This document shows, piece by piece, positions 1 through 47,318 of a DNA stretch of 47,318 bases. The DNA is from Patescibacteria group bacterium (GTDB lineage: Bacteria > Patescibacteriota > Minisyncoccia > Phycocordibacterales > PALSA-1337). Both the position numbers and the translations under genes were made by a program. The notes under the pieces are model-generated. The model worked only from the letters and a program-made list of their open reading frames with translations, made no database searches and was not told the origin of the DNA. Numbering within the stretch: position 1 is the stretch's first letter; each line of letters starts with the position of its first letter. The DNA lies in the NCBI GenBank assembly GCA_028865095.1, contig JAGWLA010000002.1, positions 1 through 47,318 of the forward strand, in the 5' to 3' direction.

Positions 1-102
1 TGGGCGGGCAGCAGCGCCGAAGACCTCTTGAAGGAGCGCTTCGTCAAGGGAGAGATATCCAAGGAAGAGTACGAGGAGAAGCTGAAGGTCATCCGCGCCT
101 GA
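1..102 (+). CDS. 3' end of a SHOCT-domain protein (partial; start lies outside the window)
   Basis: Frame 1 reads ...AEDLLKERFVKGEISKEEYEEKLKVIRA then TGA. The GEISxEEYExK tail resembles the short C-terminal SHOCT motif. Confidence 0.45.
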   Translation, partial: WAGSSAEDLLKERFVKGEISKEEYEEKLKVIRA

Positions 103-131
103 CGCGCCTTCGGCCGTCGCGCGCCCGATGG

Positions 132-164
132 AAGCCGCCGCGAGCCCTCTCGTGGCGGCTTTTC
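132..164 (+). terminator. Rho-independent terminator candidate
   Basis: The 8-bp stem aagccgcc (132-139) pairs with ggcggctt (154-161) and is followed by a T-rich run. Confidence 0.5.
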
Positions 165-173
165 GCGCGGCTG

Positions 174-182
174 TGCTATGAT
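174..182 (+). promoter_or_regulatory. Extended -10 (TGcTATGAT) lying 6 nt upstream of the nrnA ATG
   Basis: tgctatgat at 174-182, ATG at 189, and no Shine-Dalgarno sequence. The geometry fits a leaderless transcript. Confidence 0.55.
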
Positions 183-188
183 GGGAAA

Positions 189-1208
189 ATGACCGAAGGA
201 ATATCTCCCGCCATCGCCGAGAAGGCGCCGCTCATCCTCGCCGAGATCGAGAAAGCGAGCTCGATCCTGATGCATTGCCATCCGTTGCCTGACCCTGACA
301 GCGTCGGTTCAGCTTTGGCCATGAAGATGGCCCTTGAGGGCATGGGGAAGAAGGCGACGGTCATAAAGGGTGATTCGAGCATTCCGCGCGCCTTCGCGCA
401 TTTTCCCGGCGCATCCGAGATCGAGGAAAGATCTTTCTCGGACGTCGATCTTTCGAAATACGATCTCTTCATCAGTCTCGATAGCGGGTCGAGGAGCATG
501 GTGTCCCAAGCCCATCCGCCTGCCTTGCCATTGCCCATACGCACGGTCGTCATCGACCACCACGTCACCAACGAGACCTATGGCGACATCAATCTCGTCG
601 ATGCCTCGTCTCCCGCCGTGGCATTCATCCTCTTCCAGCTTTTCTCCGTATGGAAGGTCCCTTTGACTCATGACATCGCCACGGATCTCTTCATGGGCAT
701 ATACACCGATACAGGCGGATTCAGATACGCTCCGACCGATTGGAGGGTCATCGCGGCGGCGAGCGAGCTGGCCCGCAACGCCCCTGATTTCACCGAGACC
801 ATCTTTAAAATGGAGAACAGCCAGAGCAAGGAAGCGATCTATTTTCAGGCCCTTGCCTTCAGCTCGGTCGAGACGTTCCTTGGCGACTCCGTCGCGATCG
901 CGGCGGTATCTCATCGGCAGCTCGCTGAGAAGCATATTCCGGAGGAATGCATCCGCGGCATCGGCATATCCAACATCCTCAAGTCTGTCATCGGTTGGAA
1001 TGTCGGGGTATCTCTCATAGAGCGCGTTGAGGGCGAGGTAAAAGTCAGCTTGCGGACAAGAGACAGGGATCGCTTCGATGTTTCCAAGCTTGCTGCTGCG
1101 TTGGGCGGGGGAGGGCATCGCGCGGCCGCTGCGGCTGTCTTGCACATGCCGCTCGACGAAGCCAAGAAGCTGGTTGTCGCCAAGGCGAAGGAGCTATATA
1201 ATCTGTAG
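189..1208 (+). CDS. nrnA: DHH/DHHA1 phosphoesterase, NrnA-like oligoribonuclease / pAp phosphatase
   Basis: Shows VVIDHH (DHH motif), GIYTDTGGFRY, and a C-terminal GGGGHRAAA (DHHA1 GGGH motif). Confidence 0.8.
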   Translation: MTEGISPAIAEKAPLILAEIEKASSILMHCHPLPDPDSVGSALAMKMALEGMGKKATVIKGDSSIPRAFAHFPGASEIEERSFSDVDLSKYDLFISLDSGSRSMVSQAHPPALPLPIRTVVIDHHVTNETYGDINLVDASSPAVAFILFQLFSVWKVPLTHDIATDLFMGIYTDTGGFRYAPTDWRVIAAASELARNAPDFTETIFKMENSQSKEAIYFQALAFSSVETFLGDSVAIAAVSHRQLAEKHIPEECIRGIGISNILKSVIGWNVGVSLIERVEGEVKVSLRTRDRDRFDVSKLAAALGGGGHRAAAAAVLHMPLDEAKKLVVAKAKELYNL

Positions 1209-1240
1209 CGCTTTACTAGAATAATCCCGCACCGAACAGC

Positions 1241-1960
1241 ATGTCCACAAAGAGCATCGCCATAACCGCAGCTGCCGCCGTCATCGTGATCGCCGTCGCC
1301 TGGTTCTCTCTCGACCATCGCTACGTCCAGCCCCTGCCTCCGAGCTTGCAGCCTCCGGCAGCGACGTCGACGGCGCCGGTCGCGACGGTTTCGCCGTCCG
1401 CTTCGCCCTCGCCGTCCGCGCCCGCCCCTTCTTCATCATCGATAAAAAACCTCATGCATACCATCACCATCAAGACCACCAAGGGCTCCATCGTCTTCGA
1501 GACGTACGACGCCGACGCGCCGAACGCCGTCAAGAATTTCATCTCTCTCGCCGACAAAGGCTTCTATGACGGCATCCTTTTCCACCGCGTCATCGAGGGC
1601 TTCATGATCCAGGCCGGCGACCCGCTGACCAAGGACCCGAGCAAGAAAGCCTTGTGGGGCACCGGAGGGCCCGGCTATGCGTTCGCCGACGAGCTCGATC
1701 CGTCGACAGCATCGTATAAGGCCGGCTATGTCCGCGGCACGGTGGCCATGGCCAACTCCGGCCCGAACACCAACGGCTCGCAGTTCTTCATCATGCAGAA
1801 GGACACGGCGCTGCCGCACGGCTACACCATATTCGGGAAGGTCATATCGGGCATGGACGTAGTGGACGCCATCGCCGCCAGCCCGGTCGACAGCGCCGAC
1901 GACCCGCTCTCGCCGATCGCCATAGAATCGGTCGCGGTCGCGACCACCACGCAGCGCTAA
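1241..1960 (+). CDS. Cyclophilin-type peptidyl-prolyl cis-trans isomerase with an N-terminal membrane anchor and a Pro/Ser/Ala linker
   Basis: Shows FHRVIEGFMIQAGDP, GTVAMANSGPNTNGSQFFI, and an N-terminal hydrophobic helix AITAAAAVIVIAVAWF. Confidence 0.85.
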   Translation: MSTKSIAITAAAAVIVIAVAWFSLDHRYVQPLPPSLQPPAATSTAPVATVSPSASPSPSAPAPSSSSIKNLMHTITIKTTKGSIVFETYDADAPNAVKNFISLADKGFYDGILFHRVIEGFMIQAGDPLTKDPSKKALWGTGGPGYAFADELDPSTASYKAGYVRGTVAMANSGPNTNGSQFFIMQKDTALPHGYTIFGKVISGMDVVDAIAASPVDSADDPLSPIAIESVAVATTTQR

Positions 1961-1976
1961 GGAGCGGAGGTAGTAG

Positions 1977-2005
1977 TTGACTTTTACTTATTTTTGAGTT
2001 ATAAT
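1977..2005 (+). promoter_or_regulatory. Near-consensus sigma70 promoter TTGACT-17-TATAAT
   Basis: TTGACT at 1977-1982, a 17-nt spacer, then TATAAT at 2000-2005. It is followed by a roughly 60-nt leader carrying AAGGAG (2061-2066) before the GTG at 2073. Confidence 0.65.
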
Positions 2006-2072
2006 TGAAACTGTACGGTCGGAACCGTGCAGGTTCTTTGGTATCACAATAGCTTGAAGAAAGGAGCGTCAC

Positions 2073-2621
2073 GTGGATGCGTTATTGAACATCCTGGCAT
2101 TCGCGACCGCTCTCGCGATGCTGGAGATCTGGCTGGAACGCTATCGGAGCGGGTTCGGCGGGGATTTCATCGATCCCTATTGGAGCGAGCACATGCAGGG
2201 CCCTTTCATCGAATTCTTGAAGAGGGTGGCGGGGAAGCAGTACATCAAGCGCTACCACTATTCGATGTTCGGCTTCGTCCTTCCGGCGCTGTATGCCGGC
2301 GAATGGGCCGTCCTGGCATGGCATGGGCACGGCGGATTGGCGGCACGGCTGGCGAGCCCGCTCATGCTGATGATCGGCGTCTGCGCGGGAGTGATGGTCG
2401 TAGAGGATTTCCTGTATTTCCTCTTGATCGGCCTCTTCGCGAAGCGGCTGCTCCCGGGCAAGGGCTTCGATGAAGGAGCCATGCTTCTCCTGAAAGGGAA
2501 AGTCGCATGGCATACCGATTGGCGGCCGATAGCTTTCGGGCTCGGCTTGCCGACGTCGTACTTCATCGGGCTCGGCATCGCCTTCTTCTCGTTCGCCCTT
2601 CGGCGCCTCATCTTCGGCTGA
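2073..2621 (+). CDS. Hypothetical integral membrane protein (about 4 TM helices), GTG start
   Basis: ORF with a good Shine-Dalgarno (AAGGAG) 7 nt upstream, several hydrophobic segments, and a strong terminator after it. No family recognised. Confidence 0.6.
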   Translation: MDALLNILAFATALAMLEIWLERYRSGFGGDFIDPYWSEHMQGPFIEFLKRVAGKQYIKRYHYSMFGFVLPALYAGEWAVLAWHGHGGLAARLASPLMLMIGVCAGVMVVEDFLYFLLIGLFAKRLLPGKGFDEGAMLLLKGKVAWHTDWRPIAFGLGLPTSYFIGLGIAFFSFALRRLIFG

Positions 2622-2636
2622 CAGCCGACGGGCGCG

Positions 2637-2666
2637 AGCGCCATCCATACATGGATGGCGCTTTTC
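2637..2666 (+). terminator. Rho-independent terminator
   Basis: Perfect inverted repeat agcgccatccat (2637-2648) / atggatggcgct (2651-2662), followed by TTTT. Confidence 0.7.
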
Positions 2667-3109
2667 TATGCGTGGTGATACCTCCCGCCGCGGAGTATCT
2701 CCGCGGCCCGGTAGAGCTGCTCGACGGCGATGAGGCGGACGAGCGCGTGGGGGAACGTCAGGAGCGACAATGAGACGCAGGCGTCGGCCCGCTCGCGCAG
2801 GGCGGACGAGACGCCGTATGCGCCGCCGATGACGAAGACGATCCTCTTCCTGCCGCTGCCCTCGGCTTTCGCGATCGTCTCGGCGAACCCTTCCGACGAC
2901 GTCGCCCGGCCGCGACCGTCGAAGAGGACCACGAAGTCGCGGCCCGAAAGGGCCTTCATGATCGCGGCGCCCTCTTCATCGGGCGTCCCTGGCTTGGGGA
3001 AGAGCCATGAGACGTCGAAGCGGCCGCGCAGGCGCTTCTCGTAATCGGCGATGAGCGCGCCCGTCTCTTGGCCGTGCTTCTTGCCGGGAGATATGATGGC
3101 GATGTCCAT
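2666..3109 (-). CDS. rlmH: 23S rRNA (pseudouridine1915-N3)-methyltransferase RlmH (SPOUT)
   Basis: 147 aa, with IVFVIGGAYGVS and a C-terminal LSLLTFPHALVRLIAVEQLYRA typical of RlmH. Confidence 0.85.
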   Translation of the reverse strand: MDIAIISPGKKHGQETGALIADYEKRLRGRFDVSWLFPKPGTPDEEGAAIMKALSGRDFVVLFDGRGRATSSEGFAETIAKAEGSGRKRIVFVIGGAYGVSSALRERADACVSLSLLTFPHALVRLIAVEQLYRAAEILRGGRYHHA

Positions 3110-3115
3110 GCGGCG

Positions 3116-3125
3116 ATGGTATCAT
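3116..3125. promoter_or_regulatory. Palindromic -10 element shared by divergent rlmH and the ogt-like gene
   Basis: atggtatcat reads TGgTATCAT on the + strand (6 nt before ATG 3132) and TGaTACCAT on the - strand (6 nt before ATG 3109). Confidence 0.55.
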
Positions 3126-3131
3126 CTTCGC

Positions 3132-3383
3132 ATGGAAAAATCATTCGCCGACAAGGTGCGCGACGCCGTCAGGCGCATCCCGAGAGGCGCGACGCTCACG
3201 TACGGACAGGTCGCGGCGCTCGCGGGCCGGCCGAAGGCGCATCGAGCCGTGGGGAACATCCTCAACAAGAACTATGACCCCGAGATACCGTGCCACCGGG
3301 TGGTGCGCTCCGACGGGACGGCCGGAGGATACAACCGGGGCTCCGTCAGGAAGAAGGGGCTGCTCGAGTCGGAGCGGCGATAG
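3132..3383 (+). CDS. MGMT/Ogt-family methylated-DNA-protein-cysteine methyltransferase, DNA-binding/catalytic domain only (83 aa)
   Basis: Shows YGQVAALAGRPKAHRAVGNIL and an active-site PCHRVV. The internal ATG at 3132 was chosen because the longer ORF (3051) would overlap the rlmH start. Confidence 0.75.
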   Translation: MEKSFADKVRDAVRRIPRGATLTYGQVAALAGRPKAHRAVGNILNKNYDPEIPCHRVVRSDGTAGGYNRGSVRKKGLLESERR

Positions 3384-3386
3384 CCG

Positions 3387-3395
3387 TGCTACAAT
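3387..3395 (+). promoter_or_regulatory. Extended -10 (TGcTACAAT) lying 6 nt upstream of ATG 3402
   Basis: tgctacaat at 3387-3395, with no Shine-Dalgarno sequence. Confidence 0.55.
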
Positions 3396-3401
3396 CAAAG
3401 C

Positions 3402-4181
3402 ATGGCCGGATATGCTAAGAAGCTGAGCGTCAGGAGCGCCGACTGGAACTACGGCGGCCCTAAATGGAAGCTGTCCCGCTCGAAGCTCGACCTCTTCCGT
3501 GAATGCGAGCTGTGCTTCTATCTCGACAACAGGCTCGGCGTGGCGCGCCCGCGCGGGCCGTCATTCACGCTCAACATAGCGGTGGACGCCCTGCTCAAGA
3601 AGGAATTCGACATCCATCGGGCCGCCCAGTCGGCCCATCCGCTGATGGACAGCTACGGCATCGACGCCGTCCCGTTCGCCCACGAGGACCTCGCCCTCTG
3701 GAGGGATAATTTCAAGGGCATACAGTACGCGGATCCGGAGACCGGGCTCACGATATCGGGCGCGGTGGACGACGTCTGGGTGAACCCGAAAGGCGAGCTC
3801 ATCGTGGTCGACTACAAAGCGACCTCCAAGGAAGGGAAGATCGAGACGCTCTCCGATTCGTCGTGGGAAGCGCAATATCGGAGGCAGATGGAGGTCTATC
3901 AGTGGCTCTTGCGCCGCAAAGGATTCGCGGTGAGCCGAACAGGGTATTTCGTCTACGTGAACGGCAAAGCGGACAAGAAGGCGTTCGACGGCAGGCTGGA
4001 ATTCGACGTCACCATCATCCCGCAGGCCGGCGACGACTCGTGGGTCCATGAGGCGATCGTGCGGGCGAAAGCGTGCTTGGACAGCGACAAGCTCCCGGCG
4101 CCCGGCGGCGAGTGCGAGTTCTGCGCATACCGCAAGAACGCCCGCGACGCGCAGCTGGGAGCGAAAGGGAAGGCGAGATGA
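3402..4181 (+). CDS. PD-(D/E)XK nuclease family protein (Cas4/RecB-like) with CxxC...CxxC cysteines
   Basis: Shows GELIVVDYKATSK (D/ExK core), RQMEVYQWLL (QxxxY), N-terminal CELC and C-terminal CEFC. Confidence 0.7.
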   Translation: MAGYAKKLSVRSADWNYGGPKWKLSRSKLDLFRECELCFYLDNRLGVARPRGPSFTLNIAVDALLKKEFDIHRAAQSAHPLMDSYGIDAVPFAHEDLALWRDNFKGIQYADPETGLTISGAVDDVWVNPKGELIVVDYKATSKEGKIETLSDSSWEAQYRRQMEVYQWLLRRKGFAVSRTGYFVYVNGKADKKAFDGRLEFDVTIIPQAGDDSWVHEAIVRAKACLDSDKLPAPGGECEFCAYRKNARDAQLGAKGKAR

Positions 4182-4998
4182 TCCTGTCCGCCATCCTGTC
4201 ATAGAAAAGAGGGAGCTCTTCAAGGAATGCCGCGCTGTCGAAGCATCCCATCTTTCGGGCATGGGCGACCGACCGCCGGGCGGCGCGGCGGATCATCCGG
4301 GCCATGCGATATCTGACGGCCGTCTCGAACGCCCGCTCATAGCTCCGCTGCGGCGCTTTCCGGCCCGCTGCGCGGCGCAGCAGCTCCGTCGCGACGGTAT
4401 GCCTGCCTGCCGCCATATCCTCGGCCCAATCGCGCGCGTCGTCGGAGAGCTGGCGCGCAAGGATGAGGCTCTTGAAATAACGGAGGCATTCAGCCCGATC
4501 CTTCGGAGCGGCGCCCGCCTTCATGATCAACGCCATGCAAGGGATGGCGACTCCGATGGATTTCGATATGGCGATGCGGACGAGGCTGCGAAGCGCCGGC
4601 TTCTCCGAGGCAGTCGCCGCTCGCGACTCATCGAGAGCTGCGCGCTCCATCTCGTCGAGAAGGGCGTCGAGCGCGCCGTACTCGCCCTCCTTGAGCTCGA
4701 GGCGCCGCAGCTCCCGGCCGAGCGACGTCCTCGATAAGGAGAAGAGGACGGATGCCTGGCATGCCTCTTCTCCCTTAAGAGAGCCGTCTCTCGCGAGGTC
4801 CGCTTCCGACCAGCCTATCCAGCCCGCCATTCCCGCGGCTTCGCATGCGCGTATGTCGGCTTGCCGGACGGCCGAAGCGCCGCGGAGGCGAGCCGCCGCC
4901 GCGCGGGGGATCCGGATCAACGCTGCCGGTCCGGGCATGCGCCCGATCGCTCGCGCCCTCTCCGCAAGGAGGGAGCGCGCGTATGGAGACGATGGCAT
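4015..4998 (-). CDS. Hypothetical alpha-helical protein, third gene of the response regulator / kinase operon; carries a weak polyprenyl-synthase-like QxxDDxxD motif
   Basis: The ORF starts 25 nt after the kinase stop. It contains ILARQLSDDARD. The last roughly 55 aa are Arg/Pro-rich and lie antisense to the nuclease gene, so the true C-terminus is uncertain. Confidence 0.4.
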   Translation of the reverse strand: MPSSPYARSLLAERARAIGRMPGPAALIRIPRAAAARLRGASAVRQADIRACEAAGMAGWIGWSEADLARDGSLKGEEACQASVLFSLSRTSLGRELRRLELKEGEYGALDALLDEMERAALDESRAATASEKPALRSLVRIAISKSIGVAIPCMALIMKAGAAPKDRAECLRYFKSLILARQLSDDARDWAEDMAAGRHTVATELLRRAAGRKAPQRSYERAFETAVRYRMARMIRRAARRSVAHARKMGCFDSAAFLEELPLFYDRMADRIISPSLSLPAARRGRSCGMRRTRTRRRAPGACRCPSTLSPARSPHGPTSRRRPAG

Positions 4999-5022
4999 CT
5001 CTCTGGGCTGGTCGAGGCACGA

Positions 5023-6483
5023 TCACGCGTCCGCGCGCGCAGGGAACAGGATGATGACGGCGGCGCCTTCGCCGGGAGAGCCCGCTATATGCGCCGACCC
5101 TCCGGCTTCCTGCACGATATCCTTGACGGTCGCCAAGCCGCGCCCGCCGCCGTCGGGCTTCGTCGAGAATCCGCGGTCGAATGCTCGGGCGGCGTCGGCC
5201 GGGCTCATGCCGCAGCCGTTATCGCGCACCTCTATGCGGCATGCGCGCCCGTCGCTCCTCGCGGATGCCGAGACCGATCGCTCGCCGCTCTCCTTGCTAT
5301 GCCTGCTCCCGGGCGCCGCGCACGCTTCAATGCCGTTGGAGATGAGGTTCAGGAATATCTGGTTGAGCCGCGTGGGGTGCGCCGGCACGCTGACGGGCGC
5401 TACCTCCGATATATCGATGGATACGCCGCTCATCCTCGCCGCATACGCGAGCATGTCGCGGGCCGCCGAGGCTTCCTTGAAGGCGTCCGACCCCGTCTCG
5501 GCCGTTCCTTGCCGTTCCGCCATGCAGCGCTTCATGCTTTCCATGAACGAGAGCATCTTCTTCGAAGCGGCAGTCACCGGCTCGATGTCCTTTTTGAGCT
5601 CGGCGAAGCCCGAAGCCTCGTTGGAGGCTGCGATATGCTCGGCCCTGATAGAAAGGGCGGTGAGCGGGCTCATCAAGTCGTGGAACAGGCCTTTGGCCAG
5701 CTCCCCGAATTTTGCCGTCCGCTCGAGCTCCTCGGTCTTCGCTTGCTCGGCTTCCAGGAGAGAGGCCGTCCTTTCCGCGATGCGCCTCTCGAGGTCGTCG
5801 CGCTCCTCGGTGAGCAGCCTCTCGGAGCGCCGGGCCCGGGCGAGCGACCTCGATATCTCCCTGCTCGACAGCCAGGCGATGAAGCTCAAGAAGAGGAAGC
5901 CGGCCGAATAGGATATGATGTCGGTCGCATTGACCTCGTCGAGCCTCCAGTCGGGGAGGTCGAGGGCGATGGCTTCGTGCGCCCCGAGCGCCGCGAAGAC
6001 GGCGATCATCGCCACGGACACGAGGGCGCTCGGGCCCGGCTCCATGAAGACTCCGGTCGTCACGATGACGAGGGCGATGCCGAAGAGAGTGGCTGGCAAG
6101 CTCGCTCCCCACATCCATCCTGCATACATGGTCCCGATCGCATAGAAAGCGATGAGAAGGAACGATGCGAGCCGGACGCGGCCCGATCTCGATATGGCAT
6201 ATATCGCGCTGCAAGCGATAAGGAAGAAGGCGAATGGGACGGGATGCAGGCCTCGATAGCCGTCGAGGGTGAAGAAATTCCAGACGATGACGAGCTCGAG
6301 CGCCGCGAAGAGGGCGATGGATATCGCCAGGATGACGTTGAGCAGATAGCCTCTGCGCGCGTCGTCCTCTCCGCCTGCCGCCGGCGACGTGATCATGCGC
6401 CACACAGCCGCCGTGCGGCTCGTCGCTTGCCGCGCGGCGGCTGCGGCTCGCTCACGTATCTGCCTATACGCGAACGGCGGCAT
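5023..6483 (-). CDS. Membrane-bound sensor histidine kinase (HisKA + HATPase_c)
   Basis: N-terminal multi-TM region, H-box FHDLMSPLTAL, N-box FLNLISNGIEA, and G-boxes RDNGCGM and GGGRGLA. Confidence 0.85.
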   Translation of the reverse strand: MPPFAYRQIRERAAAAARQATSRTAAVWRMITSPAAGGEDDARRGYLLNVILAISIALFAALELVIVWNFFTLDGYRGLHPVPFAFFLIACSAIYAISRSGRVRLASFLLIAFYAIGTMYAGWMWGASLPATLFGIALVIVTTGVFMEPGPSALVSVAMIAVFAALGAHEAIALDLPDWRLDEVNATDIISYSAGFLFLSFIAWLSSREISRSLARARRSERLLTEERDDLERRIAERTASLLEAEQAKTEELERTAKFGELAKGLFHDLMSPLTALSIRAEHIAASNEASGFAELKKDIEPVTAASKKMLSFMESMKRCMAERQGTAETGSDAFKEASAARDMLAYAARMSGVSIDISEVAPVSVPAHPTRLNQIFLNLISNGIEACAAPGSRHSKESGERSVSASARSDGRACRIEVRDNGCGMSPADAARAFDRGFSTKPDGGGRGLATVKDIVQEAGGSAHIAGSPGEGAAVIILFPARADA

Positions 6484-6666
6484 ATGCCTAGCTGCTCCAG
6501 GGAGCGAACTCTCCGGAAGCTCTCGGTGCGGGGCGTCTCGAGCCCCGCCGGCGGAAGGGTATCCGCATGTGATCGATGCCGTTTGGTGGATAAAGGTTAT
6601 GTCGACGCATAACCTCCATCAGCCTATCAGGCGAGGGCTCAAGTTGTGATGAAAATGGGTTCAAAT

Positions 6667-6686
6667 AATCCTCAACGAATCCTCAA
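6667..6686 (-). repeat. Direct repeat TTGAGGATT x2 with 11-bp period (candidate response-regulator site)
   Basis: The minus strand reads TGAcgaaTTGAGGATTcgTTGAGGATTatt directly after the regulator stop codon. A third TTGAGCC lies at 6636-6642 on the minus strand. Confidence 0.4.
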
Positions 6687-6690
6687 TTCG

Positions 6691-7386
6691 TCATTTCCGG
6701 AAGCGCGCCAGCGCTTCAGGCGCGTCCATGATATAGCCCCTGCCGGGCATGTTGACGATGAGATTGATCGCCCCTCCGGCATTGAGCTTCTTGCGCAGGT
6801 TGCGCAAGTGGGCTTCGATGGTGTTCGAGAATGGATTGCTGTCGGCGGTCCATATATGCTCCATGAGCTGGGCGCGCGATATGACGATGCCGGGATGCCT
6901 CATGAAGTATTCGAGCATGTTGAACTCTTTCCTGGTCAGCCTGACCATGGCGCCGCCTCGGAGGACGGTGTGGGTGTTGGGGTCCAAGCTGATGTCGTGA
7001 AGGGAAAGCTCCGATTTCTTGATCTCGGGCGCTCTGCGGGAGACCGCGCCGAGCCTTGCCCGGAGCTCTTCGAGCGAGAACGGCTTGGTCACATAGTCGT
7101 CGGCCCCGTTCTTGAAAGCGGCGACCTTCGTCTCGGTGTCGCCGTCGACCGAGAGGAAGAGTATGGGCGTCGCCCTCCCGGCGGAGCGTATCTCCTTGCA
7201 CACGGTCAAGCCGTCCTTGCGCGGCAGAGCCTGGTCGAGGACGATGGCGTCGTATTCGTAGCTCCTGGCCATGAACGACCCGTCCGACCCGTCGGTCGAT
7301 ATCTCTACGGTATGCGAATATGACGCCAGGCTGATCCTGATGGTCTCTGCGGTCGCGCGGTCGTCGTCGATGACAAGGACTTTCAT
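6691..7386 (-). CDS. OmpR/PhoB-family response regulator (receiver + winged-helix domains)
   Basis: Shows MKVLVIDDD, AIVLDQALPRKDG, ADDYVTKPFSLEEL, and C-terminal VNMPGRGY. The ATG at 7386 was chosen over the 7422 extension. Confidence 0.85.
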   Translation of the reverse strand: MKVLVIDDDRATAETIRISLASYSHTVEISTDGSDGSFMARSYEYDAIVLDQALPRKDGLTVCKEIRSAGRATPILFLSVDGDTETKVAAFKNGADDYVTKPFSLEELRARLGAVSRRAPEIKKSELSLHDISLDPNTHTVLRGGAMVRLTRKEFNMLEYFMRHPGIVISRAQLMEHIWTADSNPFSNTIEAHLRNLRKKLNAGGAINLIVNMPGRGYIMDAPEALARFRK

Positions 7387-7393
7387 GCGCCAC

Positions 7394-7399
7394 AGTATA
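7394..7399 (-). promoter_or_regulatory. -10 box TATACT lying 7 nt upstream of the response-regulator ATG
   Basis: The minus strand reads TATACTgtggcgcATG. A TTGCCC sits 17 nt upstream. Confidence 0.45.
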
Positions 7400-7404
7400 C
7401 TCTG

Positions 7405-7433
7405 TTGCCTTTTCAAGGGCAATCTGGTAGAGT
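7405..7433 (+). promoter_or_regulatory. Promoter TTGCCT-17-(TGg)TAGAGT for rpsP
   Basis: TTGCCT at 7405-7410 and TGgTAGAGT at 7425-7433; the ATG is 11 nt downstream. Confidence 0.45.
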
Positions 7434-7444
7434 CTCACCTACCT

Positions 7445-7825
7445 ATGTTGATGATCAGACTGCAACGCACCGGCAGGAAGCACGAACCGACGTTCCGTGT
7501 GGTCTTGACCGATTCCAAGAACGGCCCCAAGAGCGGCAAGAGCCTTAAGAATCTCGGCTGGTACGACACCCGCATCAAGAACAGCGCCAAGGACCAGCTC
7601 GACGTGGAAGCGATCAAGCACTGGATGTCAAAGGGCGCGAAGCTCTCGGATACGCTCCACAACTTCCTTGTCGGGCAGAAAGCCATACCCGGAAAGAAGG
7701 TCAACGTCCTCCCCAGGAAGACCCCGATAAAGAAAGAGGCAGCCGAAGGCGAAGCCGCTGCGCCGGCTGCCCCTGCCGCCGCCTCCGCGCCCGCCCCTGA
7801 AGCGGCCGCTCCCGCCGCCAACTAA
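7445..7825 (+). CDS. rpsP: 30S ribosomal protein S16 with an Ala/Pro-rich C-terminal extension
   Basis: Begins MLMIRLQRTGRKHEPTFRVVLTDS; the tail is AAEGEAAAPAAPAAASAPAPEAAAPAAN. Confidence 0.9.
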   Translation: MLMIRLQRTGRKHEPTFRVVLTDSKNGPKSGKSLKNLGWYDTRIKNSAKDQLDVEAIKHWMSKGAKLSDTLHNFLVGQKAIPGKKVNVLPRKTPIKKEAAEGEAAAPAAPAAASAPAPEAAAPAAN

Positions 7826-7860
7826 GGCCCGGGAAGCGCCCGTGGCGCGGCATCCGCCGT

Positions 7861-7888
7861 TTGACGCCTGTGGGCCATCTGTTACAAT
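7861..7888 (+). promoter_or_regulatory. Promoter TTGACG-16-(TGt)TACAAT upstream of the KH-domain gene
   Basis: TTGACG at 7861-7866 and TACAAT at 7883-7888, followed by a leader of about 60 nt. Confidence 0.5.
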
Positions 7889-7949
7889 CTCCGCAGTACA
7901 GCATCGTTGCCTGTACGACTTATCATTCACATATCCTTTCCCCTGAATC

Positions 7950-8288
7950 ATGAATAACGCAGACCAAGCTTTTCTGGAATACGTCATCAAGGCCCTCGTC
8001 GACAATCCCGACAAGGTCAAGGTCGCCCGCACGGTGGACGAGATGGGCGTGCTCCTCACGCTCGACGTCGACGCCGCCGACATGGGCAAGATCATCGGCC
8101 GTCAGGGCAATACCGCCAAGTCCATCCGCACCCTCCTGCGCGTCGTCGGCATGAAGAACAATTCGCGCGTCAATCTGAAGATCAACGAGCCGGTCGGCGG
8201 CCTCCGCTCGGCGGAGCATGCCGGCATGTCGGCTGCCCAGTCCGCTTCCAAGACGGTGGATGAGGCGATGGCCGACCTCAACCTCTGA
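7950..8288 (+). CDS. KH-domain RNA-binding protein (YlqC/UPF0109-like)
   Basis: Shows KALVDNPDKVKV and the GKIIGRQGNTAKSIRTLL motif (GxxG KH loop). This is the conserved position after rpsP. Confidence 0.8.
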   Translation: MNNADQAFLEYVIKALVDNPDKVKVARTVDEMGVLLTLDVDAADMGKIIGRQGNTAKSIRTLLRVVGMKNNSRVNLKINEPVGGLRSAEHAGMSAAQSASKTVDEAMADLNL

Positions 8289-8304
8289 GCTCTCGGACAT
8301 ATAT

Positions 8305-8335
8305 AAAAACACATCACATTCTTGCATGTGATGTG
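8305..8335 (-). terminator. Terminator hairpin for the orphan minus-strand gene (may also stop KH transcription)
   Basis: A 10-bp perfect stem, cacatcacat (8310-8319) / atgtgatgtg (8326-8335). On the minus strand it is followed by GTTTTTATAT. Confidence 0.65.
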
Positions 8336-8355
8336 GCATATCAAGGAGAGCCTGC

Positions 8356-8766
8356 TTACAGAAATAGATGCCGTGCCATCTTCCGGATGCGCTCATACAT
8401 CCTCCGTTCGGACATCTCGGGCGCAGAATATGAGAATTCCGGCGCAGGAAGCGTCTCAAGACGGTCGGCCTCGAACATCGCGATGAGATACCGTATCAGG
8501 TCGCTGGTCGATCTATCATCAGAGGCGGTTGTCCTGTCGTCCGCGATGAGGTTGATCGCGCCTGCCAATTGTTGGAGGCGGCCGCTTTCCTCGAAGATGA
8601 TCTTATTCAAGAGGTCGAGAGATTTCCGCATGCTTTCAGCGCTCTTAGACAGCATGAGAGATCTGACGGCGCTCTTCGTGGCGGTGTCGTTGCTCGCATT
8701 CCAGCAATGGACTGTGACCATGATGGCAAAAGCTCCCCGAGAGCTGACAGCGATGGGAGTATCCAT
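8356..8766 (-). CDS. Orphan hypothetical protein (136 aa) in a lower-GC insert between the KH gene and trmD
   Basis: ATG at 8766 is preceded by GAAAGGA 8 nt upstream. The gene has its own promoter and terminator. The protein is helical with no family recognised; it ends in RKMARHLFL. Confidence 0.5.
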   Translation of the reverse strand: MDTPIAVSSRGAFAIMVTVHCWNASNDTATKSAVRSLMLSKSAESMRKSLDLLNKIIFEESGRLQQLAGAINLIADDRTTASDDRSTSDLIRYLIAMFEADRLETLPAPEFSYSAPEMSERRMYERIRKMARHLFL

Positions 8767-8788
8767 ATTTGAATGTCCTTTCTTGATG

Positions 8789-8817
8789 TTGAAAATACTT
8801 CGAAATTGATGTAATGT
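8789..8817 (+). promoter_or_regulatory. Promoter TTGAAA-17-TAATGT lying 7 nt upstream of the trmD ATG
   Basis: TTGAAA at 8789-8794, TAATGT at 8812-8817, ATG at 8825. It overlaps the divergent orphan-gene promoter face to face. Confidence 0.45.
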
Positions 8818-8820
8818 CAA
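8792..8820 (-). promoter_or_regulatory. Promoter TTGACA-17-TATTTT for the orphan gene
   Basis: On the minus strand, TTGACA lies at 8820-8815 and TATTTT at 8797-8792, followed by a 25-nt leader carrying a Shine-Dalgarno sequence. Confidence 0.5.
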
Positions 8821-8824
8821 TTTC

Positions 8825-9490
8825 ATGACGACTTTCCATGTCATCACCCTGTTCCCGGGCGCGTTCGATTCGTACCTCGGCGAGTCGATCCTGAAGCGCG
8901 CCATCGAGGACAAGAAGATCCGGGTGAAGCTCTATAACCCGCGCGATTTCGCCAAGAACAAGTGGCACCGCGTCGACCAGCGCCCCTATGGCGGCGGCCC
9001 GGGCATGGTGATCGAGGCGCTCCCGGTCATGAAAGCCATCGACAAAGCGCTGCAAGGATCAAGGAGGAAGAGAAAAGGGGGAAGGAAAGCCAGGATCGCC
9101 TTCTTCAGCCCCTCGGGGAAGCAGTTCACCAATGCCATGGCGGACTCGTTCGCCGGGGACGAGGACATCGTGCTGGTGTGCGGCCGCTATGAAGGCATCG
9201 ACGCCCGCGTCAAGAAAGCCTTCCCGATGGCAGAGGTCTCCGTGGGCCCGTACACCCTTACCGGGGGAGAGCTCCCTGCCATGGTCATGATAGACGCCAT
9301 ATCCCGCCGCATCCCCGGCGTGCTCGGCCATGAGGGGTCCATCGAAGAGACGCGCATCGCCAGTCCCGACGTCTACACCCGGCCCGAAGCCATCGAATTC
9401 AAAGGCAAGAAGCACCGCGTGCCGAAAGTCCTCCTGTCCGGCGACCGCGCCCGGATCGATTCCTGGAAGCTGGGGAAGAAGCGCTCTTGA
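8825..9490 (+). CDS. trmD: tRNA (guanine37-N1)-methyltransferase TrmD
   Basis: Shows FHVITLFPGAF, RPYGGGPGMV and CGRYEGIDARV. Confidence 0.9.
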   Translation: MTTFHVITLFPGAFDSYLGESILKRAIEDKKIRVKLYNPRDFAKNKWHRVDQRPYGGGPGMVIEALPVMKAIDKALQGSRRKRKGGRKARIAFFSPSGKQFTNAMADSFAGDEDIVLVCGRYEGIDARVKKAFPMAEVSVGPYTLTGGELPAMVMIDAISRRIPGVLGHEGSIEETRIASPDVYTRPEAIEFKGKKHRVPKVLLSGDRARIDSWKLGKKRS

Positions 9491-9515
9491 CATATAAAGG
9501 CGCTTTTGCTAGGGT
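9487..9515 (+). promoter_or_regulatory. Promoter TTGACA-17-TAGGGT upstream of rpoB
   Basis: TTGACA at 9487-9492 overlaps the trmD stop; TAGGGT is at 9510-9515. About 175 nt of untranslated leader precede the ATG at 9695. Confidence 0.45.
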
Positions 9516-9694
9516 GCAGCTAACTTCGCAGATTGAGTTCTGCCCTCGCGGAGGATTAGAAAGGCTCATCATTAGTCCTACCCAGTGACCAACCCAGCGC
9601 TCTAGAACGCCGGACGAACCGTTTCTTGCCACGAGAGACGGCCTTTAGCGTTCGCCTGCGCGCCCGGTCGGTCCTGCCTTTATCAATACACGAC

Positions 9695-12886
<3,192 letters not shown>

Positions 12887-12904
12887 CCGCTTTTCATCAC
12901 TATC

Positions 12905-16579
<3,675 letters not shown>

Positions 16580-16616
16580 TCGTCTCCCGCCCTCTATCCG
16601 CATATCGTCGCAGAAT

Positions 16617-16635
16617 CGGCCCGCGGGCCGGTTTT
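16617..16635 (+). terminator. Weak terminator candidate after rpoC
   Basis: A short GC palindrome, cggcccgcgggccg, followed by GTTTT. Confidence 0.3.
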
Positions 16636-16639
16636 GCGC

Positions 16640-16645
16640 TATACT
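16640..16645 (+). promoter_or_regulatory. -10 box TATACT lying 6 nt upstream of the dnaG ATG
   Basis: tatact at 16640-16645, ATG at 16652, no Shine-Dalgarno sequence. Confidence 0.5.
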
Positions 16646-16651
16646 GACGCC

Positions 16652-18481
16652 ATGGACCGCTCAGACGTCGAAGAGATCAAAGCCCGTTTGCCCATCGAAG
16701 AGGTGGTCGGCGCCTACGTCAAGCTCGAGAAAGCCGGCGCATCCTTCAAGGCGAAATGCCCGTTCCATGGCGAGAAGACGGCGTCGTTCTTCGTGTCGCC
16801 GGACCGCGGCGGCTACTATTGCTTCGGCTGCGGGGCGAAGGGCGACATCTTCAGCTTCGTCGAACAGTTCGAAGGACTCGACTTCAAAGGCGCCTTGAAG
16901 GTGCTCGCCGAGCGCGCGGGCGTCGCCCTCCGCTCCGGCGTGCCTTCTTCCGCCGACAGCGAGCGGGAGGGGCTCTTCCGGGTCATGGAGGAAGCGACGA
17001 AGTACTTCGAAGACCGCTACGCCGCGTCGAAAGAGGCTCAGGAATATATAGCCAAGAGGGGAGTGACGGACAAGACTCGGGCCGAATTCCGCATCGGCTG
17101 GGCGCCCGAAGGCTGGCATGGCCTGCATGAGCACCTGAAAGCCAAGAAGCACCCGAACGAGCTCATCGAAAAAGCCGGCTTGGCCAAGCGCTCCGAGGAC
17201 GGCACCGGCAACTATTACGATCGTTTCCGGGGACGGGTCATGTTCCCGCTCTCGGATTCGAGCGGACGGGTCATCGCCTTTTCCGGGCGCATATTGCCGC
17301 GCCTCGACGACGGGAAGACGGGGAAGTACATCAACAGCCCGGACACGCCGCTTTTCGACAAGTCATCCGTCTTGTACGGGCTGGACAAGGCCAAGGGCGC
17401 CATCCGCCGGCTCGGGTATTCGATCATCGTAGAGGGGCAGATGGACCTCGTCATGTCTCACCAAGCGGGCGTGAAGAACACCGTGGCCGCGTCCGGCACC
17501 GCTCTCGCCGACGCGGGATCCGACCGTAACGGCGTCACCAACAATCTCGGCCTCCTGCGCAGGCTCGCCGGCAACGCCATCATCGCCTTCGATTCCGACG
17601 CCGCAGGCAGGAAAGCCGCCATGAGGGCCGCCGGCATCGCGTTGTCGCTCGGCATGGACGTCAAGATCGCCGACCTTCAAGGCGGGAAAGACCCTGCCGA
17701 CCTCGTCCTGGCGGACCCTGAAGGATGGAAGGATGCCTTGAGGTCAGCCAAGCCGATCGTCGAATTCGAGCTTTCCAACGTCCTTCGCGACGTTCCCGAC
17801 GCCCGCAAGGTGCCCAAAGCCCTCCGAGAGCGCGTCCTCCCGTTCGTCGCCGCCATGGAGAGCGCTACGGACAAGGCCTATGCCGTCAAGCTGATATCCG
17901 ATGCGTCCGACTTGCCCGAACAGGCCCTGCGCGACGACCTCAAAGCCGTCGAAGCGAAGCTCAAAGCGGAAGCGGCCGGCGCCTCCGGGCGCGCCCCCGG
18001 CGGCCCGGAAGGGAGCCGAGGGGCCGGCAGCGGACCGGCGGGCCAGGACGGCGGCCGCCAGGCGCCCTCCGCGGCTTCCGCGCCCACCCGCCTCGACCTC
18101 GTCGAGCGCCGCATGATCGGCCTCCTCGGCCTCATGGAGCGGTCCGGCGCACCGAAAGCCGCGGAGTATCGTACTATGATAGCGAATATCGCCCAAGGCT
18201 CCTTCGAGCAGATGCTCGAGCGCATCAAGCCTTTCATGGGCGATATCTCATTCGAAGCGGAGGCCTTCTATGGCTCCGATCCCGGCCGGTGGGATATCCA
18301 CATGGCCGACCTTATCGCCAATTTCGAGGAAGACCTCGTCAACGCGGCCCTCATCTCCGCCATGTCACGGCTGCGCGCCGCGGAACGTGCCGGCGACCAG
18401 GCGCGCGTGGCCGAGATCGCCAAGGAGTGCCAAGGGCTCTCCGCGAGAAAGGCGGACGCCGTCAAGCGGCGCCGCACGTGA
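16652..18481 (+). CDS. dnaG: DNA primase DnaG
   Basis: Shows the zinc finger CPFHGEKTASFFVSPDRGGYYCFGCGAKGD and the TOPRIM motifs IIVEGQMDL and AFDSDAAG. A Gly/Ala/Pro low-complexity insert precedes the C-terminal domain. Confidence 0.9.
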   Translation: MDRSDVEEIKARLPIEEVVGAYVKLEKAGASFKAKCPFHGEKTASFFVSPDRGGYYCFGCGAKGDIFSFVEQFEGLDFKGALKVLAERAGVALRSGVPSSADSEREGLFRVMEEATKYFEDRYAASKEAQEYIAKRGVTDKTRAEFRIGWAPEGWHGLHEHLKAKKHPNELIEKAGLAKRSEDGTGNYYDRFRGRVMFPLSDSSGRVIAFSGRILPRLDDGKTGKYINSPDTPLFDKSSVLYGLDKAKGAIRRLGYSIIVEGQMDLVMSHQAGVKNTVAASGTALADAGSDRNGVTNNLGLLRRLAGNAIIAFDSDAAGRKAAMRAAGIALSLGMDVKIADLQGGKDPADLVLADPEGWKDALRSAKPIVEFELSNVLRDVPDARKVPKALRERVLPFVAAMESATDKAYAVKLISDASDLPEQALRDDLKAVEAKLKAEAAGASGRAPGGPEGSRGAGSGPAGQDGGRQAPSAASAPTRLDLVERRMIGLLGLMERSGAPKAAEYRTMIANIAQGSFEQMLERIKPFMGDISFEAEAFYGSDPGRWDIHMADLIANFEEDLVNAALISAMSRLRAAERAGDQARVAEIAKECQGLSARKADAVKRRRT

Positions 18482-18577
18482 CCGCGCGCCATGCCGCAGG
18501 CCTTCCGGCGCCGCGCGCCGGCTTGCGCTTCGCTCCGCGATAAACTATAGTATCCAAGCTAATCAACTCCCATACTC

Positions 18578-19819
18578 ATGAGCACACGCAAAAAAGCAGC
18601 TCGTCCGGCAGCTGGCGCGCAGCATGGCTCCCGCCGCGCCGCCAAGAAAGCGTCCCCCTCTGGCAAGAAGAAAGCCCAACGCCCGGCCTCGAAGGCGAAG
18701 AAGGCGAAGCGCCCCTCCAAGGGCGGCCATTCCGCCGAGAAGAGCTTCGAGGCGAAGGCGGCAGCCCTCATCCAGAAGGGCCGCGACCGCGGCTTCGTCA
18801 CATATGACGAGATCATGAAGGAGTTCCCGCAAGTGGAGAACGACATCGCTTTCCTCGACGACCTTTACGGCAAGCTCTCGACTGCCGGCGTCGACGTCCT
18901 CGAAGGGGGAGGCATCCTCGAGGTCGAGGAAGCCAAGGAGAAGGAGAAGAAGCAGGCCCCCCACTATTCGCGCGGCGGGTCCGACAGCGCCTATGACTCG
19001 ATCCAGATGTACCTGAAGGAGATCGGCCAGTACCCGCTCATCAATGCCGGCATGGAGAAAGAGCTCGCCAAGCGCATCCAGAACGGCGACATCGAAGCCA
19101 AGAACCTCCTGGCCAAGGCCAACCTCCGCCTGGTCGTCTCCATCGCCAAGAAATACGTCGGGAGGTCTCCCGACTTGACCCTTCTCGACCTCATCCAGGA
19201 AGGGAACCTCGGCTTGTTCCGGGCCGTCGACAAGTTCGACTGGACCAAAGGCTATAAATTCTCGACGTATGCCACCTGGTGGATACGCCAGGCCATCACC
19301 CGCGCCCTGGCCGACCAGTCCCGCACCATCCGCGTGCCGGTCCATATGGTGGAGACCATCGCCAAATACAAGCAGGTCGTCCGCCGCCTCATGCAGGACC
19401 TCGGCCGCGAGCCGCTTCCCGACGAGATCGCCACGGAGATGGGCATGGACGTGGACAAGATCTATCAGATCGAGAAGATCGAGCAGGACGTCGTCTCCCT
19501 CGAGAGCCCCGTCGGCGACGATGACGACGGCAAGTCCACCCTCGGCGACTTCATCGCCGACGACAAGATCCTCTCTCCCGAGCAGGAATCGTCGCGTCGC
19601 ATCCTCCGCGACCAGGTGAACGCCATCCTGAACGACCTCTCGGAGAAGGAGCGCAAGATACTCGAGATGCGCCACGGCTTGAACGACGGCATCACCCATA
19701 CCCTCGAAGAAGTGGGCAAGGAATTCGGCGTCACCCGCGAGCGCATCCGCCAGATCGAAGCCAAGGCGCATGACAAGATCCGCGAGCACGACCAAGCCGG
19801 CCGGCTGAAGAATTACTGA
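18578..19819 (+). CDS. rpoD: Primary RNA polymerase sigma factor (sigma-70 family) with a Lys/Ala/Arg-rich N-terminal tail
   Basis: Shows [11 protein letters not shown], region 2 ([16 protein letters not shown]) and region 4 ([20 protein letters not shown]). This is the usual dnaG-rpoD order. Confidence 0.9.
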
Positions 19820-19827
19820 CGCCGTTC

Positions 19828-19836
19828 TGGTATACT
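19828..19836 (+). promoter_or_regulatory. Extended -10 (TGgTATACT) upstream of the surface-protein gene
   Basis: tggtatact at 19828-19836, followed by a leader of about 30 nt to the ATG at 19873. Confidence 0.4.
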
Positions 19837-19872
19837 TGTCCCGTAGAGGTTTAACATAACACTGCCATATAC

Positions 19873-22800
19873 ATGAAGAACATCTTATCGGTGCGCGTTT
19901 TAGCCGTCCTGCTCGCGGCCATGCTGCTCTGCTCCGCCCGGTCCGCCCACGCTTCCTCGTCTCTCGCCGTATACCCGTACACTATATCTTCAGGCGACCC
20001 GGAAGCCACGGCCGCGACCATCACGTTCAATACGAGCATCGCCGGCGGCGCGACCATCTCCTACGGGACGACCGCCTCGTATGGCTCGAGCGTCTCCTCT
20101 TCCGCTTCTGTCACCTCTCATTCGATAGCTTTGAGCGGCCTTGCGCCCGATACGACGTATCATTTCATGATCACGGCCACGGATACCGCGGGCGATAGCG
20201 CTACTTCGTCGGACCAGACGTTTACGACGGCGCCCTCCTGCGCGTATTACGTCGATTCCGCGAACGGCAACGACGCCAATAGCGGCACGTCGGTCGCTTC
20301 GCCGCTCCAGCATCTCATGGCCGTGCCCGCTCTTTCCGCCAACGGCCAGAGCATATGCTTGCGGAGAGGGAGCGTCTTCAAGGATTTCCTCGTGGTGGGG
20401 CGCAACGGCACGACGAGCGGCCCGAACGGCAACGGCAAAGTGAATAACGTGACCGTCGAGGATTATGGGCCGGCCAACCTCGCCATGCCTCTCATCGACA
20501 ACAGCGACGCTATCCCAGCGTCGGCATGGAGCCTCGTCCCGGGGACCGTGAGCCTCTACCAGGCGACCGTGACCGGCCCGGGCACGTCGACGACCACTCC
20601 GTATGGGGCATGGACCAATACGTCCGCCTCCACGTACGTCAACGTCTTCGAATGCAAGAGCTCTCCCTGCATCCCGACCGGCGAAGGGGGCAACGATAAT
20701 TTCCTGGAAACGGTGAATTCACAAGCGACCGCGAGCACGACCGCAGGCAGCTACTATATCGCCGGCGAGAATTCGAACGGCTCGAGCGGTCCGACTAGCC
20801 TCGGCAGCTTCACCATATTCATGAACCCGACCGACGGGTCGAGCCCGATCACGAACGGCTATACGTATAGCTTCAGCAACCGCGAGACGGGCATATCCAT
20901 ATACGGCTACAACTCTCTCGTCAAAAATATCGCCGTCAAGAAGAGCTCGGGCAATGGCGGAGGCTTCATCATCGACAGCCTCGACGGCAGCGACGCCACT
21001 TACGAGAACATCGAGGCCGATCAGGGCGGCAAGCACAACATGCTCTGCAGCGGCGGCTGCACGGTCAAGGATTCTAAGTTCGTCGACGCGTATTATCCTT
21101 CCACGGCGAGCTACTTCGTGGCGTTCGATAGCCTCGGGACGGGACTGCCGATCGTCCTGGACAACGACACCTTCCTCGACGGCGTGCTCACTCCCAACAA
21201 TCTCGCCGCGGCCATGATCGACCATACCGGCGACCTCGTACCGTTCTCCGATTTCATCGTCGACGGCGGGCTCGTCGAAGGGGTCAACAACCTCACCACC
21301 GGATGGAGCGGGCTGGGATCGGCCGACCTGACTAAAGCGACCATCAATGGCCTGACCTGCATCAATGCGAGCGGATGCGTAGGCACGCAGGGCACGACGA
21401 CCATCGCCAACGTCCAGGACGTCTCTCCGAACAATTCAGGCGCCACCCTGCTCAAAGTCGGAGGCCCGGGCCCGCTCACCATCGCCTCGAGCACCATGTG
21501 CGACAAAGTGAGCTTCAACCAGTACGGCATCCAGACGACGACGGGGAACCAGCTTACGGTCGCGTCGAGCACCTTCTATGTCCAAAGCGCGAGCGGGTTC
21601 GAGACGGCCATCTATTTCGGCGGCGTCGGTAGCCTGCTCAACATGTTCAATACCATGATCGCCGGCGGCCCGTCGGGAGGCAACCTCTGGATCAAGGATT
21701 CGTCGGCGACCTCGACCGCTCCCTATACCGGCGACTATAACTCGATCTTCCTGCCGAACATCACCCAGGCGACCATCAACGGCACGAACTATACCAGCCT
21801 GGCTTCATGGCAGGCCGCATCGGGACAGGACGCCCATTCGACGACCACCAGCCCGACGCCGAGCCCGCAGACCATCGCCTGCACCCCGCATCAGCTGACG
21901 TTCACCGGCCCCTCATCGGGCGCGGTGGAAGCCTCGAGCGCCAGCTTCACGGTGACGCCGAGCGTAGGCTATAACAGCGTCGGCGCGCCGATCGGCTATG
22001 TCGGCACCGTGACCATCGCTCCGTCAGGGACGGCCGCCGCGGGCCTTTCGCCGGTCACTCTCGTCTTCCCGTATGCCGCATCCACGACCGCCCAGAGCTT
22101 CGCCATCAAGCCGACGGCGACCGGCACGCTTTCGCTCGTGGAATCCGCCGATGGCGCCACCACGAGCCCGGCATTCTTGGCTTCGACGACCTTGACCTAT
22201 ACCGTCTCGGCCGCAGCCCCGTCCGCTCCCTACGGCACCCCGGTCGCCACGGCAGGGAATGGGCAAGCGACGGTCGCATGGTACGCCCCGTATTCGATCG
22301 GCGGCTCTCCCGTGACTTCGTATGCGGTCGCTTCCGATCCTGCCGGTTTCGCTACGACCACTTCCGGCACCTCCATCACCGCGACCGGCCTTTCGAATGG
22401 CACTTCCTATACCTTCACGGTGACGGCCACCAACGCCATCGGCACCAGCGCCTCATCCACGCCGTCGAATGCCGTCACCCCCGCGGTTCCTCCCGCCGCT
22501 CCCGTCACGGCCGCGTCATCGGTCTCTTCGTCCGGCGGTTCCGTCTCGACGGCCGAGCTGGCTTCGCTCCTCGCGCCCGGACCTGCCACGGACGCATACC
22601 TCGCGTCCCGCGGCGCGGCCCCGTCCGCCGCCGCTATCGTGCCCGGCTGTCCTGCGGGCTATGTCTGCACGCCGGCTGCGGTCGGGAGCGCGCCTGCCCC
22701 TGCCGTCCCGGGCGCCTCGGCCTCCGCCTCTTTCCCGAAGTCCCTCCGCCTCGGCGATGTGAGCAGCGAAGTCAAAGCGCTCCAGGCCTATCTGAACGCC

Positions 22801-22968
22801 CATGGCTATGCAGTCGCCTCGGCCGGGCCCGGCTCTCCGGGCCATGAGACAGATATCTTCGGCGCTTTGACCAAAGCGGCCGTCGAAAAGCTCCAGAAAG
22901 CCCTCGGCCTCCCGGCATACGGCTTCTTCGGTCCGATGACCAGGGCAGCGATCGCCGCAGGCAAGTAG
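19873..22968 (+). CDS. Large secreted multidomain surface protein: signal peptide, Fn3-like domain, beta-helix-like region, Ig/Fn3 domains, and a C-terminal peptidoglycan-binding domain
   Basis: Signal peptide MKNILSVRVLAVLLAAMLLCSARSAHA. Fn3-like segments (LAPDTTYHFMITATD; GLSNGTSYTFTVTATNAIGTS). YYVDSANGNDANSGTS is typical of parallel beta-helix proteins. The C-terminal EVKALQAYLNAHGY...AVEKLQKALGL resembles PG_binding_1. Confidence 0.7.
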   Translation: MKNILSVRVLAVLLAAMLLCSARSAHASSSLAVYPYTISSGDPEATAATITFNTSIAGGATISYGTTASYGSSVSSSASVTSHSIALSGLAPDTTYHFMITATDTAGDSATSSDQTFTTAPSCAYYVDSANGNDANSGTSVASPLQHLMAVPALSANGQSICLRRGSVFKDFLVVGRNGTTSGPNGNGKVNNVTVEDYGPANLAMPLIDNSDAIPASAWSLVPGTVSLYQATVTGPGTSTTTPYGAWTNTSASTYVNVFECKSSPCIPTGEGGNDNFLETVNSQATASTTAGSYYIAGENSNGSSGPTSLGSFTIFMNPTDGSSPITNGYTYSFSNRETGISIYGYNSLVKNIAVKKSSGNGGGFIIDSLDGSDATYENIEADQGGKHNMLCSGGCTVKDSKFVDAYYPSTASYFVAFDSLGTGLPIVLDNDTFLDGVLTPNNLAAAMIDHTGDLVPFSDFIVDGGLVEGVNNLTTGWSGLGSADLTKATINGLTCINASGCVGTQGTTTIANVQDVSPNNSGATLLKVGGPGPLTIASSTMCDKVSFNQYGIQTTTGNQLTVASSTFYVQSASGFETAIYFGGVGSLLNMFNTMIAGGPSGGNLWIKDSSATSTAPYTGDYNSIFLPNITQATINGTNYTSLASWQAASGQDAHSTTTSPTPSPQTIACTPHQLTFTGPSSGAVEASSASFTVTPSVGYNSVGAPIGYVGTVTIAPSGTAAAGLSPVTLVFPYAASTTAQSFAIKPTATGTLSLVESADGATTSPAFLASTTLTYTVSAAAPSAPYGTPVATAGNGQATVAWYAPYSIGGSPVTSYAVASDPAGFATTTSGTSITATGLSNGTSYTFTVTATNAIGTSASSTPSNAVTPAVPPAAPVTAASSVSSSGGSVSTAELASLLAPGPATDAYLASRGAAPSAAAIVPGCPAGYVCTPAAVGSAPAPAVPGASASASFPKSLRLGDVSSEVKALQAYLNAHGYAVASAGPGSPGHETDIFGALTKAAVEKLQKALGLPAYGFFGPMTRAAIAAGK

Positions 22969-23014
22969 CGCCCCGCCCGCCGCCCCTCCATTCGTCCGCC
23001 GCGCGCTCGCAGGG

Positions 23015-23020
23015 TATAAT
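23015..23020 (+). promoter_or_regulatory. Consensus -10 TATAAT lying 6 nt upstream of ATG 23027
   Basis: The sequence reads gggTATAATgcctccATG, with no Shine-Dalgarno sequence. Confidence 0.55.
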
Positions 23021-23026
23021 GCCTCC

Positions 23027-25963
23027 ATGTCAGACGAGGCATTCCAGCGGCTCTATAAAAAGCTCGATCCCGCGCAGCGGGAAGCGGTCGATGCCATCGA
23101 AGGCCCGGTCATGGTCATCGCCGGCCCGGGCACGGGCAAGACGACCATATTGACCCTGCGGATCGCCAACATCCTCCGCCTCACCGATACGCCCCCGCAC
23201 GGCATCCTGGCGATCACCTATACCGACGCCGGCGTCAAAGCCATGCGCGCCAAGCTGCGCGACATCATTGGCAGCCGCGCCCACGAGGTCGCCATCCATA
23301 CGTTCCACAGCTTCGCTTCGGCCATGATCGCCGAGTATCCCGACCATTTCCTGCATCTCCAGGGCTTCCGGAACATGACCGACGTCGAGCAGGAATCGCT
23401 CGTCCGCTCCATCGTCGCGGGGCCGTCGTTCGAGAGGCTGCGGCCCCTCGGCAAGCCCGACGCCTACGTGGCTGCGATCATGAGGGCCATCGACGATGCC
23501 AAGCGGGAAGCGCTGACGCCCGACATGGTCAAGGCGCATGCCTTGAAGGAGGCTGAGCGCATAAAGAGCGACGAAAGCTCGATCTCCACCCGGGGCGCCA
23601 CCAAGGGCATGCTCAAAGCCGACGCCCAGGAGGCCGTCGCCAAATGCGAGCGCACGGCCCTCTTCGCCGACGCGTACGCCCGCTACGAAGAGGAGAAGCG
23701 CGCCAGCAAGCGCATGGACTTCAACGACCTCATCATCGAGCTCCTGGTGGCGCTGCGGGAAGACCAGCTCTTCCTGCGCCTCGTCCAGGAGCGGTTCCTC
23801 TCGCTCTTGGTCGACGAGCATCAGGACACCAACGACGCCCAGAACTTCATCGTCGGCCTGATCGCCGAGTTCTTCGAGACGCCGAACCTCTTCATCGTCG
23901 GCGACGAGAAGCAGGCCATATACCGCTTCCAAGGCGCGTCGGTGGAGAATTTCCTGATGCTCCAGAAGCGGTGGCCCGCCATGAAGGTCATATCGCTCGG
24001 CACGAACTACCGCTCGCATCAGGGCATCCTCGATGCGAGCTTCGCCATGATCGAGCATAATTACGGCGAAGGGGAGCATGAAGGCCTGCGGATCGAGCTC
24101 GAATCCGGCTCCGGCGAGGAGCGTCGGCCGGTCGCCGTGGTCACGGGCGAGAACGCGTCCGCTGCGGAAGGGTATCTGGTGAGCGAGCTCGAGGCGCTCT
24201 CCGAGCGCGAGCCGGCTTCGACCGTCGCCATCATCACCCGGCGCAACCGCGACCTCGAGCGGGTCATCCGGCTCCTCGAGGCGCACGGCATCCCGGTCTC
24301 GTCGGAGCGCAGCGTGGACATATTCCATCACCCTGTCGGAGCCGCGTTCTTCCGGCTGCTCGAATATCTCAAGGACCCGTCGCGCGCCGACGCTCTGGCG
24401 GCGACGCTCGCCGCCGGGATGTGGGGGCTCCCGTTCGACCGCGCCGCCGAAGCCATCCGTTCCTTGCGGAGCGGCATGGCGGGAGCCGCCGACGCCGTGC
24501 CCGCTCTGCTCCACCTCCGCCGGAAGATGCTGAATGACGCCCCAGTCGGCTTCGTCATCGAGGCCGCGGAGATGTCGGGATTCACCGCTCTGGTCGCCCG
24601 TGACCCGGCGTACGTGCATGTCTGGCGCGGCATCGTCGCTCTGGCCGAGTCGCTGGCGCGCGAGAGCTCCATCCGCAGCCCCGAAGAGCTCATCGGCGCC
24701 ATGCTCGATTACCGGCTCTCAGCCGAGAGTAAGACGGTTAAAGTGTCCGTCGGAGCGCCCGATCTGCCCATCCGGGCCATGACCGCCCACGGGTCGAAAG
24801 GGCTCGAGTTCGACCATGTCTATATACCGTATGCGACCGAGGAGGCGTGGGTCGGGCGCGCCCGCGGCACGTCCTTCATCCTCCCCAAGAAGCGCTCCGA
24901 CGACCATGACATCCGCGACGTCAGGCGCCTCTTCTACGTCGCCCTCACCCGGGCGCGCAAGCATGCCGTGGTCATAGCGGCCCTCGAAGAGTCTGACGGG
25001 GCTTCGCTGACGCCCCTGCGCTTCATCGCGGAGCTCGATCCCGAGAGCGTCGAGGAGACGTCGGTGCCTCGGGCCGCGGCTCCCGCGACGCCGGCCGCCA
25101 GCGCCGGGGCCCCCGGCGCCGAGAGCCGGCGCTATGCCGACGCCCTGGTCGGCCTCGCCAAAGAGACGCTCCTCGGCTCGGGCCTCTCCGTCACCGCCCT
25201 CAACCATTTCATCGAATGTCCGAACAAGTTCCTGTATGAGAGCATCCTCAAGCTCCCGCAAGCGCCGTCGGCCTCTGCCGAGAAGGGCACGGCCATGCAC
25301 GAAGCCATGGCGGCCGTCTGGCGCTCTCCCGAGCGCAACGCGGCCCGCATCGAGGCGCTGATCGTCTCGTCCGTCAAAGAGCGCCTCGAGAAGTCGTTCC
25401 TCCCCGCGGCCGACAAAGCTGCCGTCGAGAAAGAGCTCCTCGGCGCCGCTCGCGCCGTCGCCATAGCCCTCGAGCCCCATTTCGCGCGGACGGGCGCCGT
25501 CCATGCAGAGCGCTGGGCCGAGGCCGTCTTCGACGGCTCGTTCGGAGGGCGGAGGGTCGCCGTCCCGATCCATGGCAAGCTCGATGCCGTGGCCGACGAC
25601 GGCGCGGGCGGCGTCACGGTCTTCGACTATAAGACCCGGCAGAGCATGTCTCCGGCCGAGATCAAAGGCGAGACCAAGGGCTCGTCAGGCGGCTATTTCC
25701 GCCAGCTCGCTTTCTATCGGCTGCTGATAGATTCCGATCCTCGCTGGAGGGGGCGGCGCGCCGAGACCGCGCTCGTCTTCGTGTCGCCCGACAAGAAAGG
25801 GCGATGCCCGATCGTGCCCATGCCGGTCGAGGAAGGGGACATCGCCGCGCTCAAAGCAGGCATCCAAGCCGTCATCGACGCCGTCTGGAGCGGGAGCATC
25901 GCTTCCGCATCCTGCGGCGAGCGGGATTGCATGTGGTGCGGCCTGCGGAAAGCGGCGGGATAG
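23027..25963 (+). CDS. UvrD/PcrA/AddA-type superfamily-1 helicase fused to a C-terminal PD-(D/E)XK nuclease with a Cys cluster
   Basis: Shows Walker A (AGPGTGKTT), LLVDEHQDT, YRFQGA, and TAHGSKGLEFDHVYI. The C-terminal nuclease carries IHGKLDAV...VFDYKT and QLAFYRLL, plus cysteines FIECPN and CGERDCMWC. Confidence 0.8.
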   Translation: MSDEAFQRLYKKLDPAQREAVDAIEGPVMVIAGPGTGKTTILTLRIANILRLTDTPPHGILAITYTDAGVKAMRAKLRDIIGSRAHEVAIHTFHSFASAMIAEYPDHFLHLQGFRNMTDVEQESLVRSIVAGPSFERLRPLGKPDAYVAAIMRAIDDAKREALTPDMVKAHALKEAERIKSDESSISTRGATKGMLKADAQEAVAKCERTALFADAYARYEEEKRASKRMDFNDLIIELLVALREDQLFLRLVQERFLSLLVDEHQDTNDAQNFIVGLIAEFFETPNLFIVGDEKQAIYRFQGASVENFLMLQKRWPAMKVISLGTNYRSHQGILDASFAMIEHNYGEGEHEGLRIELESGSGEERRPVAVVTGENASAAEGYLVSELEALSEREPASTVAIITRRNRDLERVIRLLEAHGIPVSSERSVDIFHHPVGAAFFRLLEYLKDPSRADALAATLAAGMWGLPFDRAAEAIRSLRSGMAGAADAVPALLHLRRKMLNDAPVGFVIEAAEMSGFTALVARDPAYVHVWRGIVALAESLARESSIRSPEELIGAMLDYRLSAESKTVKVSVGAPDLPIRAMTAHGSKGLEFDHVYIPYATEEAWVGRARGTSFILPKKRSDDHDIRDVRRLFYVALTRARKHAVVIAALEESDGASLTPLRFIAELDPESVEETSVPRAAAPATPAASAGAPGAESRRYADALVGLAKETLLGSGLSVTALNHFIECPNKFLYESILKLPQAPSASAEKGTAMHEAMAAVWRSPERNAARIEALIVSSVKERLEKSFLPAADKAAVEKELLGAARAVAIALEPHFARTGAVHAERWAEAVFDGSFGGRRVAVPIHGKLDAVADDGAGGVTVFDYKTRQSMSPAEIKGETKGSSGGYFRQLAFYRLLIDSDPRWRGRRAETALVFVSPDKKGRCPIVPMPVEEGDIAALKAGIQAVIDAVWSGSIASASCGERDCMWCGLRKAAG

Positions 25964-25965
25964 CC

Positions 25966-26733
25966 TTATTGGGCGGTCGAGCTCGCGGCGCTCAGCAGCG
26001 TGTCGATGCTCGTCTTCATGGTGGCGTACGACTGGGCTCCGGCCAAAGCGATCTTCGAGCCCGACGGGGTGACGATGACGATATACGGGGTGCCTGTCAC
26101 GCCGGCGTTCACGCCGCCTGCGTATTCGGCGTCGATCTTGCCCTTGAAGGAGCCGCTCGCGACGCATGCGTCGAACGCCTGCTTGTCGAGGCCGGCAGCG
26201 GCAGCGGCCTGGTCCATCTGGCCGCTATCGAGGGAGGAGGATTCGCCGGCGCCGTCGGTCGGGAAAGCGTCGAACCAGGCGTGCTCATATTTCCAGAACG
26301 CCGCATTGCCGCCGAGCGACGCGGCGCATTCGAATGCTTGCGCCTGCGTCCCTGCCAGCGGATGCAGGACGTTGCCGTTCGCATCGGGGGCGTCGAGCGG
26401 GAACTGGCGGTAGACCCACGCGACCTTGCCCGAAGGCCCGTACTGGGCCATGACGCTCTCCATGGTCGAATTGAACATCTTGCAGAACGGGCATGAAGGG
26501 TCGGAGTACTCGACGATCTTGATGGGAGCCGAAGGATTCCCGAATATGTGGTCGGCGGCGGTGACGGGGGCCATGTTGACCTGCGGCAGCGACGGCTGGG
26601 GCTGGGCCGAGCCTGCCGGGGCCGAAGAAGGCCTCTGCTGGGTCCAGATGATGGCTATGGCTATTATCGCGGCGGCGATGATGATCGCCCCCGGAAGGGA
26701 GAGCAGCGATCCGGCGGCCTTGTTCGGTTCCAT
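25966..26733 (-). CDS. DsbA-family thioredoxin-fold protein with an N-terminal membrane anchor
   Basis: Shows EYSDPSCPFCKMF (CxxC) and a TM segment AIIIAAAIIAIAIIW. Confidence 0.75.
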   Translation of the reverse strand: MEPNKAAGSLLSLPGAIIIAAAIIAIAIIWTQQRPSSAPAGSAQPQPSLPQVNMAPVTAADHIFGNPSAPIKIVEYSDPSCPFCKMFNSTMESVMAQYGPSGKVAWVYRQFPLDAPDANGNVLHPLAGTQAQAFECAASLGGNAAFWKYEHAWFDAFPTDGAGESSSLDSGQMDQAAAAAGLDKQAFDACVASGSFKGKIDAEYAGGVNAGVTGTPYIVIVTPSGSKIALAGAQSYATMKTSIDTLLSAASSTAQ

Positions 26734-26805
26734 GATGGATATGTGATGATACGGGCGCTGATAATCGTCCCTAGTATAGCATTCCCGGCCGCCATGGCCG
26801 CAAGG

Positions 26806-27381
26806 TCAGAACGGCAGGGTGAAGGTCATGGCCGCCGCCGCGGGCGCCAGCCAGCCGGACGTGTCGAGAGGCAGGTCCTTGATCGCGCCGTTGTCGCGAT
26901 ACTTGATGCGCTTGTTGGCCAGGGCGTATTCGTATATGTCCTTGGTGATGCGGACGTCGTCGATGCAGTAGGCGATGACCTTGTCGATCTCGCCGTTCTT
27001 CCACCATTCGATGGCGTCGAGGCCGTGGCCGCTCTTGCTCACGCCGAGCGTGGCCGACGCCACAGTGTCGAGCTTGAGCCGGCGGCCGAGCGACTTCTGG
27101 GCCTCTTTCATCAGGTCGAGGCTCTTGATCTTGGTCAGGTCGCCGGGATAATACTTGCCGAGGAGCGGTATGTCGAAATGGTCGCCGTTCCAGGTGACCA
27201 GCATGTCCGCTTGCTCGAGGATCGGCCAGAGCGAGCGCAGGTCCTGCTCCAGGAAGCTGCGGTACGAATCGTCCGCCGAATCGTGGATGCAGACCACCGA
27301 GAGGTCGAGCGACGCCGGGTCGTTCGAGCCGGTGTCCTGGAAGACGTTCTTGGTCTCTATGTCGAAGGTGATGACGCGCAT
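26806..27381 (-). CDS. RNase H-fold DEDD-type 3'-5' exonuclease-like protein
   Basis: Shows ITFDIET (Exo I), WNGDHFDIPLL (Exo II) and AYCIDDVRIT (Exo III). It starts 4 nt after the hisS stop. Confidence 0.65.
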   Translation of the reverse strand: MRVITFDIETKNVFQDTGSNDPASLDLSVVCIHDSADDSYRSFLEQDLRSLWPILEQADMLVTWNGDHFDIPLLGKYYPGDLTKIKSLDLMKEAQKSLGRRLKLDTVASATLGVSKSGHGLDAIEWWKNGEIDKVIAYCIDDVRITKDIYEYALANKRIKYRDNGAIKDLPLDTSGWLAPAAAAMTFTLPF

Positions 27382-27384
27382 GGG

Positions 27385-28596
27385 CTACGGAAGCTCTGAT
27401 TCTGCGCCGGTCTTCAGGTCCTTGGCCTTGAGCGGCTTGCCGGCGGCCTCTTCGGGGCCGATGACGACGGCAGCGGGGATGCCGCGCTTGTCGGCGCTCT
27501 TGATCTGGTCGCCGACCTTCTTGAAGGAGAGGTCGACCGCCACGCGGCTGCCCGCGGCGCGGAGCCGGTCGGCCGTCGCCGCAGCGAATGCCGCCTGCTC
27601 CGGCGCCATGACGCAGAGATAATAGTCGGCGGGCGCTCTGGGCGCGGGCATGAGCTTGTGGGTCTCAAGGAAGTCGCGCATGGTCACGTCGCCCATGCCG
27701 AAGCCCACCGCCGGTATCTTGTCGCCCCCGAAGAGGGAGGCCAGGTCGTCGTAACGGCCGCCCCCGAAGAGGGCGCGGCGATTGGCGGGATCGGCGTCGT
27801 ATATCTCGAAGACGATGCCGGTGTAATAGTCGAAGCCGCGGACGATCGACGCGTCGAAGCGGGCGTTCGATATCCCCGCGGCGGAAAGCGCCCGTACCGC
27901 AGCTTGTGTGGCCTCGCTCTCCTCGAATGCGGGGTCGATGTCGGCCCCCGCCGCCTCTTTCAAAGCCGCCAGATAGGCGTCGCGGGGCAGCTTGTCCTTC
28001 TTGTCCATGAGCCGGGTGACCGCCCTCATCTGTTCGGGAGAGAGCCGCGCGCCGTTCAAGCCCGCGAGCACGGCCTTCCGGTCGTTGATGCGGATCTCGA
28101 AATCGCCGTCGGCGGCCCCGAACGCCTTCATGATCCGATATGCGACGGAGATGACCTCCACGTCCGCCTCGATGGAATCAGCGCCGAACAGGTCGACGTT
28201 GAGCTGCCAGTGCTCGCGCACCCGGCCTCGCTGGGGCTGCTCGTAGCGGAAGAGGTTAGGGATGGAGTACCAGCGCAAAGGGAAGGTCAGCTTGCGGCGA
28301 CGGGCGGCCACCATGCGGGCGACCGTCGGCGTCATCTCGGGGCGGAGCGTCACTTCGCGCTCGCCGCGGTCGGTGAAAGTGTACGTCTGCTCGTTGACGA
28401 TCTCCTCGCCGGATTTGGCCCGGTAGAGATCGGCGGGCTCGAGCACCGACGCCCCGTATTCTTCATAGCCGAAGCTCTCGACAGCCTTCTTCCAGACGCC
28501 GAATATGTATTCCTGGACGGCCATGTCGGCCGGGTAGAAGTCGCGGACGCCTTTATAGGAGTCGGTCGAGAGCTTCTTTGCCTTGGATCCGTTCAT
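27385..28596 (-). CDS. hisS: Histidine--tRNA ligase
   Basis: Class II motif 2 (LFRYEQPQRGRVREHWQLNVD), GGGRYDDL, and a C-terminal anticodon-binding domain. Confidence 0.9.
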   Translation of the reverse strand: MNGSKAKKLSTDSYKGVRDFYPADMAVQEYIFGVWKKAVESFGYEEYGASVLEPADLYRAKSGEEIVNEQTYTFTDRGEREVTLRPEMTPTVARMVAARRRKLTFPLRWYSIPNLFRYEQPQRGRVREHWQLNVDLFGADSIEADVEVISVAYRIMKAFGAADGDFEIRINDRKAVLAGLNGARLSPEQMRAVTRLMDKKDKLPRDAYLAALKEAAGADIDPAFEESEATQAAVRALSAAGISNARFDASIVRGFDYYTGIVFEIYDADPANRRALFGGGRYDDLASLFGGDKIPAVGFGMGDVTMRDFLETHKLMPAPRAPADYYLCVMAPEQAAFAAATADRLRAAGSRVAVDLSFKKVGDQIKSADKRGIPAAVVIGPEEAAGKPLKAKDLKTGAESELP

Positions 28597-28600
28597 GGGC

Positions 28601-28609
28601 TACATTGTA
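28601..28609. promoter_or_regulatory. Overlapping -10 boxes shared by divergent hisS and truB
   Basis: tacattgta reads TACATT on the + strand (9 nt before ATG 28616) and TACAAT on the - strand (7 nt before ATG 28596). The two start codons are only 19 nt apart. Confidence 0.5.
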
Positions 28610-28615
28610 GCCAAT

Positions 28616-29350
28616 ATGCCGTCAATCGTCCATAAAAGGCTCGGCGAGACGCCGCTCGAGGCTCTGGAGCGCTATCGGGCGGAAAAGGGCGTGGCTGCCG
28701 ATGTGCCGCTGACCTATGCCGGCCGGCTCGACCCGATGGCCGAAGGGGCGCTGCTCGTCCTCGAAGGGGAAGAGTGCAAGCGGAAGGACGCTTTCCTCGG
28801 CTTCGACAAGGAATATGAGGTCGAGATCGTATTCGGCATCGCCACCGACAGCTACGACGGATTGGGGCTGGCGACGGCCGCGCCGGCGCAGCAGCCGCTC
28901 CCGAGGGCCCCGATCGAAGGCTTGGAGCGGTATGTCGGCGCGTTCGAGCAAGAGTACCCGCCGTATTCGTCCAAGACCGTCGGCGGGACGCCGCTCCACG
29001 AGCTGGCGCGCGCGGGCAGATTGCCCGAGAAGATGCCTGTCAGGCGGGCGGAGATATGCTCTATCAGCTTGATCGGCTGGGCGACGGTCTCCGCCCAGGC
29101 ATTGAAAGCGCGCCTGTTCGAGGCCATCGACCGCGTCAGAGGCGATTTCCGGCAGGCAGAGGCGAAGAAGCGCTGGGATGAGGCTTTGGGCGATCCGTCG
29201 ATGGCGTTCTCCGTCGCCAAGATCCGTGTCGCATGCTCGAGCGGCACGTATATGCGCTCGCTCGCCGACCGGATGGGGAAGGATGCGGGCTGCGGCGCGT
29301 TCGCCCTGTCCATCAAGAGGACGCGCATATACGAGCGCCGGCGCGCATAA
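28616..29350 (+). CDS. truB: tRNA pseudouridine(55) synthase TruB-like (short form)
   Basis: Shows AGRLDPMAEGALLVL (the catalytic Asp motif) and YSSKTVGGTPLHELAR. The ATG at 28616 was chosen. Confidence 0.75.
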   Translation: MPSIVHKRLGETPLEALERYRAEKGVAADVPLTYAGRLDPMAEGALLVLEGEECKRKDAFLGFDKEYEVEIVFGIATDSYDGLGLATAAPAQQPLPRAPIEGLERYVGAFEQEYPPYSSKTVGGTPLHELARAGRLPEKMPVRRAEICSISLIGWATVSAQALKARLFEAIDRVRGDFRQAEAKKRWDEALGDPSMAFSVAKIRVACSSGTYMRSLADRMGKDAGCGAFALSIKRTRIYERRRA

Positions 29351-29372
29351 AAAAAGACGCCCTGCTGGCGTC
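29349..29372 (-). terminator. Rho-independent terminator oriented on the minus strand
   Basis: The minus strand reads GACGCC-agcag-GGCGTC followed by seven T. It overlaps the truB stop codon and lies about 210 nt downstream of the typA stop. Confidence 0.7.
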
Positions 29373-29533
29373 AGATCAAGGATGCCGCCAAGGGCTTGTC
29401 TTGAATGTTGAATATCCCTTGTGCCGGAGCAAAGTGAAAACAAGCTCACGGTGTACATAACTGCTGCCTGATGGCCTCCTTCAGCCCTTGGCGGCGCTGC
29501 CTGCGTGCCCAACACCGCGACTCGATGCACGCT
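29349..29533 (-). ncRNA. Candidate structured sRNA or long structured typA 3' UTR (about 180 nt), family unassigned
   Basis: Bounded by a TTGATG-17-TATCAT promoter and the terminator above. It contains a 13-bp long-range inverted repeat (29384-29396 with 29483-29495) and competing CAAGGG/CCCTTG pairings. Confidence 0.3.
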
Positions 29534-29539
29534 GCGGCT

Positions 29540-29568
29540 ATGATACACCGCGCCGCCCGTCGCATCAA
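29540..29568 (-). promoter_or_regulatory. Promoter TTGATG-17-TATCAT on the minus strand, just downstream of the typA stop
   Basis: On the minus strand, TTGATG is at 29568-29563 and TATCAT at 29545-29540. Confidence 0.4.
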
Positions 29569-29581
29569 GCCGTGTCGGCGG

Positions 29582-31378
<1,797 letters not shown>

Positions 31379-31380
31379 TG

Positions 31381-31413
31381 AATCAAAATCCGCCGGCTGG
31401 CGGGAGCCGGCGG
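31381..31413 (-). promoter_or_regulatory. Terminator-like hairpin plus U-tract immediately upstream of the typA start codon (attenuator or second terminator)
   Basis: A 9-bp stem, ccgccggct (31390-31398) / agccggcgg (31405-31413). On the minus strand it is followed by ATTTTGATT and then the ATG. Confidence 0.4.
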
Positions 31414-31424
31414 CTCGTCTCATA

Positions 31425-31454
31425 AGTAAAGCATAAAATAGGGCAGAAAGTCAA
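31425..31454 (-). promoter_or_regulatory. Possible typA promoter TTGACT-18-TTTACT
   Basis: On the minus strand, TTGACT is at 31454-31449 and TTTACT at 31430-31425. The -10 is weak. Confidence 0.3.
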
Positions 31455-31486
31455 GGATTTTGGGGCGCCGAAATCGAGAAAGGCGG

Positions 31487-31517
31487 CAAAAAAGCGCCGC
31501 ACCCGAAGGGCGGCGCT
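31487..31517 (-). terminator. Rho-independent terminator of the adenylate-kinase-like gene
   Basis: An 8-bp stem, agcgccgc (31493-31500) / gcggcgct (31510-31517). On the minus strand it is followed by TTTTTT. Confidence 0.7.
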
Positions 31518-31539
31518 ATAGAACGATCGTAGCGGTATA

Positions 31540-32397
31540 TTATGAGGCCGTGGCATGGAGCTGCGTCTGGTGCTGGTGCAGGAAGTCCCATTGACGGACT
31601 GGAAGGTCGCGATCGACGGGTTTGCTTTCGGCGTCTAGTTTGTGGATCATCTGGTAGGCGACGGAGGCGGGGCGCTCGAACATATTTTGCGCGGCCCTCG
31701 AGTACACGTTGTGCACGGCTTCGGGCGCGCCTCTGTAAAGGAGCGCGAAGACGAGCAGGTCCCGCATCTTCTGCGACATCATCTCGCCGCGGCGCAATTC
31801 GAGGGTGTGCCCCGGCTTCTTCTCGTCGAACGCGGCGATGCCCGGCAGGGCATTCTCTTGGTGCGTCTTGAACCTGCCCTCGACGTCGCTGTCGCCGTCA
31901 GGCCTGCCGCCTCGGGGGCCTTTGGCCCGCAGCTCGCGCTCGATCTCCGGCCATTCAGCGGTGACATGCGCCAACCGCGAGCAGCGGAATTCTTCAGCAA
32001 GGATCTCGCCTTGGCGACGGTCTCGGGGCGTCCCGAACAGGAATACCACCGTGATCTCCTTGCGGTATTCCTCATACCATTTTTTGAGGCGCCCGTGCAC
32101 GCCTTCCATTATGAGTTCAGGGGGCAGAAGCTTATTCTCCTCCTGCGTCCTGCGGTGCCCTGCGAACTCTCGCCCAAGCCGCGTCTTCGGCCGGTCTTGC
32201 CAGTAGCCGATGACGTCAGAGCTCATATCCAGAACCGGGATGTGGGGGTCTGGATCCGCCGCGAACCGGTTATGCGAATCATAATGAGGGTTTCTCCATA
32301 GCGCCGCGCGTATGATATCGCGCATCGTGGACTTTCCTCCCATCACGGGTGCAGTGATGCAGCACAACGGCAGATTTTCTATCGTTATCTTTGCCAT
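31540..32397 (-). CDS. Divergent adenylate-kinase-family (NMP kinase-like) P-loop protein with insertions and a long C-terminal extension
   Basis: Shows a P-loop (APVMGGKST), LFGTPRDRRQGEIL (compare DGFPRxxxQA) and a LID-like RPDGDSDVEGRFKTHQENALP. GC looks slightly lower than in the neighbouring genes, and the flanking spacers are AT-rich. Confidence 0.45.
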   Translation of the reverse strand: MAKITIENLPLCCITAPVMGGKSTMRDIIRAALWRNPHYDSHNRFAADPDPHIPVLDMSSDVIGYWQDRPKTRLGREFAGHRRTQEENKLLPPELIMEGVHGRLKKWYEEYRKEITVVFLFGTPRDRRQGEILAEEFRCSRLAHVTAEWPEIERELRAKGPRGGRPDGDSDVEGRFKTHQENALPGIAAFDEKKPGHTLELRRGEMMSQKMRDLLVFALLYRGAPEAVHNVYSRAAQNMFERPASVAYQMIHKLDAESKPVDRDLPVRQWDFLHQHQTQLHATAS

Positions 32398-32563
32398 ATC
32401 TCAATTTTCGTTGAATAGGCGCAGCTCTCGAGCGAACTCGGCCAAGTAGGCCGATATATATTCATTTCAAAAGAGCAACGCTAATTCGGAACTCTACCAT
32501 GATTCGTTGCACACGTAAATGCCGCGACGGTTGAAGCATTCTTTACCGATATTTTATGGTTTT

Positions 32564-32581
32564 TTGAGCCTTCCTTGAGCC
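32564..32581 (+). repeat. Direct repeat TTGAGCC x2 with 11-bp period, overlapping the -35 region of the pilB promoter
   Basis: The sequence reads TTGAGCCttccTTGAGCCgtc. The second copy ends 9 nt before the -10 hexamer. Confidence 0.4.
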
Positions 32582-32587
32582 GTCTCC

Positions 32588-32596
32588 TGATATCTT
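32588..32596 (+). promoter_or_regulatory. Extended -10 (TGaTATCTT) lying 6 nt upstream of the pilB ATG
   Basis: tgatatctt at 32588-32596 and ATG at 32603. There is no recognisable -35 hexamer and no Shine-Dalgarno sequence. Confidence 0.5.
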
Positions 32597-32602
32597 CATG
32601 GC

Positions 32603-33745
32603 ATGAATGAGACGGGAACCATCGGTATGGCAGGAACGATGCCGGGAGCTTCGGCGGTCGATGTCATCGACGCCCTGCTCGAGCGGGCGGCGAAGCTCAA
32701 GGCATCCGACGTCCATATCGATCCGCGGGCGTCGGACATCCTGGTCAGATACAGGATCGACGGCGAGGTCGAGCTTGCGGGGTCCGTTCCGAAGCGCTTG
32801 CATGAAGAGGTCATCGCCCGGCTCAAGATCCTCGCGGGAGCCCGGACCGACGTGCATTCCGTGCCTCAGGACGGGCGCTTCAAAGCCGATCTCAAGGAGG
32901 GACCGTACAATGCCCGCGTCTCATTCATGCCGACCTATCACGGGGAGAATGCCGTCATCAGGCTGCTTTCCGCCTCGCTCGCCGGCCAGTGCACGTTCGC
33001 CTCGCTCGGGTTCACCCCGGAGCATGTGGCGCTCATCACCAAGGCGATGGCCGCTTCCGACGGGCTCATCCTCATGACGGGCCCGACGGGCTCCGGCAAG
33101 ACCACCACTTTGCGCGTCTGCCTCGGCCTCAAGGCCGAGGAGCCGATATCGGTGATGACGCTCGAAGACCCCGTCGAATACGAGGTCCCGGGCGTGCGCC
33201 ATGTCCATATACGGCGTTCGCACGGCGTGAGCTTCGCATCGGGCCTCCGGTCGGCCCTGCGGCAAGACCCCGACGTCATCATGGTCGGAGAGATCCGAGA
33301 CGAGGAGACCGCCCAGACAGTGATCCATACCGCGCTGACGGGCCACCTGGTCTTCTCGACCCTCCATACGACGTCGGCGATCGACGCCATCCCGCGATTG
33401 ATGGATATGGGCATCGAGCCGTACCTTCTCGCGGCGACGCTGCGGCTGGTGGTCGGCCAGCGGCTGGTGCGCAGGATATGCGCGGCATGCGACGGCACGC
33501 GATCCGTCGGCGCGGAAGAGTGCGCCGCTTGCCGAGGCACGGGCTATGCCGGCCGTTGCGTGATCGCCGAAGCCTGCGAGATCGACGATGGCATGCGCGA
33601 CAAGATAGTCTCGGGGGCGCCGGTATCGGCTTTGCGGGACCACGCCGCTTTGGCAGGGTTCAAGACCATGTCGCAGGATGCCGGAGAAAAGGTCGATTGG
33701 GGAGTGACTTCGCGCACCGAGGCGCTGGGGGCGCTCGGCGCTTGA
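32603..33745 (+). CDS. pilB: GspE/PilB-family type IV pilus / T2SS assembly ATPase (short N-terminus)
   Basis: Shows Walker A (GPTGSGKTTT), the Asp box / Walker B (DPDVIMVGEIRD), the His box (TGHLVFSTLHT), and a tetracysteine motif CAACDG...CAACRGTGYAGR. Confidence 0.85.
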   Translation: MNETGTIGMAGTMPGASAVDVIDALLERAAKLKASDVHIDPRASDILVRYRIDGEVELAGSVPKRLHEEVIARLKILAGARTDVHSVPQDGRFKADLKEGPYNARVSFMPTYHGENAVIRLLSASLAGQCTFASLGFTPEHVALITKAMAASDGLILMTGPTGSGKTTTLRVCLGLKAEEPISVMTLEDPVEYEVPGVRHVHIRRSHGVSFASGLRSALRQDPDVIMVGEIRDEETAQTVIHTALTGHLVFSTLHTTSAIDAIPRLMDMGIEPYLLAATLRLVVGQRLVRRICAACDGTRSVGAEECAACRGTGYAGRCVIAEACEIDDGMRDKIVSGAPVSALRDHAALAGFKTMSQDAGEKVDWGVTSRTEALGALGA

Positions 33746-33746
33746 T

Positions 33747-34814
33747 ATGATGCGGAAGATCCGGGCATGGATGGCGCGCGCTCGGCCGGCATGGCGGCAG
33801 CGCGATAAGGCCATGCTGATAGAGCGCCTGGGCATGTATATCGGCGCCGGCCTGCCCGTCGACAGGGCTCTTCTGGCAGCGGCAGACGGGGCGCCGGCCA
33901 GACAAGAGGATTCTTTGAAGAGGGCGGCTGCCGCGGCAGGATCCGGCCAGCCTTTCTGGAAGGCCATCGATCGCGAAGCAAGGCTTCCGGCTTCGGTCCG
34001 CGGCATCGTCTCATGCGGAGAGGCGTCAGGCGGGCTGGCGTCAGCCCTCGCCTCGGCAGCGTCGGTCATGGAAAGGTCCGCCGATATGAAGAGCAAATGC
34101 CTGTCGGCGATGGCCTATCCGGCCGTCATCGCATGCGCGACGGTCGCCATATCCATCGGGCTCATGCGCGGAGTCATGCCGCAGATAGAGCCGTTGCTCA
34201 AGGGCATCGGCTCCGGCCTCCCGCCGCTCACTGTCGCCGTCATGGCAGCCTCCGATCTCCTGGCCTCATATTGGGGGTATGGGCTGTCTGCGACGGCGGC
34301 TCTCGCGGCCGTGCTGTGGTACGGCCATCGGTTCACTCCCGTCCGAGCGGCGATACAGCGGGCCCTCGCTCTTGTCCCGCTGGTCGGGCCGGCCGCGCAT
34401 GCTTATTCGGCATCGGCGATGGCGCGGTCCCTCGGCGCTCTCATGGCGTCGGGCATGCCAGTGGATGCGGCATATGGGGAGGCGATCGGAGCGGTCCCAT
34501 TGCTGAAGCTCCGCAGATCGCTCGAAGCGAAGAAAGAGGGGGTCAGCCGAGGCGAGCCGCTCAATGCCGCCCTGAAGCCGGCGTTGCCTGCCTATGCGTC
34601 GTCCATCGTCGCGGCGGGAGAGATGTCGGGCGATGTCGCCGCGGCTCTCGTGCGGGCGGCGGATATCATGGACAAGGAGCTCGACCGGTCGCTGAAACGG
34701 GCAGCCTCGCTCATCGAGCCGTTGATGATGATGGCCATGGGGACGGCGGTGGGCACGGTCGCGCTGTCGATAATGATGCCGATATATGACATGTCGAAGG
34801 CACTCCAGCATTGA
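33747..34814 (+). CDS. pilC: GspF/PilC-family platform protein
   Basis: Two T2SS-F-like halves with 3 TM segments. It starts 2 nt after pilB. Confidence 0.75.
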   Translation: MMRKIRAWMARARPAWRQRDKAMLIERLGMYIGAGLPVDRALLAAADGAPARQEDSLKRAAAAAGSGQPFWKAIDREARLPASVRGIVSCGEASGGLASALASAASVMERSADMKSKCLSAMAYPAVIACATVAISIGLMRGVMPQIEPLLKGIGSGLPPLTVAVMAASDLLASYWGYGLSATAALAAVLWYGHRFTPVRAAIQRALALVPLVGPAAHAYSASAMARSLGALMASGMPVDAAYGEAIGAVPLLKLRRSLEAKKEGVSRGEPLNAALKPALPAYASSIVAAGEMSGDVAAALVRAADIMDKELDRSLKRAASLIEPLMMMAMGTAVGTVALSIMMPIYDMSKALQH

Positions 34815-34821
34815 ACATGCC

Positions 34822-36291
34822 TTGCCGAGCCCGGGCACGGCGGCCAGGGGCTCGGTCCTCGCCGATGTCCTCGTCGCTTTCGCCGTCGCGGCGCTGTCGG
34901 TCGCTTCATTGTCGCAGGCGACAGCTTCGGCGCGCCAGGCATTCGGGAGAGCGGAGAGCAGGTCCTCGCTCATACAGGCCTTTGAAGAGCATCAAGGAGG
35001 ATTCGAAGGCCTGATGCCGGGCGAGCGGCGGACGGCGGTCTACGAGGGCGTGCGCTTCGAAGCTGAGGCCAGGCGCTATGCCCAAAGCAGGATAGAGACC
35101 GATATCGCAGTCTCGTATGACGCGAGCCGGGCGGCGAGCAGGCCGTACTCCGATGAGGCCGTCGCCTTCGCCATGGTCCGGCCCGATCCGTCAGGTGCGG
35201 CGGGCATTCTTGTCGGCGGACGCCTCTGCGCTGCGGATATGGACGCGGATGAGCCGGTCGGCTCATACGGCTTCTTTGCCTCGTCGAGCAAGGCCGTGCG
35301 GGCCCATATCGTCCCGGTGACGCTCCCCATCGACCCGCTCTTGCCCCTCACCGACATCGCCGTGCACGACGGCAGGGCATATGTGGCGGCGGATTCGGCG
35401 AAGCGGTCGGACCCCGACTTCATCGTCGCCGACATATCCGACCCGTCGCGGCCGCGGATCGTCGGGGCGATCGATACCGGGCCGGGGATCGCAAGCATCG
35501 CGGTCGCGGGAGGCCACGCTTTCGCGGCATCGGCGAGCGCTGCGGCCCAGCTCCAATCCATCCGCTTGAGCGAGGCCGGGCCTCCCGTCCTCGAAGCGAG
35601 CTATCGCCTTCCATTGCCCGAGGCGAGCACGTCGCCTCCGCATGGGACCGCCATCGCCTACAGCCGCGGCATCGCGTACCTCGGCACCGACCGATGGGAC
35701 GGGGAAGAGCTGTCCGCCATCGACGTCTCCGATCCTGCGGCGCCGGCGAAAGTCGGCGGCTTCGAGACAGGCGGAAAGATCAACGATATCGAGGCGCTCG
35801 AGCGGGCGGCCTATGTCGCGGCGGCAGACGCCAGCCAGTTCCGGGCTCTGGACGTGTCCGACCCCCGGTCTATCTCGCTGATAAGCGCCTTCAGCCCGTC
35901 GGGCTGGGAGCGCCAATCCGGCGAGCGGGTGCATTCATTCGAAGGCCGGGTATCGTTCGGAAGGACATCGGGCGGGTTCGATATCGCCGCCGACAAAGAG
36001 CTCTTCGTCTCGGCCGGAGAGGCATTCGCCGGCGCGGCATCGGCGAACATGCCCGGCGGAGTGTATGGGATAGCCTCCGACAGGCGAAGGACCATCGTCG
36101 CGACCGCGTCCTTCGATAAGGAGCTCACGATCTACGATGCCGCATTGTCGCCCGCCAGCACGCGGGAGTGGCCCTTGCCGGCCGCTCCGCAGGCGATGAC
36201 GTGCGATAGGAGCACGGTGTACGTGCTGGCGCGGACCGCGCCGGTCATATATGAAGTCACTCTATCGACATCGGGGAATGACGCTGATTGA
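34822..36291 (+). CDS. Pilin-like signal/anchor fused to an LVIVD-repeat beta-propeller (putative pilus-associated adhesin)
   Basis: A TTG at 34822 gives MPSPGTAARG|SVLADVLVAFAVAALSVASL; an alternative ATG at 34786 would overlap pilC by 29 nt. The body carries LVIVD-like repeats (FIVADISDPSRPRIVG, LSAIDVSDPAAPAKVGG, FRALDVSDPRSISLISAF). Confidence 0.6.
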   Translation: MPSPGTAARGSVLADVLVAFAVAALSVASLSQATASARQAFGRAESRSSLIQAFEEHQGGFEGLMPGERRTAVYEGVRFEAEARRYAQSRIETDIAVSYDASRAASRPYSDEAVAFAMVRPDPSGAAGILVGGRLCAADMDADEPVGSYGFFASSSKAVRAHIVPVTLPIDPLLPLTDIAVHDGRAYVAADSAKRSDPDFIVADISDPSRPRIVGAIDTGPGIASIAVAGGHAFAASASAAAQLQSIRLSEAGPPVLEASYRLPLPEASTSPPHGTAIAYSRGIAYLGTDRWDGEELSAIDVSDPAAPAKVGGFETGGKINDIEALERAAYVAAADASQFRALDVSDPRSISLISAFSPSGWERQSGERVHSFEGRVSFGRTSGGFDIAADKELFVSAGEAFAGAASANMPGGVYGIASDRRRTIVATASFDKELTIYDAALSPASTREWPLPAAPQAMTCDRSTVYVLARTAPVIYEVTLSTSGNDAD

Positions 36292-36412
36292 GGCGCTCGT
36301 CTATGCCGCGCTCCTGGCTTTTCTGATGGCCGGCCTTATGCAGTCGATCTATGCCGCCGGGCAGTCTGATTCCGGCATCATGGAAAGGATATATCGGGCA
36401 TATGAAGGATAA
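36251..36412 (+). CDS. Mini-pilin: 53-aa prepilin-like ORF, not in the supplied ORF track
   Basis: Reads MKSLYRHRG|MTLIEALVYAALLAFLMAGLMQSIYAAGQSDSGIMERIYRAYEG then TAA. It has the canonical basic leader, Gly, then xTLIE with Glu at +5. It overlaps the upstream gene by 41 nt and the downstream gene by 11 nt. Confidence 0.55.
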   Translation: MKSLYRHRGMTLIEALVYAALLAFLMAGLMQSIYAAGQSDSGIMERIYRAYEG

Positions 36413-36731
36413 GCCGTTATCAGGCGGATACGGCGCCGCTGTCGCGGTCGCGATCGTCGCTGTCGGCTCGCTCGCATCGTCTCTGGCATGCATGTCGGCC
36501 GTCAGGGCGTATGCCGACTCCGTATATCGCCGCGAGCTCCGCATCCAGGCCTCTCTGAATGCCGATTCGTGCATAGAAGAGCTCCCTCTTCTCGCGGCCG
36601 CCGACCCGTTCATCGAAGGCGATATAGCGCTTCCCGAGTTCGGGTGCGTCCTGCATGTCGTCGCGGGCCCCGGCGGCCCTTATGCCGCAGGAGCCTCGGC
36701 GTCGCTCGAAGGGGTGTCTTCGAGCCGCTAA
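36402..36731 (+). CDS. Small membrane-anchored protein, possible minor pilus component (PilX/GspK-like N-terminus lacking Glu5)
   Basis: Begins MKDKPLSGGYGAAVAVAIVAVGSLASS. Its position between the pilin genes is suggestive. The ATG at 36402 overlaps the mini-pilin stop. Confidence 0.4.
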   Translation: MKDKPLSGGYGAAVAVAIVAVGSLASSLACMSAVRAYADSVYRRELRIQASLNADSCIEELPLLAAADPFIEGDIALPEFGCVLHVVAGPGGPYAAGASASLEGVSSSR

Positions 36732-36766
36732 CGCCGCATTATCAAGACCGATATAACCGCATCTAT

Positions 36767-37252
36767 ATGCATCGCCATCCATCAATGAAAGGGTTCACTC
36801 TCATCGAAGTCCTCGTCGTCATCGGCATCATCGCCATCCTCGCCGCCGTCGTCCTTGTGGCCGTCAACCCGGGCAGGCAGTTCAAGCTGGCCCGCGATTC
36901 CCAGCGCACCGCCAACGTCGAAGCCCTCGTCAACGCCATCCACCAGAATATGTCCGAGCATCGGGGGTCGTTCGTGTGCGGCGGCGCGGCCAGGGCGTTG
37001 CCGCACGCGTTGACCGCGATCAGAGGGGATGCGACGGACAGCTATGCGGCCTCCGGATACTTGGGCGACATCGCTTCGTGCCTGGTCCCTGACTATATCT
37101 CGGCGCTCCCGTTCGATCCTGCGGTGCCGAGGGCGCATTTCGCCAGCACGACCGATTACGATACGGGATACGAGATCGTCCAAGGCGCGGACGGCCGCAT
37201 CACGGCCAGCTCGACCGGCGAGCTGGTCCCGACGATCGCGGCCACCCAGTAG
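36767..37252 (+). CDS. Type IV pilin / pseudopilin with a prepilin N-terminal cleavage-methylation motif
   Basis: Begins MHRHPSMKG|FTLIEVLVVIGIIAILAAVVLVA. An alternative ATG at 36785 would give MKG|FTLIE. Confidence 0.8.
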   Translation: MHRHPSMKGFTLIEVLVVIGIIAILAAVVLVAVNPGRQFKLARDSQRTANVEALVNAIHQNMSEHRGSFVCGGAARALPHALTAIRGDATDSYAASGYLGDIASCLVPDYISALPFDPAVPRAHFASTTDYDTGYEIVQGADGRITASSTGELVPTIAATQ

Positions 37253-37258
37253 TCCACA

Positions 37259-37286
37259 TTGACTCTGCCGCCTCATCCGCTACAGT
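37259..37286 (+). promoter_or_regulatory. Promoter TTGACT-16-TACAGT lying 6 nt upstream of ATG 37293
   Basis: TTGACT at 37259-37264 and TACAGT at 37281-37286, then agaagcATG. Confidence 0.6.
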
Positions 37287-37292
37287 AGAAGC

Positions 37293-38297
37293 ATGTCGGG
37301 CGGCAAGCACATCTTCTTCCTTTTTTTCATCGCGGCGGTCGCGGTCGTCGTGGCCTTCGAGATCAAGGCTGCGCAGGGAGAAGGGCTCTTCCAGCCCGGA
37401 CGGGCGACGGACGCGGTCGCGACAGCTGAAGCGCCGAGCGCAGCGCCTCGGATCGACCCCGACTTCCTCGCCTCGCCTTCGTCCACGCCGGCGACGCCCC
37501 CGGAACCACTTCCGAAGCCGGCTGATGCGGCGGCCTCGCCCGCATACCCTGCGCCGGCGGAGGATACGGTGACCGCCGACGCCTATCTGGTCGGCGACCT
37601 GGCGACGGGGAAGATATATCTCCAGAAAGACCCTGATGCGGTCATGCCCATCGCCTCGATGTCGAAGCTCGTCACCGCCATCGTGGCGACGGACACGATG
37701 TCGCCGACGACGACCGTCGAAGTGACGGAGCCGGAGACCGAAGTCTATCCCGACCCCAGCAACCTTCAGGCCGGGGAGAAGTTCTCCATGAAGGAGCTCC
37801 TCTATCCGCTCCTCCTCGATTCGTCGAACGTGGCCGCCGAAGCGCTGGCTTCGTCGACCGACCGGGCGCATTTCCTCAATCTTATGAACGGCTACGCTTG
37901 GGAGATCGGCATGTCCCACTCGTATTTCGGCGACCCGTCAGGCTTGAGCCCGCATAACCAGGCATCCGCCAGCGACTTCTTCAAGCTCGCCCGGTATGTC
38001 TATTCGAGCAGGCCCGACCTGTTCCAGATCACCAGGATACCCAGCGTATCGGTGGCGACGACATCCGACCATGGCGCCCACGCCTTCGACAGCATCCATC
38101 CGTTCGTCAGAGACCCGCGCTTCATCGGCGGGAAGACCGGCCACACCGACGAAGCCGGAGACACCATGCTCACGGTCCTGCGCCTCCATGGCCGCCCGAT
38201 CGCCGTCATCGTGCTGCATTCGCTCACCGGGGAGCGGGCGCACGACACCGAGCTCCTGGCCGACAAGGCCGACGCGCTCCTCGCGGCGGGGCAGTAG
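37293..38297 (+). CDS. D-alanyl-D-alanine carboxypeptidase (S11 / PBP5-like) with an N-terminal anchor
   Basis: Shows SxxK (ASMSKLVTA), SxN (DSSNVAAE) and KTG (GGKTGHTDEAG). Confidence 0.8.
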   Translation: MSGGKHIFFLFFIAAVAVVVAFEIKAAQGEGLFQPGRATDAVATAEAPSAAPRIDPDFLASPSSTPATPPEPLPKPADAAASPAYPAPAEDTVTADAYLVGDLATGKIYLQKDPDAVMPIASMSKLVTAIVATDTMSPTTTVEVTEPETEVYPDPSNLQAGEKFSMKELLYPLLLDSSNVAAEALASSTDRAHFLNLMNGYAWEIGMSHSYFGDPSGLSPHNQASASDFFKLARYVYSSRPDLFQITRIPSVSVATTSDHGAHAFDSIHPFVRDPRFIGGKTGHTDEAGDTMLTVLRLHGRPIAVIVLHSLTGERAHDTELLADKADALLAAGQ

Positions 38298-38302
38298 AGG
38301 CT

Positions 38303-39070
38303 TCAGCCGAGCCAGCCGCTGACGATGGCCTCGGTCTCTTCGGGGCCTTTCACTTCGACGCAGTCGATGCCCGTCGCTTTGGCCGGGTAGTCGTTGCCGC
38401 CGGGCATGAGCTTGTCGCCGACGAAGACCATGTCGTCGATGTGCATATGGAGGTGCTCTTCGAGCTTGCGGATGCCGTAGCCCTTGTTCACGCCGCGCCG
38501 GGTGATGTCGATGGAGTTGGTGCCGCCGATGCGCACGTCGAAGCCGGGGATCTTCTCCTTGATGGCGTCCGCGATCTTCCGCCGCTTCTCGCCAGAAGGG
38601 TCCCAGCGCTCCTTGACCGCGAGCGGGGCGTCCTGCCCGTTAGCGGAGAACGTGACTTGCGAACCGCGGTCCTCGATGGCCGGGCCGAACGTCTTCGCGG
38701 GCTTCTCGACGCCGGATGCCGCCAGGGCGGCGTTCAAAGCGGCCATGATGGCCTCTTTCTCGCGCGGCGCGAGATGCTCGGCGTATTCCTCGCACCAGAC
38801 GCTCCTCCATACCAGCAGCCGGGTCCCGGATGCGGGCAGGAGGAACAGGTTCGCGAACCCTTCCGCCGCCGCAGGCAAGGCGCTCAAGAAATTAGCCTCG
38901 AACTCCTTGTAGCCGCTCCCCGATATGACCGCTACTTTCACCTCTTTGAGCAGGCGGACGATGAGGGCCCCCATGGCGGCGGACATGGGGGATTTGCTCG
39001 GGGCGAGCGTGCCGTCGAGGTCGAATATCACCAGCTTCTTCATGCGGATGTCGGGAGGGCTGTTCGTCAT
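38303..39070 (-). CDS. HAD-IIB hydrolase, phosphomannomutase-like / sugar phosphatase-like
   Basis: Shows VIFDLDGTLAPS (motif I), VISGSG, and FVGDKLMPGGNDYP (motif IV). Its start overlaps the upstream stop (ATGA). Confidence 0.7.
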   Translation of the reverse strand: MTNSPPDIRMKKLVIFDLDGTLAPSKSPMSAAMGALIVRLLKEVKVAVISGSGYKEFEANFLSALPAAAEGFANLFLLPASGTRLLVWRSVWCEEYAEHLAPREKEAIMAALNAALAASGVEKPAKTFGPAIEDRGSQVTFSANGQDAPLAVKERWDPSGEKRRKIADAIKEKIPGFDVRIGGTNSIDITRRGVNKGYGIRKLEEHLHMHIDDMVFVGDKLMPGGNDYPAKATGIDCVEVKGPEETEAIVSGWLG

Positions 39071-40968
39071 GTCTTCAGCATATCGAGGATCGCCTTGAGC
39101 TTGATCGAGGCGACGCCGCAGACGCTGTCGGCCGCGCCGTAATACATATAAAGGGTGCCGTTGCGCTCGACGAGGCCGCAGGGGAAGACGACGTTCGGGG
39201 TCGCCCCTTTGCGCTCGTACTCCTCTTCAGGCTCGAAGAGCGGTATGGCGGTGCGGGCGACCACGACCGTCGGATCGTCGAGGCCGAGGAGCACCGCCCC
39301 GACGCGGTACGTGGTGCTCCAGGAGACGCCGTGATAGAGGAGCAGCCATCCCGACTTCGTCTTGAGAGGAGGGGCCGATATGCCGACCTTGCCCCCGTCC
39401 CACATGCCGCGGCGGGGCGCGATGATCTCGATGCACTTCGTGACCTTCTCGGCGCTGAAATCGAGGGAATCCACCAAGTCGGCGCACACGCTTTCCCTGA
39501 CGCGATGGAATACCAGGTAGCGCCCGCCGACGCTCTCAGGCAGAATGGCGGCGTCCTTGTCGTCCACGCCCGGCGGAGTGATGGCGTACGGCGCGCTCCA
39601 GGATCCCCACTTCTTGGCCAGGAAATCGGCGACGGAGATGGAGCTCACTGCGACCCGCGGGGTATGCCCGTCATATCCCGTATAGGCCATATAGAGGCGG
39701 TCGCCGATGCGCATGACGCGCGGGTCCTCGCAGCCGTAGTTCTCCGCGCCGTCGCGGCGGGTCTCGAACGGCGCCCGGGGGAAATAGATGGGCTTGTCGG
39801 AGCGCTCGTCGATGGAGAAGCCGTCGCTCGTAGAGGCGTAGCCGATGGTCGAGACGTTCCCCCGGGCCACCGCGCGGTAGAGGATGTGCGTCGTGTCGCC
39901 GAGGTCGATGGCGGCGGGGTTGATCGTCCCGGCCGCCTCCCATTGGACGCCCGGGCGCGGGGCGATGATCGGGTTGCCGGGGAAGCGGGCGAAGCTGCGC
40001 TGCGGCGGGTCGACGATGCTGCGGAGCAGGTTGTCGAGCGGGATGCTGGCCATGGCGCAGTAGGTGTCGGCCGCGCCGTAATAGACCTCGAGCTTGCCGT
40101 CGGCGACGAGGGCGCCGCTCGGGAAGATGATGCTCGGGACCTCGCCGACGCGCTCATAATGGGTCTCGGGGACCATGAACGGCCCTTTGGTCCTTCCTAC
40201 GATGCGGCGCGGGTTCTCATGGTCGAGAAGGAGCGTCTCGACGCCGAAGACGCAATCGGGCTTCGCATACCGCTGGATATGCGAATAGACGATCAGCCAG
40301 CCCTTCTCGGTCCAGACCGGCGGCGCGCCGAGCTCGATATGGTCGTCAGGCAGGCGGCGGATGTGGAGCTTGTGGGAGTCGACGCTCTTCAGCCACTCTT
40401 CCCAATAGGCCGGCGACCACATGTCCTCGGGGGAATCGAATTCGGCGAAGCAGATGTCGGCCGGCTTGCGGTCCGTATTGATGGTGAGCAGGGCGCAGAG
40501 CTTGCCGCCGATCCTCTTCGGGAAGAGAGCCATGGCTTTGGCGTTGAACGGCGTCACCAGATGCTTTTCGGAGACAGAGCGGAGGTCTTTCGAAAGGGCC
40601 ACCGCCACTTTGATGTTGTCGGCAGAATACGGGAAGCCGCCGAGGGCGGTATAGAAGATGTAATACGTCCCGCCTATCTCGGTCACGCGGGGATCCTCGC
40701 AGCCGTACCGGTCGAAATCGCTTCCGGGCGTCACGAGCGCTTTCCGCTCGCCAAAGTGGATGCCGTCGTCGGAGAAGGAGCTGCCGATGACGGAAGTCTT
40801 GATATGGGTCGGCTGGAGGAGGTCCGGCTGGGACATGCACCGGTAGACCATGCAGGCGCGCGAGCCCGCCTTCACCGGGCATCCGTTGAATGCGGCGGAA
40901 GCTTCCCACGGATGGTCTTCCGTCGGGGACAGCAGGGGATTATGGGGAGAGCGGGTGACCGTGAACAT
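39067..40968 (-). CDS. Tandem double GH130-like (DUF377 glycosidase/phosphorylase) protein, 633 aa
   Basis: Two homologous halves, each with NP(L/I)(L/I)xP, WE..A.FN(G/P)A, YGCEDPRV and an ...Y.(F/A)YT core. Confidence 0.7.
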   Translation of the reverse strand: MFTVTRSPHNPLLSPTEDHPWEASAAFNGCPVKAGSRACMVYRCMSQPDLLQPTHIKTSVIGSSFSDDGIHFGERKALVTPGSDFDRYGCEDPRVTEIGGTYYIFYTALGGFPYSADNIKVAVALSKDLRSVSEKHLVTPFNAKAMALFPKRIGGKLCALLTINTDRKPADICFAEFDSPEDMWSPAYWEEWLKSVDSHKLHIRRLPDDHIELGAPPVWTEKGWLIVYSHIQRYAKPDCVFGVETLLLDHENPRRIVGRTKGPFMVPETHYERVGEVPSIIFPSGALVADGKLEVYYGAADTYCAMASIPLDNLLRSIVDPPQRSFARFPGNPIIAPRPGVQWEAAGTINPAAIDLGDTTHILYRAVARGNVSTIGYASTSDGFSIDERSDKPIYFPRAPFETRRDGAENYGCEDPRVMRIGDRLYMAYTGYDGHTPRVAVSSISVADFLAKKWGSWSAPYAITPPGVDDKDAAILPESVGGRYLVFHRVRESVCADLVDSLDFSAEKVTKCIEIIAPRRGMWDGGKVGISAPPLKTKSGWLLLYHGVSWSTTYRVGAVLLGLDDPTVVVARTAIPLFEPEEEYERKGATPNVVFPCGLVERNGTLYMYYGAADSVCGVASIKLKAILDMLKT

Positions 40969-40976
40969 CCCTCAGA

Positions 40977-42128
40977 TTATACGGCACCATAGGCCGCGAG
41001 CCAATCGAGGAGGCTGCGGAGCGGCGTGCGGGCGGCGCAGACATGCTTGTCGCCGCCGCCGTAATAGACATGCAGCATGCCGTCTTTCACCACCGCCCCC
41101 GACGCATAGACGACGCCGGGCTTGCCGTCGTTCTCGTAGGGCGCTTCGGGAAGGAGGATCGGCTCGGGCGAGCGGTAGAGCACCCTCGTCGGCTCGTCGG
41201 GATCGAGCACCAGGGCGCCGACGCTATATCCGACGGCCTTGCGGGGGTCGCGCTCGTCGAACGCGTGATAGAGCACCAGCCAGCCGAGCCCGGTCCGGAT
41301 TGGCGGCGAGCCGGTCCCGCGCATGCGCCGGTCCCAATGGCCCGCGCGGCCCGGGTCGGCATATCCCCACCCTCCGTGGTCGGAGGCGCTGTCGATCTGC
41401 CGCTTCCCGAAGAAGTCGTCGACGCTGTCGACATAGTCGATGAGCACTTTCGGCGAGAGGCCGTGCAGTATGGCGAATTTCCCGCGGATCTTCTCGGGGA
41501 AGAGCACCCAGTTCTTGTTGCGCTTCCTGGCGGGCGAGATGAGCACCGGGCGCTTCCATGCCCAGCGCCGGCGCTTGAGGTCGTCGAGGCCGATGGAAGT
41601 GACGGCGATGCGCATGCTCTCCCAGCCCTCGAACGCCATATAGGTCATGTATACCCGGTCGCCGATGCGGACGGCCCGGGGGTCTTCCGCGCCGCCCCAG
41701 CCTCCGCCGGAAGGATGCTCGGCGATGTCATAGCCGTGCGGCCCGGGGACGCGCATCGGGTCGGGCATGCCGAAGCCGGGCTGCGGATTGAAGACCGGGA
41801 ACGGGGAGCGGTACGACACGTCGAGCCCGTCGGGGCTCCGGGCATAGCCGATCCGCGATATGCCGTCGCCGCCGATGGCCCGATAGAAGAGGTGGACCGT
41901 CCCTTCGTCGTCGCAGACAGCGGCCGGGTTGAACGTGCCCTCGCTTTCCCACTCGACATGGGGCTGGGGCGATATGAGGGGGTTGCGGGCGTGCCGCGAG
42001 AGCCCGGCGGCCGGCCTTCCGGCCGCGCGCTTCCTTTTCCGCCGCGCTGCGCCCTGGACGATGACGCATATGAAGGCGATCGCCGCTACGACCAGCGCTG
42101 CGAGAGCGACGATGATAGCGGGGTCCAT
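40977..42128 (-). CDS. GH130-like protein with an N-terminal TM anchor followed by RRKRKR
   Basis: Shows MDPAIIVALAALVVAAIAFICVIV, NPLISPQPHVEWESEGTFNPAAV and GGAEDPRAVRIGDRVYMTYMAF. Confidence 0.7.
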   Translation of the reverse strand: MDPAIIVALAALVVAAIAFICVIVQGAARRKRKRAAGRPAAGLSRHARNPLISPQPHVEWESEGTFNPAAVCDDEGTVHLFYRAIGGDGISRIGYARSPDGLDVSYRSPFPVFNPQPGFGMPDPMRVPGPHGYDIAEHPSGGGWGGAEDPRAVRIGDRVYMTYMAFEGWESMRIAVTSIGLDDLKRRRWAWKRPVLISPARKRNKNWVLFPEKIRGKFAILHGLSPKVLIDYVDSVDDFFGKRQIDSASDHGGWGYADPGRAGHWDRRMRGTGSPPIRTGLGWLVLYHAFDERDPRKAVGYSVGALVLDPDEPTRVLYRSPEPILLPEAPYENDGKPGVVYASGAVVKDGMLHVYYGGGDKHVCAARTPLRSLLDWLAAYGAV

Positions 42129-42216
42129 CGGGCTTTAGAGAGGCGCTGGACGCGTCGAGCCGCCGTCCGACCATGACGGCGCACGCCTGTGGCGAGGGAA
42201 TCGCATTATCGACGTC

Positions 42217-42225
42217 AGTATATCA
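42217..42225 (-). promoter_or_regulatory. Extended -10 (TGaTATACT) upstream of the GH130 operon
   Basis: On the minus strand, tgatatact is at 42225-42217, followed by a leader of about 80 nt to the ATG at 42128. Confidence 0.4.
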
Positions 42226-42236
42226 CCGCCGGGCCT

Positions 42237-42923
42237 TTACGGGCGCGCCTCCTGTGAATAACCCATCGCCAGATCCCGCTTGAAGGCCTTCTTGGCGATG
42301 GCGAATATGGCGTAGGTGATGAAGAACGCCGAAGCGACGTCGATGGAATAGTGGAGGTGCCCCATGAGGACGACGGCCGCGAAGAAGGCCGCCGCGACGA
42401 GGCAGAACGCCCGCGTCCGCCGATCCGCCCAGAAGACGAGCGCCATCAGGAACGGCAAGCCGGTATGGCCCGAGAAGAAGAGGTCCGATCCCGACCCGAA
42501 GAAAGCGAAATAGAGGTCGCCGTGGAAGGCGGTCTGCAGCCAGCCGGTGCCGACGGAGTCGATGACGACGTGGTCGGGGTACGGGCCGATATGGGTGAGA
42601 GTGATGAAAGCCGACCGGACGACGACGAATAGGGCGATGCTCTTCAGGGCGAAAGGTATGCGCTCGGGCTTCCACAGCAGGAAGACGGCGATGGCCGCCC
42701 AGAAGACGATCGGCCCCCAGACGAACGCCCAGTCGACGTCGAATACGGGGATGTTGGAGAGGACGATGTCGCTCACCGGGCTCGAAGCGCGGTCGAAGGC
42801 GTAGAGGGCGGCGAAGTACATCACGACCACGCTCGCGGCGAGCATGGCGGCCGATGCCGCCAGCGACCAGAGATAGCGGCGGTCGCGGAGCAAGGCTCGG
42901 TATCGGGGGAGGATGTCCTTCAT
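42237..42923 (-). CDS. PAP2-superfamily membrane phosphatase/transferase (PAP2_C-like)
   Basis: Multi-TM protein with FFSGHTGLPF and MGHLHYSIDVASAF (the SGH and HxxxD motifs). Confidence 0.65.
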   Translation of the reverse strand: MKDILPRYRALLRDRRYLWSLAASAAMLAASVVVMYFAALYAFDRASSPVSDIVLSNIPVFDVDWAFVWGPIVFWAAIAVFLLWKPERIPFALKSIALFVVVRSAFITLTHIGPYPDHVVIDSVGTGWLQTAFHGDLYFAFFGSGSDLFFSGHTGLPFLMALVFWADRRTRAFCLVAAAFFAAVVLMGHLHYSIDVASAFFITYAIFAIAKKAFKRDLAMGYSQEARP

Positions 42924-42930
42924 GGCTGCG

Positions 42931-43101
42931 TCAGATATAATCGGCCAGCCTGAATCCTGCCCATATGCCGGCCAGGCCCCCGGCGGCGCTCAAGACGATC
43001 GACGAGAAGGAAAGGAACCCTCCGCCCCAGATGAGAGGGATCGACCCGCCGACGGTCGATCCGGCGAACAGCCCTATCCAGATCAATGTCTTCCTGTTCA
43101 T
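42931..43101 (-). CDS. Small Gly-rich two-TM membrane protein (56 aa)
   Basis: Sequence MNRKTLIWIGLFAGSTVGGSIPLIWGGGFLSFSSIVLSAAGGLAGIWAGFRLADYI. A perfect extended -10 lies 9 nt upstream. The longer 43164 start would run into the tRNA. Confidence 0.45.
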   Translation of the reverse strand: MNRKTLIWIGLFAGSTVGGSIPLIWGGGFLSFSSIVLSAAGGLAGIWAGFRLADYI

Positions 43102-43110
43102 ATGACGCCG

Positions 43111-43119
43111 ATTATAGCA
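43111..43119 (-). promoter_or_regulatory. Consensus extended -10 (TGcTATAAT) sitting in the loop of a 7-bp hairpin between tRNA-Cys and the small ORF
   Basis: The minus strand reads GACGCCGtaTGcTATAATCGGCGTCatATG. The stem is 43104-43110 / 43122-43128. Confidence 0.45.
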
Positions 43120-43135
43120 TACGGCGTCGCGCGTG

Positions 43136-43207
43136 AGGCCACGGCGGGAATCGAACCCGCGCATATCGGTTTTGCAGACCGACGAATTACCACTTTTCTA
43201 CGTGGCC
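43136..43207 (-). tRNA. tRNA-Cys (anticodon GCA)
   Basis: Manual cloverleaf: acceptor GGCCACG/CGTGGCC; D arm GAAA-AGTGGTA-ATTC with an A13-A22 mismatch; anticodon stem TCGGT/ACCGA with loop CTGCAAA; T arm GCGGG-TTCGATT-CCCGC; discriminator U73. CCA is not encoded. Confidence 0.85.
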
Positions 43208-43238
43208 GCGAAGTGAAGTATAGAGCATAACGGGAAAA

Positions 43239-43325
43239 GTATGAAGTATAAATAAAGTATAAAGTATAAAGTATGAAGTATGATGTATAAAGCATGAAGT
43301 ATGATGTATAAAGCATGAAGTATGG
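43239..43325. repeat. Tandem heptamer array GTATRAW (about 12 copies), left arm of an inverted pair
   Basis: Units are GTATGAA, GTATAAA, GTATGAT and GCATGAA. A 21-nt super-unit GTATGAT-GTATAAA-GCATGAA occurs twice. The array is AT-rich in a GC-rich genome. Confidence 0.85.
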
Positions 43326-43344
43326 TTCAGGTGCGACTATACCC

Positions 43345-43435
43345 CATACCTCATACCTCATACCTCATACCTCATACCTCATACCTCATACCCCATACCT
43401 CATACTTCATACCCCATACCTCATACTTCATACTT
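43345..43435. repeat. Tandem heptamer array CATACYY (13 copies), right arm, inverted relative to the left arm
   Basis: CATACCT occurs six times, followed by CATACCC-CATACCT-CATACTT twice and one more CATACTT. Degenerate copies run into the rbfA stop region. Confidence 0.85.
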
Positions 43436-43444
43436 ACTTCATTC

Positions 43445-43777
43445 TTACATACCCCGCATATCCTTCTCGATCTCATCCAGGCGCTGGCGGTTCTTCTCCC
43501 CTTTGTCGAGCTCCGCGTCGAAGAACGGCACCCGCATCATGCGCGCATGCTCGCCGACGTATTCCCGGAAGTCGCCCAGCCGCCGCTTCATGAAGTCGAG
43601 CGCCGCCGCTTCCTGGTCCTCGGGCATGACCGTGAAGAGGACGGTCGCCCTGCCGTTGCGGCTCTTGAGGTCGACGCCGGTGACGGTGATGAGCGAGGTG
43701 CGGTTCGATTCCTTCGAGAAGAAATCCGCGGCCAGCCCGCGCAGCAGCTCTTTCAGCTTGAGGCTCTTCTGGTCCAT
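43445..43777 (-). CDS. rbfA: Ribosome-binding factor A
   Basis: 110 aa, with the LITVTGVDLKSRNGRATVLF and RVPFFDAELDKG pattern. It lies immediately downstream of infB. Confidence 0.85.
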   Translation of the reverse strand: MDQKSLKLKELLRGLAADFFSKESNRTSLITVTGVDLKSRNGRATVLFTVMPEDQEAAALDFMKRRLGDFREYVGEHARMMRVPFFDAELDKGEKNRQRLDEIEKDMRGM

Positions 43778-43781
43778 GGCG

Positions 43782-45347
43782 TCAGGGCTTCTTCTCGACC
43801 AGGCGGACGGACTCGATGCGGTCGCCGGCGGCGATCTCCGCTTTGGATTCGACCATCACGCCGAACTCGTGGCCTTCCGCCACGTCGCGGGCGCGCGCTT
43901 TCTTCTCCTGGAGGTCGCGGACCTTGCCGCGGCCGATCTCCGCGTCGCGGCGGAGGATGCGGACGTCGTCTCCCAGGGCGATGGTGCCGGATTCGACCTT
44001 GCCGCCGACGACCTGCTTGTCCTTCTCCTTGGAGAAGAGGGCCAGGATCTTGGCCCGGCCGGTCGATTCCTCGGCGTATTCCTTGGGGACTTTGGCGAGA
44101 AGGGAGGCGCGGACGAAGTCGGCGAGCTCATATATGACCTTGAACGACTTCACGGCGAGAGGGACGGGGGAGCGTTCGATGACCGCCGCGGATTTCCGGT
44201 CGGGCGCGGCGTTGAACCCGACGATGACGATGGAAGGGTCGCTCTGGGCCGATTTGACGTCGTTCTCGTTGATGTCGCCGATGCCTTCCGAGACGATCTT
44301 CAGGGCCGCCCGGTCGTGGCGTATCGCGGCCAGCTCGTGCATGACGCCCTCGAGGGAGCCGATGGCGTCGGCTTTGACGATGAGCGGCAGGACCACGGGC
44401 CCGGCCGAGCCTTTCTCGCCCGGCTTGAGCTTGTCGGCCGCGACCGAGGGCAGCGGCACGGCCGCAGCCTTAGGGGCGCGGGCCTTCGATGCCGCCGTGG
44501 CGGCCGCGGCCTCCTTCTCGGCCTCTTTCTTGCTGGCCGCCGTCGTCCACGCCGACCCGCACTCGGGGGCCTGGCTCCAGCCGACGATGACGGCCGGCAT
44601 CGAAGGGCCGGCCCGCTCTATCTTGGCGCGGTTGAAGTCCTCGATGAAGCGCACCGGCGCGAAAGCGCCGCCGGCCACGATGAACGAGCCTGTCTCGAGC
44701 GTCCCGTCCTTGACCAGGAGGGTGGCCGTCACGCCTTTGCGGGTGTCTAGCTCCGATTCGACGACCACGCCGGACGCGGGGGCGGAAAGGTCGGCTTTCA
44801 GGCCGGCGAGCTCGGCGACCAGGACGATCATGTCCAGGAGCTCGGGGACGCCCGCGCCCGTCAGGGCGGAAAGGGCGACGCAGGGCACGTCGCCGCCCCA
44901 GCCTTCGACATAGACTTCGTGCTCGGCGAGGGAGGTCTTGGTCCGGTCGACGTCGGCGTTCGGCTTGTCGATCTTGTTGATGGCGACGATGAAGGGGATC
45001 TTAGCGGCGCGTATCTCGCTCAGCGCTTCGACGGTCTGCGGCTTGACGCCGTCTTCCGCGGAGACCACCAGGATGGCGATGTCGGCCGCCTGGGCCCCGC
45101 GCTCGCGGATCGAGCAGAACGCAGCGTGGCCGGGGGTGTCGAGGAACGTGATCTGGTGGCGGACGCCGTCCGAAGCGGAATGCTCCGCCTGGTAGGCGCC
45201 GACGTGCTGGGTGATGCCGCCGGCTTCGCCGGCCACGATGTTCGACTGGCGGATGCGGTCGAGGAGGGTCGATTTCCCATGGTCGATATGGCCCATGACG
45301 ACGACCACGGGAGGGCGGGGAACCAGATTGTGCTGGTCTTTTTGCAT
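43782..45347 (-). CDS. infB: Translation initiation factor IF-2 (short form, no long N-terminal region)
   Basis: Shows [27 protein letters not shown] and NKIDK. The ATG at 45347 was chosen because the TTG at 45371 lies inside the predicted promoter. Confidence 0.9.
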
Positions 45348-45361
45348 AGGAAAGGAGCCCC

Positions 45362-45390
45362 AGTGTAGCAAAGAACGCTGGAATTGACAA
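45362..45390 (-). promoter_or_regulatory. Promoter TTGTCA-17-(TGc)TACACT for infB
   Basis: On the minus strand, TTGTCA is at 45390-45385 and TGcTACACT at 45370-45362. The ATG is 14 nt downstream, with no Shine-Dalgarno sequence. Confidence 0.5.
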
Positions 45391-45426
45391 CGTTTTATGG
45401 ATGTGATGTCGCCGACGGGGCGCGGG

Positions 45427-45906
45427 CTAAGCCACGCCTTTCATGGACTCCTCGAGCGCTTCGCGCTCTTCGTCCGACAATTCATGCTCGGACGACCCTC
45501 GCTTCACCGGCTTGGCGAAGACGCTGACGTGGTCGCGGGAATAGAGCGACGAGACGATGACGCCGTCGCCGCTCTCCGTCAGGAACGCCGTGGCGAAGCT
45601 CTGGTTGCCTCCGCCGCCGGTGCCTTTGAACGGGTTGAAGCGGACGGTATGCACCGACTGGACGCTCTTCTTGAGGCGCCTCTCGACGGTGGCGAGATAG
45701 CCCTCGATCTCCTCGCGGAACGCTCTGAGAGCGGAGAGGTCCGACGTGACCGCGCGCAGCGACCCTTCGAGGTCCGACGCTCCGCTGCCGACGAGGAAGC
45801 GCTTCAGCTTCATCCAGAGCGCGCCGACCGCGACGGCGAGGACGAGCACGGCGGCGGCGAGGGCGACGACGGCTATGAAGAGGGGGTCGGTTGTAAGCGA
45901 TGCCAT
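45427..45906 (-). CDS. DUF4446-family membrane-anchored protein
   Basis: N-terminal TM segment LFIAVVALAAAVLVLAVAVGALW, and VRFNPFKGTGGGGNQSFATAFL...VIVSSLYSRDHVSVFAKPV. Confidence 0.65.
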   Translation of the reverse strand: MASLTTDPLFIAVVALAAAVLVLAVAVGALWMKLKRFLVGSGASDLEGSLRAVTSDLSALRAFREEIEGYLATVERRLKKSVQSVHTVRFNPFKGTGGGGNQSFATAFLTESGDGVIVSSLYSRDHVSVFAKPVKRGSSEHELSDEEREALEESMKGVA

Positions 45907-45910
45907 GGCG

Positions 45911-45922
45911 ACATTATAATGT
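45911..45922. promoter_or_regulatory. Perfect 12-nt palindrome acattataatgt that gives a TATAAT on both strands between divergent genes
   Basis: On the minus strand TATAAT lies 6 nt before ATG 45906. On the plus strand TATAAT (45915-45920) lies 15 nt before ATG 45936. Confidence 0.5.
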
Positions 45923-45935
45923 ATCGACACGAACG

Positions 45936-47105
45936 ATGTCCAAGCGCATATATCTCGATCACGCATCGCTGACGCCCATCGACCCGCGCGTCACCCGCGC
46001 CATGGGGCGCTATGCTTCGCCGTCATACGCCAACCCGTCGTCGATCTATGCCGAAGGGGCGGCCGCCCGGCGCGCCCTCGAAGAGGGCCGGAAGGCCGTA
46101 GCCGGCTTCCTCGGAGCCCGTCCCGGGGAGGTCGTCTTCACCGGCAGCGGCACCGAAGCCAACGCCCTCGCCCTCGAAGGGGCCGTCCGGGCGGCGATCC
46201 GGGCGAGGTCGAAAGCCCCGCACATCGTCATCTCTTCGGTCGAGCATTCGTCGGTCAGGGAAGCCGCCGCCGCGCTGGAGCGGGACGGGTGCAGGGTCGA
46301 CCGCCTGCCGGTCGGCGCCGATGGCGCCGTCTCGGCCGCTGCCGCGGGCCACGCCATCGGGCCGGACACCGTCATCGTCTCCGTCATGGCGGTCAACAAC
46401 GAGACCGGCGCGATCCAGCCCGTCCGCGACATCGCCAAAGCCGTCAAGAAGGCCCGGGCGGCGTCCGGCGGCCCTTATCCGCTCTTCCATACCGACGCCG
46501 CCCAAGCCGTCCTCTATGAAGATATCGGCGTCGAAAGGCTCGGCGCCGACCTTCTGACTCTCGACGGGGGCAAAGCTTGCGGCCCCCGGGGCATCGGCGC
46601 CCTCTATGTCAGGAGCTGCGTCCCGCTCGAGCCGGTCATCCGCGGAGGCGGGCAGGAGCACGGCGTGCGCTCCGGCACGGAGAACCTTCCCGCCATCATG
46701 GGGCTGGCCGAAGCCCTGCGCCTGGGCGCGGCATGCCGCGAAGCCGAGCGGGCCCGGGTGGCATCCCTGAAAGAGGCTTTCTTGGCCGGGCTCATGGAGA
46801 TAAGGCCGGACGCCTCCGTCAACGGCCCGGCCGCCGGCTCTTCCGGCCTTTCCGCGCCCCATATCCTGAACGTCTCCATCCCCGGCATCGACAACGAGTT
46901 CCTGGTCCTCCAGCTCGACGCCCGCGGCATCGCCTGCTCGACCAAGAGCTCCTGCCTGCGCGACCAGGACGATTCCTATGTCCTCGCGGCCATGGGAGCC
47001 GACGGGCGCTCGTCCGTCAGGTTCTCGTTCGGCCGCACCACCCGGCCGCGGGACGTCAGGAAGGCCCTGGCGGCCCTCCGGGCCCTTTTGCGGCCCGAAC
47101 GTTGA
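45936..47105 (+). CDS. Cysteine desulfurase (NifS/IscS-like class V aminotransferase)
   Basis: Shows RIYLDHASLTP, FTGSGTEANALAL, the PLP-Lys region LTLDGGKACGPRGIGALYVR, and a Cys loop GIACSTKSSC. Confidence 0.8.
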   Translation: MSKRIYLDHASLTPIDPRVTRAMGRYASPSYANPSSIYAEGAAARRALEEGRKAVAGFLGARPGEVVFTGSGTEANALALEGAVRAAIRARSKAPHIVISSVEHSSVREAAAALERDGCRVDRLPVGADGAVSAAAAGHAIGPDTVIVSVMAVNNETGAIQPVRDIAKAVKKARAASGGPYPLFHTDAAQAVLYEDIGVERLGADLLTLDGGKACGPRGIGALYVRSCVPLEPVIRGGGQEHGVRSGTENLPAIMGLAEALRLGAACREAERARVASLKEAFLAGLMEIRPDASVNGPAAGSSGLSAPHILNVSIPGIDNEFLVLQLDARGIACSTKSSCLRDQDDSYVLAAMGADGRSSVRFSFGRTTRPRDVRKALAALRALLRPER

Positions 47106-47130
47106 CTTCGGAGGGGCTTTTTGATAGCGT
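47102..47130 (+). promoter_or_regulatory. Promoter TTGACT-17-(TGa)TAGCGT upstream of rpsB
   Basis: TTGACT at 47102-47107 overlaps the desulfurase stop; TGaTAGCGT is at 47122-47130; ATG at 47140. Confidence 0.45.
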
Positions 47131-47139
47131 ATAGCCCAC

Positions 47140-47318
47140 ATGTCCACATCAACAACGACCAAAAGCATAGAGACGATGTTCTCCGTCGGAGCCCATTTCG
47201 GTCTCGGCCGCTCGCGCCGCCATCCGTCGGCTGCCAAGTACATCTTCGGCACCAAGAACCGCACCGACATATTCGACCTCGAGAAGACCGTCCCCATGCT
47301 CGACGCCGCCAAGGCTTT
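47140..47318 (+). CDS. rpsB: 30S ribosomal protein S2, 5' part (runs off the window)
   Basis: Reads MSTSTTTKSIETMFSVGAHFGLGRSRRHPSAAKYIFGTKNRTDIFDLEKTVPMLDAAKA, matching the conserved S2 N-terminus (GxHFGH..R.W.P....YIFG.RN...IIDL.KT). Confidence 0.8.
   Translation, partial: MSTSTTTKSIETMFSVGAHFGLGRSRRHPSAAKYIFGTKNRTDIFDLEKTVPMLDAAKA

Follow-up and report, generated by a model that had tools for sequence, protein, structure and literature searches.

The locus and its genes

The stretch of patescibacterial DNA analysed here, referred to below as the window, is 47,318 nt long. On its plus strand, where all features given below lie unless stated otherwise, it carries in this order genes for a GspE/PilB-like ATPase, a platform protein, the target of this study, a 44-residue mini-pilin, a pilin-like protein and a canonical major pilin. 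The assembly ATPase (32603..33745, 380 aa; Pfam T2SSE, E 7e-101) is without N-terminal accessory domains; it matches PilB, PilF and GspE in the PDB at E 1e-70 to 1e-76, and its nearest NCBIfam models are GspE/PilB, under their equivalog cut-offs. The PilC/GspF-like platform protein (33747..34814, 355 aa; Pfam T2SSF, E 5e-37) matches NCBIfam GspF at E 1e-58, also under cut-off. The target ORF (34786..36291) comes directly after this gene, as an earlier note made from the sequence alone had stated, and encodes a bimodular pilin-like protein of 501 aa when read from ATG 34786. It is uncertain whether this ATG or the in-frame TTG at 34822 is the true start codon; the ATG reading overlaps the 3′ end of the platform gene by 29 nt and gives a leader of 22 aa, as against 10 aa from the TTG.

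Three other genes with class III signals adjoin the target, all of them directly downstream. The mini-pilin (36251..36412; MKSLYRHRG|MTLIEALVY...), whose gene shares 41 nt with the 3′ end of the target, is 44 aa long and essentially helix only when mature, has Glu5 and is recognized by Pfam N_methyl (27.6 bits, cut-off 21.2). The pilin-like protein that follows (36402..36731; ...KPLSGG|YGAAVAVAIV...) has a non-acidic residue at +5 and belongs to no family in Pfam or NCBIfam; its orthologs start G|FIAxxAV. The major-pilin candidate (36767..37252; MHRHPSMKG|FTLIEVLVVIGIIA..., ~152 aa when mature) scores above cut-off with both Pfam N_methyl and TIGR02532.

The synteny from ATPase to pilin-like protein, in part of the cases extended by the major pilin, is kept in about 80 species. 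Across 83 loci, an ATPase gene lies upstream of the target ortholog in 77 and a platform gene is present in 80, while phmmer finds an ortholog of the pilin-like protein in 69. The mini-pilin is immediately 3′ of the target in nearly all loci with sufficient flank, and the N-terminus of the major pilin is strongly conserved over 38 loci. In about 80 genomes the target gene is embedded between the ATPase/platform genes and the three other genes with class III signals. The operon type occurs in Paceibacteria/Parcubacteria/Taylorbacteria-type genomes.

Neither the window nor the flanks of the ~80 loci contain a prepilin peptidase, PilT or PilMNO. A crude scan for GxGD[VIFALC]K over the window and ~1 Mb of orthologous flanks yielded no prepilin peptidase either, which is a weak negative. 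As Pfam N_methyl recognizes two of the neighbours encoded in the operon, a prepilin peptidase must act on its products. PADLOC returned no defence-system match. A minus-strand ORF of 1872 aa (9683-15301) was discarded as a shadow of the plus-strand rpoB/rpoC.

A prepilin-like signal with Asp at +5

The leader peptide (34786..34851) ends in Arg-Gly, with a predicted prepilin-peptidase site behind Gly22 (codon 34849-34851). The N-terminus reads ...PSPGTAARG up to the putative cleavage site and then SVLADVLVAFAVAALSVASL, the hydrophobic stretch of ~20 residues. Asp27 (codon 34864-34866) occupies +5 relative to Gly22; Glu, the defining pilin residue at this position, is absent from the target, and Asp keeps the negative charge. 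When all stop-to-stop ORFs ≥40 aa long in the six frames of the window (n = 594) were scanned for Gly, four hydrophobic or small residues, Asp or Glu, and 15 further hydrophobic or small residues, there were three matches, namely the target, the mini-pilin and the major pilin of this one operon. The class III pattern in the target exceeds chance.

The signal is strictly conserved among 108 aligned homologs (35-50% identity, mean column identity 39%), which are Patescibacteria without exception. Gly at -1 is found in 89/89 homologs reaching that column and Asp at +5 in 105/105; the residue at -2 is mostly R, K, S or Q, and the consensus after Gly is (M/I)IL(V/I)DILLALSLA..F, with Ile/Leu at +2. 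In 12 loci, divergent orthologs that occupy the same place in the operon form a branch with G|FLxxE and canonical Glu5, as against about 66 ortholog loci with Asp. The prepilin-like signal with Asp at +5, which the earlier note had read from a single protein, is borne out by these columns and by the alternation of Asp and Glu among orthologs. Two Cys residues, 148 and 473, are invariant across the aligned homologs, which fits an extracytoplasmic location. Because Pseudomonas aeruginosa PilA-E5D is still processed and assembled (bioRxiv 10.1101/2022.05.13.491915) and Vibrio cholerae TcpB-E5D is close to wild type (PMC5207764), Asp5 is compatible with pilin function. An N-terminal extension of homologs, MTYRR/MIFPK, was rejected as a conserved leader, as it is really an alternative frame of the PilC C-terminus ...PIYDxSKALQH.

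What counts against a pilin is that Pfam N_methyl (PF07963) matches 0/45 N-terminal modules of the family, even at E ≤ 1. The Glu5 orthologs are likewise without a match to this model, and no NCBIfam model, TIGR02532 included, matches the target. When 1.84 billion representative proteins were searched with a profile of the N-terminal module, this family alone was recovered, nearly all matches being proteins of ~430-530 aa or shorter fragments. By this profile, the pilin module appears to be a private family, paired solely with this one propeller. A 2519-aa protein (P0146) with 30 matched stretches was set aside as a translated tandem repeat with a spurious summed match.

Predicted fold

The AlphaFold2 model of the target (pLDDT 92.8, pTM 0.88) has a disordered leader (pLDDT <50), and right behind Gly22 begins a predicted helix of 51 residues, alpha-1 (residues 23-73, 34852..35004; pLDDT ~96), which includes Asp27 and is hydrophobic over its N-terminal ~20 residues. 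A four-stranded antiparallel sheet (residues 81-133, 35026..35184) completes a pilin-like head; DSSP assigns the strands to residues 81-86, 89-98, 102-111 and 125-133 both in the model of the whole target and in that of the N-terminal module alone, where the same helix and four strands are returned at pLDDT >90. The models predict a resemblance of helix and sheet to the pilin "lollipop". Foldseek finds no significant match for the N-terminal module in the PDB (best E 0.07; best pilins EpsI at 0.27 and XcpV at 0.34), and a sequence-profile search against solved structures gave zero matches.

A linker (residues 134-170, 35185..35295; pLDDT 80-82), which holds the invariant Cys148, leads into a seven-bladed LVIVD beta-propeller (residues ~171-495, 35296..36270) identified by AlphaFold2, Pfam and Foldseek. 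Its 28 strands form seven blades of four at pLDDT ~97. Pfam LVIVD (PF08309) matches residues 190-231 (38.9 bits, cut-off 20.2; E 5e-10), three clear AYVA...(I/L)DVSDP units are present, and a precomputed PF08309 match exists in about half of the listed homologs. A propeller fused to a pilin stem, as the earlier note had proposed, is what the structure prediction returns: helix 23-73 with its sheet, and then the seven blades. The same note had placed LVIVD-type units in the roughly 450 aa behind the hydrophobic stretch; the propeller occupies residues ~171-495 of these, and the first ~110 residues after the stretch are not propeller. Those ~110 residues make up the rest of the long helix and the small beta-sheet.

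With the whole model, Foldseek retrieves seven- and eight-bladed propellers at E 3e-10, all of them generic WD40/BamB-type propellers that give no functional lead; no PilY1 chain is among the top 50 matches. In Pfam searches of the target, the PilC/PilY1 domain is without a match at E ≤ 0.1, and RCC1 is not matched.

A likely minor pilin and its alternatives

We consider it likely that the target is a minor pilin of two modules, encoded in a compact type-4-filament (T4F) operon of Patescibacteria, with its propeller shown at the filament tip. It is most likely a pilus subunit whose stalk bears the seven-bladed propeller, and probably the tip adhesin encoded by this highly compact pilus operon of the ultra-small CPR bacteria. 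What the analysis shows is a conserved motif, an operon and a predicted fold; from these we infer cleavage, a tip location, a priming complex and an adhesin function, as follows. The protein would enter the membrane through its class III signal and be cut after Gly22 by a prepilin peptidase presumably encoded elsewhere in the genome. The hydrophobic half of the ~51-residue alpha-1 would then allow loading into the filament by the GspE/PilB-like ATPase and the PilC/GspF-like platform, with the acidic +5 residue (Asp, or Glu in some orthologs) pairing with the N-terminal amine of the neighbouring subunit as Glu5 does elsewhere. Together with the 44-residue Glu5 mini-pilin and the pilin-like protein whose +5 is not acidic, the target may form a priming complex that ends up at the filament tip, above a polymer of the canonical major pilin. 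At the tip the propeller, which would be too bulky for the filament body, may serve as a ligand-binding (adhesin) module. Given the episymbiotic lifestyle of Patescibacteria, a host-cell surface structure is its most plausible target. As the subunit with the non-acidic +5 is the small neighbour and not the target, another subunit may precede the propeller protein at the tip.

The N-terminus could instead be an uncleaved signal-anchor, in which case the protein would be an accessory membrane part, substituting for PilMNO or docking to the cell wall or S-layer, with its propeller outward and never polymerised. An extra membrane component is plausible in an operon without PilM/N/O-type bitopic proteins, and this reading would also agree with the failure of pilin motif models to detect the family and with the lack of a significant structural match to solved pilins. 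We nevertheless think it unlikely, since strict Gly at -1 with an acid at exactly +5, alternating between Asp and Glu, is a prepilin signature not expected in a plain anchor, the 51-residue helix is predicted to pack on a four-stranded sheet as in a pilin head, and the gene is contiguous with three others that have class III signals. A conventional Sec-secreted or surface LVIVD protein with incidental pilus neighbours is more improbable still. The window protein does have an Ala-x-Ala-like site behind the hydrophobic segment, where signal peptidase I might cut (behind residue 49, TASA|RQ, for instance), and LVIVD proteins are often plain cell-surface proteins (PMC10210494). In the homologs, however, -3 of that site is mostly L, V or I; the site falls within an unbroken helix predicted with very high confidence, and R50, F53, A56 and R59 beyond the site are conserved; the hydrophobic stretch carries a conserved buried acid; and the genes keep one order in about 80 species.

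The machinery itself raises the question of what kind of filament is built. A minimal set of ATPase, platform and pilins, without retraction ATPase or PilMNO, is comG-like, and the G|FIxxxAV start of the pilin-like neighbour may resemble that of ComGG. The target could then be the pilin-like tip subunit of a short competence- or secretion-type pseudopilus, with a propeller that captures DNA or another substrate. The ComGA model matches the ATPase at E 5e-69 (232 bits, cut-off 300) and ComGB the platform protein at E 5e-25 (89 bits, cut-off 240), but the GspE/PilB and GspF models outscore them, no model reaching its own cut-off. Neither Pfam nor Foldseek finds a DNA-binding signature in the target, and the propeller-pilin system of TM7x, although of a different family, aided host binding and not competence (PMC11623550). 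To this pseudopilus we give a low probability. A similarly doubtful proposal is that the six-gene cassette, a locus without PilMNO, PilT and peptidase, is a self-sufficient minimal T4F, in which three non-canonical subunits (one helix-only, one with a non-acidic +5 and the Asp5 propeller protein) make up a new priming/tip complex and the family-wide Asp5 is a functional tuning and no neutral swap. Weak docking through Asp5 could, for example, make the target an initiator and a TcpB-like retraction trigger in a motor-less system.

Comparison with known systems

The minor pilin that we favour would be a member of an established and widespread design, in which bulky modules are grafted on pilins (Raynaud et al. 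2021; PMC8179133). Like other modular type IV pilins, of which Streptococcus sanguinis PilB with its vWA module and PilC with its lectin module are examples (PMC8179133), the target has a small N-terminal pilin-like module, a linker and a bulky functional module that is expected to lie exposed at the tip. The novelty of a propeller-pilin fusion that the earlier note implied was overstated: the same catalogue holds 30 N_methyl+LVIVD proteins, with IPR012902 followed by 1-13 copies of IPR013211, several of them from CPR phyla (PMC8179133), and PilX2 of Nanosynbacter lyticus TM7x is a propeller-bearing minor pilin too (PMC11623550). The target family differs from the catalogued proteins in its Asp +5 and Ile/Leu +2, and it could not have been included there because the N_methyl signature misses it.

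PilX2, of the T4P-2 system, is needed for efficient host binding and has been proposed as a tip adhesin (PMC11623550). It shares with the target its patescibacterial origin, a C-terminal seven-bladed propeller and a signal that is not recognized as a canonical PilD signal, and its role as a minor pilin and its lollipop N-terminus agree with what is predicted for the target. By description, which is how the two were compared, its propeller is of RCC1 type whereas that of the target is LVIVD, and the TM7x pilins are in a locus separate from the PilB2/C2/M2/N2/O2 machinery. PilY1/PilC (IPR008707) of T4aP (Pseudomonas, Neisseria, Myxococcus) is also a tip propeller that occurs with minor pilins and has adhesion and priming roles, but PilY1 is a non-pilin riding on the minor-pilin complex (PMC8179133), while the propeller of the target is covalently fused to a pilin-like module.

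TcpB/CofB of type IVb systems (PMC5207764) is, as the target is proposed to be, a large multi-domain minor pilin from a minimal operon without a retraction ATPase, and retains an acidic +5; it differs in having a C-terminal beta-repeat plus beta-sandwich instead of a propeller and in being the sole minor pilin, where the target operon has two more. The target also recalls GspK of the T2SS, which is the largest member of a small group of minor pilins and caps the filament. In GspK the +5 residue is hydrophobic and an alpha-domain is inserted (PMC8179133, PMC5207764), whereas in the target operon it is the small neighbour at 36402-36731 that has the non-acidic +5.

The target family is new and well supported, but proteins of this kind are known already. 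In concept it adds little, as both the principle of the design and a propeller-pilin from CPR bacteria have been published. Its sole distinctive feature is the family-wide Asp5, which hides it from Pfam N_methyl. Catalogues built on N_methyl or IPR012902 miss whole families in which Asp replaces Glu5, and modular pilins are under-counted for this reason. Patescibacteria are believed to rely on attaching to host cells, and type 4 pili are the attachment organelle with the best support in this group. For the large Paceibacteria/Parcubacteria branch, the target offers a concrete candidate for a tip adhesin, with a good structural model, and its compact, conserved operon is amenable to reconstitution.

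Prepilin-like signal and its conservation

The ORF at 34786–36291 (+) is the sole long high-GC3 frame in its region, with candidate starts at ATG 34786, from which we number its product, and at the in-frame TTG 34822. Read from the latter, the product is MPSPGTAARG↓SVLADVLVAFAVAALSVASL (the arrow marks the putative processing site), that is, a leader ending in Gly (Gly22, position −1) and a hydrophobic stretch with Asp27 at +5. An earlier note had picked out this signal, together with LVIVD repeats behind it, and both are borne out. A six-frame scan of the window, covering every stop-to-stop ORF of 40 aa or longer (594 in total), gave only three matches to a motif of Gly, four hydrophobic or small residues, D/E and fifteen further hydrophobic or small residues: this one and the two genes just downstream. 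The Pfam LVIVD model matches with 38.9 bits (cut-off 20.2), and three AYVA...(I/L)DVSDP units are visible. The 5′ end overlaps the last 29 nt (34786–34814) of the PilC/GspF gene (Pfam T2SSF), itself preceded by an ATPase gene (Pfam T2SSE), and this overlap may allow translational coupling. The ATG of the longest reading arises from the Tyr-Asp codons of the PilC C-terminus PIYDMSKALQH. A “MTYRR/MIFPK” N-terminal extension, of which the “MTYRR...” form is common to many gene calls of database homologs, was rejected as a conserved leader, because it is the conserved PilC C-terminus, PIYDxSKALQH, read in another frame.

When 5.8 billion proteins were searched for homologs, more than 500 matched, and the top 120 are full-length at 35–50% identity; source names, where informative, all indicate Patescibacteria (Parcubacteria, Paceibacterota, Taylorbacteria). 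Across 108 of the 120, aligned with a mean column identity of 39%, Gly(−1) is present in all 89 homologs that reach that column and Asp(+5) in 105 of 105, with M, I, L or F at +1, I or L at +2 and L at +3. Scanning one genome per GTDB species located the gene in 85 species. Asp is found in about 66 loci, while a divergent branch of 12 orthologous loci carries Glu, the canonical +5 residue, in the motif G↓FLxxE. That Asp and Glu replace each other at exactly +5 in one operon slot is, of the arguments from sequence, the strongest for a pilin alpha-1N segment over a generic anchor.

None of 45 N-terminal modules matches Pfam N_methyl, even at E≤1, and the usual pilin signature therefore misses the family. 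Run against 1.84 billion representative proteins, a profile covering residues 1–168 retrieved 83 proteins, nearly all of ~430–530 aa or shorter fragments, so that the pilin-like module is found only with a propeller of this type; one tandem-repeat protein was discarded as a spurious match. Many orthologous loci from TPA assemblies (L007, L012, L016–L018 and others) are titled “uncultured Candidatus Saccharibacteria bacterium” and have Paceibacteria-type synteny; these labels may be generic submitter names.

Predicted structure

AlphaFold2, run with the 108-sequence alignment (mean pLDDT 92.8, pTM 0.88), predicts a disordered leader (residues 1–19), a single helix beginning directly after Gly22 (23–73), four antiparallel strands (81–133), a linker of lower confidence (134–170) and a propeller of 28 strands, equal to seven four-stranded blades (171–495). 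The helix and sheet are reproduced when the N-terminal 168 residues are modelled alone. The predicted fold resembles a bimodular pilin architecture. With Foldseek, the whole model matches generic seven- or eight-bladed propellers (beta-TrCP, E 3e-10; BamB; others), and PilY1, the non-pilin tip adhesin, is absent from the top 50 matches. The N-terminal module has no significant Foldseek match, the best pilins being the GspI-type pseudopilins EpsI (E 0.27) and XcpV (E 0.34); its assignment to the pilin fold follows from the topology of the model, not from a database match. Cys148 of the linker and Cys473 of the last blade are invariant in the alignment, which suggests an extracytoplasmic location and a disulfide that may join them.

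A compact pilus operon

Gene order is fixed in loci of about 80 species. A GspE/PilB-like ATPase of ~370–380 aa without N-terminal domains and a PilC/GspF-like platform protein are followed by the propeller protein, a mini-pilin (G↓MTLIE..., 41–52 mature residues across loci, essentially helix only), a protein of 70–125 residues starting G↓F(I/A)AxxAV with no acidic +5 residue and, where present (about half of the loci), a canonical major pilin that is highly conserved (G↓FTLIEVLVVIGIIA, ~147 residues mature). The mini-pilin lies directly downstream of the propeller gene in nearly all orthologous loci; in the window (36251–36412, +; RHRG↓MTLIEALVY...) it overlaps the 3′ end of that gene by 41 nt and passes Pfam N_methyl, as does the candidate major pilin (36767–37252, +). 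At 44 mature residues, the mini-pilin would be among the shortest pilins known. The pilin-like protein between them (36402–36731, +; SGG↓YGAAVAVAIV, in orthologs G↓FIAxxAV) has a Gly-terminated leader, a hydrophobic start, a conserved RRE(L/M)R(I/V)Q motif and a Cys pair, matches no Pfam or NCBIfam family, and is a candidate for the first, tip-most subunit.

For the ATPase and platform protein, the top-scoring models are GspE/PilB and GspF, with ComGA/ComGB lower; no model among these reaches its equivalog cut-off. No PilT, PilMNO or prepilin peptidase was found in the window or the sampled flanks of orthologous loci; given the two canonical prepilins that the operon encodes, such a peptidase must exist. 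The mini-pilin and the next pilin-like protein form a single continuous ORF in Taylorbacteria-like genomes (L006 7536–8009, L008 6981–7442, L012 7439–7888, L017 7409–7870, L018 3686–4105, L026 7503–7901, L047 7558–8055, each in its locus's own coordinates). These ORFs retain an internal ...KG↓F(I/V)ATTA site, usually with an in-frame Met ~10 residues upstream of it, and would be either a tandem pre-pilin polyprotein or nested translation starts.

Probable role as a propeller pilin

Conservation of the motif, the predicted fold and the fixed operon support, within computation, the proposal of a propeller fused to a pilin stem, and we regard it as likely that the protein is a pilin or tip subunit, with its pilin module in the filament and its propeller displayed at the tip. 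Motif, fold and operon are in place; every later step we infer. The prepilin peptidase would cleave after Gly22 and the pilin module would plug into the filament, the acidic +5 residue neutralizing the N-terminal amine of a neighboring subunit. Experiments show Asp to be compatible with this role: P. aeruginosa PilA-E5D undergoes processing and is built into pili on the cell surface (bioRxiv 10.1101/2022.05.13.491915), and V. cholerae TcpB-E5D is only slightly impaired (PMC5207764). The ATPase/platform pair would join the three non-major subunits into a priming complex, below which the major pilin would polymerize, and the bulk of the propeller would restrict the protein to the tip. By the reasoning of PMC5207764, the filament begins with the subunit that needs no acidic +5 residue; here this would be the small neighbor at 36402–36731, and the propeller pilin would probably come next or third in the tip.

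A tip subunit belonging to a pseudopilus of competence-like or secretion-like type would also fit the minimal machinery, a reading that we hold to be rather unlikely. We give a similarly low probability to an uncleaved, membrane-anchored accessory protein, which the Gly(−1)/acid(+5) signature and the pilin-like head disfavor. A Sec-secreted surface propeller cut at TASA↓RQ is very improbable, because that site falls inside an unbroken, confidently predicted helix and is followed by further conserved residues, and because homologs mostly have L, V or I at its −3 position.

Relation to known modular pilins

Modular pilins, in which a functional module is grafted onto a pilin module, were defined structurally from S. 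sanguinis PilB and are widespread (1219 proteins, 264 architectures; PMC8179133). That dataset includes 30 proteins, some from CPR phyla, in which IPR012902 precedes between one and thirteen IPR013211 units; as IPR013211 is the LVIVD repeat (PMC10210494), the pilin-signal-plus-LVIVD architecture that the earlier note proposed seeking in other genomes is already on record. The Saccharibacteria TM7x minor pilin PilX2, required for efficient host binding, likewise has a seven-bladed propeller, with no recognizable PilD signal (PMC11623550), and its propeller is RCC1-type whereas ours is LVIVD. By analogy with PilX2, the most plausible ligand is a host-surface glycan or protein.

What is specific to the present family is an LVIVD propeller on a private pilin module, the family-wide Asp5, owing to which it is missing from motif-based catalogues, and the compact fixed operon with a 44-residue mini-pilin. 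No description of it turned up in our literature search, which covered LVIVD with pilins and, for CPR, minor pilins with propellers. The novelty is modest, without conceptual surprise, and the family is a good starting point for experiments on Paceibacteria attachment and minimal type-4 filaments.

Genomic neighborhood

The remainder of the window is housekeeping (rpoB, rpoC, dnaG, rpoD, hisS, bipA, infB). The operon surroundings (37293–42128 in the window; orthologous loci L001 and L002) are syntenic across species, with bipA upstream and Peptidase_S11 (D-Ala-D-Ala carboxypeptidase), a PMM/HAD hydrolase and two GH130 phosphorylase genes downstream. Between bipA and the operon lies a 285-aa ORF (31540–32397, −) with no Pfam or PADLOC match, and L002 has a similar-sized gene in the same position (4722–5591, −) with no Pfam match. 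A 1872-aa ORF at 9683–15301 (−), without a Pfam match, was rejected as a shadow opposite rpoB (9626–12886, +) and rpoC (12905–16579, +). A DsbA-like thioredoxin gene is also within the window (25966–26733, −). The 1031-aa product of 19873–22968 (+) combines a purple-acid-phosphatase-N/FN3-like region and an fn3 domain with PG_binding_1 at its C-terminus; it is probably a large surface protein anchored to the cell wall.

Follow-up and report, generated by a model that had tools for sequence, protein, structure and literature searches.

In ultra-small Patescibacteria, type IV filaments are considered central to host attachment, and their minor pilins are almost unstudied. GspK is the distal-most subunit in type II secretion systems, and in Geobacter a truncated pilin of 61 residues, PilA-N, pairs with PilA-C. 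Minor-pilin tip complexes have been documented for the Com pilus, which is capped by four minor pilins (PMC12153270), and for modular pilins a position at the tip of the filament is expected (PMC8179133). In a Saccharibacterium, the β-propeller minor pilin PilX2 mediates host binding, and PilX2 of Nanosynbacter lyticus TM7x has been proposed to bind the host (PMC11623550). Pilins of about 45 aa have a precedent in the Flp/Tad (type IVc) family, which includes Caulobacter crescentus PilA with a mature form of 45 residues (PMC10710030).

The window analysed here, a 47,318-nt stretch of a Patescibacteria contig, contains a pilus operon with the gene order ATPase-platform-propeller-mini-pilin-P2 (pilB-pilC-propeller-mini-P2), which is kept in essentially all related loci. 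The mini-pilin is encoded by an ORF of 53 codons (36251–36412, + strand), which is translated as MKSLYRHRGMTLIEALVYAALLAFLMAGLMQSIYAAGQSDSGIMERIYRAYEG and ends at a stop codon. We favour with reasonable confidence the reading that this is a functional gene with an α1-only product, which, judged from its gene context, would take part stoichiometrically as a minor pilin in a tip or priming complex. Such a universally conserved pilin, a lone helix of 44 residues located between an adhesin-like propeller pilin and a pilin without Glu5, would be the smallest known pilin of the GFTLIE type.

The pilus operon and the mini-pilin reading frame

The operon comprises the following features; a slash marks the putative cleavage point.

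32603..33745, + strand: assembly ATPase of the GspE/PilB/ComGA type, 380 aa (Pfam T2SSE, E 6.8e-101)
33747..34814, + strand: platform protein of the GspF/PilC/ComGB type, 355 aa (Pfam T2SSF, two stretches, E 4.8e-37)
34786..36291, + strand: modular pilin, 501 aa, with a pilin-like N-terminus (G/SVLAD) and a C-terminal LVIVD β-propeller (Pfam LVIVD)
36251..36277, + strand: mini-pilin leader peptide MKSLYRHRG, wholly within the 3´ end of the propeller gene
36278..36412, + strand: mature mini-pilin, 44 aa (MTLIEALVYAALLAFLMAGLMQSIYAAGQSDSGIMERIYRAYEG), and stop codon (Pfam N_methyl, selection, AlphaFold2)
36402..36731, + strand: P2, 109 aa, MKDKPLSGG/YGAAVAV..., conserved pilin-like protein with no Glu+5 and two conserved Cys
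36785..37252, + strand: probable major pilin, 155 aa, beginning MKG/ (Pfam N_methyl, TIGR02532)

The mini-pilin is encoded together with the ATPase and the platform protein of a type IV filament. The T2SSE and T2SSF genes lie directly upstream and are conserved in relatives; nearly all related loci have the ATPase gene 5´ of the propeller gene, and the platform protein (199 bits against NCBIfam GspF) likewise keeps its position. The propeller pilin has an Asp at +5 (Asp27) that is invariant among 34 homologues (consensus G.ILVDILLA). Its AlphaFold2 model (pLDDT 88) consists of an α1 helix (20–73), a four-stranded pilin sheet (81–133) and the propeller (about 170–495). More than 500 homologues of this protein were found, all of them in Patescibacteria. 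A fold search with the model returned generic WD40-like propellers, and no PilY1-specific match was present among the 50 listed fold matches. P2 has orthologues in about 50 loci, which follow the pattern M..[KR]G/F[IVTM]A..A.. and then Y[AS]DSV.RRE.RIQ..LN..AC.D...FGC; searched against Pfam and NCBIfam, P2 matches no known family. A promoter and terminator scan of the operon gave nothing exceeding the shuffled expectation.

Re-translation reproduced exactly the coordinates, the sequence and the overlaps of 41 nt and 11 nt that the first-pass annotation had given for the mini-pilin ORF. ATG 36251 is the sole in-frame start 5´ of the Gly codon. The peptide bears a canonical class III signal, which is composed of a basic leader, Gly-1, Met+1, Thr+2 and Glu+5 with about 20 hydrophobic residues next, and the prepilin motif recognised in the first-pass annotation scores above the Pfam N_methyl cut-off (PF07963, 27.6 bits, E 2e-6; cut-off 21.2). 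When all six frames of the 47-kb window were scanned with a relaxed class-III-signal pattern and a hydrophobicity filter, three sites were found, all in the pilus operon: the propeller protein, the mini-pilin ORF and the major pilin. Positions 36000–36900 are identical, with no differences or indels, in three independently assembled runs of a mine-drainage metagenome, so an assembly artefact is excluded. The ORF was also considered as a frameshifted N-terminus of the downstream gene. This was rejected in view of the three indel-free assemblies, the conserved start, leader and G/F site that P2 has of its own, and the two-gene layout that is usual in relatives.

AlphaFold2 predicts one continuous helix (residues 12–52, pLDDT 81). 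Beyond the hydrophobic stretch, the C-terminal half is an amphipathic segment of about 22 residues with no globular head. A conserved stripe (positions 20, 24, 27, 31, 34, 38 and 41) has a mean information of 2.6 bits, compared with 1.5 for the remaining positions between 20 and 44. The 44 mature residues, modelled as one helix, do not form the canonical 'lollipop' fold of α1 and a β-sheet head; this fold is a trait of canonical pilins and not of the superfamily, because Tad and Geobacter pilins are also headless. The model is consistent with a type IV pilin-like protein cut down to its α1 helix, which we consider probable jointly with the tip-complex reading.

Conservation, selection and overlapping starts

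Searched directly against proteins, the 53-aa peptide matched nothing beyond the window's own gene call; this was a word-index search, which is insensitive to such short proteins. Relatives were reached via the neighbouring propeller gene and then by profile searches. This same short ORF comes after the propeller gene in 62/62 related Patescibacteria loci with sequence at that spot, and the mature length is 41–47 aa among unfused relatives. Within the family of 63 members, Glu+5 and Tyr/Phe+9 are invariant, Gly-1 is present in 62 (Ala in the exception, L013), Thr+2 is present in 55, and positions 6–21 are hydrophobic. A Pfam N_methyl match (E≤0.01) was obtained for 50 of 55 relatives. At E≤1e-10 the profile search reached 141 cluster representatives; of the best 150 matches, nearly all are 40–97 aa long, with the match reaching the C-terminus. 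In the mini-pilin frame pN/pS is about 0.2 (0.10–0.35, and 0.17–0.26 for the mature mini-pilin), compared with about 0.8 and 2.7 in the other two frames, and it is also low at codons 23–35, a region free of gene overlap. Judged from these alignments, the mini-pilin ORF is a real, conserved gene under purifying selection. Translation from Met+1 (ATG 36278) was rejected as an alternative start because of the near-invariant Gly-1, the presence of Phe, Leu, Val or Ile at +1 in 30/63 members, and an in-frame ATG located 3–26 codons ahead of the Gly in 60/60 listed sequences.

Towards its C-terminus, the mini-pilin of the window differs from the consensus of the family and has GQSDSG in place of IH..N..L. 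Part of the C-terminal conservation (Asp40-Ala41, Tyr42-Glu43) may come from the embedded start codon of P2 and not from peptide function.

The ORF overlaps the propeller ORF at 36251–36291 in a different frame and P2 at 36402–36412 (ATGAAGGATAA), with P2 starting at ATG 36402. The mini-pilin ATG is embedded in the Tyr-Glu codons (TAT GAA) of the propeller gene, an arrangement shared by 30/60 loci, and the mini-pilin start overlaps the propeller ORF in 47/60. At the other end, the P2 ATG lies within the Tyr42-Glu43 codons of the mini-pilin in the window. It is inside the last mini-pilin codons in 49 of 53 unfused loci, and P2 is in the +1 frame in 50 of the 53. The conservation of both start overlaps supports the translational coupling that had been suggested from the window. 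No Shine-Dalgarno sequence was found at the 20 gene starts examined in the window, so that its absence at the mini-pilin is no argument against translation; the 12 nt ahead of start codons are AT-richer (GC 0.49 vs 0.64). Through translational coupling, the propeller pilin, the mini-pilin and P2 would be made in roughly equal amounts.

Mini-pilin and P2 are fused in frame in 6/62 loci, and among the best 150 representatives about 8 are fusions as well. The linkers differ, and overall the fusions make up 5–10% of lineages. The second junction of the fusions retains Gly and then Phe, followed by a hydrophobic helix. The fusions suggest that mini-pilin and P2 act together. The fused forms are hard to square with two N-in/C-out pilins, and the recurrence of these fusions presents a concrete puzzle on pilin topology and processing. 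Mini-pilin and P2 might be two modules that were repeatedly joined and split, the fused precursor with its tandem class-III-type sites being processed into two pilins (a 'pilin polyprotein') or else adopting a topology new for pilins; we regard this as doubtful. More generally, the family would then indicate that a canonical pilin of the GFTLIE type can function at the tip as no more than a 44-residue helix, which would define the least that a type IV pilin requires.

Comparison with described pilins

The mini-pilin resembles GspI and ComGE in its class III signal with Glu+5, in being encoded among minor pilin genes beside the ATPase and platform genes, and in its position next to a large pilin and a pilin-like protein that lacks Glu+5 as GspK does. 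It gives 15.4 bits (E 0.014) against NCBIfam ComGE and 14.9 bits (E 0.028) against GspI, both well below the cut-offs of 49 and 44.35 and both confined to the N-terminal 25–35 residues. Other family members match ComGD, ComGC or Ppd models equally weakly, and the GspI/ComGE assignment is one of position and sub-threshold N-terminal matches only. In contrast to GspI and ComGE, which have about 100 aa and a globular β-sheet head, the mini-pilin is a bare helix of 44 residues. These systems also use four minor pilins, whereas three pilin-like proteins are present in this operon. To our knowledge, a minor-pilin trio instead of the usual four is without direct experimental precedent.

With 44 residues in a predicted single helix and no globular domain, the mini-pilin falls within the range of mature Flp/Tad pilins (about 40–60 residues, headless) and shares Thr2 and Glu5 with them. 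However, it lacks the Flp motif (Glu5-Tyr6); the residues found at +6 are Val, Thr, Ala, Ile, Met and Leu, with Tyr in 0/63 members, and the N-terminus follows the GFTLIE pattern. The machinery also differs from the TadA/CpaF type. The ATPase of the operon scores 371 bits against NCBIfam GspE, 349 against PilB and 232 against ComGA (over the model's whole length), all under the equivalog cut-offs, compared with 47.6 against the TadA family. Unlike the major Tad pilin, the mini-pilin is probably a minor subunit.

As a truncated T4a-type pilin that is essentially α1 and whose likely partner is the product of the adjacent gene, the mini-pilin also resembles Geobacter PilA-N. This protein is its top-ranking profile hit in the PDB ('geopilin domain 1', E 0.002), in which only the N-terminal motif is shared. 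The mini-pilin is 17 residues shorter, in agreement with the first-pass annotation, which had described the mature peptide as shorter than the truncated pilins of the Geobacter type. Even so, its size is no record among pilins in general, given the 45 residues of the Caulobacter Tad pilin (PMC10710030).

The T4P-2 system of TM7x is likewise patescibacterial and likewise combines a minor pilin with a C-terminal β-propeller, small minor pilins and a small major pilin (PMC11623550). The TM7x propeller is built of RCC1 repeats, whereas that of the present operon is built of LVIVD repeats. All minor pilins described for TM7x are lollipop-shaped and no helix-only pilin is reported there (PMC11623550), in contrast to the mini-pilin.

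Proposed role and alternative readings

We infer membership of a tip or priming complex from gene order, overlapping starts and natural fusions only. In the mechanism that we propose, the leader would be cut after Gly9 by a prepilin peptidase encoded elsewhere in the genome; this processing is assumed, because no prepilin peptidase (peptidase A24) gene lies within the 47-kb window. The 44-residue helix would sit N-in/C-out in the membrane and then assemble with the propeller pilin and P2 into a complex of low abundance, which would prime assembly and end at the tip of a filament built of the 155-aa major pilin. Within this complex, Glu5 of the mini-pilin would neutralise the N-terminus of the neighbouring subunit. 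P2, without Glu5, would be the distal-most subunit in the manner of GspK, and the mini-pilin would stand in for the GspI/ComGE-like subunit, the smallest of the core minor pilins, its head domain having been lost. The mini-pilin thereby offers a manageable system in which to ask how little a minor pilin needs to bring to filament priming or capping.

Alternatively, the mini-pilin could be one half of a two-chain subunit split between it and P2, as in Geobacter PilA-N/PilA-C, with no role alone and with the fused precursor possibly cut at the second G/F site. The in-frame fusions in several lineages, the conserved +1-frame overlap of the two genes, the Gly-Phe and hydrophobic helix retained at the second junction and the geopilin profile match are consistent with this arrangement. 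Nevertheless, we consider it unlikely. PilA-C has no pilin signal, whereas P2 has its own basic leader, [KR]G/F site and hydrophobic helix, and therefore has no need of a donated α1. Prepilin peptidases act on the cytoplasmic side of the membrane, and a hairpin would place the second site on the outer side. A split subunit also overlaps with the tip-complex reading and would refine it, not replace it.

Slightly less probable still is a very thin headless filament with the mini-pilin as its principal subunit, a convergent analogue of Tad/Flp pili on a GspE/ComGA-type machine, with the 155-aa pilin employed elsewhere or secondary. The Caulobacter Tad pilin is a single helix that polymerises alone and exposes a polar C-terminal patch at the surface of the filament (PMC10710030), and the Thr2 and Glu5 of the mini-pilin are residues used in subunit-subunit contacts. 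Whereas the mini-pilin gene is one of the five that make up the invariant core, only about half of the related loci have the 155-aa pilin alongside, and Saccharibacteria have thin pili of record-small diameter (PMC11623550). However, the embedded starts argue for a 1:1:1 stoichiometry with two low-abundance partners and against production in bulk. Across related loci, identity is far higher for the 155-aa pilin than for the propeller protein (56–79% vs 31–48%), as expected for a shaft subunit, and the in-frame P2 fusions would be incompatible with a homopolymer shaft. In addition, the thin pili of TM7x consist of PilA2, a lollipop-shaped pilin (PMC11623550).

The mini-pilin might instead stay in the membrane and never enter the filament, acting as an assembly or regulatory factor such as a pilin-like primer or a chaperone for the propeller pilin, which we consider very unlikely. 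Having no head domain to display, it would add nothing to the filament surface, and the cluster is without PilM/N/O-type alignment proteins, so that a small membrane helix might take an accessory role. Against this, a complete N_methyl motif with Gly-1 and an invariant Glu+5 is the signature of cleaved, polymerised subunits, and we know of no PilN/PilO-type accessory protein with an N_methyl motif.

Finally, a chance ORF, a decayed pilin fragment (the truncated remnant that the first-pass annotation had allowed for) or a coupling uORF with an irrelevant peptide sequence is hardly credible: the ORF is short and overlaps both neighbours, spurious ORFs are abundant in high-GC genomes and the peptide search matched only the mini-pilin itself, but the conservation of frame and length in all 62 loci, which had been named beforehand as the check, together with Glu+5, Gly-1, the low pN/pS inside and outside the overlaps, the breadth of the profile matches and the confinement of such motifs to the operon, excludes it.

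Some MAGs already carry a generic annotation of the mini-pilin. Genes that are so short and overlapped drop under common ORF-length filters, and some public calls begin at Met+1; therefore, pilus operons in these genomes may be under-annotated. The gene call of the window is itself an example: it is present in a public protein collection as P0001, with 44 aa, and it begins at Met+1, so that the leader has been lost from the call.

The mini-pilin ORF in its operon

The mini-ORF sits within a compact plus-strand gene cluster, which contains the following genes:

32603-33745, plus strand: GspE/PilB/ComGA-type ATPase (pilB)
33747-34814, plus strand: GspF/PilC/ComGB-type platform protein (pilC)
34786-36291, plus strand: LVIVD-repeat protein of 501 aa (propeller protein)
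36251-36412, plus strand: mini-pilin ORF (Pfam N_methyl, 27.6 bits)
36402-36731, plus strand: P2, 109 aa, without family match
36785-37252, plus strand: canonical pilin with the N-terminus MKG↓ (↓, predicted cut site; 155-aa, probable major pilin)

Translation of 36251-36412 (plus strand) gives MKSLYRHRGMTLIEALVYAALLAFLMAGLMQSIYAAGQSDSGIMERIYRAYEG followed by a stop codon, which is identical to the peptide read in the first-pass annotation. The overlaps proposed there were also borne out: the mini-ORF shares 41 nt with 34786-36291 in a different frame and 11 nt with the next ORF (ATG 36402). The prepilin motif claimed for the peptide exceeds the Pfam N_methyl threshold (PF07963; 27.6 bits, cut-off 21.2), and ATG 36251 is the sole in-frame start upstream of the Gly residue. 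As a specificity control, all six frames of the whole window were scanned with a relaxed pattern for class III signals, combined with a filter on hydrophobicity. Only three sites were recovered, in the propeller protein, the mini-ORF and the major pilin, all of the same operon. A mine-drainage metagenome, in three runs that were assembled independently, shows 0 differences and 0 indels over 36000-36900, so the frame relationships are not assembly errors. The public gene calls P0001 (the window's own, 44 aa), P0124, P0129 and P0133 begin at Met+1 (36278), the first residue after the predicted leader cut, which leaves annotated products of 44 aa that lack the leader.

Conservation and overlapping gene starts

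A scan for the propeller gene with one genome per species returned 64 loci, 62 of which have downstream sequence. A short ORF with a prepilin signal lies directly 3' of the propeller gene in all 62. In the comparison set (n = 63, these loci plus the window), Glu+5 is present in 63/63 mini-pilins and Gly-1, the last leader residue, in 62/63; Thr+2, Leu+3, Tyr/Phe+9, Leu12, Leu13 and Ser14 are nearly invariant. At the exceptional locus (L013, about 6478-6620), where the mini-pilin is also fused to P2, Ala replaces Gly at -1 (..HRRA↓FSLIE..). Unfused mini-pilins have a mature length of 41-47 residues, mostly 43-44, and an in-frame ATG lies 3-26 codons ahead of the Gly in 60/60 mini-pilin sequences listed.

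The pN/pS ratio (Nei-Gojobori, closest pairs) is 0.10-0.35 in the mini-pilin frame (median 0.17), compared with 0.80 and 2.7 in the other two frames. By segment, it is 0.19 in codons 1-22 and 0.26 in codons 23-35, which overlap no other gene. A family profile searched against 1.84 billion cluster representatives matched 141 at E<=1e-10 and 1440 at E<=1e-3; the best 150 are nearly all 40-97 aa, with the match reaching the C-terminus. On these sequence comparisons, the mini-ORF is a conserved gene under selection. Frame conservation in relatives and the presence of very short prepilin ORFs in other pilus operons, both named as checks in the first-pass annotation, were thus found. Its alternative of a chance ORF or truncated remnant is refuted because the ORF is conserved, its pN/pS indicates purifying selection and the profile matches are numerous; that the mini-ORF is a chance, remnant or pure coupling ORF is very improbable.

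The order pilB-pilC-propeller-mini-P2 is kept in essentially all loci. The 155-aa pilin is next in approximately half, most of which then carry a D-Ala-D-Ala carboxypeptidase gene. The mini-pilin ATG is located within the propeller ORF in 47/60 loci; in 30/60, one of which is the window, it falls in a Tyr-Glu pair (TAT GAR) that is conserved at the propeller C-terminus. The window's propeller codons at this point are ATA TAT GAA (usage: Ile-ATA 14%, Glu-GAA 30%), and the ATA and GAA codons create an AT-rich start context, as at other starts in this genome. The overlap reaches 41 nt in the window because the propeller C-terminus extends ~7 residues beyond the usual family end (...VIYEI.F.). Among the 53 unfused loci, the P2 ATG lies within the last mini-pilin codons in 49 and in the +1 frame in 50; the dipeptides that carry it include Asp40-Ala41 and Tyr42-Glu43, so that dual coding may account for part of the mini-pilin's C-terminal conservation. 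The platform and propeller genes overlap by 29 nt, and the platform gene to P2 thus form a chain of overlapping genes. Such an arrangement of starts favours coupled production of the three pilin-like proteins in roughly equimolar amounts, in agreement with the translational coupling suggested earlier. No Shine-Dalgarno sequence was found at the 20 gene starts examined across the window; the 12 nt before start codons are AT-richer (GC 0.49 vs 0.64), often ..ATAT ATG or ..CAT ATG.

The mini-pilin helix and its neighbours

AlphaFold2 (34-sequence alignment) predicts the mini-pilin as a single continuous helix (residues 12-52, pLDDT 81). Conserved positions in its C-terminal half (20, 24, 27, 31, 34, 38 and 41) follow a 3-4 heptad spacing, with mean information of 2.6 bits compared with 1.5 bits at the remaining 20-44 positions, which is the pattern expected of a helix face packing on a partner helix. 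Within the family, the high-GC copy in the window is divergent: it retains Tyr25, Ile34, Ile38, Ala41 and Tyr42 and carries GQSDSG compared with the consensus IH..N...

The 501-aa propeller protein has a pilin-like N-terminus (G↓SVLADVLVAF); its aligned homologues (n = 34) share the consensus G.ILVDILLA, in which Asp is invariant at +5 in place of Glu. The AlphaFold2 model (pLDDT 88) comprises an N-terminal 54-residue helix (20-73), a four-stranded sheet and a β-propeller with a generic WD40-like fold. This N-terminus and the predicted architecture identify it as a modular pilin (PMC8179133). More than 500 homologues (31-50% identity) were found, all in Patescibacteria (Parcubacteria, Paceibacterota, Taylorbacteria and similar). 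The 155-aa pilin is 56-79% identical between loci, conserved far beyond its neighbours, and its first ~45 residues are almost invariant across loci where other genes are 31-48% identical. A 50-nt stretch at 36790-36848 is matched at 90-95% identity by many unrelated metagenome contigs, and metagenome depth there rises to 145x vs 8x on each side.

P2 orthologues (85-145 aa) have a short basic leader, then [KR]G↓F and a hydrophobic helix without Glu at +5, and a domain marked by Y[AS]DSV.RRE.RIQ..LN..AC.D...FGC, a motif that includes two conserved Cys residues. Pfam and NCBIfam searches gave no match, and by sequence P2 represents a conserved pilin-like protein family that is so far uncharacterised. 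Pilin-like proteins that lack Glu5 (GspK, ComGG) are thought to be located distally in tip complexes.

In-frame mini-pilin/P2 fusions occur in 6/62 loci (L003, L005, L013, L014, L023 and L041) and in ~8 of the best 150 representatives (P0204, P0212, P0214, P0231, P0255, P0276, P0282 and P0283). They come from several lineages and, because their linkers differ, probably arose more than once. The occurrence of fused forms supports a physical partnership of the mini-pilin and P2 (the Rosetta-stone pattern). Fused forms retain both hydrophobic helices, ~22 residues apart. Two N-in/C-out signal anchors at this distance cannot both keep that topology, unless cleavage occurs at the second G↓F site or P2 translation begins at an internal start codon; in a hairpin, the P2 domain with its Cys residues would end up in the cytoplasm. 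The fusions and this topology puzzle add to the interest of the family.

Relation to known pilins and proposed role

The mini-pilin has the features that define type IV pilin-like sequences: leader, Gly-1, Glu+5, hydrophobic helix, a score above the Pfam threshold and machinery context. In contrast to canonical pilins (111-208 residues; PMC10710030), it lacks a globular head. Its best PDB profile match is Geobacter PilA-N, at the N-terminus only, and it is shorter than that truncated pilin, as had been claimed; P2 differs from PilA-C by its own pilin-type signal. It falls under the cut-offs of GspI, ComGE and all other NCBIfam minor pilin models. All minor pilins in the TM7x pili study are described as lollipop-shaped, and no helix-only pilin was reported (PMC11623550). 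Public MAG annotations name some family members 'prepilin-type N-terminal cleavage/methylation domain-containing protein', PilV, PulJ, PulG, ComGC or hypothetical; the family is thus in databases under generic names but uncharacterised, and literature searches found no description of it. The sequence data support a conserved family of ~44-residue, head-less, GFTLIE-type putative minor pilins, encoded in a minimal patescibacterial operon for a type IV filament.

The mini-ORF product consists of a helix alone and bears a complete class III signal; its gene is flanked by two pilin-like genes within a type IV filament operon. On balance, we consider it probable that it acts as a processed minor pilin in a priming/capping complex with the propeller pilin and P2. 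The leader would be removed after Gly9 by a prepilin peptidase whose gene lies elsewhere in the genome, and the 44-residue helix would then insert into the membrane. The mini-pilin, the propeller pilin and P2 would form a stoichiometric complex, which would both prime and cap a filament built of the 155-aa pilin. Within it, the mini-pilin would fill the position of the smallest core minor pilin (GspI/ComGE-like), with Glu5 pairing with the N-terminus of an adjacent subunit and the conserved stripe packing against a partner helix, probably that of P2. There are three precedents: the Com pilus, capped by four minor pilins (PMC12153270); PilX2 of TM7x, a minor pilin with a β-propeller that host binding requires (PMC11623550); and the modular pilins found at the tips of filaments (PMC8179133). 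Of the two options given in the first-pass annotation, the minor or priming pilin is supported: conservation marks a genuine gene, and the role outlined here is probable.

That the mini-pilin and P2 together make up one split subunit, of which the mini-pilin is an obligate half, is a minor possibility; it would refine the priming/capping explanation rather than replace it. A role as main subunit of a thin Tad-like filament is unlikely. The mini-pilin matches Tad/Flp pilins in length (45 residues in Caulobacter PilA; PMC10710030) but does not belong to them, because Tyr+6 is absent in all 63 sequences and the ATPase is not TadA-like. A membrane-retained accessory factor, in place of a filament component, appears quite improbable.

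The remaining window carries housekeeping genes (an rpoC-type RNA polymerase subunit, dnaG, sigma-70 and others), and no prepilin peptidase or PilM/N/O/T genes were found within its 47 kb. An 1872-aa ORF without family match (9683-15301, minus strand) lies opposite two plus-strand ORFs, 9626-12886, presumably rpoB, and 12905-16579, RNA polymerase beta' by Pfam; long spurious ORFs are frequent in high-GC DNA, and this is most likely one of them. The protein at 25966-26733 (minus strand), thioredoxin-like and membrane-anchored, has a CPFC motif and resembles a thiol-disulfide oxidoreductase family that is reported to be enriched in CPR bacteria and was proposed to aid pilin folding (PMC6744442).

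Follow-up and report, generated by a model that had tools for sequence, protein, structure and literature searches.

The 237-nt, AT-rich spacer between rbfA and tRNA-Cys in the Patescibacteria contig JAGWLA010000002.1 (GCA_028865095.1) is filled by two facing arrays of 7-base repeats. From our analysis of this 47,318-nt stretch as a whole (hereafter, the window), we think it probable that the two arrays are a lineage-specific inverted pair of heptanucleotide repeats that forms a hairpin and has grown by slippage, with any boundary effect a by-product, and not a conserved RNA device kept by selection. The GGGAATC pairs of Xanthomonas and the P6b stem of Nostoc belong to the same kind, of which this is an unusually large example. 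The preliminary description of this locus is thus confirmed as an observation, whereas its interpretation, selection for an RNA duplex, is only partly supported.

Anatomy of the repeat locus

The arrays lie directly downstream of rbfA, in an operon whose DUF4446-infB-rbfA gene order is kept in relatives (synteny comparison). The locus comprises the following features.

43135..43207, minus strand: tRNA-Cys (GCA), the downstream partner of rbfA (ARAGORN; Rfam RF00005, 70.1 bits).
43211..43238, minus strand: outer extension of the 3' arm, imperfect and array derived, pairing with 43436-43444 and holding the -10-like box (MFE structure, duplex drawing).
43217..43245, minus strand: sigma-70-like promoter candidate TTCATA-17-TATACT for tRNA-Cys (consensus scan, 9/12).
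About 43239-43326, minus strand: left array of 12 heptads, the 3' arm of the minus-strand hairpin (TRF, exact counts, heptad pairing table).
43326..43344, minus strand: 19-nt spacer between the arrays (exact count, fold).
43345-43435, minus strand: right array of 13 heptads, CATACYY on the plus strand, the 5' arm of the minus-strand hairpin, (GRRGTATG)n (TRF, exact counts, fold).
43436..43444, minus strand: outer extension of the 5' arm, directly 3' of the rbfA stop (sequence, MFE structure).
43445..43777, minus strand: rbfA (110 aa; Pfam RBFA, 36.1 bits; 119 homologues in Patescibacteria).
43782..45371, minus strand: infB, a short IF-2 of 529 aa (Pfam GTP_EFTU, IF-2 and EF-G_D2), the upstream gene of the operon.

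GC content is 35% at the repeat locus, against 64% over the 47-kb window (composition count, GC profile). Exact counting agrees with the preliminary description that 12 GTATRAW-type heptads face 13 CATACYY heptads across 19 nt, and it likewise recovers the 21-nt super-unit, present twice in each arm. The left arm consists of 12 in-phase heptads (nine strict GTATRAW, two GCATGAA, and one GTATGGT) with a 4-nt insertion at 43253-43256. Its units read GTATGAA, GTATAAA, GTATGAT, and GCATGAA on the plus strand, corresponding to UUCAUAC, UUUAUAC, AUCAUAC, and UUCAUGC as minus-strand RNA. TRF describes this array with a period of 7 at 43237-43324 (13 copies, 77% matches) and a period-21 super-unit repeated 3.3 times at 43256-43324, and it describes the right array with a period of 7 at 43339-43433 (13.6 copies, 90% matches). 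Since tandem arrays are hard to assemble, copy numbers taken from this metagenome assembly may be imprecise.

The super-unit is AAGTATGATGTATAAAGCATG in the left arm (two copies, 43276-43317) and CATACCCCATACCTCATACTT in the right arm (two copies, 43387-43428). These super-units do not stand in register across the stem, and those of each arm pair with homogeneous heptads of the other; there is therefore no coordinated or compensatory change between the arms, which points to their independent evolution. The arms are nearly equal in length (87 nt on the left and 91 nt on the right). With at most one mismatch allowed, the motif CATACYTCATACY has 17 matches in 47 kb, every one of them at the repeat locus, against an expectation of 0.02.

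The rbfA stop codon, TAA, occupies 43445-43447, and the final codons of the gene, GGT ATG TAA, resemble the repeat unit GGTATGA. The nearest RbfA relatives are at most 77% identical, and exact look-up and homologue search returned no record of an identical RbfA protein. On the other side, ARAGORN reports an uninterrupted tRNA-Cys, and Rfam found no group I intron family there. Three open reading frames running through the repeats, at 43098-43361 (minus strand), 43315-43593 (plus strand), and 43322-44137 (plus strand), were treated as spurious, as their products would be periodic repeat peptides and as they share sequence with the confirmed genes rbfA and tRNA-Cys. Elsewhere, the window carries rpoD (18578-19819) and a KhpA/B KH-domain gene (7950-8288); no rnc gene was found within its 47 kb.

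The promoter-like site that the preliminary description proposed for the tRNA, TTCATA-17-TATACT, is present at 43245..43217. Its candidate -10 box, TATACT, ends 9 nt before the mature tRNA-Cys 5' end, and its -35 box lies within the last repeat units. The consensus scan found 2 sites, against 0.8 expected. The proposal gains support from 71 relatives, in which TANNNT boxes are enriched at 8 to 19 nt before tRNA-Cys and most so at 8 nt.

Folding and strand asymmetry

As minus-strand RNA, positions 43200-43460 have a minimum free energy of -131.1 kcal/mol (z -12.5), compared with -69.1 kcal/mol (z -6.5) for the plus strand. This difference of 62 kcal/mol agrees with the earlier claim that the minus RNA pairs far better, and the favored RNA is indeed of the same sense as infB-rbfA and tRNA-Cys. 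The minus RNA forms 111 pairs (57 A.U, 31 G.C, and 23 G.U) versus 81 pairs, 2 of them G.U, in the plus RNA. The predicted stem is about 95 bp long, is interrupted by two 1x1 mismatches and one 4-nt bulge, and closes on the apical loop AUAGUCGC (43333-43340). Near-continuous double-stranded RNA of at least about 20 bp, a feature of RNase III stems, is thus present in this prediction. In a simple stem scan over the 47 kb, the minus-strand hairpin scores 149 and the runner-up 48. A smaller asymmetry persists under DNA parameters (-47.8 versus -33.0).

The arms are not exact complements, and their mismatches largely become G.U wobbles on the minus RNA, as had been noted: alignment of the arms over 119 positions gives 27 G.U versus 5 A.C and about four other mismatches. 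C->U and A->G substitutions alike have produced wobbles (heptad pairing table). The wobbles reduce, however, to four variant types, at heptad positions 7, 5, 2, and 6, multiplied by unit duplication. Because only four types are independent, the chance that all of them point in one direction is about 1 in 16. A few unit variants amplified by slippage can yield a large G.U/A.C asymmetry, and the asymmetry alone is therefore not evidence of selection on the RNA.

The hairpin resembles a Rho-independent terminator in its position, yet we rejected this assignment: the stem is rich in A.U and G.U pairs, only UUUU follows it on the 3' side, and the consensus scan called no intrinsic terminator at the hairpin. 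Searching the whole window against Rfam 15 at gathering thresholds returned tRNA only, and a permissive search of 42900-43800 added no accepted family. In the latter, miRNA-precursor models score 22 to 39 bits, below their gathering scores of 73 to 100; such weak matches arise because the hairpin is long and generic.

Relatives, origin, and competing explanations

We compared the locus with 80 related Paceibacteria loci, all from other species. In 73 of the 80, tRNA-Cys follows rbfA on the same strand; 55 of these spacers are at most 52 nt long and 18 are at least 84 nt, the overall range being 0 to 334 nt and most falling between 11 and 50 nt. In L005-L008, whose RbfA is 70% identical, tRNA-Cys begins 11 nt past the rbfA stop. 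The window's heptamer arrays were found in none of the 80 loci. Long hairpins of other sequence, often heptamer-periodic and gained independently, recur sporadically in the infB/rbfA, rbfA/tRNA, and post-tRNA spacers of relatives, and seven of them have an arm autocorrelation of at least 0.64 at lag 7, with units such as AAATCCG, GGGACTA, GAATCAY, and AAAATGA. Across the related loci, 7 is the most frequent TRF period, and in L140 a small-scale AGTATAT/ACTATAT counterpart sits at the stop codon of rbfA. The units differ completely among related genomes, even between adjacent spacers within L195. A GTAT core common to the hairpins of this clade was considered and dropped, as an unbiased TRF list shows diverse units.

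These comparisons show that such hairpins have arisen repeatedly in the short spacers of the conserved infB-rbfA-tRNA-Cys cluster. The preliminary description held that arrays proving hypervariable, with no partner arm in related genomes, would speak against a selected element. The search that it proposed for further arrays turns up no second locus within 47 kb and none among the 80 relatives and, judged across those relatives, the site appears to behave largely as hypervariable simple-sequence DNA, which argues against a selected element.

In 20 comparable hairpins from the same operon context, we count 55 G.U pairs on the sense strand versus 70 A.C, and the hairpins of L139, L195, L206, and L153 are among several that fold better as antisense. 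In other phyla, three inverted pairs fold better as sense and five as antisense, on crude ORF calls. We therefore rejected a sense-strand G.U bias as a general property; the wobble bias and the 62-kcal/mol strand difference of the window exceed those of every relative. Together with the four variant types and the asymmetry under DNA parameters, these counts leave the strand asymmetry a weak sign of selection for an RNA duplex, the inference that the preliminary description had drawn from it.

Similar arrays are common elsewhere. In 807 kb of other genomes (loci among the GTATGRR matches listed), we count 290 heptamer-type arrays, built from about 108 distinct units, and 66 of these arrays are in inverted pairs. 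Of 33 inverted heptamer pairs from other phyla, 12 show a strand difference of 10 kcal/mol or more, and the better-folding strand is not consistently the sense one. Arm lengths, whose coupling could hint at selection or templating, are only weakly correlated (Spearman 0.20, p 0.26; Pearson of logs 0.39, p 0.03). GTATGRR as a special cross-phylum motif was rejected, as some 108 other units occur at the same loci and permuted controls are as common or commoner: the viral contig scan gave 17 arrays for GTATGRR versus 79, 35, and 35 for permuted control heptamers.

We propose that replication slippage enlarged the arrays, 7 or 21 nt at a time, within an ancestral gap of about 11 nt that separated the rbfA stop from tRNA-Cys. 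Likely seeds, to judge from this one genome, would be the rbfA-terminal GGTATGTAA and the complementary TATAC of the tRNA -10 box; the end of rbfA may be the source of the 5' arm. Messages that run past the end of infB-rbfA would fold into a G.U/A.U-rich stem of about 95 bp beginning 1 to 4 nt past the stop codon, which would hinder 3'-exonucleases and lend itself to cutting by a double-strand-specific enzyme, for instance RNase III. With only U4 following, the stem would be at best a weak terminator. By acting as an exonuclease barrier, an RNase substrate, and a weak terminator, it would therefore mark a transcript boundary. Expression of tRNA-Cys would still depend on the gene's own -10 box, TATACT, which lies 9 nt upstream and has been kept at the base of the 3' arm.

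The predicted stem may serve in RNase III processing or as a boundary, and in our view the putative boundary effect is a by-product, either tolerated or mildly useful. Some observations speak against the by-product view. The wobble bias (27 G.U versus 5 A.C), the 62-kcal/mol gap, and the near-equal arms are the outcome expected if selection favored an RNA duplex. Also, hairpins recur at exactly these operon junctions and could be useful there, not merely tolerated.

The main competitor is a selected RNA element, a duplex of about 85 to 95 bp in the infB-rbfA-tRNA-Cys transcript that would direct RNase III processing, insulate or terminate, or stabilize a 3' end so that mRNA and tRNA levels are uncoupled; we judge it unlikely, though a real possibility. 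It would account for the stability of the sense RNA (-131 versus -69 kcal/mol, z -12.5), for the excess of wobbles, which C->U as well as A->G changes have produced, for the almost equal arms, and for hairpins at the same junctions in relatives. It sits poorly with the four independent wobble types, with the 55:70 ratio and the antisense-favoring hairpins of relatives, and with the array-free related loci and their mostly short spacers; moreover, the stem lacks canonical terminator features, matches no Rfam family, and has super-units that are out of register without compensatory change. A wider version, in which heptamer-periodic inverted arrays form a distinct, actively maintained class of intercistronic double-stranded RNA boundary elements in Patescibacteria and perhaps beyond, seems to us distinctly unlikely. 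Such elements would be gained repeatedly and independently at infB/rbfA/tRNA-Cys junctions, made by hairpin-templated slippage or kept by a heptad-reading factor, and used for RNase III cutting of mRNA-tRNA transcripts and for setting the stability of the pieces; the window's 95-bp stem, whose sense-strand G.U bias is strong, would be their clearest selected example.

A mobile palindrome (a MITE, REP/BIME, or Correia-like remnant or insertion that landed beside the tRNA gene) would explain why the element looks inserted relative to the ancestral 11-nt spacer and why inverted symmetry extends over all 237 nt. Correia elements carry promoter-like ends, and so does the window's element. Yet the window holds no second copy, none of the 80 relatives has a related one, and the arms are internally tandem with slippage-type super-units in place of unique terminal inverted repeats; no target-site duplication is evident in the flanks, and no transposase/RAYT gene was found nearby. 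We consider this very improbable. An assembly artifact, either a fold-back chimera or a collapsed or expanded repeat with no biological counterpart, is suggested by the metagenome-type contig but is scarcely credible, given arms that differ systematically and have different super-unit structures, flanks that are the expected syntenic neighbors rbfA and tRNA-Cys, and the same architecture in many independent assemblies. Finally, the heptads might be iterated binding sites, recognized on single-stranded RNA or DNA by a protein with an OB-fold or KH domain (of the Csp, S1, or KhpA/B kind) or on duplex DNA by a regulator, their inversion being secondary; this is improbable in our view. A 7-bp period does not put sites on one face of B-DNA; the duplex would sequester the arms, and only one array locus lies within 47 kb. 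The units are wholly different between related genomes and between the adjacent spacers of L195, and there is therefore no common recognition sequence. In favor of protein binding, the window encodes a KhpA/B KH-domain protein (7950-8288), CspB binds heptamer direct repeats with one protein per heptad and a factor was proposed for TAACTGA repeats (PMC4679880), and a binding partner is suspected for Nostoc heptamer repeats (bioRxiv 10.1101/2022.06.06.494920).

The slippage-grown inverted pair that we favor is of modest importance as found, and it is a cautionary case for reading G.U/A.C asymmetry in repeat-built hairpins. If the adaptive reading were true, the locus would offer a tractable model of how double-stranded RNA stems partition mRNA-tRNA cotranscripts under minimal regulatory repertoires, and it would bear on the long-standing question of the roles of heptamer repeats in bacteria.

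Comparison with known systems

The window's element shares with a Rho-independent terminator a stem-loop directly past a stop codon and a brief stretch of U (UUUU) behind it. Terminator stems, however, are 5 to 20 bp long and GC rich, whereas this one is about 95 bp, A.U/G.U rich, and has an 8-nt loop and four U. REP sequences form intercistronic hairpins that protect upstream mRNA from 3' exonucleases, and Correia elements are intergenic palindromes that are cut by RNase III as RNA and can supply promoters. The window's stem is likened to both by its predicted RNA behavior (3'-exonuclease protection, RNase III cutting, and promoter supply). REP/BIME and Correia types are dispersed families of conserved sequence, some with a dedicated transposase; in contrast, the window's element is single copy within 47 kb, built of tandem repeats, and seemingly unrelated to them in sequence.

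Heptanucleotides are described as the most frequent long simple sequence repeats (Mrazek 2007, as cited in PMC4679880). The cyanobacterial STRR heptamers and TAACTGA repeats are presented as intergenic, sporadic, and hypervariable, with polymerase slippage proposed as their origin (MacGregor 2015, PMC4679880; Mrazek 2007, as cited in PMC4679880 and PMC4692102). As characterized there, they share with the window's repeat a tandem heptanucleotide unit, an intergenic location, and a sporadic occurrence, but they are mostly direct arrays in many dispersed copies, whereas the window has one inverted pair with a very long hairpin as its sole locus in 47 kb.

Contrary to the preliminary description, which knew of no described element with this organization, two precedents exist. 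In Xanthomonas, convergent inverted pairs of GGGAATC heptamer arrays number 70 to 75 per genome, preserve their type while varying in length, are mostly transcribed, and can form stem-loops or cruciforms (Rehm et al. 2015, PMC4692102). The window's element matches these pairs in its tandem 7-nt units (13 and 13.6 copies by TRF, 12 and 13 heptads by exact count), in the closeness of the complementary array (19 nt), which is convergent and forms one joint stem, in its intergenic position filling a 237-nt spacer, and in its sporadic presence, as seen from the 80 array-free related loci and their 0- to 334-nt spacers. It differs in its phylum, in its AT-rich GTATGAG unit (the Xanthomonas unit is G rich and quadruplex prone), in occurring at a single locus within the 47-kb window and not in hundreds of copies per genome, and in its long arms of 12 to 13 units, which differ systematically by transitions.

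The other precedent is the P6b stem of the Nostoc tRNA-Leu(UAA) group I intron, which is reported to have sides made of complementary degenerate heptamers and to lengthen or shorten as either side gains or loses units of 7 nt (Costa et al. 2002, as cited in Kaasalainen et al. 2015, PMC4476775). By that account, P6b lies within a self-splicing intron and is genus wide, whereas the window's stem lies in an intron-free mRNA-tRNA spacer and is absent from relatives; in both cases, a heptamer-built RNA stem sits beside or within a tRNA gene. The window thus extends hairpin-forming inverted heptanucleotide repeats, seen earlier mainly in Xanthomonas and Nostocales, to a GC-rich Patescibacterium with a reduced genome, and at about 95 bp its hairpin is among the longest examples.

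Heptamer arrays between rbfA and tRNA-Cys

The spacer separating the rbfA stop codon from the 5' end of tRNA-Cys measures 237 nt, has 35% GC versus 64% in the window, and consists almost wholly of two facing heptamer arrays. Pfam confirms rbfA and infB, and the arrays, super-units, spacer and flanking genes reported in the preliminary description are all found where it placed them.

Features of the rbfA/tRNA-Cys spacer
43445-43447, minus: rbfA stop codon TAA (sequence)
43339-43433: right period-7 array, 13.6 copies (TRF)
43237-43324: left period-7 array, 13 copies (TRF)
43245..43217, minus: promoter candidate TTCATA-17-TATACT (consensus scan, 9/12 matches)
43207, minus: tRNA-Cys(GCA) 5' end (ARAGORN and Rfam)

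By exact count, the left arm comprises 12 in-phase heptads (9 strict GTATRAW, 2 GCATGAA, and 1 GTATGGT) and the right arm 13 CATACYY heptads, across an inter-arm spacer of 19 nt. Each arm carries a 21-nt super-unit twice, and TRF detects a period-21 superstructure in the left arm. The heptamer motif matched 17 times at this locus versus 0.02 expected by chance, and a motif scan of the 47 kb found it absent from the remainder of the window.

Computed folding of 43200-43460 confirmed the strand difference that had been proposed: -131.1 kcal/mol (z -12.5) for the minus-strand RNA versus -69.1 kcal/mol (z -6.5) for the plus-strand RNA. The minus-strand RNA forms a single stem of ~95 bp (57 A.U, 31 G.C, and 23 G.U pairs), interrupted by two 1x1 mismatches and one 4-nt bulge and closed by the apical loop AUAGUCGC (43333-43340), while the plus-strand structure has 81 pairs, just 2 of them G.U. 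In a transition-tolerant alignment, the arms have 83 Watson-Crick positions; of the remainder, 27 are G.U in the minus strand, 5 are A.C, and 4 are of other kinds. With DNA parameters the asymmetry remains but is smaller (-47.8 versus -33.0). In a simple stem scan of the 47 kb, the minus-strand hairpin reached 149, and the runner-up stem 48.

This strand asymmetry proves less than it seems. In a heptad-by-heptad pairing table, the wobbles sort into four types, besides one transversion type (AUCAUAC units): G.U occurs at heptad position 7 in nearly all units, at position 5 where the unit is UUUAUAC, and at position 6 in GGG units, whereas CAUGC units have U.G at position 2. Since duplication of units and super-units copied every wobble type many times, the independent events number about four, and all would fall in one direction by chance in about 1 case in 16. 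Furthermore, the super-units are out of register between the arms, each pairing with homogeneous heptads opposite, which indicates that the arms expanded independently, without coordinated or compensatory change.

The locus in relatives

Homologue names and gene content place the window in a Patescibacterium of the Paceibacteria/Parcubacteria type. No record matched the window's RbfA exactly, its nearest homologues being at most 77% identical. In the relatives L005-L008 (RbfA 70% identical), tRNA-Cys begins 11 nt past the rbfA stop, followed by tRNA-Leu, and the spacer holds neither repeat nor hairpin. Among 80 related loci (L130-L209) from a JGI metagenome scan using the RbfA alignment, tRNA-Cys(GCA) lies downstream of rbfA on the same strand in 73; five of the other seven have <140 nt of sequence beyond rbfA. 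The spacer is at most 52 nt long in 55 of these 73 loci and at least 84 nt in 18, and none of the 80 holds the window's arrays. The gene order and distribution indicate that the adjacency is ancestral and the 237-nt element a lineage-specific expansion. The same-strand pair is strongly conserved in the Paceibacteria clade, often with a spacer of exactly 11-13 nt.

Many of the longer spacers contain one long hairpin of unrelated sequence, directly past the rbfA stop, and similar hairpins occupy neighboring spacers.

Hairpins in the related loci
Just after the rbfA stop: L145, L147, L170, L174, L186, L188, L195, L196
Between infB and rbfA: L139, L146, L153, L195
Immediately 3' of tRNA-Cys: L138, L177, L188, L195, L199, L206
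Strong, directly 3' of tRNA-Cys: L138:2915-2982; L206:2913-2987 (antisense fold better, -49 versus -38 kcal/mol); L177:2909-2947; L199:1851-1897
L195, infB/rbfA: GAAAATA-type, period 8
L195, rbfA/tRNA-Cys: GTATCAG/CTGATAC
L195, post-tRNA-Cys: GTATAAG/GTATAGG

Arm autocorrelation at lag 7 reaches 0.64-0.77 in seven independent strong hairpins, built from AAATCCG, GGGACTA, GAATCAY, AAAATGA, and other units; lag 7 was best in just 9% of random 28-nt segments from the same loci. Period 7 is also their commonest tandem-repeat period (36 of 167 TRF rows), and the units concerned are diverse. In L195 (273-953), three different repeat-built hairpins fill three consecutive spacers within 1 kb, each with its own unit. 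In L140 (2816-2837), where rbfA and tRNA-Cys are 27 nt apart, a miniature palindromic heptamer repeat, AGTATAT AGTATAT ACTATAT, lies over the rbfA stop and may represent an early stage of a window-type expansion. The strong post-tRNA-Cys hairpins of L138, L206, L177, and L199 may terminate transcription of the rbfA-tRNA unit.

An A.C mismatch in the sense strand is a G.U pair in the antisense strand. Summed over 20 operon hairpins of known transcription direction, the sense strand has 55 G.U versus 70 A.C, and several of these hairpins fold better as antisense; thus, they bear no general signature of selection for a sense RNA duplex.

A possible tRNA-Cys promoter and the downstream genes

The promoter said to be embedded in the left arm is present as a site, but the scan, with 2 such sites per 900 nt versus 0.8 expected, is weak evidence when taken alone. 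Better agreement comes from 71 non-redundant relatives, in which TANNNT is overrepresented between 8 and 19 nt ahead of the tRNA-Cys 5' end. Counts are highest at 8 nt, with 13 loci versus ~1 per position past 25 nt, a maximum inflated by shared ancestry; the hexamer there is commonly TAGAAT and overlaps the TAG stop of rbfA, and positions 3-5 of the upstream hexamers are variable. This enrichment, the TATACT lying 9 nt upstream of tRNA-Cys, and the rpoD gene present in the window therefore make plausible a dedicated tRNA-Cys promoter, with a predicted start that coincides with the mature 5' end or falls just ahead of it. In related loci, a TAGAAT/TATAAT-like box lies across the rbfA stop 8 nt ahead of the tRNA 5' end, a position from which tRNA-Cys would be transcribed almost without a leader.

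Downstream of tRNA-Cys, a 77-aa ORF (42931-43164, minus) shares 30 nt with the tRNA gene. Its real start is probably an internal ATG, giving a glycine-rich, hydrophobic, and probably membrane peptide of ~56 aa (MNRKTLIWIGLFAG...) that matches no Pfam family. Because no terminator-like hairpin separates tRNA-Cys from this ORF in the window, tRNA-Cys may be cotranscribed with the ORF and the PAP2 gene. At 39067-42128 (minus), two GH130 (mannoside phosphorylase-like) genes stand side by side, the first (633 aa) holding two GH130-like halves.

Heptamer repeats in other phyla and the nature of the element

A search for (GTATGRR)3GTATG across 185,579 species genomes returned, among the matches listed, Bacteroidota, Nostocales, Planctomycetota, Verrucomicrobiota, Chloroflexota, and one Patescibacterium. 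In 807 kb from 119 loci of many phyla (L011-L129, likewise among the matches listed), period 7 accounts for 264 of 582 TRF rows, with ~108 distinct units, and 66 of 290 heptamer-type arrays (23%) form 33 inverted pairs, as in L029, L036, L049, L127, and L067 (arms of ~200 nt). Arm lengths are weakly coupled across these pairs. The strands differ by at least 10 kcal/mol in 12 of the 33, and crude ORF calls revealed no consistent relation to flanking gene direction (3 sense versus 5 antisense). For L067, the RNA minimum free energy is -282 (plus) versus -256 kcal/mol (minus). Viral contigs contain 17 stretches of (GTATGRR)4, versus 79, 35, and 35 for three permuted heptamers of matched composition. 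The GTATGRR unit is not special.

These genomes are rich in heptamer arrays generally, and their inverted pairs often run from just past a stop codon to just short of the next start codon. In L067 (1036-1429; Saprospiraceae MAG JAYUQN010000620.1), ~27 GTATGAA/ATATGAA units face ~27 TTCATAC/TTCATAT units across 6 nt, making a very large hairpin. Arrays of different heptamers abut in L106 (2665-2938, CTGATAG beside CTCATAC) and L068 (5535-5740, GTATTAA/GTATTAG, TTCATAC and CTTATAC), a pattern that suggests mutation of a unit followed by its renewed expansion at the same place.

The window's element is a slippage-type, lineage-specific inverted heptamer repeat filling an ancestrally tiny spacer. 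The preliminary description read its asymmetry as selection for an RNA duplex of a novel type, and the minus-strand stem is indeed far the more stable. However, with about four wobble events and the G.U and A.C counts of the relatives, such selection is not established. Relatives lack the element, the class of hairpins has no strand-specific constraint, and the arms evolve independently; for these reasons, we consider a selected duplex unlikely and regard it as somewhat probable that the element is tolerated, or of slight use, without being a selected device.

The repeat may have been seeded by rbfA's terminal GGTATGTAA and by its complement in the -10 box, TATAC. RNA reading out of rbfA would fold into the 95-bp stem. 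REP and Correia elements and RNase III substrates offer analogues for stems that block 3' exonucleases or can be cleaved by RNase III. Because the stem would, by this analogy, do both, it could form a transcript boundary that parts the infB-rbfA message from the tRNA; the latter would retain its own promoter at the base of the 3' arm. The stem does not look like a canonical terminator, being A.U/G.U-rich with just UUUU after it.

Among the long simple-sequence repeats of prokaryotes, heptanucleotides are cited as the most abundant class, and polymerase slippage has been proposed to cause them (Mrazek 2007, cited through PMC4679880 and PMC4692102). TAACTGA arrays are known from Beggiatoaceae, Cyanobacteria, and Bacteroidetes (PMC4679880), and according to a 2022 preprint, the part that heptamer repeats play is still "not very well worked out" (bioRxiv 10.1101/2022.06.06.494920). 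The organization, at first thought to be without a described counterpart, has precedents. In Nostoc, the tRNA-Leu intron has a P6b stem that is described as being built from 7-nt repeat motifs on both sides and evolving by unit gain and loss (PMC4476775). Xanthomonas genomes each contain 70-75 cases of two convergent GGGAATC arrays on opposite strands, most of them transcribed and able to form stem-loops or cruciforms; their single or paired type is usually kept, while lengths differ between species (Rehm et al. 2015, PMC4692102). Like these pairs, the rbfA/tRNA-Cys element is a hairpin-forming inverted heptanucleotide repeat, to which it adds a new phylum and an unusual, striking length.
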